DNA of 64,000 bases, from contig OZ296652.1 in the NCBI GenBank assembly GCA_965655095.1, positions 2,232,001 to 2,296,000 on the forward strand. The letters run 5' to 3'. A program made the position numbers and the translations under genes. Below, in pieces: positions 1 through 64,000 of the stretch. Below the pieces are notes generated by a model. The model searched no databases and had not been told where the DNA came from. It worked only from the letters and a program-made list of their open reading frames with translations. Source of the DNA: Haplodiscus bocki (lineage: Eukaryota). Position 1 is the first letter of the stretch. Each line of letters starts with the position of its first letter.

Positions 1-2400
1 ACCGTTTACCTTTACTACGGCAAGTTCGCGAACTCTAATACAAATTGAATTGTTGTTGATTTTTCTGAGAAGAGGAGTCCAATTGTGGACATTGGAAGAA
101 TACTGGACCCAGGTGGGAGTGTTGACGGGTCATTCTGCGGGCACCGCTGACTTCAATTGGAGTTCGAGCTATATTTCTGTAAGTATATGAGCATATTTTT
201 GTTATGGTCATAAATGGGTAATGGTGCCGTAGTTTGTCCATGGGTTAGGAGTATGTCGGGGTGTGTATTATATGTAGTGTCAGAAGTGGTCAGGAATTTT
301 TGCATTTGACATGGGGGAGTAAGGTGTAAATTCGTGAGTGGGTATTTTGGCTTTATGTTAGTTGTGATGTTTCAGGGATTGTTGCATCATCTGTTCGTGG
401 AGCTAGTGAAACATGTGTCGTCTGTCATTGCTCGTGAAGGGGCATATTCAATTGAGTTCTCTGTGGGTTCTCATCGCAGGACATTGAGTGTTGGGTTTTG
501 GGAGGTCAAGCGTTTCGTGTGTATGCCCATGTTGCATTGCGGAAGGGATGTTCCAGCCACAAAGAGTTTTATTGATCTGGTTTCTCGATTGCTCAGTGAC
601 GTTTCTGGTGATGCAACAATGGTCTGTTGTTGCGGGTCAAATTCCAATTTTGTGAAAGTCTTGTATAAAAGTCCTGGTCGGAAGGCGGGTGTTCAGTACC
701 CTTTTGCGTTGGCTCCTGTGCAGTTTGAGCGTTTGCTACACAAACCCAGCTTCAGCGTAATGGGGAGAATTACTATGTGTTCCATGCTGCGTGCTCTTCT
801 ACTGCGTCTGAATGGACTCCTTGATGAACGCTGGGTTCAGTCGACACAGTATTTCAGAATGGTACGTATTGGTAATATTTCCTTGTGGTTGCCCTGGTAG
901 TACAGCAGTGGAATGATATTTTTTCGTTTTACAGGCGCTAAACAATGGAAAGTTAGAGTTGTCCACTGCATTTCTTGTAGTTCAGGAAACGATCGCGCAT
1001 TGGCCTCAAATTGTCACTTACATCAGCAAAACCAGTCAATGTCAAGAGTTTCAGCATGTGGAAGGAAGGGTGAGTATATTTGGCATTTGGTTGGAAATGA
1101 GTTATCACGTGTTGATGGATTGGTATTTTAGGGTCAAGCATTTGATAGTCAAATCACTGGGGATCCCTATTTCGAAGCTCGTCTGGAACTGTTTAAAGTC
1201 ATTGTTCAAGACTATCGTGAAGCCTTCAAGCGGTCAACGGTGCCCAATCGTGACCAAGGGTTTTTATTTTGCGGCCAAATGTGCGATTTTTTGCATCATC
1301 TGCTGCGAAGAATTGTGTCGCCGAGTTGTTTACCTGCTGAGTGGGATTGGGATGCGTTGCAATCTTTTGACTTTGCTGTTGGTGAGCTATTGGGCATCCC
1401 TGAGTTTATGCAGAAGACGGACTTTCGTGCAAAGGTGTTGAAGGTTGCAGGATCAAAAATTGATGTAGAACGTGAGCGTGGAAAGAAGGGAAAATCTGAT
1501 GCTGTTGCGAAGACGGTGATGGGAGAGTCGTTTAATCCCTTCATTGACCAAGGTAGACAATACATCAAATATGTGGCCAAGGAGTTGGTGAGACACCCTA
1601 CGTTCAAATCAGACTTGGTTATTGGTTTAGCTTGCTTCGACTATTCAGTATTGTTCAAATTGCCAAAGACTGTTGCTGTTGATTGTTACCAGCACTTGTT
1701 CCAGAGTTTCAGTTCACAGGGTTGGGTTGCACGAGAGTTGCGGAACGTCCACATTGATGATCACTTAGCATTTATAGACGATGTGCGACATGTGTATCTA
1801 GATGAAGTGGGCGTTGGGCCAGATGTTGAGGATATGGTTTCTTTTCTGTCATCATGCCCCGAATTGTCACGTAGAGAGTATACTTGGGATTTATTCAAAT
1901 TGTGTTGTCTTTGTTTGGGACATGTTGCCCCTAAATTGCGTGATGTTTCGCTTGGGTCGAGCAAGGTTGGAGTGACCAGAGTTAACCTGTCCTCATTCGT
2001 AGAGCCAATACAGGGATATTTGCTGAGTAGTGATGCTAAAGGAAACTTCTTAACTGATCCGGCGTCTATTAAGTCTTGCATGGAGTTGCTTGAGACTTTT
2101 AGTGATAGTGCGCTTCAATGTGATTACAATCCTTGGGAATCGGTCAATGTTCATGGGTACGAGAAGATTCGGGCTTAGGTGGAGAAGTCGTATAAGGCTG
2201 TAAGAGTTGCGAGTGATGTAGAGTCTTCTTCATCTTTGAGCGAGCCAGTATTTGTGTCGGAAAGGTTCCCCGAGCAACGTCGTCGTCCTGCACAGCGTCC
2301 ACGTATTGACATTAGTAAAACTCATCATAGTGGTGTTGCTGAGTTGCTGGCTGGGAAATTGCGATCAAATCGCAAAACTTCTAATGCAGAGTCGTCTTGA
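1..2400 (+). pseudogene. Spliced antisense cargo gene of G1, hAT-transposase-like and apparently catalytically dead. Exons <1-178, 233-318, 376-861, 935-1069, 1132-2400
   Basis: Introns 179-232 (GTAAGT..GTAG), 319-375 (GTAAGG..TTTCAG), 862-934 (GTACGT..TTTTACAG) and 1070-1131 (GTGAGT..TTTTAG) join ORFs 334-900, 959-1441 and 1240-2400 into one frame. In-frame stops: TGA 46, 148, 307 and TAG 2176. Motifs ERW, HWPQIVTYI, KELVRHPTFKSDLVIGLACFD and WDLFKLCCLCLGH resemble hAT-family blocks. Confidence 0.75.
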
Positions 2401-2580
2401 GTTTTAATTAAAGTTGTTGTACTATGCTTTGTTAATCAATCTTCTGTTGCTTTGTTGAAGCTTTTGATAATTTATAGTCCCCAAAAAGAAAAAAAAAGAT
2501 TTAAATGACGTGCGTGCAGAAAATAGAATTAAAGAATAGAAATGGCACACGAAAGGGGCTAGAATAAAGTTTTACACACA

Positions 2581-5500
2581 TCAATATCTGTATATTTCTG
2601 AGTAGTTAGGAATGGGATTGGGCGTCAGTTGTATTTGCCGCCTCTAGAGTAATTAGATTCCTTTTTTGGGAATATTTTCAGCTGTAGGATTGTTGCTGTC
2701 AAGCGTTGAAGAAGTGTCACTCTGCGTTGATGGTGGCTGTGTGACAGGTGTACATGTAATTTCAGCGTCGGTGATTGACTCATATATGTGTTTGGCATTA
2801 TCATTTTGAGTTAGGTCGGTAGTGGTTTCAATGTCCTGACTTTGACCATTCAATTTAAGCTTTGGAGTTTGTGGTACAGGTGGGTCAGAAATGGGGCATG
2901 TTTCCCTGTTTTGATCATTTCTTGAATCATGAAATTAGGAACGTGGGACAAAAACAGTATCTGGTCCCTGTGTATGACTATCATCAAAATCAATTGCGTT
3001 AGGGTCAGTGTATATGATAGGAATATCAAATAGGTGTCCACCAATTTCCGCTTCCCATGCAATTGTGTATAGATCATCTTGTGGAACCACGATATTATCG
3101 TCAACCTGCCATTGAGTTTCCTGATAGTTGTCTTCAGGAGGTTTTTCAGGGTTGTATTTTCGGAGGCGAATTCTGGGTAGGATTTGACTTTTGTTTGTAT
3201 TAAGTTTCCGCACAATGTAATTATTGTTCGGTAAAACTTTTTCTACTAAATAGGGTCTAATCCAAGGGAAGTGACGGAACGGCATTTTTGACCCTTGGTG
3301 GTCCGCTTTTGGCTGAAGTACAAAGCAGTAACCTTTTTTTTAAAGGTGAAGCTTTTGCTTTTTTGTAGTAATACTTCTTGTATTTGATATATGACTGCAT
3401 GACGTTTTCCTTGGTTTTGTTGTAAAGGATTTTGGTTCTTCGCGGTAATTCTTCTGCAAAATCTGTAGTTGGTGCGGTATTGGGATTAAAACATAAGCCA
3501 AGTTTGTGATCTAGAATGTTAAGTGGGACTCGGCCAAGGACTACTCGGCTTGGTTCACAATCGATACTGGTATGGTATGTCGTGTTGTAATTCAGGATTG
3601 CAATTTGTAAATATTTGTGCCATTGTTTCCTGTATTCGCCTGATGCCATTTTCAAAGAAGTCTTGATTGTGGCGTGGGCCCGTTCTAGGACCCCAATGGT
3701 TTGTGCATGTTTTGTTGTGGCTTGTTTTAAATTTATGCCCATTATTTCGGCTACCTCGTGTATAACTTGGGAGACGAAAACGCTTCCTTTGTCTGTTATA
3801 ATGAGTGTAGGTAAGTAGGCGTGTCTTGTCATGATGTCTATTATGACTTTCGCTGTGCTCACTGCCGTGGGGTTGGAAACTGGGTGGCAAATGCATATCT
3901 CTAAAATACATCTATTGCCGTAATGATATTCTCATAACCCCCACTTGGCGGCAATTCAGGCAATAAGTCGATTTGCATGAAGTCTTCCGGTCCAAGAACC
4001 CATTTTGGGATGTGGATTAATTCTGCAGTGATTCGTGTGTTGCTTATGCGTTTGTCTTGAATGCATATTTCGCAGTCACGAACCCAGTTTCTAACAAAAG
4101 TTGCAATTGAAGGAAAGTAATACTTCTGACGGATTTCTTGCATCATTTTTGAAAAACCTGGGTGTTTGCCAGCTGTTCCATGTAATGATTGTGATAACAC
4201 TTTGAGTAATTGTCCGGGCAAAAGGACCTGTAAGTGACTGACTCCACCAATGTCGTTATAGTACTGTCGATAGAGGATGTCATCTTTGATGATAATACGC
4301 TTTTTGTTTCTGGAATAATGCATGTACCGTGCATCATTTAATAAAATTTGTTCTTCAATTGGTAATCCTAACATTTCTCGTTTGAAATTGAGTAGTGTTG
4401 GATCTGAATCTTGTTCAATGAGTGTGCGTGATGATTTTGTTAATTGTGCTATGTTCACAATTGTTGTGTCTTTGTGTAGGTCATTTACGTAGTAACACGA
4501 CACTGTGATGACTGGTGGATCGTTAGGTATGGCGTTTCGAGCTTCTTCTTTACGCTTCCAGAGTTCTTTTTCTGTGGTCTCTTGTTGGTCTGTAGGATCG
4601 AAAAAGACCGTTTCTTCTTGTGCCTGTGGATTCAATGTTCACTACAATCGGTTTTGTTGGAATGTCTTCTCTAAATTTTAAGATTATTTTTTCGTTGGGG
4701 TCCATTTCTAATCGAGATAAGAAATCTGCTGCTGTGTTCATTTTTCCCGGAATGTGTGCAATAGTAAAATTAAATTGTAGTACAAAATCACAGGCATTCC
4801 ATAGAGGTGGAGGAATCATTTTTGTTTGGAAGAATCTAGCGACCGATTTGCTATCTGTCATGATAATCACTGATTTGGTGGCGCCCCAAAATAAATGTCC
4901 AAATTCTTTGAAGGCCATGTAAATGGCTAAAAAATCTTTTGCGTAAATGGACATTTTGATTTGGGATGGTGAGTAAGTTTTTGAGCCATAAGCTCTGGGA
5001 GCGTAAGTTTTGCGTATTGAGGTGTATTTCTGGTTGGGATCATCTTCTATTGGCACTGCATAGCCAGCTGCTTGAAAGCTTGCATCGGTCATGAGGAGCA
5101 GTTGTTTACCAGGTAATGGTTGACGTAATGCCAGCTGGCAACATCGGTCGAGAGCTTCGTTTATTTCCCTGAACTCTTTCTTGATGTCAGAGGTAATCGG
5201 AATTTTGGTTTTGGCATCAGTTGTTTTGAGTAGTTGGAAGAACGGTGTGAGTGGTTCCGCCAGTCTAGGTATGTAATTTTGGTAATAATTCAAAAAACAA
5301 TATTTCGTTGAAGTGCTTTTTGGATCGTGGAAATTTGACTTTTTCGAGGAATTTGGCAATCTTTAGTTTTTGGGGGGCAACCCCGTTGGTTGTTTTTGTT
5401 CGTCCAAGGAAGTCTATTTCTTGTACTCCGAAATGGCATTTGGCCATGCTGAGTTTGAGACCAGCTTTCCGTAGACACTGGAAAAGTGGTTGTAGATTGT

Positions 5501-7756
5501 TGATCAATTATTCCGGGGTATTGACGGCTATGCTATTATCGTCGACATATTGTGCGCATTGGTCGGCTTTGATGACTGGATCGAGTTATTCGCGTATGAG
5601 GCTCGAGAATGCCGATAGGGAACGGCTAAGTCCTTGTGCCAATCTTCGGTACGCGAATGTTCTACTTGCAAAGTTGAATGCAAGGAGTTCGATTGATTGC
5701 TGCTCAGCCATCTGAAGGCAGTGATATGACTGGGAACAATCAAGTTTGCAGAACAAGTTTTTCCCAGCCATATGCTGTGCTGCATCCGTTAGTGTGCTGA
5801 CCGGATGATTGTTGTTGATGTAATCATCTGCGATAAGTGTATTAATTCTGCGGAGGTCAACCAATAGGCGTAGTTTCTCATTTGGTTTCCTTTGTCGGAG
5901 TAATGGACTAGCATATTTGATGGAGGGTAATGTTGTGATGATTCCTTACTTTTGTAAAAGGGCTAGTTCCACGAGGATGTCGTCCTCGAGGTTGATCGGC
6001 GCAGGAAGGCTTTGACTATAAGCAGGCCTGTTGTCTAACGCTGTGAGTTGTACTTCGAACTCTGTATCGATTCCGATGTCAAAGCGGTGCCGTGCAAAAA
6101 TGTCGTGAAATTCCACAAGTAGGTTTTCAACGGCTTTTTTGGCTTCCGATTGTAGAGTAGAATCTGTCCAATCGAAATTGGATAGAAATTGGTTTCGAGA
6201 GTTGGTATTTTCTAATGGATTTATTTTTTCTAATTGTTCTAGTTCCCGCAGTTCATTGAGAATACGTGTCTGAATGGGCGTGTGTTCCTTCTCATTGCCC
6301 GGATTTTGTGGTGTTGGGAACCAGTAAGTCTCGTTGACTTCGTCATTTTTCGATGTTTTCAGAAGGCTGTTATGCAATGAATAGCGTCGTCATGACTGTT
6401 GTCCAGAAGGTGCCTCACTGAGGTAGGATTGACTGGTTGAATGTGTTTTGTTTGTTCAGGAGTTAATATTGAGAAATTTGCAATGTGCGTTCCTTTCTTT
6501 AGGGTGTAAGGGTGGTCCAGAAAATTGCTAATTTGGACCATATGTTTGTTGTTTTGGGTTGATGAAAGTGCTGGACAGATGATAAGATCTTCGTCGTTCT
6601 CTAGAAGTGGCGAGGGTTGAAGTATTCCTGTCGCTTCGCTATCTGTGTAGATCTGTGACTTTACCCAAATTGTGGTCCTTTTTCCCGGTTGTAGTGTGGT
6701 TTCTACTGGGTTTAGTATAGGTTCAATGACATTTGGGTATGTCCGGTTTTCCTTTTTCAATTGCATTGAAAAGAAGGAAAAGTTCAGGATTCCTTGACGC
6801 ATATCGAGTATGGTACTGTTTCCTTGTAGGAATAAGAGACCGATCAAAAGGCTTGTGAGATTTGTCATAATTATGAATTTTTCTCTGAATGTAATGTCAC
6901 CGACTTCGAATTGCATTTCTACTGTTGCAAGAGGTGCTTCTAACTGTCCATTGGCGACCATAATTTGGAACTCAGGTGCTGGACCTTCATTTAATTCTGT
7001 ATGTGGAGCCAGTAATCGAATTTTACGTAAGTCGGCTTCCGAAATAGCGCTTGAAAAAGCACCCGTATCTATGAGCCCGTCAATATTTAACTCCCCGAAA
7101 TCCATTGGAAAGGAAAACATTTTTCGCTTATTCTTTAATGGCAAATTTGTTGAAAGCTGGAGAAACCTTGTGAGTCCGTCTGGTGTTACCTGGAGCTGTG
7201 GTAAAATTTGGTCGTCAATGACTGCTGTGTGCCTTTGTTGATTTTTTGGTCTCGGTCGAAAGTTTGGTAATGCTGATGTATCAGGTAAATGTGGATTGAC
7301 TGTCCACAAATCTATCAATGCATGTCGTAATGCGTTTAATACATGTGCATCCGTAATTAAGTCATCATATTCGATCTGGTCATTAGGTTTATTGTAAGTA
7401 TCTTTGTACTCCAACTTGTCTTGGTCATGTAATTCTTCAACCCAATAGGGGTCAAATCCATATTGAGGGTCAACGAAGAATGCGTCGTATGCAACGAATT
7501 CTGGAAGTGATCTAAATTGAAGGTCAAAGTTGTGTGTGTAGTCGTATTTGTATGTTGGGAAAATTTTATGGGTTATGTGGATATTATTATATCTTCGAAT
7601 GTAGGCTTTTTCCATTTGCTGCTGCCAAACAACTGATGGAATTCCTGTGTTCGACGTTTGATGAGAGTAGTACACTATGGTGGGTGGGTCAGATATAACG
7701 TATTGTCTCACTGATGTGTAATCTGCCCATTGGATTCGTGACTTTTTTAGTTTAAA
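2581..7756 (-). pseudogene. pol: Gypsy pol polyprotein (protease, RT, RNase H, integrase), frameshifted
   Basis: Protease LIDTGA (ORF 6359-7711). RT motifs VDLRRIN, KLDCSQSY, QGL and QYVDD near 5545. RNase H TDASF and ADFLSR. Integrase H..H/CEIC, QIDLL, TDKGSVF and ERAHATIK. Ends ...PNYSEIYRY-stop at 2581. Confidence 0.95.
7750..7756 (-). promoter_or_regulatory. -1 programmed ribosomal frameshift slippery heptamer U UUA AAC at the gag-pol junction
   Basis: gag ends TCT TTA AAC TAA. The -1 frame from 7756 reads TTT AAA CTA AAA AAG TCA CGA... with no stop into pol ORF 6359-7711. Confidence 0.85.
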
Positions 7757-8889
7757 GAGTTTTTAGGAATTGATGAAGGTCCTGAATGGGTTAAGTTTCC
7801 TTGTTTTTGCCCGTCATTTCGATTTTCTGGGTGATATTCTTGTTTGAACCGCTTGGGTCTATTTGCTGCGTTGGGACCGCTCCAACACCTTTTTGGAGGG
7901 TGGTTTTTCCGTTGACAAGGAGGACAAGGTGGAAATGATTTGGATGTCGAAGGTTTTATGTTTTGATTTGGAGGATCATTTCTTTGTTCTTGTTCCTTTC
8001 TCATCCTTTTACGACAATCTCGGAAAACGTGGCCTGGTTTTTTACAATATTGGCATGTCACTTTTGTTTGTTCAGTGTTTTGTTGGTTTTCATTTGGGGG
8101 TACGGCTGTCATTGTGGGTAATGTTAATTCCCCATCATTTTTTAAACCACTGAGTTCTAATTCTCTTTGGAGATGTGCAACTACTTGGTCGTATGTGCCA
8201 TTTTCCAGATAGGCTAAATTGAGTGATCGTTTCAAATGAGGTGGCAGTTTCGCGTAGAGTAGATTGTCAATCATGTGCTGGGCGTTGTCACCGAACTCTC
8301 TTTCGGCACATTCGTTGAGTTCTTCTAAGAAATCGGGAAGTGAGTTCGTGTTAGGAGCGAATGTGAGTTTGTGCCATTTGTGTTTAGCTGTATCTTGAGA
8401 TTCTGGTTTAACATATTTGCGTCGAAACACATTTAGGACGTCATCGAGAGTTTTCTTATTTAATGCACTTATGTTTCTGAATGTTTGAAATGCTTCTTTT
8501 CGTAAATGGCCGTGAAAATGGTTATTTTTCAAAGCTTCTGTCATCTCCAGTTGCATTTTGAGCATTGTGTGAAATGGGTCTTCAAAGAGTTCGAATTTCT
8601 CATTTTTGCCATCGAAAATTAGTGTATTTGTGGACACGGGTTTGAGCATTGTGGCTGCTTGTGGTCGTTGTTGGGTTGCAATTCCAGCAATTGCATCAAC
8701 TAGGCGGTTAAAGGAATTGTTTGTGTCTGAGTTTTGATTTCTTGGTGTTTGTTCAACCACTGGTAAATTGTTGTCTTGTCTTGTAATACTTGTGTTGACA
8801 GGTTCTGATATTGATGTGATCGTGGGTTGCGTGGTGTTACAATGCGTCCTGTAAGGAACTCGGGGAATTGATTTGGTTGGGCTGTTTGT

Positions 8890-9039
8890 CCTGTCACCAT
8901 GTGATGATTGGGGTTACTAGGTCCTGTCACCGTCTGATGATTGGGGTTACTAGGTCCTGTCACCATGTGATGATTGGGGTTACTAGGTCCTGTCACCATC
9001 TGATGATTGGGGTTACTAGGTCTTGTCACCATGTGATGA
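8890..9039 (-). repeat. 33-bp coding tandem repeat in gag, about 4.5 copies (VTGPSNPNHHM)
   Basis: Unit CCTGTCACCATGTGATGATTGGGGTTACTAGGT on the + strand. Confidence 0.95.
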
Positions 9040-9599
9040 GTTTGTGGTTGCCGGTTAAAACGTGTTTCCGGGACCGACAATTCACTTACTTCGTCCGGAA
9101 TAACGTGTCGAGTCTCATCATTTACATTTGATACACCTAGTGTATTGTCGTTTCCAGATGCGTTTTCGAAAGTGGCATTAATCCCCACATGTTCCCTACG
9201 TTTTGAACCTGCAGACGCACTGGTCGTATCCCGTCCAGAAGATGCATTTATTGACCTGATTGCTAATTCAATTTTAGGAGTAACAATAATATCAGTAGTG
9301 GTCAAAATTGCATTCTGTATCCTATCTTCAACTGTATCAACAGTATTACTTATTTCTCTGTCAATCCTCTCATTAAAACACCTTTCCAAAGTTTCCACAC
9401 TCATTGCATTTCCATTAACAATTGAATCATTACTAGGAGTAGCAACGGTAAAATCTCAGTCATTAGCGCCTTCATTGACCAAAGAATATTCTTGTCTCTT
9501 ACTGGCGGCGTTGCCAATGATCATATCTCGATCGAAGTCATCTAATTGGCTAAGAAGCCTTTTGTTTGACTGTCTTTTCTTACGAGTGGAAACCATGTT

Positions 9600-10790
9600 T
9601 GTTTTAATAACTGAATTGCATTAAGAGTGGAACAATAATAATAACGTAAAAGTGAATGATGATTTAAACTACCAAACTCGCAAAGAGTTTTAATAACTAC
9701 AAAAGAGATATCAGTTTTGAAATCGTTTAGTGAACTGATTTTTAGGATGACGGTTTTTCTTCTGTTGATGGCTCCTCAGTCAGTTGTGGGTCACTCTTTT
9801 CCTTCGTTCGACTTGTCATTCGTCAACCAATTGGGTGGCACAATCTACTGATGTCATGTTCGCCATTCCATTTTTAATTAACGCATCAAAAGGCTTAACC
9901 CGAGTTTTACATATCGTCATCATGACATCACTTTAAAATTTGTAAAAAAACAAACATCAAAAGGGGGAGTTCCGAATAAATCATGACAATCAAGTTATGG
10001 TTATGGAATCTAGATAAATGTTCAAGGTCAATAAAATCATGTTTACATGCGTAGTAAATGTCATGGGTGGTCGTTTATGGTTATAATATGCTGAATTTGA
10101 CCAGTATGTTGATATTGAACTTCATGCACCGGTTTTAACTTTGATTTAATATAAGGTGGTCAAACGTGGGCACCACGACCGTTTTTCGACCGGGTAATAA
10201 TTTTCACTCAGGATTTAATAGTAACTAGCACTAGGTAATTTTATATTACACAATTAGACAATTATATGTTTATATAAGTACATAGCAACATCTTTTAATT
10301 GTATATGGTCATACTTCAGTTTTCTGATTTCATTTGGCCGTACTTCAACTTTTGTTTAAAACCAACCACTCGCGTTGAGCAAAGTGGTCAAATTTAGGTC
10401 CTTGTGACCAATTTTGACCACGCTCCAGCAGCGCTTTTGCTTGGTCAGGGTTCTGACAAGAATACTTGTTTTGACCAATCAAATTTAAGTATAAGACTGC
10501 AAGTTAATTGAGCACTTCAAACATTTGTTTATATCCGTTCTCTCATGATACAAGCTTCTTTGCTATTTGTATGGATTTTGCACATAAATACGTATTTATT
10601 CGTAGGATCATATACGTATATATATTAGCAAATAAATATATAAATATATATCTTCAAAATGGGGGGATATTTATCCAGCGAGTTATTTAACGAGGGTTTT
10701 ATTAGTTTAGTCTTCAAATAAGGGCAGAGTATATCCCTGTGTGCCCGAGTTTTGTCCATTAAGGTTAACGGAGTAGACTAGGCCGTCACA
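9600..10790 (-). other. 5' LTR plus leader region of G1; internal LTR boundary not resolved
   Basis: Non-coding region upstream of gag. TG-start at 10790, minus-strand AATAAA at 10698-10703 and a TA-rich tract at 10610-10650. No second LTR in the window for confirmation. Confidence 0.5.
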
Positions 10791-11960
10791 GGCGGCAGCC
10801 TGCGACAGTTACCTTTGACAGGTTGCTTAAAGTGTCCTCTGGTTGAGACGTCCCTGTTGTTGAAAGTCAAATGGTGCTGTTTACAAAAATTTCTGGGATC
10901 GGTATCACGGAAAATTGATTTCTTGCCTTATGGAAGATTCAATGTCTATATAAGTAAAACTTCTGGTAAATTTATCTTTCAGTAGATTTGGTGTTCCTTA
11001 CACGTACGACATCCATTGTTTCCAGCGTGAGAGAATATAGAAAAAACCAATTTACAGTGTGATGGACGGGATCGATTTGTTTGCTTTGTAGAAGTTTCTG
11101 TTCCCTCGATTTGAAGACTGTATGGATTCGAAATGGACGCAAACTATCCGCTGTTTGCGCAGAATTTGTCGATTTGTAGTTGGCAGTAGATTTACTTATA
11201 CATCTGATGTTGAGGGGTATTTTGTTAAAAAACGGTCAAGAACAAACTTTGGAAGTAACGAAATTGCATTTGGTGATGCAAGAAATTTAGCCAGCAGTAG
11301 CGAAGTATCTACGGGTGCATTGATTCCAGATGTCAAAAACAAAAAACCGAGAACATAAAAGGCCGCGTTAATCTTTCAAATGGGAAGTGGTGAATTTACC
11401 GACAACAAATGGACTTTTAACTAGGTGTTGTTTCAGCTTCAAGCTGTTCTTTTGCACTTTCCCGGATGTTCTAAGTTTTTGTCACGACTACAGTTGTTTC
11501 CAACGTTTTTGCAGAATTACTAGCAGAGTTTTGGCACGTGTTTTTTTGGTCGGCGAGATCAAAGCCACTTGTTTGGTCGAGCTTCGAATTTCTGCCGGAA
11601 GTGCTCCGCAGAAAAAGTACGAGCTCAAGTTAACCGAGTGAGGATTGTTGGGGTGAAATTCTTTGAATTTACTTGTCTTTCGTAACCTGTTGTCGAAGAT
11701 TTGAGGTCAAAAACAAATTTGACCTACAATTGTTCGTGTGGCTAATGGCTAATGCAATCATGGTTGTGGAGAGTTCGAAGAAGAAACTTGCGTCCAAGTT
11801 TCGACGGCTATTCTTGTGAATGAATCTTTAACTACTAAATTGGAATCTGCTCAGAATTTTGTCAATTTCGTGTGTTTTGGACTTTTTTCTGACAGTTTTT
11901 GGTGAGTGGATTCAACAGAAGACGTTGCAAAATTTGACTATTCAGTGTCTTCCGACTTAT
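10791..11960 (+). pseudogene. Decayed homologue of the antisense hAT-like gene in G2; 5' part cut off by G1
   Basis: YISKTS at 10947-10964 matches G1 YISKTS at 1019-1036. ORF 11387-11641 region EVVNLPTTNGLLTRCCFSF..P..DYSCFQRF aligns with G1 ELVRHPTFKSDLVIGLACF..P..CYQHLFQSF. Same position relative to pol as in G1. Confidence 0.65.
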
Positions 11961-12049
11961 GGAAAAAACCATTTGCATCAAAGTATTTTTGTTTATTCAA
12001 TATTGCCACTGACTTGAGTGGTGTGGCGAATGTGTTGAGAATTGTTCAC

Positions 12050-15000
12050 AATGAATAACATCGGGAGTTTGCCTACGATTTCCGTAACTGTTAGGTTGAT
12101 CACGATAGTAGATGACAAGAGTCAGTCGACATGATTGCTTTCTCGTGTCGTTTACCAAAATTATGCCGCCAAGCGAAGACGATGTCGATGTTTGGCCTCA
12201 ATTGTTTATTTACTCGTGCGCAATGTACAGTTTGGTTCGACGGTTTTTCGTCCTGGAGCTCTTGCGTCTTAAAAATTTGAGCCGCTGCAAAAGTAATTTT
12301 CTGATGTGGCATCGAAACTGATATTCCAACTGACCCCAGTTTCTTTAGGGAAGGCCTTGATTTGCTGGATCTTTTTGCTGGCACGTGCTACTCAGTGGCT
12401 ACCATGCTTGATGTTACATTGATATTCCTGGTATAAACTGAAAGATTTGATCTTTGTCTGGGAAAGATTTCAACCGACCTCAAAACCTGATCAGTTGAAC
12501 CTGAGGTTCAGTGCACCCACTTCCTCCAGTACACAAACCCAATGCAAAATCAACCTCCTCGAACTGATTCAATGAAAGTTTGTTCTTTGCTCCAGAAGTG
12601 AGTGAGTGTGATCGAATAAATTGAGAAGCGTAAATCTATCTCACAATCAGTATTTTATCGAATAAATTCGACTGTTGTATTCAATTTTGAAGGAGCTATG
12701 ATTTTGTTTGATCACTGAAGCGTGAAGTGGGCAATATAAGTTTTTTGTATTGTTCATTATGAAGACTTTTTCACGTTCACGAAAAAAGTCCGGAAGTGCC
12801 GCGGTAGTACATGACTATTTGACACTTGTTCTGTACCTTTTTATGAAGTTCGGGGTGGTGTTTTGACTCAGATTGTTTTCACTACCCCATAATAAAGCAT
12901 TCGCTACGTTGATGCTTTGGCTTTTCTCTCCTAATAGTTTTCGTTTTCTCATTTGCTGTAAAGTTGCAAGGTGTTCATTTTGGTTTTATCTTCTAAAGAT
13001 TGTGTTGCTCTTTTAAAGAGTGTAACTCATCGGTAAAATACGCAGTCGGAGCCAAGTTTGAGTGCAAGTCGTTGTCGAATATTTTGTGAGGTATTCATCC
13101 CTGGAAATTTCGATTCGGTTAGCACCCGATACTAGTTTTACACGTTGTGCCGTTGTTCAAAAAAGCTGCTGCTAGAGATTCATGCCATCGTCTTCCCTGA
13201 AGCGTTCCTCGTGGAATGTGTTCTGTCAAAGGCACCAAAAGCTTGCGCATGTTTCGTTGCTGCATAAGTACTGTGACGCTCAAGGCTTCGGCTGCTTCGT
13301 GTTTCACGTGTGCAACAAAGACTGAGCCTTTGTCGGTTGTCAATATTGTTTGCAGGTAGGCATGTCATTTCACGACTTCCGTTATGATTTTGACGGTTTT
13401 GACAGCTGTAGCAGTGGATACTGAGTTGGCAAAGTGTTATCAAGGAATTAAACCAATAGCATTATTGATGCTTCCATATTCGCTTTTTCGTGGTTGTTTT
13501 GGTTAAAAGTTGATCTGCGTAAATGTTTCTGGACCCAGCTCCCATTTGGGTATGCTGAGGTGTTCAGATGTGATCTTTATGAATTGTCACTTTGCTTGTT
13601 TTGAACGCAAAGACGACATTATCGGACCCATTTGTGCGCAATTGATTGGAATAAGTATTTTTGCTTGGGTTCATGCCACAAACAGACTTCTGAGTGTTTT
13701 CCTGGACACCATGTTATGGCTTTAGTTTGTTTTTCCTTAATTGTAAAGGAAGCAGAAATTGAAGGTGTTTAATTCGGCCAAAAACGTTGTATTATGGCCT
13801 GTACAAAATATCTTCTTCGATATGGTTTCTTTTTTTGATTCTGCATTAGTGATTGTGTATGGAACTTGTTAGAATTAGTTCGACTGAAAGCAATATAGGC
13901 ATTATTTGCCTGGAGTTGAAAAATACCGGATCCGAATTTTGTTCTTTTGTTATACGAGATGTTTTATCGAACTGCTCCACGCTGTGCTCTCTGGTGCGTT
14001 TTCAGTTTGATATTTCTGTATCAGTGTGACAGGGTTTTTACTGGAGGTCCTCTTTTTGACTTGGTTCGTATCTCGAACTTTTGTTGTCACGCTTTGTCTT
14101 CTGACACCAATTGCGCATCACCATTGTTAGACAAGACTCGGTCTTCTCCTGCTTTTTCAGTTGATTGAAAACCGAGTCCTGTTGATTTTCTAGGCATATT
14201 TTGATACGTTTTGGTGATATTCATCTCATTTGGTTCATTTCTAGACGGAACAGAGAAACAGCTGCGCTGTTCATCTTTCCTGGACTGTATGCTCTAGTGA
14301 TGTTTAACTTGAGACAACTTGATGTACGTTACACAGGGCAAAAATTTTGAATTGAAAAAATTGCTTTACTAAATTATTGTCCGTCATGATGATGATGATT
14401 GGTTTCCGTACGCCGTAGAAAAGTTTGTTCAACTTTTTGTTTATGCCATGTTTGTTGAGAAAAAGTGTTTTGCACGAATAAGCAATTTTGTTCCCGAATT
14501 GTTGAATGTTATGGACTGAATTTGGACTGGTGCTCTGCTTTTACGTGTTGGCGTAATTTTTTGGCCGCAAAAAGCTTCCGTATCCACAGCTTTCACTGCC
14601 ATTTGAAAACTTGCGCCTGTCGTCAATGAGAATTGTTTGTTTGATACGGGTTGTCCATGCACTAGATGAGAGCAATTGTGTAAGAATTTGCCGAGTTGAT
14701 GAAATTCATACGTGAATTGGTCATTGCTTTGAGTAGTTTTGAGGAGTCGACAGAACGGATTTTGTCCTTTTGCCAATTGCGGCTTTCAATTTTGGTGGTA
14801 ATTGAGGAAATCGAATAAACATTGAAGTTTTCTTTGATGCATACAAACTTGATTTTTTCGAGGAAGTTGGTGTTTTCTGGCATCTTAAGAGGACTTGTTC
14901 CTCTTGGTGCAATTATACTTCCAAACAAAAAAATCTGGGTAGCATTTTGACAATGCTTGTTTTATTCCAGCAACTTGATTTCAAGTGAATACCGCTCAAA

Positions 15001-16960
15001 GATTGTTGAGTTATTGTACTGGTGAATTGGCGGCACGACCGATATCCTCGAGGTTTTGTCAACATTGATTTGTTTTATTGACAGGGTTCAATTATTCGCA
15101 CAAAAAACTTGAAATTGCTGGGAGAGAACTGGTTGGACTTTTTGCTAGTCGCCTGTTGGCAAATGATCTGCTGGCAAAGTTGAATGCAAGCATTTCTACT
15201 ATTTCTTGGGTCACCATTTGAAAGAAGAAGTGATACGCTTGAGCTTGAAGACAATCACATTGGCGAATTGAACTTTCCCTTGGCACAAACTGTATGTCCT
15301 CAGTAAGTGTGTTGACTGGCTGTTTGTTCTTTATTGTTGATTTTGCTTCCCGTAACTTTTTGGACCTACATGTTTCCTAAATCGAAGTGTGATAATTATG
15401 CCAATTTTTTGTATAGTACTAATTCCACAGTGACGTATTCTTCTAAACTGAGTGGCGTGGATAGGTTTTGACTACAGGCAGAATTTTCATGAAATAGTGT
15501 TAGTTTCACTTTGAAAGCGATGTTGCTTCGAACGTCAAATCTATGCTCTGTGAAACTATCGTGGATTTTCATGAGTGCCTAGGAGGTGACGTATCAGTGC
15601 TGGGTTGATGGGATCCTTATATCTCGCTGGTGTATGTGGTGTATGGGTAGAAATTCAAAAAATAGCCCGTGACATCTCTTTTTAAATGGTGTTCCAAAAT
15701 TTTGTTGATGATGACTGTGTATTAGGTTATTCGAGTGGTGTTTAAAGCTGGTCAAAGGATGAGGTCATTTTTGTCTTTCATTTAGTGAAAGTCTGGATTA
15801 TCCACGTTCTTTAGTTGTCTTGGTAAGTCAGTAACTTCATATAGAATACTTTTTGTTTTCCCGGTTGGTTGAGGTTATCTTTCAGGTTTACTGAATTTTA
15901 AAAGTTCATTGATAAGGAAGTATGTACTGTCTTCGTGTTTGAGTACCTTGGAAAATAGTTTGATGTAGAGTTTTCCCTGACGCAAATTTAAGCATGTACT
16001 GATTTTTGTAAGTAAAGCAACCCTATTAGCGGGTTTGTTTAATTGCTCAAGACTCTGAAAGGTTCCCTGCACGTGTTTTTTTCAAAATTTGAATTTACAT
16101 TCAACTGTGTAAACTGGCGTTCCTTAATGCCAGTTCGCTACAAATATTTACATTTCTGGGGGCGGTCCTCCATTCAAAACTTTTGGCGGTGCTAGTAGTT
16201 GATTTGACGTTATTCAGCTTCTAGAATGGGATATTTTGGAGTACATGCATCAATGAATTCATCAAGTGTTAACGTTCCGATAAGCATCGGAAAATACAAC
16301 AATCTCCATTGTTTGTCATATGGAGGGTTGCCATTATGTATAAGATTTCCGTGTTTTCTCCTTCGATTTTTCGGTGATGACGGATGGTTCTTGCGTCGGA
16401 GACTGGTTTTTGATACTGTTTGAAAAGACGTGGATGTCTGAAATTTGTTAGTTATGAAGTTTGTGGCAAATGTGAGCGAACTTTCTGCAAATCAATCAAG
16501 ATTTTCCTTAGTTCATCAAATACCTGTGAGTTGTTATTTCTATGGCCTTCCGCAACTAGTTTGGGCGGTTCGTCTTATATATGTTTGAAAATGATGTTTT
16601 CTGTATAACCAAACTCCGTGCCAAAATTACTAATCCATTCTGTGGATCAGAGAATTATGGTTTAGTGTAAGCATTTTCTTTTAATGGCAAGGAATGTGCG
16701 GAAATTTTTTGTTCAACTAATGCTTGTGTGTTAGAAAAATTTTGGTTGAAGGTTTTTTCATGTGTCGTGGTGAGTAAGTTGTTTCCAGATACTGCTCGTA
16801 GACAACATAAAGGACACCAATAAACAGTTTTTGACAAGTACGGGAGAAAGTTCTAGTAGTGTCTTATTTCACGTATTGTGTTTCAAGTTTAAGATCTGAC
16901 CAATGGAGTCGTGGTGTGTTCAATTTATAGTATAAGGATTCTTGACAATGAATGTCGTGG
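12050..16960 (-). pseudogene. pol: G2 pol remnant
   Basis: ORF fragments 13119-13343, 14441-14776, 14662-14928 and 15092-15286 are homologous to G1 pol. Confidence 0.85.
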
Positions 16961-16969
16961 CTTTTGATT

Positions 16970-18410
16970 TCTAGTTTTCCTCTCAATTTTGTTTGTCGAT
17001 TGCATGAAGTGGTCCATCTCACAACATTCAGGTGTATTGGTTTCAATTGCGCCCTTCCAATACAATTCAGCTGCATGGTTGATATTTAGTCAACGATGGT
17101 AAGCTGGTTGTTTTTCACACATTGTTTCATCGGATTTCTTTTATTCACTCTGTTGCTCTTGTTTTCCCGGCATTCTTTGATGTTTGTTTGTTCTTTGTTT
17201 CTTTCAATTAATGCAAGTTTTCCAAAATTCTATGGTTTCTGGTTGATTTGGCATTGCTATTGTTGTTGCCTTTCTAGGGATTGGCAATTCTCCGTGTAAT
17301 TCCAATCTTCTGATTTTGAGTTCCAGTTCTCAGTTCGCATTTTCCTTTCACAGGCTCCGTCTTCAAAATCAACACGACTTCTTGACCCTTTGAAGGTCTG
17401 CAAGCAGTTTGGCATACAGCAATCTGTTTATCATGCTGGCCAACAGGTCCAATCGCTCATTAAGCACATGCATTCAGTTCAGCGAAAATTGCCCGCTAGC
17501 GTTTTGGTATGCGGTTCAAAAGTCAGATTGTGTCAACCATATATTGTTGTGGCTGAGGATTGTTGTTTGACGAACTTTCGTCTTCAAACGTGCACTTATT
17601 AAAGGCTTTTTTGTTTCAGAAATATGGCAAGGCCTCTTTTCTTAAAAGTCGAGGGAAAAATAATTAACTTCACTGAAACTGTCATCTCAGGTTGCAGTTT
17701 GGGCATAGTTTGCACCAATTCTTCAAAAATTTCAACTTTTGTTTTCACTATCAAACTGGTGCTGACGGTGTCTGAAGTTGTTGCTCGGACGTTACGTTAG
17801 CAAGTCTCTTGATCGAATATCCTCAACCTAAAATTTGTCTCTGGGATGTTCCTTCGACATTTCTGAATGTAATTTCGGGTGAAGCATGTGTCGCTATTTC
17901 TTGCAATTTTCAAGAGTGCTGTGAAAAAGGGTTGCTCTCAAAAGCTGATATTCTTCTGCCGAAATCAATAATTTCGCTTTCTGGAGTGCTATACGCGGCT
18001 GGAGTTTGCAGGTCATAAGTAAACCTCCGTGCCGGAAAAATGTTGGCCTCGATCTTTTTGTTATTCAGAGTCCTGTCGTTTCCGCTATGATTGATATTTA
18101 TGTCCTTGCGGCTGTATGCCGTCATGAGTGGAGTATCTTCACTGTTTCCATGGAAGTCTCTTCGGTCAAGATTTCAATCCATGCTGTTTGTGGACCTCAT
18201 CCTGATAACCCAATGGTCAATCTCACAACCAAACTATCCAACGCCATCAAATCGGGTCGTGTACATGACTTTCGACAGCAGCAACAAGAACATCCATCTC
18301 TTTCCTTACTCTGTCGCTAATATAAACGTCTGTGACAGCAGTTTGTTTTTAACTGTTTTTGCCAGGCGTTGCAATTCTGTAACGTTCCACGAAGTCTTCC
18401 ATGTCAGCTT
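16970..18410 (-). pseudogene. gag: G2 gag remnant
   Basis: Fragments align to G1 gag: TVSTSL..EIFEELVQTM..EMT, LRKEAL and ILMALDSLV. Confidence 0.7.
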
Positions 18411-18899
18411 CTGCTGGCTTGTTTTCACTTTGATTTGCTTTAACTATCAACTAGTTAAAAAACTATCAACTACAATAAAGTTTAAGTATTCTTCTATTCG
18501 TCTATGAGGGAATCCTGCTTTGCTGCTTTTATCTACAAGTTGAAACCGCGTTCGCTTTAACAGCTGACTTGGATTTTTTTTATTTTAAATCAACAGTTGG
18601 CAAGAGGTAAGTTATTAGAAAGAAAGACTGATAAAGACAAGTATTTGAGGTGTGAATAGACTTCCACAAAGAGATCACCTCAATTCTTGCAAGACCGAAG
18701 CAGGGACTTTTTGTGATCATTAACCGACATTAACCGATTCACCAAAAAAAAAACAGAATCAGTGTCCTGTAAAGCTGGCGGAAGGAAACTGCATGCAACA
18801 GAACAATTTTCAAATCGTTTTGCTTCCCAACTTGCTAATTTGCCAACCCTGCATTGTGAAATTGGAACTCAATTTACTGCATACTGGACTCCAGAATTC

Positions 18900-21300
18900 A
18901 TCCGACTGCCTCACAGATCAAATTCTCTCCAATGCCAACCCCCTCCTATGACCCTGGGGGGGGGTGGGCTTGAACAGACCACTACTTAATTTAATTCCCG
19001 TTTAATGCAGCAGACGTATGATTGAACAGGAAATACTTCTGGATTAAGTCAACCAAAAAGCACTCATCACAAACCGACAAGTTCTTACGAACACATGCTC
19101 ATGATGGAACACGGGGAATCAAGTCCGTCAACTTCCTTGTACCCTGAATCAGCCACAAACTCATTTGACTCTCATGGGTAGTATGTTGCAGATGTTCTCC
19201 ACACACAAAAAGTAGCTCATGAGTGACCGCACCGGAGCCTAAACCAAGGCCAACCACGGTTGGAACGACATTTTCACAAACATTTTGTCGGGGAGTTTTT
19301 TTCATGGTGTATAATTTCTTGCCATATTATCACTAAAGAAGTACTTGGACAGTTCATACACGCCTGTGAATGATTAAACATTGGGATTATTACTTGAAAG
19401 TCGAGGGAACTTCTTTTCTCTTCAATGCAACGTTCACTTTGGATGCCTCAAACCCTATATGAGCGACTCTACAGACTGAAACGAAGACCAGCAGTTGCAA
19501 GATGAAAAGTCTACTCTAGAACCAGTCCTTGGTCATAACAGAATCGCAACAAGGTGAGGGGTGCAATTCACGTACTAGTATCCAAATGCCATTAACATGC
19601 ACCGCCTTCAAATGCCTAAGAAAATCGTAATTAAAAGAAGCAGAAGAAAAATTCGAGAGTGATGATAACTCCTCAACGAGCTATGTTCACCTATCCATAG
19701 ACTGCAGCCTAGTTCAGCAAGAAACTGCACATCTATCGTCCTGAGGACCTGAAAGTGTCAAACTCATCGTTTTTTTTTTGGCTCGAGGCTGCACTCGTAG
19801 AACGTGTACGGCAACAAAGAAATCTGGCATCTGGCACAAAGGACTCGACTCTACAGGCAACCATCACTTTTTTTATAACTTGGACCCCCCTACCCAGCAA
19901 GGTTACCCACAGACATAGATACGCGATGCGTTGCCGGCTTTTCCTGTTTGTGCCACTGCAAATCGAAAATTTCGTTGCAATTTGGACCTTCTGCGCTGGA
20001 ACATAAAAATAACTGTTTGGAGGGGACTTCAAACATTTTTTCTGGGGCAGGGATACACCCAGTCAACATGCAGTCAAAAAACCCAAGATACTTGGAGCCA
20101 CTGTGGAGCCACTGAGCAGCACATAGGATTAGGAAAGGGAACAGGGGGGAACTAGTTCATCTTTTTGCTCAGTTGATTCATAAAAAGTGGACTAGCGAAA
20201 GAGTTAGTCAGACAACACTTTCCTGTATGCTAAGCTACACGCCAAAATCAATTTAGTAGCTTGGGTAAAAATCAAAGACTTGGGTAGAAGGCAAAAAATG
20301 GCTGAAGCATACAGCATGTCATGAAAAATCTCATGCCACACAAAACACCAGTTACTAGAAATCTAGTTGAGCCACATCCTGATAAGCACACTGCTTGCAT
20401 GTACCGCCTAACCGAGAAAAATGATATACATGATTGGAATAGGATGACTCAGTTGAGAAGCCTTGCAGGTGGACACAAACATCTGGATCATGGCAACAGC
20501 AGTAAACAATGCAAAATTAATCCAAACTGAGAACGTCCACAAGTTTCTTTGAGAACCAGGAAGCCATCTGACTAAGTCATCGCATCTCGTCCTAATCACC
20601 TGATTCACTTATGTACAACCTAATTCCACTTTCACCACTGGTATCATTCGGCGGATCACCTTATTTCTCAAATTCTTTTGGTTATCCTAAAGAAGGTAGG
20701 GGTTTTTGAGAAAAGACTTGGCAACACGATCAATGGAGCGCTAGGACAAATGCACATGTTTTGCAAATTGAAAACAGAGCGACGACCAATCAGCCTTGTC
20801 ATTTGTTCATACAAACGACGCGTCTTGGGACGATAAGATGTCCATCAGTTTGCAGATCCTCCGATCATAGCCCATGGAATCAGATCTAATAAACAATATT
20901 ACCAATCACACCACAGAGCTTTTATCTTCTACCAGGATGCAGATTTGTTAAATGTGTGAAGAATCATGGTGGTAGCTGTCAATCACCGACCCACCCTAAG
21001 TATTGAGCAACTCTTTCATTGCTACTTTTGGTGAGGACGAAAGTTTCAGGAAGGCATTCTTGGTCGGATAAATTGTAATCCTGGGACCTTAGGCAGGGGA
21101 GTTTTTGCTAACCATGGCCTCCTATTGTTCAATATTCCCCTCATTTTGTTCGTTGTTCATGAAGTCGAACCCTTCATTGAAACTTTCTGCATGCACCTGG
21201 TTGGCTCACTGAGGCCTTTGATTGAAAACAAAAATGACGAAAGTCGCTATGCAAAACTGGAATTCGAGTAAGGATGCAGTAACCCTCCACGCTGGTATGA
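18900..21300 (-). pseudogene. Third, highly decayed homologue of the hAT-like gene
   Basis: Minus-strand peptides PQWLQV (about 20100), LCQMPDFF (about 19830) and LVRELHPSPCCDSVMTK (about 19570) match G1 HWPQIV, CGQMCDFL and VAKELVRHPTFKSDLV in order and with similar spacing. Confidence 0.45.
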
Positions 21301-24300
21301 GCACTCGTATAGCATTCTGAGGACAAAAAACCTACTTAGTTTTTTGACCGTGTTTTTTAGGCATTTCATCAGTGAAATTCGAGAATGACAAGAGAATGGT
21401 TACCTTAATGATGAAGAATTCGAAGACGAAATTAAAACTGACTAACTCCTTGTCAAGCAAAAAAAATTCTCATTGTGAAAACATTTCGGAACAATCGACT
21501 AATACCAATTCCAGCGTAAAACCAGATGCGTCCTCGACATCCAAAATACCGTTCGTTCTTGAATAACAATTTTGCCAAGCAAGCAAGACTGCCAGATGGG
21601 TTTTAGTTATATCTCATTTCATATCAAGTTGCCCGACAACGTACTGACACATTTTCTTGGTGCCACTGACGTGAAGATAAGGAAGTGTGAGTGAGCAGCC
21701 TGGATGTTTTTTGGTGCTTGAGTGTTCTGTTTGTTATTTGTGACACAACTGAGAAGATCCATAAACAGCAACGATCAGCGCGATAAAAAAGTTATAAATA
21801 ACCAATAGACAAGCCACCATGGTCCAAGTAGACCGAAAGCAGCTTATCCGTCATCCTTGAAACATTTTCTTCAACCTCGAGAGGCAGCAAATACAGTTAT
21901 AGGAAAACAGCAATGTTGTGTAACATGGTTGAAAGAAACTTTCAATACTTGCCTTGACACGTACGAACTCACAACGGTTTTCTTTGTACTCGGACAGTAT
22001 TAATCAGGACCCGAGATCACCATCCAGGCAGTGGAAGAAGAAAACAACGAAAGGTTCGGAGGACTAGTTTTTTATCACTCGAGCGATGCAGTTTTGTCGA
22101 GATACAGAGACTCAATAACAAAGAGTCGAAACATGTCGAACCGCAGTACTCATGCACTCCACTTTAAAACGTCGAAAACTATCCGTGCTTGTTGATTGAC
22201 ATTGTGTGTATTTCAGCTCGCAGGCGAAATACCATAAATTGCAATAGATTGGTATCAAAAGACAGAAGTATGAAGCTCATAAAAGCTCTTTAACTTTATT
22301 TTGATTGGAAAAAGACGTCTTTATCATATTGAAAGTATAAAATTTTGAATTAGAAAGCAAATAAAAGACAATTTTTACCTTTTTACTTTTTAGATGTGAG
22401 AAAAAATGAAATGCAAAATCCATAAAAGCAATATGAAAACCAAATATGTAATCTTTGTCCAATACTAAACCCTAATCCCAACACGTAACCCCTTTTTTGA
22501 AATTTTTGTTTCGTTGTTTGTTACTTAATTTTTGTTTAATTTTTCTGTGGACTAACAACTCTCCATCTCATGTTGATTTGAAAAAAGCAGAAAAATGTGC
22601 AATTGAAAAAGTTGATGTTCATTTTGATCAAAATAGCTAGGTATCATTCGTCTTTTTTTCATCTGCTTTTTCCAAAAACTCTCCTCTTAAAATCAAATGT
22701 TGACAAATATTTGTCAAATCTTATAACTTTGAAACAAAAATTTCATTCATTGCTATTGTATCTGACTTTTTTTGAATTTGACATTTGTAAACGTTTCCTT
22801 TTTCAAAATGATCTAGTGATTTTCTCATAAGTTTTCCATTTTTTAACCTAAGTAAGACAGTTTACAAAAAAACAATGATTTTTTTTAATTTTTAAGAAAA
22901 GTCATAATTTGTTTTCAAGATGAATGATAAACTTTCATATTTATATCAAGTTTATTGCAAAGACTACCAATATTCGCTATTGTTTTTTCGAAATTTATTT
23001 AGTAATTTTTTTCATTTATTTTTGGATAGTTTTCTGGAATGTAAGAATTGCAATTGAAGAATGAAAACCATATACGTAATCTTATCCAAAGAAAAAACCC
23101 TAATCCACCATAAACCTAACTCAAAACCATATCTTTAAAAAATGATTTTTTGATGTTTTTTCATTATAATTTTCAGTACTTTTTTCGCAAACTCCCAAAT
23201 CTGCATCTAGTGCTGATTTGAGTATAGCAGAAAAATGTACAACTAAAGAAAAATTGACTGTCTTTTCAAAAAAAAATGGTTTGAACTAATGACCGCCAGA
23301 GCTTTGGAAAAACTTGTGTTGTTCGGAATGAAAGAATTACTAAAAAGTGTTATTACAAACATATAAAAAGGAGTATTTTTCTTTCCTCTTTTTGATAGTT
23401 GTGATGAAATCAAAAGTGAAATTTGTTGAGATTTTTTTTTCAAAGAAATACAAGCTTTCCGGGAGAGTACATTTGGCAATTGATATAAATTATTGGTGCC
23501 CTTCTTATAAAGATAGGAGATTAGCTGGAACATAAAATATCGATACTTCAAACAGAGAACAAGGATTCGAGACGGGTTCTTTTGTTGACAAGTGTTTATC
23601 AGATTCTTTCTTATTAATATATTCTTTCATTTGCCACAATAAATTTTAGGCGGACTTTTTACATAGCCCATATGCAAGTTCTTTCTTATCAACATGTACA
23701 TAACATTGTGTGCAAAGGTATGCAATTTTTTCTATTCTTTATCTCCTCCAATTTGTGACTTTTTCGCCATTTACCTTTATTTTTCCCTTTATCTTGGACA
23801 TCATTTTTCATTTGAAGAAAAATCATTTTCCTTAACAAATAAATCGGAAAGACAAATAACAAAAAGATGGTTTATTTGGAAACTAATTTGATCGAAAAAA
23901 ACAGTACTTCAAGCGACCGGTTTGCGAAGCGAACATATTAGGGTAGTAAAAACACTTTTAGACAACAAGAAAAGAAGAGGGTCATTGAAACAATTGAAAG
24001 AAAAAAGCGGAGGATCGGTTCGCAATTGATACTGATAGGGCTATTGAAGACTTATTTATTATGAATGAAAAAAGGGAAAATTGAGAGAGCAAAAAAAATC
24101 GAGAGCAAAAAAAACGGAAGTGGAGGATACTATAGATACTACTACGTTCCTCTGTATACATGTAAAAAATGGAAAAATTGAACAATTTTCCATTTTTTCC
24201 CTCGAAAACTTGAACATTTTTCTAATGGGAAAAGTAAAAGAATCTACAGCGTCAAACTTCTTGTTACCAGATACTCTTAGCATAGGAGCGGGGACTCAAA

Positions 24301-24449
24301 AATCATCTATGCCATTTAAACATCTTGAAGATTACAATACACTTGAAGATCAGATTCAACTGATAAAGATAATGAAAATGTAATTTTTACAGGTTATTTG
24401 ATTGAAACTTTTGATCATCTTGTTGGTAAAGCCACACGTGGAAATGGGA

Positions 24450-27180
24450 AGTGATTTCCTTCATAAAATTTAAAAAAAGTAGGAAAAAATTGTTATATCC
24501 CCACAAACGAAATTGTTTTGCAGAATGTGTTCGCGTTTCATCAGGAAGCAGTTTGAATTATGAACCTATTGAACTTTTTTTAACTGATTGTCATAGCAGA
24601 AGGACAGTTCTTATTAAGGCACCATTCAATCAATTTATAGATTAAAAGGCACAGCTTTTGAACGTTTCAAGGTGAAATTAAAAAGGCCTGAATTATGTAG
24701 GGAGAAAAAAATGTTTTCGTTTGAATTAAAAACATTTCTGTATTTTGTGGGAAAAGGTCATAGTATCTTTACTGAAAGCTCCTGGTGAAGAAGTAAAAAC
24801 CGATTTCCAGTTGAAGAAGCATGTCTTGATTCCCATTTTTTTGAGCAATATCAAGAACTTAAAAAAACCCAAGGAAAAGAGAAGCAACAAACTTTTATGA
24901 TGACTGACGACTTGGATAATTTTATTATTGATGGGAAGGTACCATTTGCAGCTATTTTTTATCCTAATTTAAAAATTTGGGAAAATATGAACGCAGTTTA
25001 CCAATGAAGAGATTGAAAAACGTAAGAATACTACGTGTGTAATGGAAGATGAAGATTGTGTTACCCAAATTTGTCAGCTTTTCAAAAATTATGAAGGTGT
25101 GCAGAAAGCTACAAAACTTGCTTTTCGAAAAACAAATAGGAAACTGACACTAAAAGCTATTGGTCAGATTGGATCAAGACTTGTTAGTTGATCAGGATTT
25201 GTCAGTTAGTTCAAAAAACTTATAAGATTTGTGTAGAATATTTAACCCGAATAGAAATGGCAAAGGTCTGGTTATTGTGTAGTAGTTTAGTGGTTTCTGT
25301 GACAAACGAGAGAACAGGAGCAGAAAAACCTCAAAAAAATACTTGGCAGCTGTAATCACTTCCACCGGGTATTACGAGAAGAATTGTTGTAATCAGGACC
25401 CGATTGTTGAAAAAATAACGAAGTCACTTATAGGCAATTCAAGGATAAATGTGAAGTGTATCTCAAAAGGGAAGCATTGACTTCATTTTATGATTATGCA
25501 AGATACAAAATGAACATGGCAAAAGTATCTGTATATGGAATGCAAGTTCGTCTATCTTTTCATTATTTTGGTTGGAAAAATTTTAATTCTATCAGAAACT
25601 AGAATGATGAACCCTAATACCAACACATTGACAAAAATATGCGTCTTTCAAGTCCTGACACTAATAAAAGCGGAAAAGTTGAAGCTTTAAATCAAAAATA
25701 TCGAAGTGAAAACTCAATATTTTATTTTAATTGTTAATGAAAAATTTAAATAATGAAAAATTGATCTTTGATGTCATGAAAAAGTTTAGAATCACATATT
25801 GAAATACAGTGCCAAATCCAAAAGAGAACAGAAAAACAATATTTTTGATGACCGTGTTATTGATAAAAAAGAGAAAGAAAAACTTGTCTGCAAAAAAATT
25901 TCGGAGCAACCAAATTCTAAGTAACTATAATAAATGAATCAAGACACCTTCAATGGCTTCGGTCCTGATTCTTTGCGCCTTCCAGCAATGTCACACATGA
26001 ATTCAAAATAGCCTAAAACTGAAATATGTTGTGTAGACAGGAAAGATTTGAATGAAAGACTTGTTCATAGTCTTAATAGAAAAACATTTGAAACTTTTGA
26101 AACATAAAACTTAACAGTTTTTTCAGGAATAAACAAAATGAAAAATTAGTACAAAACATGTAACGTTGGAGGACATACCTGATAAAAAATCGAAAAAAAG
26201 AAAGGGGTTAAGAGATGGAAATATATCCGACACCTCAACATCAATTGACAAGCAGGAGTTTGAAAAAATTTGGAGGATTAGTCATTGAGGTTTGTGGAGT
26301 TATAAAGTTCAAACAAAAGTTCCAAAAACCACATTAGAAAATTTGTCAAAAATTTTTTTCTGATCAGACATAAATATAAATAAAAGACGGTGATATAAAG
26401 TCAGAACAATTGCTAAAATTGAAAATAAATGTTTCTTTTTAGTTAATGCGTTGGTGAACATTGAGTTTTCAATATTAACATAAAAACAAAAAATGGTTGG
26501 AAATTGAATATGACGATAAAGTTTAAAATCACGGCCTATGAGAAAGAGGTTATGCTTTGAAAGTTAGATATGTTGAAAGATTTGATGCCGACTAAACCTC
26601 AATTTTTAAAAGAAATCCACCTCTTTTGGGAGCCCTTCCTTTAGGCAACAGCAAAGGGCTAACGATTTTTTTAATGGTAATAGACGAACTCAAAACTAAT
26701 AGCGTTTATTAGAAAGACACAGATTCTTTCAAGAACGAGGAAAAACAATGAGGTAAACGAAAAGAGGCGGGTTACCTAGAGGAAGTGTTAGGACATAGTA
26801 AAATTGATAAAAGTGTTTTTAGTAGATTTTATGCTATGTTTTTGAATTAAAAACTCTTCGTCAAAGATTAATCTTAGAACCGTCGCAGAAAAGAAATCAC
26901 ATAGGGAGTTTGAAGACGTTGTGACCGTTTGGGGAAAAAATTGGTACGCAGATCGAAAAAGCAGTTGAACAAGAATTTACTTTGGAATAAGTACCAAAAG
27001 AGGTCTTTTCAATGTGGAGTTAATAAACCCACTAGAAAAAATTCTCAAAATGGTTTAAAATCTGCAGGTATGCTTTTTGAGTTATGCAGAGCAGGAAGAA
27101 GGCAAGGTAAAATTTTAGAGCTAAAATTGATCAAAAAAAGAAAACCGCAAAACGAAATTGGTAAAATGCTCTCTCATTAA
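24450..27180 (+). pseudogene. Protein-primed family B DNA polymerase remnant (element F)
   Basis: DS..PAM motif-A-like near 25970, QLLKLKIN motif-B-like near 26410, PLLGALPLGNSK near 26620 and VY*KDTDSF motif C near 26705-26730. Confidence 0.65.
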
Positions 27181-27199
27181 TTAAAAAGAACCGATTTTT

Positions 27200-27950
27200 T
27201 TGAAAGGAATATACGCTTAATTTCCAGCAAAAGAGTTATGCCATCAAAAAATTGATCTGTTCTTTTCAGATGATACTTGGAGCATGAATTTGAAGGACTT
27301 GAACAATTATTGTCTAAAAAATTATAACGTTTATAGTAGTATATTAGTAGTAATCGATAACTTTAGCCAATTTGGATGAAGAGTTCTATCCAAAAAAACT
27401 CAAAAACAATAGAAGATTAAACTGAAAATATTCTTCAGTCCCGAAAAAGAAGACCGAACCTAATTAAAATTTATGATGTAAAAAGATTTGTAAACAAAGA
27501 ATTTTACTGTTTTTCAGGAAATGAATATCAAAATGTATAGTAGATAAAAAAAGTAGCAATCTTTGCTGATGGATTCAATAGAACCGTTTAAAACGTTTAC
27601 AAGGATCCTATTTTTGAAAAAACTAATGCTAGACTGAGTATTGAAAAACTTTCATTATAGAAAAATAATCAACCCTACAAAACCTACTTCAACCAAAAAA
27701 CAGCCTTTCACGTTTGGTTAAAGAAAAATGAAGTGTGTGTACATTAGTTTTTTCAACAGAAGAGAAAAGCCAAACAGAATGCTAAAGAAAGTTTTTAGTT
27801 AGGACTGCAGAGGAAAATTACAAATTTTTCCAAAGGTGATACTACAAAATGCAGTTATAAGATATAAACAATCACAGAAACTTTTGTTCACACTTTTCCA
27901 ATTTTTCAGATGAACAATGTTGTGTACGCCAACAATTCGCGAAGCGAACT
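27200..27950 (+). pseudogene. Polinton retroviral-like integrase remnant (element F)
   Basis: DDTWSMNLKDL, ILVVIDNFSQFG, FADGFNRT and FSKGDTTK motifs. Confidence 0.7.
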
Positions 27951-29353
27951 TTTTCCCCGCGAGATTTTTTGAAGAGAATCGATAGAAAAATCAGTGCTAA
28001 GGATGAAAGAAATTGAGAAATCACTGAGACAATAGGGTATATTCGTGTAGAGTTCCCCTGCGACAACTAGGAGTTAGGCTTTAAATATCTTTGTTTCATC
28101 ACTGTTTATTGTTGTTACTTCATTTGTCAACGCAAGAGTATCTTCACCTAATTGTACATTGGGTGAAAGTGCAGGTATAATTTCAATTTTTACTTTCCTT
28201 CGTTGAGAAGAATATTTTGTTGGTAACTTATATCAGAAACTTATGGAGTATGTTTGATTTGGGGTTTAAAAATTGTACTGTGACATACGGTTGATGGATA
28301 TTGTATTTGGACAGAAATCGAGAACTTGATACAGTTTCCCTTGATACAAAAATAGAAACAATTTCTGTTTGGTAATATTATTTTATACTAGCATTTGGAC
28401 ATTTACTTGTTGAAATTATACACTGGGTTCTTAAATATGTATGTCTATAAACAAAGACAAAATCCCTACGTTGATAACGTATAAAACTCCTTCCTTGAAG
28501 GCCTATCATAAAATAAATAGGTATATCGTTTTGACTCTCTACCCGCATGACGTTACTCTGGCCTTTTGTTGGTGCTTTTCAGAATAGAACACTTATTATT
28601 AAAAATTCCAGGCTATTTTTGGTGTTTACTGTATTGGATACCCAAAACTGTCAGATTTTTCATTTTTTTCCTCTCAAGGCTTCATTAGAGGCAGTAAATT
28701 CAGCTGGAGTAGTCCCATCTGCAAGACCTGTACCAACTTCATAACTTAACAAATTATCATCACTTTTTCCATGTAATTTTTTTTCTATTTTATATCATAT
28801 GTACCTTTTTCCTGGTGCTCAGTACATCCACAGACAACTTTTCAATAATTTCTGACACATAGACTACCTTTTCCTGCAGCCTAATTTTTATCAATCAATT
28901 CTAGTTTACGTCTTGCATTACTTTCATCAGAAACAAACGATAAATCCTTGCTGCTTTTCCAACTTGTTTCAAACTTCACCTTAAGCATAAGCCTTTGGCG
29001 TTATCATCATCACACTTTCAATGTTTTCCGTTACTAGCACATTCCTTATGTTCACTGAACAAAGTATTAGGAGCTAAGTTCACTCGTCTTTTGAGATCAG
29101 CACCTTCAGCATCATCATGAGGTGAATTAGGAAGAGATTTTTGGGCAAATCTACACTATTTAATAATTTGGAGGAGAAACGAAAGCCATCACCTTTTAAG
29201 ATTGATCAATTTCTTTCATATCTTTCAATTTACTAAATTTTATCAACCATTTTAGAATAAAAGAGCTTTATTTGTGATTAACTAGATCATTGACTTTGTA
29301 TTCTGATTTTAATCATTTAAAGCAACAATGTCTTCACTTAATATAACACTATC

Positions 29354-29930
29354 AGTAGTCAGAGAATAAGCTGATTGAATGAGGGTGGAAGACCCACATG
29401 TTTTAAGTTAGGCGATAGCGGTCCCGGAGCCGAGTGCAGCCCAAACCCGTGTTTTGGAGAGTAAGACCCTTCTCGGATCCTATGTTAAAATATGGGTCAA
29501 TGTACTACGGTAGTGTATATTCGGCACTGTGATACTCATCAGCAAATGTTAGATTCTCCGACACTGTGGACCAGACATGGTATACCACTTCAATGTATTA
29601 AGATATTCCAATGTTTCAAAGTAGGTTTCTACTCCAAAGTATTACGAGTTTTGTGCATCGGAAATTGTTTCGTTTGAATGGAGGATCGTGTAGTGTAGTG
29701 TGAGCGTAAGTGAGGGAGGGGGAGGGAAGACGAGAGGTGTTACAGGGTTTCGAACTTGGGAGGATGGAGTCAGAAGTTTTTTTGGAAAGACCGGCGGATA
29801 CTTTTCTACGCATGCGGATAAATTATCACGCCTGCGGGTATTTTATGGGGAGTTTTTGACGATAGGGAGTGTGAGCGTACTGCATGCAGCGGCAGATTTT
29901 TTAATACGGCTGCGGACACTTCATCAAGAG
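29354..29930 (+). repeat. Left terminal inverted repeat of element A
   Basis: Begins AGTAGTCAGAG. Blocks GATAGCGGTCCCGGAGCC, TTTGAATGGAGG..GTGAGCGTA and TGGGAGGATG recur reverse-complemented at 54840-55560. Confidence 0.75.
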
Positions 29931-29959
29931 AGCTTTTTTGTGCTTGCTTTCATCTGAAA

Positions 29960-32760
29960 AGATTGCTTTAAAGGTGAATGAAAAAAGAGAATTCAAAATT
30001 GAACAAATACTGAATCTCTGTAGAAATTCAACTTTCAATGGAAGAGAATGGATTCCACTAGACTCAACTATTCGTTTGGATTAAAAAATGAGAGTCCTTT
30101 CTTTGTCTGCTGGTCAGTTGCTGTATAATGGTTCTTTGTGCGGAATCCATGATGCGCAGAAGTTACAGTTTCTGTTTCATCCCACACTTTTCTGATCTTT
30201 TGCTATGGGTCCGTCTCCACTGTCTCCGAATGTTCACTTGTCTAGTCCCTTGCTGCTGAATTCAAACTTTTTGCTCATTGAGTCGTAACAGCAGTATTTT
30301 TTGCATCACAAACATAATTTTTCACTGCATCGAAATTATTTCGTGAAAAGTCGAGACCCTTTTCATCAAGTTTTTTGTGTATAGCCAACTCGTCCGAGAA
30401 GAGACGTTCCCGCAAGCGTCTGCAGTGAACTAATCAATATAGTTTTTGTTGGGTAACAAATCCCACACTTGCCTTTTCTGTCTTCCTATACAATCATACA
30501 AATTTTTTCTGCTAGCGCTAAATACAACGAATCGGTTTCTATTTCCATCTCCTCAGAATTGTTTGTATCAAAGTTTTATGAAAAAAAAACAAAATAGAGC
30601 TCCAACAATCTCAGCGTTGCGTTCTGCAGGATTAAGAAGCCTACAGGGATTGGTTCTTTAAGTTCGATTTCAGATTTGTCAAGATCTACATGGTAAACTT
30701 GATCCTTGATATGATTCAATCTCTTGAACATTTTTTTTGATCGCTGCATGTGTTTTTTTCATCATTCGTATACTTTGTAATTAAATGGCGACTGCAATCT
30801 TTATTTCGGTAGCCACACGAGTTGTTTGCAAGCAACTTCGTAGTTTCTGCAACAACACTGAATTTGGGATTTTTGTCTACCCGACGAAGAGCATTGACAG
30901 CGTATTGCACAAAGATCCATTTTCCCTTTCTTTCCACATTGAATGTCTTCATCAGTTGGAGCAGGTCGTGCCTCTTGACATCAACAGTAATGATAGAAAC
31001 AGCTCATTTCTTCGAACAATATTCCAATGTTCACAGAACCCATCTGCTTCGAAATAGTTAATCATTTTCTGAGTTCCTGTTGTGTAAAAACTCTCAATTC
31101 TACAGTCCGGTCTCATTCGTTGAGAGTACGAAATAACCTTGTTTTCGAAACTCTGAGATTTCTTCTGACGGGGCTTGAATTGGAAATCTGCAACAAAATC
31201 ATATCTTAGGCTAAGTTCTGTAGACATTGGTTGACGAACCGAGTAGGGGTAAAAATGGCTAGCATCTGTTCCATCGATCGCTTTGCAAACTTTTATGGAC
31301 TTGGGGATGCGAGTCTCATCAACAACAGCTTTACGTGTAAGCACTATTGTTGGTCCTCCAACCGAATCTTGCTGATTGTTTGGTATCATTTTTTGCTTTC
31401 TTTGAATGGATAAGTGTTTGCACTGGTAGAACCGTACAGACAAATGTTGACCAGGTCAAGTAAAGTACGTCCCAGCTTGAGCATATCAATGTCTTTGTTG
31501 GATAAAACTCGAACTGTTTTCTGCATAGCTTTCAATGTTGGGACAACGTCTTTGTTAATGCACCAGCGCTAAAAGTTTTCTAATGACTGCATCTTTTCTT
31601 GATCTTACGCTTTCTCCATGTATGAATAGTTCTCTGCTCCGGTAGATGGTATTCCAAAGAGCCTCATTTTGACCAGCGCACACTTTGTTGTCAAACAACT
31701 ACCGATCAGCTCTTCCTAGTCCATATACTGTTTCTCATGGGAGTTGCAGCTTCGAAGTTTGTTTTGAAAGGCTAAGTAAGCCGGAAGTTCTTTGTCGTTC
31801 AGTTTATCTAGGGGTTGAGCCATTCGGTTTGAAAAGAGTCTTTTCGCGTGTGATATCCTGTAAGTTTTCAGGAATTAATCAAGCTTGGTAGCATTTCCGA
31901 AAAAGCTTGAAATGTCAAGAGATTGAATGATACCAATTTTGAACGAGAGAAATTGATTGATTTTCTTGATAACAGTCGGTTCAATATATCGTTTGCTCAC
32001 TAGAATAGGTAGTAAGCAACTCTTGACAAGGTTGATGTCGTACCTCGCATTTTTGACCCCAAAGACTGGTTATGTATTGCAATGTCTCTCAGAAGGTTCC
32101 TGCAAGTCAAGGAGTTGATTTTTCTGCATTTGCAGAGGCTGCGTTGAGCTGTTATTGTCTTCCGCTTCAAAACCAAGGCCTTGACTGCAACGGTGATTTA
32201 GAGTTTCTATGATACGTGCAAGTTTACTTTTCACTGTGGTTCCATTTTGAAAGCATTTTGAGTATTAGGTTTTCACAGTTTAGTTTGAAAAATTCGCAAA
32301 GATTGGAGCAACTTGATTGCAGCGATGCAAACGGAAAAAAGACCGTTAACTAATATCAAATTGCATTTATTAGTTCATATCTTATACGTATAGCCCACAA
32401 AAAAGCTTTCAATCAGTTCTATGTTGACATAAGGTCATGGAAAGAAGATAATTGAAAAAACAACTTTTTGTCTTCTCAGATGGGGTTATGTTGTCTGAGA
32501 GAAGTAGTCAAGTAGATCTAGTTCCCTCTTAATAAAGCGACAGCTTGTCTGAGGAATTTATTCAAGTAAACAAAGTTCACCTGCTGAGGCGACAGCCTGT
32601 CTGAGTATTTTACTGAAGTGGAACAAACTACCCTGATAAAAAGACATACTGACTGAGTAAAATGTTCAAGCTGAACGATTATCAAGTGAAAAATTTTGTA
32701 CAAATGGCCAATCAAAACCAAAAAGAACAAATAAAAAAAATGCATAGTTTTTGTAGTATG
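29960..32760 (-). pseudogene. pPolB remnant, element A
   Basis: VGGPTIVLTRK, DASHFYPYS and KLLANNSCGY in ORFs 30952-31443 and 30716-30952. Confidence 0.85.
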
Positions 32761-32999
32761 AGGTTTGGAGCTTTCGATTCAAGGAATTATCAAGGTAAGT
32801 CCTCGCAGTAGTCAAGTTAACCAATGAAAGCTTTTAACCACTAAACCACGATTTCATATCTATTTAACTGTAAAAAAAATTAATTAAATCTGATTGGTCA
32901 AACGTTACTATAGTTGAAACTCAATATCTGCACAACTTATACCTCTAGACATCAAACTATGTCGTTTTCCAAAAGTTGTTTTGGTTAGAAACAGCCAAT

Positions 33000-34713
33000 G
33001 TCTGTCAAAAGCAAATCCGCAATTCGAGCAAATTCTATTCAATCTAAGATTGAGTTCTGGAAAGCTTTTTAGACGGAACAGACGTAAATAGTTTTTTTTT
33101 CATCACAATAATAGTGAAAGTGCTCAATCTCATCACCAGTTCGTTTGTGACAATAGAGGTTCCAGGAAAAACAAATTTGCCGTCAAATTATTCCGATTCT
33201 GCGATGTAAAAACCCAGCAACGGTAGATTCTCAAAGAAGAAATGTCCAAATCTGGAAAAGAAATTGTCGTCCTACTAACAATTTGGTGATTTTCCTAAAT
33301 TCTAAGAACAAACCAGCAAATCTACACTGGTTCGTTTAACGAGACCCAAAATTGAAATTGATTCCACATTGTCATAAGACAATCTCTTTGCTCACTGCTG
33401 TAAAGTTATTCGAGAAAATTCCAACAGTCAAATACGTTTATCTCTTCTTCTTGCAAAACACAAGTGACCCTTTTCCATCAAGTTTCTCGACATTCACGGT
33501 TATCAACTGATTCCTGCGTGCTTTGGGGCGCTCTTGTATCTAAGAGCAGATCTATTTTTGGTTATACAAAGTATGGAGCGTGATCGTTTGCTCACAAAGT
33601 ACTTTTCACATTTCCGGAGCACGTAGACATAACAAAAACAGATGAAACACGGCGTTTTTTCTTCGCCAAAAAAGAACATGTTACCTGGCAAGCAAATGCT
33701 TTAAATTATTCCAATTCAATCAACCGAAAATAGCAAAAAAATTCAATTTGTGTGGACAACAAAATACAACAATTTATTGGAGATGTGTTTCTCAAATGCG
33801 TAAAATTGAAAAGTGTTTTCAAAATACAACCAATTAAACATCTAGTTTCTACGACTATAAAAAGACGACAGCCAGCTGTCACGTGCTTATTTTTCTATTC
33901 AAGAAAAAGACGCCAACATTTGGTGGAGATGAAACATGTTGTTCTGCAAAGAGACGAGTCGCGACTACAAAAAGCCATATCCTTTGTTGAGGATTTTTCT
34001 CGGCAAATAACAATCTACCGCCACCGAACCTGAACCGAAAAAGCATAAAATTACTCCCTTTATGGTCTAATCGCGTTGAATTCCCATTGGCTGACGAAAT
34101 GAGCTAGACTTTCAAATTTCGATTGATTTTATACCATCTTAACCTACATTCAAGCAGCATGATCTTTGTACTTTCCAACGAAACAATCCAGTGTTCTGCT
34201 GACTTTGGTCCAGACCCCGTCAATCTGACTGTAAAAGATCTCGTCCAAGAAATGGCGAAAAGATTCCAGGAAAATCCTCTGCAAGCTTAGAAGAAATTGT
34301 TGTTCTATCAAACATCAGATTTTTTGGACAATCATTTGGCTCAAATCCTTATCACTCCCAAACAACAGGGGCCATGTAAAATGAAGGAGGAGGTTCTTGC
34401 CAGTGCTACAGCTCCGGATTTGGATACTAGACTTTAACAGCTATCAGACATTGAAGTGTTTTGGGAAAAACTTCGAGTGGAGTTGGCTGCTGTCTTCAGA
34501 CAAGAGATAGATACTCCTTTTCACCAACAGCCTTCAACGACTTGGAGATGGGAGAAGGAGGATCATCCAAACCCTATTGTTTTGGGTGAAGATGAGGACA
34601 AAGAGAACTCGCCTCCAGCAACTCTAATGTCTGATCGTCCCACTGAACTTCCTAGGTTGCTTCGAAGTAGTCCTTTTGTAGGGCGGATTGAAAATGTGCC
34701 AGAATTTGTTTAG
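33000..34713 (+). pseudogene. Cluster of small conserved Polinton ORFs of unknown function, including Cys-rich and acidic KEN-motif proteins
   Basis: Inverted homologue of 43240-45420, for example EDKENSPP (ORF 34456-34713) versus EDKENPPP (ORF 43250-43546). Confidence 0.65.
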
Positions 34714-35136
34714 AGGACTTTGTTTGAAAAAAGTATAGTGTTCATGTGTGTAATTTTGTTTCCAATTAGAAAAATGTTTCAATAATATCACAAACCTTTT
34801 CCAAACTAGTCATATATGTGTGATATAAAAACAGTTCTGGGTTTTGTAACACTTTTTAGTGGCCGCCATTTTTTGCATATATAGAGTCCATACCGACAAA
34901 AAAGTGGGACAGAAGAGTGTATACAACGTTAAATATGCTTGCCAAACAGAGTACAAAGTTTTTTGTTTGATCGGTGATTCCTATTATCTATTCGATCAAG
35001 ATGTGTGTAGTTTCTAAATGCTCTTGATGTTATGGGAGAATAGGATGCGAAAAGTTTATCAGTGGCTTTAGGTATGGCATTTGCTTCAAAAATCAAGATG
35101 TTTCCTCTGCAAATCTCACAGCAGAAAAATACAACA

Positions 35137-35780
35137 TTTCAGAGGTGGAGAAGAGGTCAATCCCCAGTTTATCTTACACCCCAAAGCCTTCGGGTCTACT
35201 GAGCATTTTCATTCTCCTTGTAAAAAACGGTTCAGACAAAAGTGCTTCCATAAATCCATCAAGAAGTTCTTTATAGTCGTAACCCTCGCAGTGCAAAACC
35301 CCCTTGTCTCCGGAGAGAACTCCCACGAAGTTGTTGCAAATGTAAGATTTGTGCGCATATAGTCCTTTTGAATTGTACACTTGCAGACTATTGATGAACA
35401 CTTGAGTATTGGAAAAAATTCAGTGCTAATTGTTGTTCCCATGATTGACTAGAGCAACTGGAGCTTTTTCCAATTCCATCATTGCTTCATCCCTTTTTGC
35501 CTCTTTTTTGTGCTCCTTTCTAACGTCTTTGTTGTTGTAGGTTTCGTAACCACGACTTTTGACAATTTCCGTTTTCAAAGCCTAGTGAAACTCCCTCAAA
35601 TCAACGTAAAGGTTCCGATCTGGTTGAATTTTGAACTCTATACGGTTTTCATCAAGTGATGTTGTAGGATAAACTTCTTGCTTATGAGACCACAAGACAT
35701 TGTCAACTAAAGTGAGTTTCCTTTCAAGGTTTCCACAAACTGCCACAAAAGTTTGGCACCGAAAACTTTTTGACATGAAT
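35137..35780 (-). pseudogene. Major capsid protein (hexon-like double jelly-roll), N-terminal remnant, element B
   Basis: YPTTSLDENRIEF...YVDL, YNSKGLYAHKSYI and LHCEGYDY. Position between core and protease matches element A. Confidence 0.75.
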
Positions 35781-35799
35781 AACGAGAAATGTTTGTAAA

Positions 35800-36130
35800 A
35801 AAATAACTAAGTGACCGACTTGCTTGTTGGGTAGATTTTGTTGGAATGATTCCCTATTCCTACCACTACTACCCAACTGTTGTTTCAAAATTTCCCTTCC
35901 TATACTCTTCTCTGCACTCTTGAACGTTTTTCTACCACTAACAACCTCTGCAATTTCTGGCGCAGCAAATTCCAACAAGTCAGCAACTACGCCTCTTGCA
36001 GCTGGGAAGAAATATTTTTACGGGAAAATGGAATTGCGGTCCTCTCAATACCTGGTGCAAGTGCACCGAATCACCGTGCAAGTTGTCGACAATTACCTGT
36101 ATAGAATGGCATCTCGACTTGTCGTGAAGT
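35800..36130 (-). pseudogene. Small basic core-like protein remnant, element B
   Basis: EFAAPEIAEVVSGRKTFKSAEKSIGR. Lies between penton and hexon as in Mavericks. Homologue at 52470-52800. Confidence 0.5.
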
Positions 36131-36149
36131 AACCATCTTTTAACGTCTT

Positions 36150-36950
36150 TTAGGTTAGAAATGAATTTTGGAGGCTTTTCCGAAAAACAAAAAAAGACGA
36201 GTGATACCGACAGATACAAAGGGTGTTTTTCACCGCTTGTGTCTCTGAAGTCACTGTGAATCCAATGAAAAAAATATTTTGAGCAGCAGCCTGAATTGCA
36301 GGTTGCTAAATGTCTGACAGTTCATGTACTACTGATTCGTTATAATGTCTCCAGAATTCAGCTTCGAATTGAAACGAAAGCAACACAGCAATGAAACCTT
36401 CGTGTCGCCAACGATATTGTACTCAATCAGGTCCGTGTATATCTTGAGAGAGTGTAGGCGGACAATGTCGTAAGCAAATTCTGGTTTGTGAGGTCCTTTT
36501 CTTCTCAACATTACTCCAAATTCAGTACGAATGTTACTTCTGGAAATGTGTCCCAGATCCGTACTAAAAAAAGCAAGACCAGATCCTTCTATTTGGAGGT
36601 AAATCTAAACTTTTTGTCTTCTTCGAGACAACTTTAACTGTTATACAAATTTCGCTGTGATTGTGTCTTTCTTGAATGAGAGTGTTCATGGGTTCAACGG
36701 TATCCGTAAAGGAAGCGTAAATACCAGGTTCCAGATAGTAGAATTCTGACGACTTTGAAAACTTCCTGTGGAAAACCATGATTTTTTCTCCGTCACATTT
36801 TATAACATTGATGGGTAGGGTTTTTCTGATATTGCAAAACCTCCGTGACCTTCCAGATTCAGTTGCTTTGATAAAAACTTCGTTAAAGAGCTCAGTGTAT
36901 TGTCTGGAAAGAGTTACGAAGATGCATTTGAAACCAACTCTATTGTGCAC
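36150..36950 (-). pseudogene. Minor capsid protein (penton) remnant, element B
   Basis: YYLEPGIYAS and SLKIYTDLIEYNIVGDTKVSLL, a typical Polinton penton motif. Confidence 0.75.
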
Positions 36951-36974
36951 GGTTCTAGTGTTAAAAGATTTTGA

Positions 36975-37850
36975 TCAACTCTTTGCGATAAAATTTACCG
37001 CGGTTAATCTCATACTGTTCAGCTTTTTTGTGTATGCTGGAGGTTTCCTGGAAGAAATTGCAACGTTTTTGAAAACTTCTTCTGTAAATTGTGGCTTACA
37101 ACAATTCCTGAAGTGTATGTCATGTTTCGCGATGCGAACTCTGTCTCTAAATTTGAAAACGGGATTTCTATATTCTCTTAGTGGCTTGCTGTACAGAACG
37201 GACAAGAAGTCGCAATTCTTGATAGTCTCTGGTATCAAGTTTAACAAACCATTTTTTTGGAATTCAGGGTTGTGACAAAGTGAGAAACTTTGTGAATTTA
37301 CTGGTATGCATAGTCTTCCATGTAAGGGTTAAAAACAATTTTCAGGGATGGTGTTGTACGTTCAGCAAATGCAGCCCTGGTCTCACTCATTGTAGGGTAA
37401 TTTTGTCTTCTTTCAGCGCAGTGTTTTGAACGCTCCAGCAAATTCTTTTCCCTCATCAACCCAAAGCTTTTCAGGTTGATTCTTTTGTGTGATCATAATC
37501 AAAAATGCACGAGCAGTTTCCTTGGAACCTTTTGTTTTCATTCTTTTTGCATCTACGGTTCTATCAAACACATCCTGGTGAAATATAAGATATTTTACAA
37601 CGTTAACGATTCTGGCTGGTTTGTCAACGTATGCTCGGTCAATTTACTAAATTTCTTTTTTGAATATCGCAAACGCCTTCATTCTCTTGAATTTACTTGT
37701 GGCAAGAGTAATTTTTCTATAGGAAGTTTCTGGTTGCAAAAATTGTTTCACCTTTGATACTGATAGGTTGCTAGATTTCACTAAAATGTGCATACAGCCA
37801 AAGCAGCACCAACCTGCGTGTAAAATCTTTGCAGCTTCTGACGTACATTT
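36975..37850 (-). pseudogene. Polinton integrase remnant, element B
   Basis: FYTQVGAA N-terminus, WVDEGKEFAG, AAFAERT and FKFRDRVRIAK...PQFTEEVF. Confidence 0.8.
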
Positions 37851-38529
37851 TTTGAAACGGACCCAACTTCTTCTCTCTTTGGCTGCGCATTTTGATTCAG
37901 AACCAGAGTTTGGGATAAACCAGCAGCGTCAAGTAAAGTAAAGCAAAAATCTGGAACGTCTGCATTCTGCGTTTTTACGACAAAGTTTTTGAACAAAGTT
38001 TGACAAAAAAACTTCAGTTTCCAAACCATCCAAAAACAAAGTCTGAAAATTTAAGAGCTTGATACGAGCACAAGTCAAATTTTCGTCAAACAAAAGATCT
38101 ACTTTGGCAAACAGCTTCTTGGTTATTTCCTTCTTAAGCGAATCACTTTGGTAAGTGGTAAATTGTGAAGGTTGAAACTTTGGAAGTTACTGCATTTTGA
38201 CTGAGTGGGTATTCAAACTCTGGTTGTATACAGAAACAGGAACGAGAACAAATTGCTCCATGTCAAGACAAATGGTTAAGGACGGGAGGAGCAATGACTT
38301 TTATGAGTTGCAGCCGCATTTCGATTGCCAGAACGTCTCTTCTTTGCTTACAATTGATTCTTTCCAGAAAGAGCAATCGAACTTCGTTTTGAAGTTTTGT
38401 CAAGTGATGTCTTTTTTTGCTTCGCAGGTTTCCTTTGAGAAGATTTACTATACATTCGCACAAGAACCTCAAAAACTCTTTTGGGCAAGACTGAAGGAAA
38501 AAACTTTTTCATTTGTGGGAAAATGATTG

Positions 38530-39200
38530 GAACACTTGCAGAGTAGAGAAAATTTGTGTTTTCATTGTCCAAATTTTTCGACTGTTTCAGCTAGTCCGGG
38601 ATATGAAAATTTGAGGGAATGGATCCGGTGTTTGTCCAGTAACGTAATTGATCATCTGCGTGTGGCAACAAGTCAATCAATAAATGACCTAAAGGAACAG
38701 ATGTTGCGTGTCAATACCAGTCGACTAACTCTGATCTGAGTCCCAATTTTGCACTAAGCGACTTGCATCACATCACGGAGAGACTTGAACAGAACAGTGC
38801 GCCTGTTCTGGAGATCAACGTCTCGCCTAAGTTTGCTTTGATGAAGCAAGTTGTGCTTAATATAAATAGTACTCGATCGACAATGTCTGCCAGCAGTAGC
38901 AAAATAAACAAATGCTTTAGAGTTGCAAATCTCTTCACATGAATTGTCGAAGATTAACAAGTATTTTGTACCGTTGTTTTTGAACGAACCTAAAAATTTC
39001 AAATTTTAGACTTTGAACAAAGTGGAGATTTTCATTTTATTTTTGCATAAAATAATAAAGTGGCTTGGAGTGTTGATAAAAAAAGTAAGTTTTTTCAAAT
39101 TTTGGTTAAAAGGTTCCATTTTCGAGCCAGTTGTAAGTAAATTGCGACTTTCCCATCTCGAAGGGACCTACCAATGATTTAAAGACGCCATTTTTTTGTA
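38530..39200 (-). pseudogene. FtsK/HerA-type DNA packaging ATPase remnant, element B
   Basis: Walker A-like LVGPFEMGKSQ near 39150, Walker B LLIFDNS and ATAGRH. Confidence 0.8.
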
Positions 39201-39549
39201 AAAATTACCTTTTTAATAGTCTTGGTGAGGGTAAAATCTAAACCGCTGCACTACACAGAATTCTCACCCAAACAGTAGATTCGTCACAAATTTTTGAAAA
39301 ATGACTGTTCCAAAAGCAACCAAAGATAGTCAAAATCACAAAAAATTTGGACAAACACTATAAAACATAAGGAACAGTTTTGTCCCAAACCGGCCCACGG
39401 TTTTCTCTCTTGATTGTTGTCGTCAAAGACTTTTTTACATAAATTATTATCTTCTTCTTGATCAGTCAAGTCTCTTGTAGGCTCAAAGTTAAAATATTGA
39501 ACCTCGAAGAAAAAATTGAATCATTTTAAGAGCATTAATTTCGTAGATA

Positions 39550-40030
39550 ATGACAATACAATTCTTATTACAAACTTTACAACAATATATGCCGCTTTAT
39601 CCAGTAACCAAACAATTTCGCCTTGCGCTCTGCTCAGCGAAGTGTCCTCCTGTGTCTGAATGGGTAACTAAAGCTAATTCAAATTTCTTCATCAACCAGA
39701 TCTTGAACTTTGGGACAGTCATGATTTTCCAAAGTTTCCACACATTTATCGAATAAATTACCAAGAGTTTTGCATCTTTTTGTTCATTTTGCAAAGTATT
39801 CACCCTTAACAGCTCCAAAAAGAATGAATGCGAGCTCACTGTAATCCAATTGTCCACTGCTCCATACATTTCCGTGCAAGTTTCTTGTACACCAGAACGC
39901 TTGTTTTGTGGATTTGAAGTTTTTTGGAGGACAAATTGAGTATCCCTGAAGTTTGCCATCCCACATCCTTTTTAATGATTTCATCTGCCAGCTCAATGTC
40001 TAGTACAATACATGAGATACTTCTTCAAAG
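39550..40030 (-). pseudogene. DEDD/DnaQ-like exonuclease remnant, element B
   Basis: CIVLDIELAD...WCTRNLHGNVWSSG. Homologue at 49000-49410. Confidence 0.55.
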
Positions 40031-40744
40031 TTCAACAGAGCTGAAAAAAAGAAGGCAGAAACAGTTTTAAGTAAAGGCAACAGAGTAGTCGGGTCACGTG
40101 ACCGAGCAAAAATTAATTCAGTCCTCCCCCAATGATGTAGTAATAGTCAAACCTTTCACCACTGTGTGCCCGCACAGCTCCAGCAGCATCATGTGGTGTG
40201 AATACTTTGCGTGTAGTAAGAATATATTAAAAAGACGAATTAAAAACTCCAAGCACGAGTCACCAGAACCAATGAATCCATCAAACTTTACATTTTGGTC
40301 CCTCTAACGTAAAGAAAGTCTAGATTCTCAACAGAAACATGCACTTAAAAAAACTTTTTGCGAGCACTTTTGTGATCAAAGGAAAATGTTAATCCCGGAT
40401 ACAAACAGAAAACGGTCATTAGAGAGACAACACCTTCTTGACGATGTTCAATTTAATCATGAACAGCTTTTTCATGCAGTACAATGCACTGCTTGAAAAA
40501 TACGATAGATTCTCTTAGAAATATGCTTTTCTTATTCTGTGATTTTTAGTTCTTTTTCCGAATCTTTCAGGTATATGTTGCATCGGTAGCGGTATACGAT
40601 AATATTCAACTCGTCTGAATCTGTCTGGTTGTTTACACATACTTTTCTCCTACCGTTGTGTTTTTTTTTCATTTCAGAGGATACATTTCGTTTTTTGAGT
40701 AAATTTTTTCAATACTTGGCAGTTGTTGATTTTTTCTACTAGAT

Positions 40745-41200
40745 TTAATGCAGGTTTTTTTGGCAGAACTTCTGGGTTTTGTAAGCACAAAATGATAAAT
40801 GATACCGCAGTAGAGTCACACAAATTTTTCTGTTTGCTCGGTCCACAACGTCAACTACCTTGTGAGCCAATTTGAGTTGTTCATCCATGTCCATGGACAT
40901 TGTAGGTAACAGCACTGGGGACAAGTTTTCCTCTTTAGCATAGTTTTTTCCTGCAATGATGAGCTGATTCCTCAATCGCATAAACTGGTTGAAATCTGCC
41001 TCTCCCATTGTAAAATTTTGGACCAGTAGGAACTCTTTGTTGTCATCTTTCTTGAAAACACTGAGTTTTACATCCAAGTAGTTGGCATCATTTTTGGACC
41101 AAGGATCATTTTTGGTCCAAATCTGTCTTGACATTTGCCAAAATCCACATAGTCAGTACAAGTTAGCTTTTCCAAGGAAGCAGTAGTTTGGTAAGCCATG
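40745..41200 (-). pseudogene. Conserved Polinton ORF, possibly PC4-like ssDNA-binding
   Basis: YLDVKLSVFKKDDNKEF...MGEADFNQFMRLRNQL suggests a strand-strand-helix pattern. The function is inferred. Confidence 0.4.
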
Positions 41201-42374
41201 GGTGAACGAGATAGAATGCTGGTACCTGAAAGAGGTGATATATGTTTTTGTGAATGAAAGTTAAAGAATGAGTTTGAAGCAGCAATTCGTTACCTATATA
41301 CGCTTCTTTTTGGCCATTATCGCGTGACATTTCCATATAAGGCGATTCTTTTCTTTTGCGGTCATTGTCACGCGACATTTTCCTATGAGGAGGTTCTTTC
41401 AGTTTTTGGTCAAGGTTACGTGACTTTTTGAAATATGGAACCTCTTTCTTTTTTTGATAGGTTTCTACAAAAAGTAATAGTCTCTTGTTTTCCAGATTCA
41501 TTTGTTGAGAAAACGACTCAACAATCAGATGGCAGCAGTGATGTTAGAAGAGATTCCCAACTTCTATATAAAATTATCAAGAAACAGTCTTTTTAATTCC
41601 GCATACACTTATGCAAATTGCTTCTGAGAAAGGAATACTGTATTGCCCGCCACGATGGCAAGATGTGCTTCCTACCCAGTTGCAGATATCACACTATACT
41701 GATAGGCGACATTAAATAGTTGATACAGAAATTGGATGCATTCTGTTGAAACTACCAAGACGTGGATTGTGTGTATACACTTTTCAAGTACGACTCAGTG
41801 TCAAACTTATTGTCAAGAGTGGAAACAATATTGATAATGTGCAGAGCTCAGTTCAATTTAACCAACAAAATAGAGGAGTGGACAGAATGCCCAGCATCGC
41901 GAAAACGAGACCCTTGAGGAAAAAGTACAAGAAATACTTGTTGATCTCCTTCCAAACGACTAAATCGACGCAAACTAGTGGATCAGTCTTTGCAGACAGA
42001 ATTGAACAAGTTAAAAAGACTAAATTCGATTTAGAACTGATAAAAGCTTTAGATTGTTTTTTACATGGTCTTGGTAATTATATTAGTTTTTTGGTGTCTT
42101 TTAACATAAAATTTTTGTACACTATCGATTTTGTGAATTCCAAAGAGATATGTAAAAGTCAATTGGTATTGAAAATAATATAGTCAGTACACCCATCAAG
42201 CACTCAATTGCCATGAAGGACGCATTAACTGAAAAGATAGTACCAAATGTGAGACAAACACATGCCACACACTCCTAAAAACTTTTTTGCCACGGGCCCT
42301 TGTTATTTTCCAGCAAATTATTCTTTGATGTTGGTGATAAATTGATAATATATCAGCAAGAATCTGACAAAACG

Positions 42375-42870
42375 GTTTAAAAAGCATGATTTTGAATGAG
42401 AAATTCTACAACGTGTGAAAATTTGAATTGAAAAAAACACAACCCTATAAATTTTGAATTCAGGAAAAAAACAACGCGTTAGATTTGGAATCTGAACATT
42501 ATACAACGAGTTAAATTTTGAAGGTAAAAAAAAACAGCGCGTTAGACTTTGAACCTAAAAAAAGACGACGCATTAGGTTTTGAATTTAAAATTTTCCGAC
42601 AAACCAGATTTTGAAAAAATGTTTCCATTCGAGAAGTCAAGTTTTAGTTTACTTTACTCCGTGAAAACGACAGCTTGTACATTTTTTGTTCTTTTTTAAA
42701 AAAGCATGATTTTGAAATAAAAATTTTGCAACGTGTCGGAATTTGAATTTAAAAAAACACACAACGCGTTAGATTTTGAACTAAACATTTTCGTCACGTC
42801 AGACTTTGAACTAGAGTTTTTACAACGTGTCCGATTTTGAATTGAAGAAGTTCGCATCGTCAGATTTTCC
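42375..42870. repeat. Degenerate ~31-bp tandem array (core ACAACGCGTTAGATTTTGAA), roughly 14 copies
   Basis: Repeated core is directly visible. A related array lies at 57215-57450. Confidence 0.85.
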
Positions 42871-43239
42871 TTCAAACAATTTTGATCTTTTTTACTCTTT
42901 TAATCTAGTTCTACCACATGGACATTTCACATCGTTTTCCTTTATATAACAATGTGCAATTTTGATCCACAAAATCTTCGTCAACTAGACAAAAGCAATC
43001 GCCACCGTTCAAACAAACTTCCTTCACTCTTTTTTGCAAGGACCTTGACATTTGATTTCTAAATGAGGTCCCCCTTTAATCTCTGTATGGGCTTGATGCA
43101 AGCAGAAAATTGCTGCCACTAGTAATACTATTCAAATCGACACTACAACTGCTTTTGTCCCGCACATGTCTGACTAGTTTTTTGAAAAGGTTATGATAAA
43201 ATGAAAAACGTTAATTATAGTTTGTATTAAGAGATACAC

Positions 43240-45420
43240 ATGTTGAAACTTAGTGAAACACATTTCTATAAACGTATTCAGGAACATTTTCCATTCTTTT
43301 TCCAAATGGACAAATTCTCAGCAATGCAAGAGGTCGTCTTGGTCTCTCAGAGACTGGTGTGGTTGGAGGAGGGTTCTCCTTGTCCTCCTCTTCATCGAGT
43401 AAAATGGGTCTTCCTGATGAACCTCCCATCTCCAAGTCATCAAACGCTTTTGTTGGGAAAGGGGTATCAATGCCCGGTCTAAAATCATTGTCTACACCCA
43501 GCTGATCATTTTCCCAGTAGAATTCAACATTGTCCAAATCAGACACTTCTTACCCGCTTGTGTCGAATCTTGTGCAACTACACTAGAGGAAACTTCGTCC
43601 CTCTTTTCTTGTGTTCCTTGCTGGTTAGGGGTAACTGGAACTCGCGCTTGATGGTTGTTCAAAAATTAATCTTTTTGAGACAACAACAAGCTCCAAAGTG
43701 CCAGAGGAATTTCTAGGGAACTTACTGTTCCCGTCCTGGACGGGATCTTTCACAGTCACAGTCACTGAATCTGGTACAAAAGCAAGAGACCACTCAATAC
43801 CGTCGTTGGAGACTGAGAAAATAATGTTGCTTTACTGTAGATTGAAAGTGTAGGAAACGAGAATGTAAATAAATTTTTGGTTAACTGCATCAAACGGGTT
43901 GGAGACACGATTTTGCCATAAAGGAATGTGTTTGCTTATTTCGGCTCAAGTTCGGTAGCGCTTGATTGTGATTGGCGGAGAAACGTCTTCAAAAATGGAG
44001 GGGGTGTTTTTCGTAGTGGCGACTAGTCTTTCTTGCAAAACAATGTGTAGTGACACAAACAAACAACATAATTGTCGGTTTTTGGTCCGTAAAAGGAGTA
44101 TTCAAAGCGTGATAGCAGGCTTTGCACTTTTTGCAGTCGTAGAAGCTGGACGTTTTATTGGTTGAAATGTATACACATTTTTCGTTTCTACAAGTTGGAC
44201 AAAACACATTTCCAGCAGTGTCTTGTACTTTGTTGTCCACACATAATTGTTTCATTCTATTTTTGGCTGATCAAAATGGGGCATTAAGTGAAAATTGTTT
44301 GTTGGGTACCAAGTTCATAATTTTTTAGCGAAGAAAAAGCGTGTTTTGTCTGTTTTTGTCGTCTTTACGTGCTCTTGTAACTTAAAAGGAACTTTGTGAA
44401 CAGACAACCAGGCTCCACACTTTCCACAACCATAAATGGATCTGGAAGTTGTTACATAACTGCCAAGCGATTCGCATTTCTTTCTGTTGGAACAATACTC
44501 TCCAGGACAATAGACATCTCCGATAACGTCGTCAACTGATTTTGGACTCTCTTCAAAAAAGTTAATTCCCTGGAGAAACTACAAGAAAAAGGAGTTTGTT
44601 TGATCTTCAAAAACGATATTACGCACCTCGCAAAGCGACGCGCATTGCGTACATTGATAATCACTTTTGCCGAGTTTTTGAAATACCTTTTTGTGCATGC
44701 AAAGTTTACCCGATCAAATTGTGTTTGGACAATACACGTCCTCAAGGAGAATAATAGTGGTTCTGTCATACCCAAAATCAGGGGTGAATGCGCTACACAT
44801 CGTTCTTGTTCTCGTTTATTTCACACTTGTTGTCAACGTAAAATCGAGGTATTTGTACCGATAGTGAGTTTCGCGACGATTCAAGTTGACTAATTCTGTA
44901 AGAATAAATTGATTGCCGTGTAGTTCAAACTTTTTGAAGGCAAATACGCAAGAATTGTTGTTTCCAAATTGGAACGAGAAGATGAGCTTGTCTATTTGGA
45001 TGTTCGATGATATTGTTATAATAATGAGCAAGCAGGTTGTTTTTTGACTTCGTATAACCAATCTCAACTTTGGGTTTTGATAAGGGAATCTGTATACACT
45101 TGCTAGCGTGATCAAAAGTTTGGAAAAAATAGGGCAGAGTGTGAATCAAAGAATTTATTTCTTTTTTGGAGATAATCACTTCTTTTCGACGGATATAACG
45201 CCATTGAGTCGCAAAACTCGGACAATTTGATTGCAGAGGTTGTTTTGTTGGAGCCTCTGCTAACACGTGATGTGAGATGCTGGGACTGGCAAATGTCAAA
45301 CTTTATGTGGTAAAAATAACTATCTATGTTTTTTCGGTCCAAAAATTCCTCTGGTAATTCTCCATAAAATGAATAAAGTTCGAGCAAACTGGGATTTTGT
45401 TTTTTGACAGACATCAACAA
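43240..45420 (-). pseudogene. Small conserved Polinton ORF cluster, element B
   Basis: ORFs 43250-43546, 43989-44255 (CPTC/CKKC) and 44816-45420. Homologous to 33000-34713. Confidence 0.65.
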
Positions 45421-45714
45421 TGTTTAGTCAGTAAATTTTGCAAAATGATTTTGTCGGTGGTGTAGCAGTAAAAACAATGCGGATTTCGAATTTTAACCAA
45501 TCAGATATAAATATTTCTTTTCGGATAGTTCGAAATGAAGTCGTGGTTTAGTGAATGAAAACTTTCACTGGTTCACTGGGTCACTGCAAGGACTTTTGTT
45601 GATAATTCCATGAATCGGAAGCTTTTGACCTCTACACTACACAATCTGTACAAAAAACAAAATTTGTTCCTTATATGGAGGTCTTCTTGATTGACAGTTG
45701 AGATCTGAGTAACG

Positions 45715-48150
45715 ATGTGTCAACCCATGCCCACCTGTCTTTTACCGCCTTGCGATATCGATTCGGAAACAAGACCTGTAGCTTTAAAAGAATGGTAATG
45801 TCCCATTTTTGACGAACAAGACCAAAATGTAAAATTGAGAGCTTCTACACTACAGGCAGATAAAAGAAAAATGACCGCTTTAGTGTTGATGGGTTTTTTT
45901 CTCATTGCAATACTGTGTTTGAAGCAATGCGTTGCTTTTATGACTTCTGTTCCTGTCGAGAGCTGCGTCCATCTCTCACTGGAGAAGACATCAAACGTGG
46001 CAGTAAGAGAAGAGAACTCGATGAATTGAGACGAGACTATATACAGGAGAAAGGTTTCACTGTCTTTGAAATGTGACAATGTGGATGGTGGAGACCTCAC
46101 AAGACAATTAATATTGTCACAAAACAAATCCCAGAAAACTTTCCCTATAGACGTTCACTTTCAGCTGAGCAGTTATTAGACAAAATAAAAAACGGAAAAA
46201 TACTTAGCTATGTTCAATGCGACATTGAAGCCCATTGAAATATAAGAGCAAATTTTGCTTACTTCCCTCCAATCATCAGGATCACTCTAGTTAGCAAGAA
46301 TGACATTGATGACTTAAAGAAAACTTATGCCAAAAAAGAAGGAACAATGTCTCGAACTAGGAAAAGGTTGATTTCAAGCTTTACTTTACAAAACGGTACA
46401 TTGATTACTCCGCAGCCTTCATTTTATTTTGAATTGGGTCTCGCTTGTACAGAATTAGACCACTTTGTTAAGCACACTGCAAGGAAGCGTTTCAACAGCT
46501 TCGTACAATAAGCAGTAGACGCCAGAAAACAAGGGGATGAAAATTCTAATTCAAGTGTCGTTATAGAAGCAACGAAAGCGCTAGCTAATAGCCCTATGGC
46601 TAACAAATTTTGGATCGCAGCCGATGAATACTTATTAAAAAAGCTAAACACGAAAAACGCATGATGCCATTAATCCAATAATAGTAAACTGTTCAAGAAA
46701 CGAAATCAAGTGAACAATGCATTAAATCATGTGGAACTCGCCAAAACAGAGATTGAACACTAAGAACCAGGTAATGTCGGGTTCTTTATTCTTCAATATG
46801 CAAAACTACGAAGGATGGAACTGTACTAGAACTTTTTTTAATATTCTGTGATGTGTGAATGGTGGAGATTTCTTAAGACAAGCAATAAAGTCAAAAAACA
46901 AAATCCAGAAAACTTTCCTTACAGACGTTCACTTGCAGCTGGGCAACTATTAGAAGAAACAAGAAAAAGAAAGTTTTTGAAGCTAGGTTCAATTCGACAT
47001 TGAAGTACCCGAAAAATTCAGAGCAAACTTTGCTCACATCCTTCCATTATTCAAAAACACCTTAGTTTGCAAGAATGATATTGATGACCTGACGAAAACT
47101 CATGCCGAAAAAGAAGGAATAATGTCTCAACATCGGAAAAAGTTGATATCAAGTTTCCAATTACAAAATGGAACTCTGATTACCCATCTGCTGTTGTGCT
47201 ATCTTCAACTGGGGCTTGTTGTTACAAAAATACACTGATGTGTTGAGTATAATCCAAAGAAATGTTTCAACAGCTTTGTACTGTCAACAGCGGACGCAAG
47301 AAAACAAGTAGACGAGGTTTCCAATTCAGGTGTCGTTGCGGAGACAATGAAGCTGCTAGCTAATAGTTCCTACGGTTATCACATTATGGACCGCAGCCGA
47401 CACAAAATAACGCAATACATCGGTGACGAAAAAACACCGGCGGCTTTTGATGAAAAAACTGTTCAAAAAGCTAAAGTATGTGAACACTTCTTTGTATGAA
47501 GTTGATCTCGCCAAAGCAAAGATTGAACGCAAAGAGCCAATCCTTGTCGGGTTCTTCATTTTTCAATACGCAAAACTGCGAATGCTGGAGCTGTATTACA
47601 ACTTGTCCACCAAATTCTGTGATGTAAACCATTTCGGAGAGTTGGAAATGAACACTGATTCGTTGTATCCAGCTCTTGCCGTAAGTTTGTATTCAGACCT
47701 GAAATGAAAGCGGAAGGGCAGAGGTTGCGATCAATCGACTGTGTCGATAGTTTCATTGCTGATGCTGCAGCAAATTTTTCCCCCAAACTTCTTGTATAAA
47801 AACAAACGACATGATAACAGAGAGCCTGGCCTCTTCAAAGAAGAGCTCAGCTGTATGGAGATGTTATGTCTGTGTAGTAAGACGTACTTTTGCTATAACG
47901 TCATCTCTAAAAAACTTAAATTTAGCACTAAATGTCTCAACAAACGTGTACTGGATTAGAAGGCGGACGGGCCACTGGAGAAGTATCGTCGAATCTTGAA
48001 CGAGAAGGTAAATGTCCCTCCGGACAAAAGAGGATTCCGAACAATCAATCACTCTGTTGCCACCTTTTAAAAAATTAAGAAGCATCTGACCTGTTTTTAA
48101 CCAAAGCGAAGAGTCGAGAGTGATGGAATTCACAATCAACTACTTAAGTT
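45715..48150 (+). pseudogene. pPolB remnant, element B; N-terminal part largely deleted, internal ~780-bp duplication
   Basis: KLLANSSYGY near 47350, LEMNTDSLY, REPGLFKEE and LCSKTY. Confidence 0.9.
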
Positions 48151-48249
48151 GTAAGGTATACACTCATTATAATTTTTGTTCAGTTATTACACTCTTACTA
48201 ACTTTTAAAAGATCAATACAAACGTTTTAGATAGCAATAAGTCATAACA

Positions 48250-48993
48250 GGATCCGCACGTGTGAAAAAACATCCGGACGCAAAAAAGAACATCCGCACG
48301 CGTAATTAAAACTCAGCACGCGTGAAAAATTTTCCGCACGCTTAATAAAAATGCAGGTCCACAAAAAGTCAGATGATCTCCAAATAATGAAAGATTAGAA
48401 CCGTTGTAGACCCCACATATGCAAAGGACCCCTGCACTAGTTAAGGGCATTACCTAGCTTAATACACTGCCGAACTATACCCTATCTTAATGCATTACCA
48501 AACTAGACCCTATCTTCATACAATACCAAACTATACCCTATCTTAATACATTGCCGAACCATACCCCATCCTAATACATTACCGAATTTCACTCTGTCTT
48601 AATACATTGACAAACCATACCCTATCTTAATACATTGCCGAACTATACTTTATCCTAATAACTTGCCAAACTATACCCTAGCTTAATACATTGCCGAACA
48701 CTACCCTATCTTAGTCGATTGCTGAACCAAACCCTATCTTAATACAATGCCGAAGTAAACGCTATCTTAAAACATTGAACCGAATACACTCGGATTTGGC
48801 TCTCGGCAGCCAACCAACTTCAAATGTTATGTTAGCCGAAATGGCAGCCAATCAGAATCATGTATTACGTCACCCAAGAGCTCTCGGCTATGGTGGGAGA
48901 CCCTTGTTGGCTCTCGGCTCCACTCGGCTCGCTATAGCCCATCTTAGTACATAGGGTCTCCCAAAACCCGTCTTATCTCCTCACTACTCTACT
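48250..48993. repeat. Terminal repeat of element B, with ~21-bp CCGCACGCGT repeats (48250-48350) and a 28-bp array of about 12 copies (48458-48790)
   Basis: Unit CTTAATACATTGCCGAACTATACCCTAT. Reverse-complement homologue at 62573-63400. Confidence 0.85.
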
Positions 48994-48999
48994 GCTATT

Positions 49000-49410
49000 A
49001 TGTCCTGCTTTGTATCAGATTTTATGCTAGCAGACAAGAATGTTATTAAGGAGTTGGATGTTTTTCATAAATGGGAATGTTCAGAGTTACTCTTTTTGTC
49101 CACCAAAAAAGGACAAATCAACAAAACATGTTTTATGGTGTACGAGAAATTTGCATGCTGTTGTGTCGAGCAGTGGCAGTTTGAATTACAATGGGCTCCA
49201 AAATGTTCAATCAAAAGTTTTCTAGGCTGAAGATTTTGAAAATAGAACAAAAAATACAAGCTCTTGAGTAATTCAATAAATAAAGAAATATAGATGTCGA
49301 GAACATGGATGATTTGCTCCAGCTAAGCTTTCTGACACAAAAATGCACTTCACTGTGCAGAACGAAAGGCGAATTGTTTGATGAATGGCCAATGCAGCCC
49401 TTGGAGTCGT
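49000..49410 (+). pseudogene. DEDD-like exonuclease remnant, element A
   Basis: CFVSDFMLADKNVIKEL and WCTRNLHAVVSSSG. Confidence 0.55.
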
Positions 49411-49779
49411 AATTTTTGTTTTGTATTATGTATTATTTGTGTCTACGTAAAAAAAACAATTTGAACTGTTCCATTTTTCTCCAATAATCAGTATGGCGCA
49501 ATTGAGCGTAGAAACTAGATGACTGATCACGAAGATAAAATCAACCTAAGCGAGGTTATGTTTGACGCCAACAATCAAGAGAGAAAATCGTTGGCTTCTT
49601 TGCGATAAACCTGTTTAGATCTCTGATTGTATTTTTTTTCCAACTTTTGTAATCTTGTTGATTGTGTTTGGTAACTTTTCTCTTTGAGAAATTTAATCTT
49701 TCAAAAACGTCTGACGAGTCAAATCTTTGGGTGGGTTTCTCCTGTATTGCAGCAGGATACATTTTATCTTTGCCAAGAG

Positions 49780-50470
49780 TATGAAGAAGTTATAATCTAC
49801 AGAAACTCGCTTGTTAATATCATTGGTAGGTCATTCGGAGACGGGCTAGTCACAACCTATTTACAATTGGATCAAATTTTGAACTTTTCAACCAAAATCT
49901 TTTCAACCAAAAAATCATACTTTCCAACCAAAACTCACTTTTTCATCAACATTGCCGTCCACCTTACGGTGTTATGCAAAAAGAAATTGAAATCTCGAGG
50001 TTGTTTAAGGTGTAAACTTCGAAGTTTTTGATTCACTAAAACGCAACGGTGCCAAGAATTTGTAAGCCTTTGATGATTCTTGTGAAAAAATCTGCATTTC
50101 AAAAGCTTTTCTGTATTTGCCCCCATCGCTGGAAAACATTGCCGACTGAGTACTATTTACATTAAGCAAAAATTGTTTCGTCAAAACAAACTAGGGCGAG
50201 ATGCTGAAGTCCAAAATACTCACATGGTGCTCTTCAAATCTCCCCGTGATGTGATGCAAGTCAGTACGCTCAGTGCAGAAATTCGTCTCGGACCAAAGCT
50301 AGTTGACTGGGGTTGAGACACAAAGTCCATTCCCTACTGTCATTTATTGGTCAATTTTTCGCCGCGTACAGACAATAGATTACACTTTTGTACAAACAGT
50401 GGATCCGTTGAATCGAAACTTTTTGTACCCGACCGGTTGAAACATTTATAGTCTTTGGACGATGAACACA
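49780..50470 (+). pseudogene. Packaging ATPase remnant, element A
   Basis: AGKHCRLSTIYIKQ and QNTHMVLFKSPRDVMQV. Homologous to 38530-39200. Confidence 0.7.
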
Positions 50471-51199
50471 CAAAAACTCGCTACCCTCGAAGTGTTCCAA
50501 TCTTTTCCCTCCAAATGCAAATTTTTTTTCTTGTCCAAAAGCGTTTATCCCGTTTCTCAGCAAACGCATATCAAATCTGCTCAACGGAAACCTGCAAACC
50601 ATGCATAGAAAGACATCACGTAGCAAAATTCCAAAGCAAAGTTCAGTTGTTATCTCTAAAGGCGCAACTTGAAAGCAAGGAAGAGACGTTTTGGCGTGCA
50701 AAAAAGGCCCTTATCTTAAGAAAGTAATTACTACTGCCGTCATTCGTCATTAGTCGTTTGTTTTGATATCGAGCAGCTTTTTCTTGTCCCTGTTTCTGTG
50801 TACAAAAACAAGAGTTTGAATACGCAGTCAGTTACAAAGCAGTAACTGCCAAAATAACAATTCGACCAAAATCCCACGAACCAAATTGACTCGTTAAAAA
50901 ACGAAAGTAACGAAAAATTGTTCTTCAAAGCAGACTCTTTGGTCGACAACTTTTGTCTTGTTTACATATCAGGCTCTCGAATTCGCAGACTATCCTATAA
51001 TATGGTGTAGAAACTGGAGTGTTGTTGTCGGATTTTACTCAACAACTGCGTCGAAAATACGCTGTTGTCCTTGACATTTACTTTAATTTCTTTGATGCTG
51101 CTGGAACAATTCCAACTTTGGTTCTGAATGAGAATGCCAAAACCAACGAAAGGGGCAGCTGGGTCCCTTCCAATGTCTGAATGTTAGAGGCTGCAAAGA

Positions 51200-51690
51200 T
51201 TGTACACGCAGGGTGGTGCTGCTTATGGTTCTCCGCGCAATTTAGAAAAAGCTAGCAATCTACCGGTATCGAAGTGAGGAAATTTTTATAATCAAAGAAT
51301 TCGTACACAAACTTTACCTTGGCCAAACGAAAATTTGAGAGATTGAAGGCTTTCGCTAGGTTCAAAACTGAATTTTGGTGTATGGATCTTGCTTCTGTTG
51401 ATGAAGTGGTAAAAAAAATCTGAGTATAGGTTTTCTCAGTTCGCCAAGACTTGTTCGGTCGAACAGTAAATGCAAAGGTCACGAAAACAACAGAGTCCAA
51501 AGAAACTGTAAGAGCGTTCTCAACTATGATCACAAAAAATATCGTCTCACAAAAAATTGGGTTGACAAACGGACAGAGTTTGTTGGAGAGTTTAAAAACT
51601 TTTAAACTACTCGAGGAATACAAATATATTCCACAATTAGTGAGACCAAGGCTTCATTTGCTGAAAGTACAATACCATCCCTGAAAAATG
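51200..51690 (+). pseudogene. Integrase remnant (3'-truncated), element A
   Basis: YTQGGAAYGS, FWCMDLA and DLFGRTVNAK. Confidence 0.75.
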
Positions 51691-51699
51691 TTTTTTACC

Positions 51700-52450
51700 C
51701 TCGTCCAGACATTAGATTCACCTCCTTTACAACTTTTCTTGCCGGAGCAACTGAATCTAGAGGGGCAGTGGGAGGTTGCAATTTCAGAAATATGAAACCC
51801 AGCAATATACCAAAATGTTACAAAGGGAAAATTCATGCTTTTCGACACAAAAAGTTCAAACACTTTAGAGTTTTTTGAACCAGAACCCGGTCTCTACCAT
51901 TTAGTTACCGATTTTGTTGAAGCCATGAACACGCTCATTCGAGAGAGACACAATCACACAGAAACTTCTGTCTCAGTTAAAGTGTCTCAAAGAACGCGAA
52001 AAGTTGATAGTCACCTCGCAAATGAGAGATTGGGCCTCGAATTTTTTACTACGGATTTGAGCCACTTTTGTGGAAGCAATGTTGGCAATGACTTTGTTTA
52101 CTGTTTAGAGGAAAAAGACCTCGCAAACCAGTGTTTGCTTATGATATTTTCCGCATACGTCCTCTCATGATATAAACAGACTTGTTTGACTACAATATTT
52201 GTTGGTGACACAAAAGCTCCATTGCTGCCTTGCTTTCCCTTCATTACCCAGGTAAATTTTGGAGACAATATTACTACTAGACAGTATATGAACTCTCAGA
52301 CATTTAGTAAGTTACAATTTAGACTACTGGTCAAAAAGTTTTCTCATAATTTTCACATTGACTTGAGGGATACGAGTGGAAAAAACGGGTTGTTTCTGCG
52401 GTTGTTTTTTGATTTGTTTTGACGTTTAGAAAAGCTTCCAATACTCATTT
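51700..52450 (+). pseudogene. Penton remnant, element A
   Basis: LPEQLNLEGQWEVAISE and VGDTKAPLL. Confidence 0.8.
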
Positions 52451-52829
52451 CTAACGAAGAACACGTTACAGGATGGTTGTTTGAAAACAATTAGTGATTC
52501 CATACATTACAGGTATTGGTCGACAGCATGGAAAAGGATTTGGTGCGCTTCAACAAAATATTTGGAGAAGAGCAATTCAATTTTTACGTAAATATGTCGT
52601 CACAGCGTGGGTATTGATTTGACGGAATTTCCCGCTCCAGACATTGCAGAGGTTGTAAGTGGTAGAAAAAGGTTTGAGAGCGCGGAAAAGAGTAAAAGAG
52701 TGTGGGAAGGGAAACTTTGAAAAAACAGTTGAGTAGTGGTAGTAAGAAGAGGAGAGTCGTTCCAACAAATTCCAACCAACAAGCAAGTCGGTCACTTGGA
52801 GATGTTTTTACAAAGAATTCTCGCTAATC

Positions 52830-54170
52830 ATGTCAAACAGTTTTTGGTACAAAACTTTTGTGGCAGTTTGTGGAAACCTTGAAAGGAAACTCACTTTAGT
52901 TGACAATGTCTTGTGGTCTCATAAGCAAGAAATTTATCCTACAACATCACTTGATGAAAACCGCATAGAGTTCAAAAATCAACCAGATCGGAACCTTTAC
53001 GTTGATTTGAGGGAGTTTTACTTGGCTTTGAAAAAGGAAATTGTCAAAAGTTGTGGTTACGAAACCTACAACAACAAAGACGTTAGAAAGGAGCACAAAG
53101 AAGAGGCAAAATGAGATGAAGCAATGATGGAAGTGGAAAAAGCTCCAGTTGCTCTAGTCAATCATGGGAACAACAATTAGCACTGAATTTTTTCCAATAC
53201 TCAGGTGTTTATCAATAGTCTGCAAGTGTACAATTCAAAAGGACTATATGCGCACAAATCTTACATTTGCAACATCTTCATGGGAGTTCTCTCTGGAGAC
53301 AAGGAGGTTTTGCACTGCGAGGGTTACGACTATAAAGAACTTCGTGATGGATTTATGGAAGCACTTTTGTCTGAACCGTTTTTTACAAGGAGACTGAAAT
53401 TGCTCAGTAGACCCGATGGCTTTAGGTTGTATGATATACTGGGGGTTGACTTCTCCTCCACCTCTGAACTGCTATAATCAAAGATGAAAATTAAGTTACG
53501 TCTTCTCAGAGCGCGGCCTAATTTTTACAAGATTAGTAACAACCTTAACGTTAGTCTTGGAATTGTTGATAGTTTGCTTTACACTCGTCGTAGTGCTCTC
53601 AAGGATGATGGTCTCAAGAAAAAATGGTCATGCTTGCATGTACTCTCGTGGAGTACAACTGATTGGAGATTTTATCAATCCTGCCAGACAAAACCAGTTT
53701 ATTCATGAAAACATTTACAACAAGGCTCCAGTTCGCGGAATTGCCATTGCAATGAATACAATCTCTGCAGTCACTGGAGCGTAAACGGAATTTCAACTCT
53801 GGTATAAGCAATTCGACCTCAGACAAAATAAACAACTCGGAGGATGTCAGTCAATCGTAGCCAATAAAGCCGCTGATATTTGTCACTTTTATGTTACGAC
53901 AAAAAAGCAATGAACTTTCCAGTTGACATCCCCTCAATTCCAATTGATAATCTGAAATACCACTATGTACTAGTGTTAGATTTGACTTCATTGCAGGAGG
54001 CGACTGAAAAATGTCCTTAACCAAAAGTAGTTGGAGAAACCTGAGACTGCACCTGGACGCCACATTCCATTCAGAACACGTTATTGAACTCATTGTATTG
54101 TTAGAACGAGTTTCTTTGATTGCAAATGACAAAATTGGTGTTGCCCGAAAGAAAATCTTATTTCTATAAA
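52830..54170 (+). pseudogene. Hexon (major capsid protein) remnant, element A
   Basis: ORF fragments 52830-53784 with YPTTSLDENRIEF, KLRLLRARPNFY and PARQNQFIHENIY..APVR. Confidence 0.8.
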
Positions 54171-54189
54171 TTTTTTCACCAAGAAACAT

Positions 54190-54550
54190 TCAATCGTACT
54201 CAACTACTTAAATATCGGTACCTTGGTTCAATTCCATCTGACTAGGTTTTTACTCTCGCTAACGCACTTTTGATATTATCAACACGCAACCCAGCACTAT
54301 GCAGGGTTAATATTGGATAATGTTTGCAAAGTTTAGTCATGAATTGTAGTTTGCACACTCCCTTGGACGTACCGTTTTCTGAAACAGCATTACAAGCAGA
54401 AGATGCCAAGACAGTTGCAGTCCCACCCGAGTGTTTGTGATTTCTACACGATGTATGAAACTTTTCATATCTTCAAGTTCTGTCAGGAAGAAATTACTGG
54501 AGCTCAAGATCACAATTGACTGTGTTTCATAAGTAATTACATGTAATTTG
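54190..54550 (+). pseudogene. Adenain-like (clan CE) cysteine protease remnant, element A
   Basis: IINTQPSTMQG*YW (decayed GxHW), FAHSLG and LQSHPSVC. Confidence 0.75.
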
Positions 54551-54699
54551 TTATTTTTTTCATTTCAAATGTGCAGTCTATAAGAAGTATTTGTTCAAAA
54601 TAATAACCTTTAATAATTTTTTTTAAACAATGAATCAATCTTTTATCCTTTTCACATAAAATCAAACACAAAAGTGTGATCTTTCTTATAAAATTTCCG

Positions 54700-55565
54700 C
54701 AGCCGTAATAGGAAATCCGCACGCGCAAAAAAAATGCCCGCAAGCGTAATGAAATGTCTGCAAGCTTAGTAAAAAATCCGCAAATTTATCTTAAATTATC
54801 CGCACGCCTATTAAGTTAACCGCACGCCTGACACAAAATCCGCGGCATTCTCGCAAAATTTCTCACAACATCCTCCCAGATACGAATCCCCCTAACAAAC
54901 ATCGTCTTTTCATCCCACGTACGCTCACTTAACACTACTGGACCCCCCATTCAAATAAAGCATTTTTCGATACAATAAACCCGTGATACATTGGAGTGAA
55001 CGCTCTCTTAAAACACTGGGACGACTTCATACGATGGGGTATTTCAAAATTTTGGGCTGTTTGGGGCACCTAGTCTCACAATGCCGGAAAATCGAAATCC
55101 TATCTGACTACCTTGAGTTAGTTTGCTCTATCTTAATATATTTGGGTGTATGAAAATACTGGGGTACCTTAAGATATTGTGCTTTCTAGGGCACCTAGTC
55201 CCACAGTGGCGCAACGTTTCACAGTGCCGAAAAGCTTCGAGTGAACCTTTTTCTAATACGAAGACGTAGTTTACCCGGTTTTAATACCTTGGAATATCTT
55301 AGTACCTTGAGGTTGTATACACTTTCCTAATAGATTGAGTTATCTGATTACATTGAGGTAATATCTTCGGGTAGTGACGAAAAGTCTTACAGTGCCAAAA
55401 AAATCCTACTTTAAAATATGACCCACGTTTTAACACAGGAGCCGAGGAGGTCTGCCTACTCAAAACACCGTTTTAGGCTCCATTTGGCTCTGGGACCGCT
55501 ATTGGCTATCTCAGTACATGTGAATCTTCCATGTGGGAGTTAGATTGATTCACTTAATTACTCCT
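54700..55565 (-). repeat. Right terminal inverted repeat of element A
   Basis: Reverse-complement similarity to 29354-29930. CCGCACGC repeats at 54700-54845. Confidence 0.7.
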
Positions 55566-56460
55566 ACCCTATTTTATTACAATGATGAGCTATCCCCAAT
55601 CTTTGTAAGTTGCTGGGGTATATCGTTTCTTGAAATATTGGCCAACTACGGCCTATCTTATTACATTGGCGAACTACGGCCTATTTTAATACCTTGCAAA
55701 GTTATATCCCCTCTTATTACAATGGTGAACTACAGCCTATCCTAAGACCTTGCTGAAGTATAAACTCTTTATTACATTGGCGAACTTTGGACTATTAAAT
55801 AACTTTGCTGACGACGTACATCTTCTTTTTTTTACATTGCCAAACTATGGACTCACTTGATACATTGCTAAAGTATATACTTTATTATTATTACATCTGC
55901 GAACTACGGACTAACTTGAAACATTGTTGAGGTAAATGCTGTTTTTATATTAGCGATTTAAGGCCTATCCTAAATCATTTCCATAGGTTTTCCGCGAAAC
56001 GTTGTCTACAGCCCATCAAAAGCGAGTATTACGTCAACCAATAGAAGCCGGGAGCTTCCGGGATATTCGTCAGCAATAATTTAGGATTGGAAATAGCTCC
56101 GCAACGTAATAAGGGAAAAGATACCCCAGCTATTTTCTACGATTGCGCATCGCTCATCAATGTAAAAACAGGGTAGACGTCAAAGTGTATCAAGATTGGG
56201 AATAGCTTAGCAATGTTTTTCGTTTGAGAATAGTTCAGCTTTAGCGATGTAATAAGACAGGGTCTACCTCAGCATCGTTGTAAGATAGGGAACAGATCAG
56301 GAATGCAATAAGGCAGGGTATACCTCAACAATGTGTTCGCCTGGTTGTAGTTCAGCAATGTATTGAGATAGGGTACACTCCAGCAAAGTATTAAGATAGC
56401 GTACACTCCTCAATATTGTTTTCAGACAGGGTATACTTCGGCAGTGTATTAATGTAGAGT
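55566..56460. repeat. Back-to-back decayed 28-bp-type arrays (forward 55566-55970, reverse ~56100-56460)
   Basis: CCTATCTTATTACATTGGCGAACTA units, then AATGTATTGAGATAGGGTA units. Confidence 0.65.
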
Positions 56461-57214
56461 ATGGATTTGCGTGCCCGAATCCTTGATTTGAAAAAAACTT
56501 TTGGCTATCGGTACAAACCGAGTGCATAAGAACGTCAATGTATTGGGATTTGCAACCCGAGCCACTTTTTTGGACAATGTTTTTTGATAGCGTGTAGAGC
56601 CCGTCCGTGCAGACAATAAAAAACGCTGAATCAGCCTTGAAGTTGAGAAGGTCGTACACTTATGCATCAAAATGTGCTTCAAATCTGCAGTATATGAAGA
56701 TGAGTTACAGGATTGGGGTATTTTGGGATGCCTAATGTTTGTTTTGAGCCACACACGTTTTGAAATTCTATTTTGGATTAAGTACGTCAATTTTGATAAG
56801 TACCAAGACTGTGGTAAGTAAAGTCCCGCAACCATTGTCAGCTAGAATCTGTGTAAAGGTCAGTTTTTCACCAGTCTTCTTCTCCTTACTGCTGACAAAA
56901 AATGATTGCAGGAAAGGGATTGAATTTTAAACAAAGTGCGTTTTCTTCCATTTTCCTGGTATTTTTTTTGAGAACACCGTTGATTTGCTAGATTTAGTGC
57001 GCCACATATTTCAGTCCATGGCCTCTTTGGAGTTTGTGTGTTGTCATAACACCATTTATCCCAAATTGAGAGGAGAATTGACGAGTGGCAGCTTGCAGCT
57101 GTGCATCTGGCGAATAACTCTCTGACAGACATTGTCTTTCACTTCTCTCCTTCCCAAGAACTTGGTTTTAACGTTGACAGTAGATATCATAATCCAGTCA
57201 GAATCCAAAAAACA

Positions 57215-57450
57215 AGTTGAAAATCAGATTTCGGAAAAAGAATTTTTTTGCAGCGTGTCAGATTTCGATTTCAAATCTTCACAATGCGACATATTTTCGA
57301 TTTAAAAATTTTAACGTGTGAGATATCCAATCAAACTATTTACAACGTGTCACATTTTAAACCTACTTTTTAAGCACGCGTCAGATCTTTAATTTTAAAT
57401 TAAAGGTGTAAGATTTTGAGTCTACTTCTTTTGCGGTTTGCCAAGTTTTG
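57215..57450. repeat. ~31-bp tandem array (ACAACGTGTCAGATTTT core)
   Basis: Same core as 42375-42870. Confidence 0.75.
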
Positions 57451-59099
57451 ATGCAATCATCAAAAAAGTGCACGTTTCAGTACTGCTTAACTGCATGGTA
57501 TTTGTTCGGTTAGTTAGGATATTTTGTTAGGATAGGTTTTGTGTCTCTCAATTGTGATCAACGTAAAAAAACATAATAAGACAACCAATCCGATTCGAGT
57601 GTGTTCATCAATATACTTGATTGGTAAATGGTATTCGTCAATTGTCTACTAGAGACTTTGGGGTTTGCAATGTATAGAGACAAGTAGTCTGGTTTTGATT
57701 ACGGGTTAATGAAGGTGTCGTGTTTTAAGATAAGGTAGTCAGCCGACCTGTTCACGTATTGAAGTTGGTGTACAGAAAGTGGAGGCTGAGGAGGGTGTGC
57801 ACCTATGTATTACTGTATAATGAATTTCTGTAATGTACTAAGATAGTTTGCGGCATCGACTGCTTATGGGAGTGTTACTCTATTAAGAATTTGTTGATGA
57901 AGTTTTACTTCTCAGTGAGAATCATCAAATAAGAAAAATTAAAAAAGAACGTTTTCAGAAAACAACAGAAACACTGCACCAGCAAACAATAGAAATCAAA
58001 CAACTGAAACAGATAGCTGCCCGTAAAAAAAACTACAGTTCATCACAAACGATGGAACTCCATCCATTGCTCCGAGCTCCCAAATATTACTCAACGCTTC
58101 AACCGTAGTAGCCATTTCGTTTACTTGTACGTCCGGAAAGTAATTTCCTTGCAAAAATGCAAAGCTGACGAGCAATCCCATCTTCTTACTGTCCATTGAT
58201 CGCTATGAAGAAAACAGCGAAAATAAGTCTGTTCTAGGTTGGTGAGTTGTTGTTTGAGGATACTGATTGGAGATAAAGTCCCCATCAGAAGCGTGGTTGA
58301 TGGTTGTATGAGTTGCTGAATCCATGTCCCATGTATTGCACGGGTTCAAAAAGATATTAGAGGTGTGATCCTTATCAATTGAAAAGTTATGGTGATTTAC
58401 TTTTTGAGGTACTTGGGGTTACTTGGGTTGCACTTCGGTTTTTGACAGGATCTGAATACGTTTTTCCTTTCTCGGTTGTTCTGTCTGGATTTTTTAGGAG
58501 ATTCAGGGTAGAAAGCAATACCGCAATCAAAGTCTACATAAGTCATGATATTCTCCTCCACAATGAAGTGCCCCATGTCATCGAAACAAATCGTCTTCTT
58601 GTAATTAGGACTAAAATTTGATTTAAGATCAACTTGCTGGCGCAAAATAGAATGCTCTGCAAGCTCTCTAGGATCGTATAGAGAGTCCTGGGTTTTATTA
58701 TAGCAGTATGTTGCCTCATGCAAAAAAGAAAAGTACTCATATTCGACAAAGGTTCAGCAATGAAATCTAATCACAGACAGGTATTGGTGAGAAATTTTTA
58801 TTATTGTTTGGGTACGTCAGTAGCTGGAGCAAGCAAGTTGCTGTTGTTGAGAACAATTACTATGGAACGATTTTTCAGGGTAGCATTTTTGCTGCTTTTA
58901 TATGATTTAAATCATTTCATACCTACCTTATATGGACAATCATATATTTTGATCAAAGACACTACAAATTTCTCAAGAAATGAGAACTTTCCTTTTTCTG
59001 TTATCTTAGTGCAAGAAATGAGATACTGTTTTTTTTCAGATTCATTTGCTCTTAGAACTGCATCGCTTGCGGTGATTGGTCAAGGATTTTTTTTCAGCG

Positions 59100-62000
59100 A
59101 TAGCAAAACTGGCAACGCTTTCCTTTCAAATAATCAGGGTTAAAAATTTGTCTTTGGATAAATAAATTTGAAGCTGTGGTTTTGTGGTTGAAAGCTTCAG
59201 ACCAAGAGATTTCTTTGCTAATGAATACTGTCGTGAAAGTTTTTGTCCCAATGCTTTTAACCTCCAAAATACAATATATGAGAAAATTTCAGTTTATGTT
59301 CTTTTCATGGATTTGACCGACACTTGACACGAAAGTACTCAAGGGATACTCAAGATAAATTTGTTCAATTTCAACACTTTACTCAGACAAAATGTCGGTT
59401 CAACAGAAGTTTTCATTCCGCTTGATTGATTATTTCAGACGAGTTGACTCTTTACAAGGGGAACTTGCTCCACTTGATTAATATATTCAAACAAAATGTC
59501 TCTGCTTGCGAAGATAAAAGTTTTTTTTTCAATTAGATTTTTCCCATAACTTTTTGTCCGCTGGAAAGAATACGATATGGTTGACAGCATCTCCTTTTAT
59601 GGTTGTTTGAATCAAAGTTTCTTTTTATGCCTAACTGGATCAGTCTTTCTCAATATGGTCATTTGACTCTGCCGTTCCTGTTAGTTTTTCCGTATATTTT
59701 AAAAAAGAATAAATGTCACTTGCTACAAAAATTTTTGAAATTTTTTCTCCTGCATTGCTAACCAAGTTACCGAGATTTTTAGGTTTACGTCAAATCAATC
59801 CGTAAAACACTTTCTACTGAGATGCTTCCTTCTAATCAGAACGAAAAATTAGCTTCTGTTGACTGTCATCCAGAAACAACAAAGAGGAACAGTGTACGAT
59901 ACAACAAAAGATGCTCAGTTGGGTCCCTCCACAGCACTAAATCACTGCAATTCTCAACGAACACCCAGAAACATCTCTTTTCACTTCTTTACTTTTCTCA
60001 AATTGTTGATTTGTTACTGTCCACTTTTTCTTCACAACAGTTATAGAGCGACTAACTTCTGTCAAAGGAAGGATATTTTCTGTGCAAATTAATGTCAACT
60101 TGTGTCCTTCAAGCTTTCACTGTCCTGGTAAATCTTGCAGCTTGCCATCCGACTCTGCACTCTGTTAGCCGGATCGGAAATAACACATTCTTAATGTTAG
60201 GATGTGCATGTTCATTCTTTTGTTCCTACCCTTTGCGTGTTGTTAGTTTTATACCGCATTAGTAAATTGAAGTTCACTTTTTGTAAAAGGTGATGTTGTC
60301 GATTCTAAGATCAGCTAAAAAATTTGGAGACCTTTTTCGATGGTTCCCGGAGTTTAACTAATAACCATATTACAATATTTAGTGAAGTGTTTGTAAAATG
60401 GTGGCTGAAAGTATCCGACCACGGAAACGAAAGATGACTAAATATTTTTTGGCAAACGGTGTGTCAGTGAAAAGTCAAGTTTCTGTCCGTCTACGCAAGA
60501 GCTTGATCTTCTTCTGGCTAAAACTCAAGCTCATCGAGGAAAGGTCACCGATGTACATGCTCCGTAAACTTCATTCTGTATGGTAAGCACTTCAATTTAC
60601 TAATCAAATATGGACTTTTTTCCATGATTAGTACACTTGAATTAGCTTGGAACCATTTGTCTGCTGATTGGTCGACAAAAGTTCTTTTCATGGTAAAAGT
60701 CTGTAAAAAATGTCCATTTTTGTACAACGAGGATTTCAGCTGTGGTCTTGTATTACACCCAAATCATATTTGTTTCACAAACATTTGAGTAGACAACGCT
60801 GTTACAACATTGACGGCTGCTGTTTTTACAAGCAAAGACCACTTTTTACTCAGCTCATTCACAAAACGTTTTGTTCTATTCCAAAACAGTGAATAAACTT
60901 CTAAAAAGAACAACAAAGAACTTCCTTTTCACAATGTCTTTGATAACAAACTGCGATGTTGCAAACCTCTTGAAAATAATATCTTGACTACGAAAAGCTG
61001 ATGTGTAGTGGTTTGACAATAGAAACTGCCCTAGTTAAAAAGAATCTCACTGAAATACAAGCTACTGCAGCAGAAAACTGTTACTACTTGTAAAAAGTGT
61101 GGGAGTTGGAAAAAATGCAGTCATTCAAAATCACTTTGCTCTGGTACAATAACAAAGATTTCGTTTAAACATTGGAGGCTTTGTAGAAAAAGGTCGAATT
61201 TTATCACATCAAAAGTTCTGATACGCTCAAGCTTGCATATATTTTACCTAACCTGGCCAAGATTTATCTGCACAGTACTACCAGTGCAAAATCTTATACA
61301 TTCAAAGAAAGCAAAAAAATTGCTTCCAAACAACCAGGAAGATTTGGTTGGAGGACCCTCAATAGTGTTTACACGTCAAGGTGTTGTTGACGAGACCCAC
61401 ATCCGCAAGTCCACAATTGATTGCAAATTGATTAATGGAATAGATGCCAGCCAAATTCACCCTAACTCAATGTGTCAACCTATGGCTACAAGGCTCTGCA
61501 CGAGATATGAGTTTATTGCAGATTTGCAAAGTTTCAAACCCCGTCAGAACAAACATCGAAGTTTCAAAAAAATGGTCATGTCATACTTTCAAGGAACCAG
61601 ACCGGACTGCATAAATGAGAGTTTTTACCCAAGGAGAACTCAGATAAAGATAGACTGTTTCAATGCATACGAGCTTCGTGAACATTGCAACACAGTGTTC
61701 GAAGCAATGGGTTGTTTCTGTCATTACTGTTTTTGTCGAGAGGCTTGATTTGCTCTAACTGAAGAGGACATTCAACATGGAAAAAAAGGGGAAGTGGATG
61801 AGATGCTCAAACAATATATCGAGGAGAAAGGTTAGACTGTTGTCGAAAAGTGGGAATGTGAATGGTGGAAACTCTACAAAACCGATGTGTCAATAAAGGA
61901 CTACATGCGACAGAATCATTGTCATACCAGCGCCCAGGATAAGCTTCTAAACAAAAAGAAATCAGGCGCATTGTTTGGTTGCGTACAGTGTGATGTCAAA

Positions 62001-62400
62001 GTTCCAGAACGGCTACGAGAAAAATTTACCAATTTGGCGCCGTTTTTCAAAACTACAACCGTATGTAGACAAGATATTTGTCCATTCAAGCAAGAGTATG
62101 CTGAGAGGGAACGAAAAATGTCCCAAGCGTGGCGAGTGTTTTTTTCTAGCGTTGAGCTAACCAATGACACTATCAAAACTCGCTTGCTACTCATCAACTT
62201 GGAGCTGCGAATCGTATGCACAAGATTTATCGCTTCGTTTGTTTACACCCCTGTGAATTGTCTTCACAATCTTGTGCAATCCACTGTCAATGCTCGCTGT
62301 CAAGAAGACGAGAATCCCAACTCCAGTGTTGTTGCAGAATCTAAGAAGTTGCTCGGAAAAAGTTGGAATGGTTATCAAAATATAGATTGAAGTCGCCATT
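59100..62400 (+). pseudogene. pPolB remnant, element D
   Basis: VGGPSIVFTR, GIDASQIHPNSMCQ, inserted FEAMGCFCHYC...WECEW nuclease-like segment and KKLLGKSWNGY. The 5' limit is uncertain. Confidence 0.8.
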
Positions 62401-62759
62401 TCTCAAGGTACACTCATCGAGATCTGATAAAAGGATTTTTTTCACTTAGTTTTCTTGCTGATTCTCTTCTATCGACTTCTTCTACACCTAACGTGATTCA
62501 AAATAACTCTCTTTGCTCTAGCATTTCAACTAGCTTTTTAACAGTTTCAAGATCTTCCCAAGTCCCCGAAATGGTAGAAGAGTGAGCAGATCAGTTGGGG
62601 AGGTCCCTATGTATTAAGATAGGCTATAGCAAGCCGACTGCAGCCGAGAGCCGAGAAGGGACCTCCACGTTAAACGAGAGCTCTCGGGTGACGTAATACT
62701 CGATTCTGACTGGCTGACGACTCGGGTGACGTAATACTCGAATTTGACTGCCTGCCGAC

Positions 62760-63180
62760 GGTAATGTATTAGGATAGGGTATAGTTCGGCTCAACGTTTT
62801 AAGATAGGGTACCAATGTATTAAGATAGGGTCTGGTTCGGTTCAATGTATCAAGATAGTGTATAGTTCGGCACTGTATTAAGATAGGGTATAGCTCGGGT
62901 CAATGTAGTAAGATAGGGTAAAGTTCGTCTCAATGTTTTACGATAGGATATAGTTGGGATCAATGTATTGAGATAGGGTATAGTTCGTCTCAATGTATTG
63001 ACATAGGGTAAAGCTCGGGTCAATGTATTAAGATAGGGTATCACTGTATTAAGATAGGTTATGGTTCGGTTCCATGTATTAAGATAGGGTAGCGTTCGGT
63101 TCAATGTAAAAAGATAGGGTATAAATCGGTTCAATCTATTAGGATATGGTATAGTTCGTGACAGCGTATTAAGATAGGCA
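62760..63180. repeat. Mostly 30-bp tandem array, about 15 copies, in the terminal repeat of element E
   Basis: Unit CAATGTATTAAGATAGGGTATAGTTCGGTT, with 28- and 21-bp variants. Confidence 0.9.
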
Positions 63181-63429
63181 ATGTCTCTAAGTAGTATAGG
63201 GGATGGGAGTTTTCACAACTGGAGGGGGGTCCTTTGCGAATGTGGGGTTTACAGTGGGTCTAATCCTTCCTTCTTTCGAGAGAGTTTTTGTAGACCTGCA
63301 TATTTTATCACGCGTGCGGATAATTTATCACGCGCTCGGAAGATTTGTTAAGCGTGCGGATGATTTTATTGAGGCAGCCGGAGGCATACGGCAGCGGCGG
63401 ATACTGATATGACTTAAGGCTATGTGAAA

Positions 63430-63810
63430 AGATTGTGTTAATGTTTTAAAAAGTTAATTAGATTGTATAAAAAATAGCAAAGATATTGTATAACCTGCGC
63501 GTTTTCATTATAGAAATTGAAAAATTGCATATAATTACTGATGAATGGAAGTACAATAACATCGTGAACTCCTGTAATTTCTTCTTGTCGGAATTTGAAG
63601 AGATGGAAAGCTGCATATATCGTGTAGAAACTGAAAACGCTGGGATGGGACTGTAGTTGTTCTGGCATCATCTGCTCATATTGCTGCTTTGGGTTGCGTA
63701 TTTAAAATGGCCAAAGTGTCAGTGTCAAGAGTTGGAACATCGTCAGAAGAAAAAGAGCCACGGTACCGATACTTGAATACTGGGATACGGTTGATTTTTG
63801 GCTGGAGAGA
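63430..63810 (-). pseudogene. Adenain-like protease remnant, element E
   Basis: YRGSFSSD..ILNTQP and LQSHPSVFSFY. The catalytic His region is deleted and the Cys is replaced. Confidence 0.75.
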
Positions 63811-64000
63811 AATATTATCCAATTCAGATGTCTTTTCCAAAACACCAATTTTGTCAACTGCAACCGAAGGCATTCGTTCTCTTCAGAGTTCAGTTACATG
63901 TTCTAGGGAAAAGTAAAGTTTAGCTCCAGCGTCAGTGGTTCTCCAACTAGTTCTGGGTAATGATAATTTTCGGTAGCCTCTTGCATTGAAGTCAAATCGA
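63810..64000 (-). pseudogene. Hexon C-terminus, element E
   Basis: DLTSMQEATENYHYPELVGEPLTLELNF. Homologous to 53980-54170. Confidence 0.75.

Follow-up and report, generated by a model that had tools for sequence, protein, structure and literature searches.

The first 2,400 nucleotides of the window, the 64,000-nucleotide stretch of the Haplodiscus bocki genome analysed here, hold a plus-strand, intron-bearing gene that converges on the pol gene of a minus-strand Gypsy element. This raises the question of whether a retrotransposon can carry such a gene as its own, and what the gene would do for it. The element is 16,007 bp long, and the window begins within it. Along the minus strand its Pfam domains run gag, protease, RT, RNase H, integrase, the Ty3/Gypsy order. 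Together with paired TG...CA LTRs, a TGG-starting primer site immediately behind the 5' LTR and a 5-bp target duplication with one mismatch, this identifies a Ty3/Gypsy LTR retrotransposon. A preliminary description of this DNA had placed the LTR end at 10790, where 10807 is correct, and had seen no LTR copy between pol and the gene, which we confirm. The antisense gene is inside the element because the LTR partner was found upstream of the window. The convergent arrangement reported earlier also stands, with the gene's stop codon at 2398-2400, the pol match ending at 2584 and 180 nt between the two stops. In 36 of the 41 copies, the window copy counted, both gene and pol are enclosed by an LTR pair; the target duplication of these 36 is exact in 26, has one mismatch in three and more mismatches in four, the ends of the other three being unread.

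Table 1. Features of the window copy and its surroundings. Plain numbers are window positions; L031 coordinates refer to the locus of the window copy including sequence upstream of the window.
Feature	Position	Strand	Remarks
Exon 1, ~640 codons	start L031:8250, 3' end in window 1..178	+	acidic low-complexity N-terminus; C-x2-C...H-x5-H finger
Exon 1, premature stop at codon 248	L031:8991-8993		window copy
Intron A, phase 0 (predicted)	179..375	+	197 nt in window copy; 119-226 nt in most other copies
Exon 2, 162 codons	376..861	+	486 nt in 35/41 copies; predicted RNase H-like alpha/beta domain
Intron B, phase 0 (predicted)	862..934	+	GT and AG in 40/40 other copies
Exon 3, 45 codons	935..1069	+	135 nt in 41/41 copies and 11/12 divergent alleles
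Intron C, phase 0 (predicted)	1070..1131	+	GT 38/40, AG 38/40; divergent alleles GT 11/12, AG 12/12
Exon 4, 422 codons	1132..2400	+	predicted helical; full length in 37/41 copies
Exon 4, premature stop	2176-2178		window copy
Gap between converging stops	2401..2580	+	candidate poly(A) signals ATTAAA 2407-2412, AATAAA 2563-2568
pol (protease, RT, RNase H, integrase)	2581..7810	-	several broken frames in window copy
gag with zinc knuckle	7747..9596	-	broken in window copy; start codon ~565 nt within 5' LTR
5' LTR, 1,776 bp, TG...CA	9032..10807	-	94.8% identical to 3' LTR
3' LTR	L031:4801-6581		3.4-5.2 kb upstream of window
ORF3, second accessory ORF, sense, ~227 aa	L031:6582-7508	-	acidic, proline-rich, C-x2-C near C-terminus
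Older element, antisense gene, decayed exons 2 and 4	10954..12208	+	tblastn 28-45% identity
Older element, exon 1 remnant	L031:4198-4743		
Older element, decayed pol and gag	13023..17766	-	29-42% aa identity

The gene is longer and has fewer introns than first described. Four GT-AG introns of compatible phase had been proposed, at 179-232, 319-375, 862-934 and 1070-1131. All four GT-AG pairs are present, but the gene model built on them is not borne out: the 86-nt piece at 233-318 has a stop in every one of its three frames, and the window part contains 25 stops under the four-intron model against two under a three-intron model (the premature 2176-2178 and the terminal stop). These frame stops rule out the four-intron model and any conserved cassette exon within 179-375. 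The first two introns, with the piece between them, are replaced by a single intron A, while introns B and C were correctly placed. Only 15 of 40 other copies show AG at the 232 acceptor, and a few cases may be alignment-edge shifts. The window part of the gene is likewise real, but the full gene is about twice as long, exon 1 having been overlooked: the corrected gene has its ATG ~1,750 bases (~1.75 kb) upstream of the window, encodes ~1,270 aa and has three predicted introns. The window copy carries two premature stops overall. Among 40 other copies, chosen by exon 4 alone, 12 have an uninterrupted three-intron frame (1,268-1,272 aa) from start codon to stop together with the full set of six splice dinucleotides, and gag, pol and the antisense gene are all open together in five.

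Intron lengths vary freely between copies. Among members of the close family, GT and AG words outside the splice sites are in many cases conserved just as well, so the splice-dinucleotide count there proves nothing alone. The preliminary description had staked its model on conserved splice sites, and these are found in wider comparisons. In twelve divergent alleles, whose intron sequences are unrelated, 69 of 72 splice dinucleotides are retained and the codon borders coincide, and in decayed distant families GT or AG stands at the predicted base in 49 of 71 readable exon borders versus a background of ~7%. A profile search returned 1,924 clusters (50% identity) at E 0.001 or better, a protein family that is unannotated. 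Among the best 150 of these clusters, distant proteins span junction A gap-free in four cases, B in one and C in one; three further rows that span a junction come from close relatives and read through an intron. Because intron-less distant proteins read across junction A, the 178|376 join is independently fixed. Contig joints from four runs, whose contigs are of unclear kind, gave no match to the predicted junctions among 15 of the 35 listed. That the antisense gene is real and spliced is nearly certain. On the plus strand of the stop-to-stop gap AATAAA occurs in 38 of 41 copies; within the gene body it occurs 0 times in 11 open copies against 8.7 expected, these copies not being independent.

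Three further observations concern the introns. A candidate fourth intron of 118-120 nt lies in the 5' UTR (L031:8064-8182; GTGAGT in 37/40 and AG in 40/40 copies), and similar sites are seen by eye in divergent alleles. In one allele group (L152:6416-8443, L153, L155) the lengths of introns B and C are divisible by three and neither intron contains a stop, so that the unspliced sequence forms a frame of 676 codons. In the youngest main group the lengths of all three introns are often divisible by three as well, but there the introns hold stops.

The family comprises 811 DNA and 2,941 protein candidates. Scoring covered 40 of the former and 116 of the latter, and 40 of the 116 scored loci were retrieved at 20 kb each: 15 similar to the window copy and 25 that belong to younger groups. 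Selection was estimated as Nei-Gojobori dN/dS on the spliced frame in 11 hand-picked pairs, ten diverged and one near-identical. The last 190 codons of exon 1 give 0.05-0.09 in ten of the 11 pairs and 0.62 in the near-identical pair, which has too few changes for dN/dS. In the ten diverged pairs the N-terminal 250 codons give 0.30-0.48, exon 2 0.04-0.17, exon 3 0.01-0.10 and exon 4 0.07-0.15, with 0.07-0.12 for the core of exon 4. Across exons 2-4 the spliced frame lies below every other frame; the opposite-strand frame sharing third positions is higher, and the remaining four are mostly ~1 or above. The corresponding values are 0.09-0.14 for pol (four pairs) and, for gag, 0.11-0.29 in diverged pairs and 0.51-0.64 in three near-identical pairs. 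Purifying selection on the antisense gene is comparable to that on pol, with dN/dS of ~0.1 in the conserved exons.

LTR identity is 99.5-100% in 17 copies, and the target duplication is exact in 16 of these. Introns B and C are intact in all 17 and intron A in 16, the exception being cut by a deletion. Newly inserted copies retain introns, and the central proposal of the preliminary description is upheld: the element bears an intron-containing, protein-coding antisense gene, located after pol and before the 3' LTR. Under established splicing rules, introns that lie reversed in a genomic RNA escape splicing. The sense genomic RNA would hold the introns of this gene reversed and the spliceosome would be unable to remove them, so that every new copy would inherit them. 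The gene would then be expressible from integrated DNA only, where an internal promoter would drive it and splicing would yield a separate mRNA.

Linkage of gene and element was assessed in loci picked by integrase DNA, to avoid selecting on the antisense gene itself. The integrase search gave 39 matches, and 29 non-self loci were examined. The gene adjoins the integrase in all 29 (exon 4 by blastn in 27, by tblastn in two), and the full-length copies lacking it that had been envisaged were not encountered among these loci. Seventeen loci have a window-type allele and 12 have alleles of 50-60% protein identity. Exon 4 DNA is 61% identical between allele groups (50 of 53 copies usable), and the 12 divergent alleles subdivide into groups 60-72% identical, but the integrases on which divergent alleles sit are 92% identical. 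Alleles have been exchanged between element backbones. LTR parts are 71-89% identical to the window copy in divergent-allele copies and type-A copies alike; since the gene alleles come without distinct LTR types, a strict match between protein and LTR target is not seen.

The same arrangement recurs at greater distance. The window element itself interrupts a homologous antisense gene, that of an older, distant Gypsy element. The exon 4 remnant of this older gene, used as a query, found ~40 distant homologues. Twenty were retrieved: one is the main family, and 17 of the 19 others are convergent to a pol. The other two, L174 and L176, show no pol within ~5 kb downstream and may be deleted elements or lie in another context; in L174 the exon 1-2 block is duplicated. 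Distant families share the position and intron sites of the gene. Introns appear to have been gained and lost within the gene family (P0211, P0219, P0243): some distant homologues begin in the exon 4 region after intron-like text, and others are without introns A or C. One distant homologue had no match at E 1e-40 in the Haplodiscus bocki genome, metagenome contigs yielded two near-identical loci without context, and no homologue was present in the viral contigs searched. A search for longer proteins of the family found none, which is weak evidence.

ORF3, the second accessory ORF, starts ~900 bases upstream of the antisense ATG in head-to-head orientation and ends at the polypurine tract. Like the zinc finger and the allele swapping, it is absent from the preliminary description. 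It is frameshifted in the window copy and mosaic between copies, several types being swapped among otherwise near-identical copies, and purifying selection acts on it, with dN/dS of 0.14-0.32 in ten of the 11 pairs and an undefined value in the other. A Pfam search with ORF3 gave no match. A CCAAT word in the gap between the two genes, ~600 nt upstream of the antisense ATG, occurs in 40 of 41 copies, and the layout suggests a two-way internal promoter serving both. One open copy has no hydrophobic or membrane segment in its antisense exons or ORF3 (maximum KD19 1.45), and the antisense protein is not Env because it has no membrane segment. An errantivirus-like env, a sense ORF with signal peptide and membrane anchor, was considered and rejected, there being no hydrophobic segment and no Pfam match.

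The antisense protein resembles hAT transposases in layout, but the resemblance is not backed by significant similarity. The C-x2-C...H-x5-H motif at the end of exon 1 keeps its zinc ligands in ~40 of 44 rows. It matches zf-BED in 7 of 65 rows (best E 0.0028, short of the Pfam cut-off) and, also weakly, Spin-doc; Atlas leads for the finger, at 0.85-0.86, are BED-type fingers. The protein also carries basic clusters. At curated cut-offs no Pfam family passes for the protein, single exons and homologues included, and PDB sequence searches gave no match below E 0.03. Atlas scores for exon 4 stay below 0.9 with mixed families. Structure models have mean pLDDT 42 for the read-through region and 36 for exon 4, which was set aside. 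The exon 2 model has a core of three strands, helix, strand and helix at pLDDT 50-62. Among the matches listed, its residues 265-350 match only eRF1/Pelota, uS11-like, integrase and Prp8 RH domains at Z 5.2-6.6, including eRF1/Dom34/Pelota (Z 6.6, rmsd 2.8, 80 aligned), SIV integrase (Z 5.5, rmsd 3.1, 77 aligned) and Prp8 RH (Z 5.2, rmsd 3.2, 83 aligned). We take all of these to share the RNase H-like fold. The Z values are all below 8 and may reflect no more than a common arrangement, and exon 2 is assigned as an RNase H-like domain with low confidence. In the model strand 1 has a conserved Glu and the strand-4 motif no acidic residue, a placement taken from a low-confidence model, so that the full DDE catalytic triad appears to be absent.

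A BED finger, an RNase H-like domain and a helical C-terminal half make up the layout of hAT transposases, and introns are common in hAT transposase and domesticated genes. The BED-like finger, the predicted RNase H-like domain after it and the long helical part at the end would be features in common with hAT transposases and with domesticated ZBED and Spin-doc/GTF2IRD2 proteins. In contrast to hAT transposases, the antisense protein has no significant profile similarity and no complete DDE, and resides in an LTR element. Comparison by hhalign with hAT transposase ORFs of the Haplodiscus bocki genome gave a probability below 1% with shallow templates, the hAT C-terminal dimerisation domain had no Pfam match, and no hAT transposase is among the best 50 structure matches listed. 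Descent from a hAT transposase is possible, and we hold it with weak to moderate confidence, somewhat short of even odds.

Our preferred reading, with a probability of about 0.6, is that this is an accessory antisense gene of a Gypsy element, expressed as its own spliced mRNA from an internal promoter, whose product would be a nuclear DNA-binding helper acting on the element's DNA and may descend from a dead hAT transposase. That the product is a nucleic-acid-binding helper of the element is quite probable. An activator or anti-silencing role, in which the protein would promote transcription of the element or shield it from silencing, is a tentative assignment on which we would not yet wager. 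The most detailed version is unlikely as a whole: an animal Gypsy clade would have domesticated an intron-containing hAT gene backwards, with loss of catalysis, turned it into an activator or anti-silencing factor with cassette-like alleles, and paired it head-to-head with a second gene under a shared promoter.

The protein might instead serve replication or integration, by tethering the integration complex to chromatin or by nuclear import or export of element RNA. Such a role fits the same conservation data (open frames and dN/dS), as well as the zinc finger and basic clusters, and plant antisense ORF products have been proposed to be retroviral-accessory-like (PMC7264820). A tight fit to one integrase is, however, disfavoured because gene alleles of only 61% DNA identity have been swapped onto integrases that are 92% identical, and we regard this role as rather improbable. 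More doubtful again is a conflict module, in which an arms race against silencing by the host, or rivalry between variants of the element, would keep the alleles diverse, the gene acting as helper, immunity or addiction factor. It would account for the recombination of near-identical backbones with alleles of three or more deep groups, which are 60-72% identical, and for the likewise mosaic ORF3, but selection within and between alleles is strongly purifying, and template switching, which mixes co-packaged retroelement genomes, is enough to produce such mixing. The BED-like finger with an RNase H-like domain, and the introns, could also mark a mere hitchhiker, either a nested DNA transposon or a host gene that was captured. 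That reading is largely refuted, and very improbable, given selection equal to that on pol along retrotransposing lineages, a constant place in all 29 integrase-picked copies and in 17 of the 19 distant homologues, and a beta-4 motif without an acidic residue. Finally, the G/T-rich plus strand favours GT words, but a frame-specific dN/dS of ~0.1, indels confined to introns and intron-less homologues leave hardly any room for an open frame and introns that are by-products of strand composition or antisense RNA and encode no protein.

Read as an antisense accessory gene, the locus extends a known kind to an animal, a conclusion that is well supported. Wnt genes in the genome confirm that the host is an animal. 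The preliminary description rightly pointed to plants as a precedent: plant Ty3/Gypsy elements carry antisense ORFs termed aORF-3R, including maize Grande gene23, rice RIRE2 and the Retand TRP28 ORFs (PMC7264820, PMC11963269). Antisense ORFs of this kind stand at the same place in plant elements and in Boty of Botrytis, with function unknown (PMC7264820, PMC11963269, PMC8365987). Antisense placement and conservation comparable to gag-pol are shared with the gene described here, which differs in its animal host, its ~1,270 aa, its three predicted introns, its head-to-head pairing with a sense ORF and its exchange of deep alleles. The word "intron" does not occur in the available text of PMC11963269, and the antisense protein has no Pfam TRP28 or SMC match. 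Outside plants, brtn has been described in Boty-like Gypsy elements of Botrytis and Sclerotinia (Zhao et al. 2011, via PMC8365987 and PMC7264820). This fungal gene, likened to ours by description only, is likewise an extra gene that lies antisense in the stretch from pol to the 3' LTR. It reportedly contains introns, and is a precedent that the preliminary description overlooked.

Among animals, an annelid survey repeats the description of antisense ORFs without an example in its available text (PMC8220671). Bdelloid rotifer LTR elements have extra sense ORF3s (PMC5408684) and Oikopleura Tor elements an env with an internal promoter (PMC4402516). These animal retroelements, too, have captured accessory genes or use internal promoters, but their ORF3s are of env, DEDDy and GDSL types from spliced or internally started messages, and the available texts describe no antisense multi-exon gene (PMC5408684, PMC4402516). 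HTLV-1 HBZ is antisense too (PMC11963269), but is driven from the 3' LTR (PMC7264820). A literature search covering main texts and few subscription papers found no animal precedent for an antisense multi-exon gene in an LTR element. The gene stands out by its host, its size, the domains of its protein and the exchange of its alleles. What antisense extra genes do for LTR retrotransposons is described as an open question (PMC7264820). As the family is young and has thousands of candidate copies, expression, localisation and DNA binding are directly testable here. If the hAT link is true, a retrotransposon would here have turned a tamed DNA transposase into a regulator of its own. In gene annotation of the Haplodiscus bocki genome, such copies will be mistaken for host genes.

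Some minor features of the window complete the picture. At window 9032-9596 gag opens within the LTR and translates through the primer site; with its start ~565 nt inside the LTR, the 3' LTR consequently duplicates the first 190 gag codons. In-frame 33-bp tandem repeats at 8888-9049, each starting like the primer-binding site, vary in number from copy to copy. Elsewhere in the window, 35135-39959 and 49071-53471 form a long inverted pair of related repeats at 67-80% identity, and tandem arrays lie near 48450-48790 and 62760-63180.
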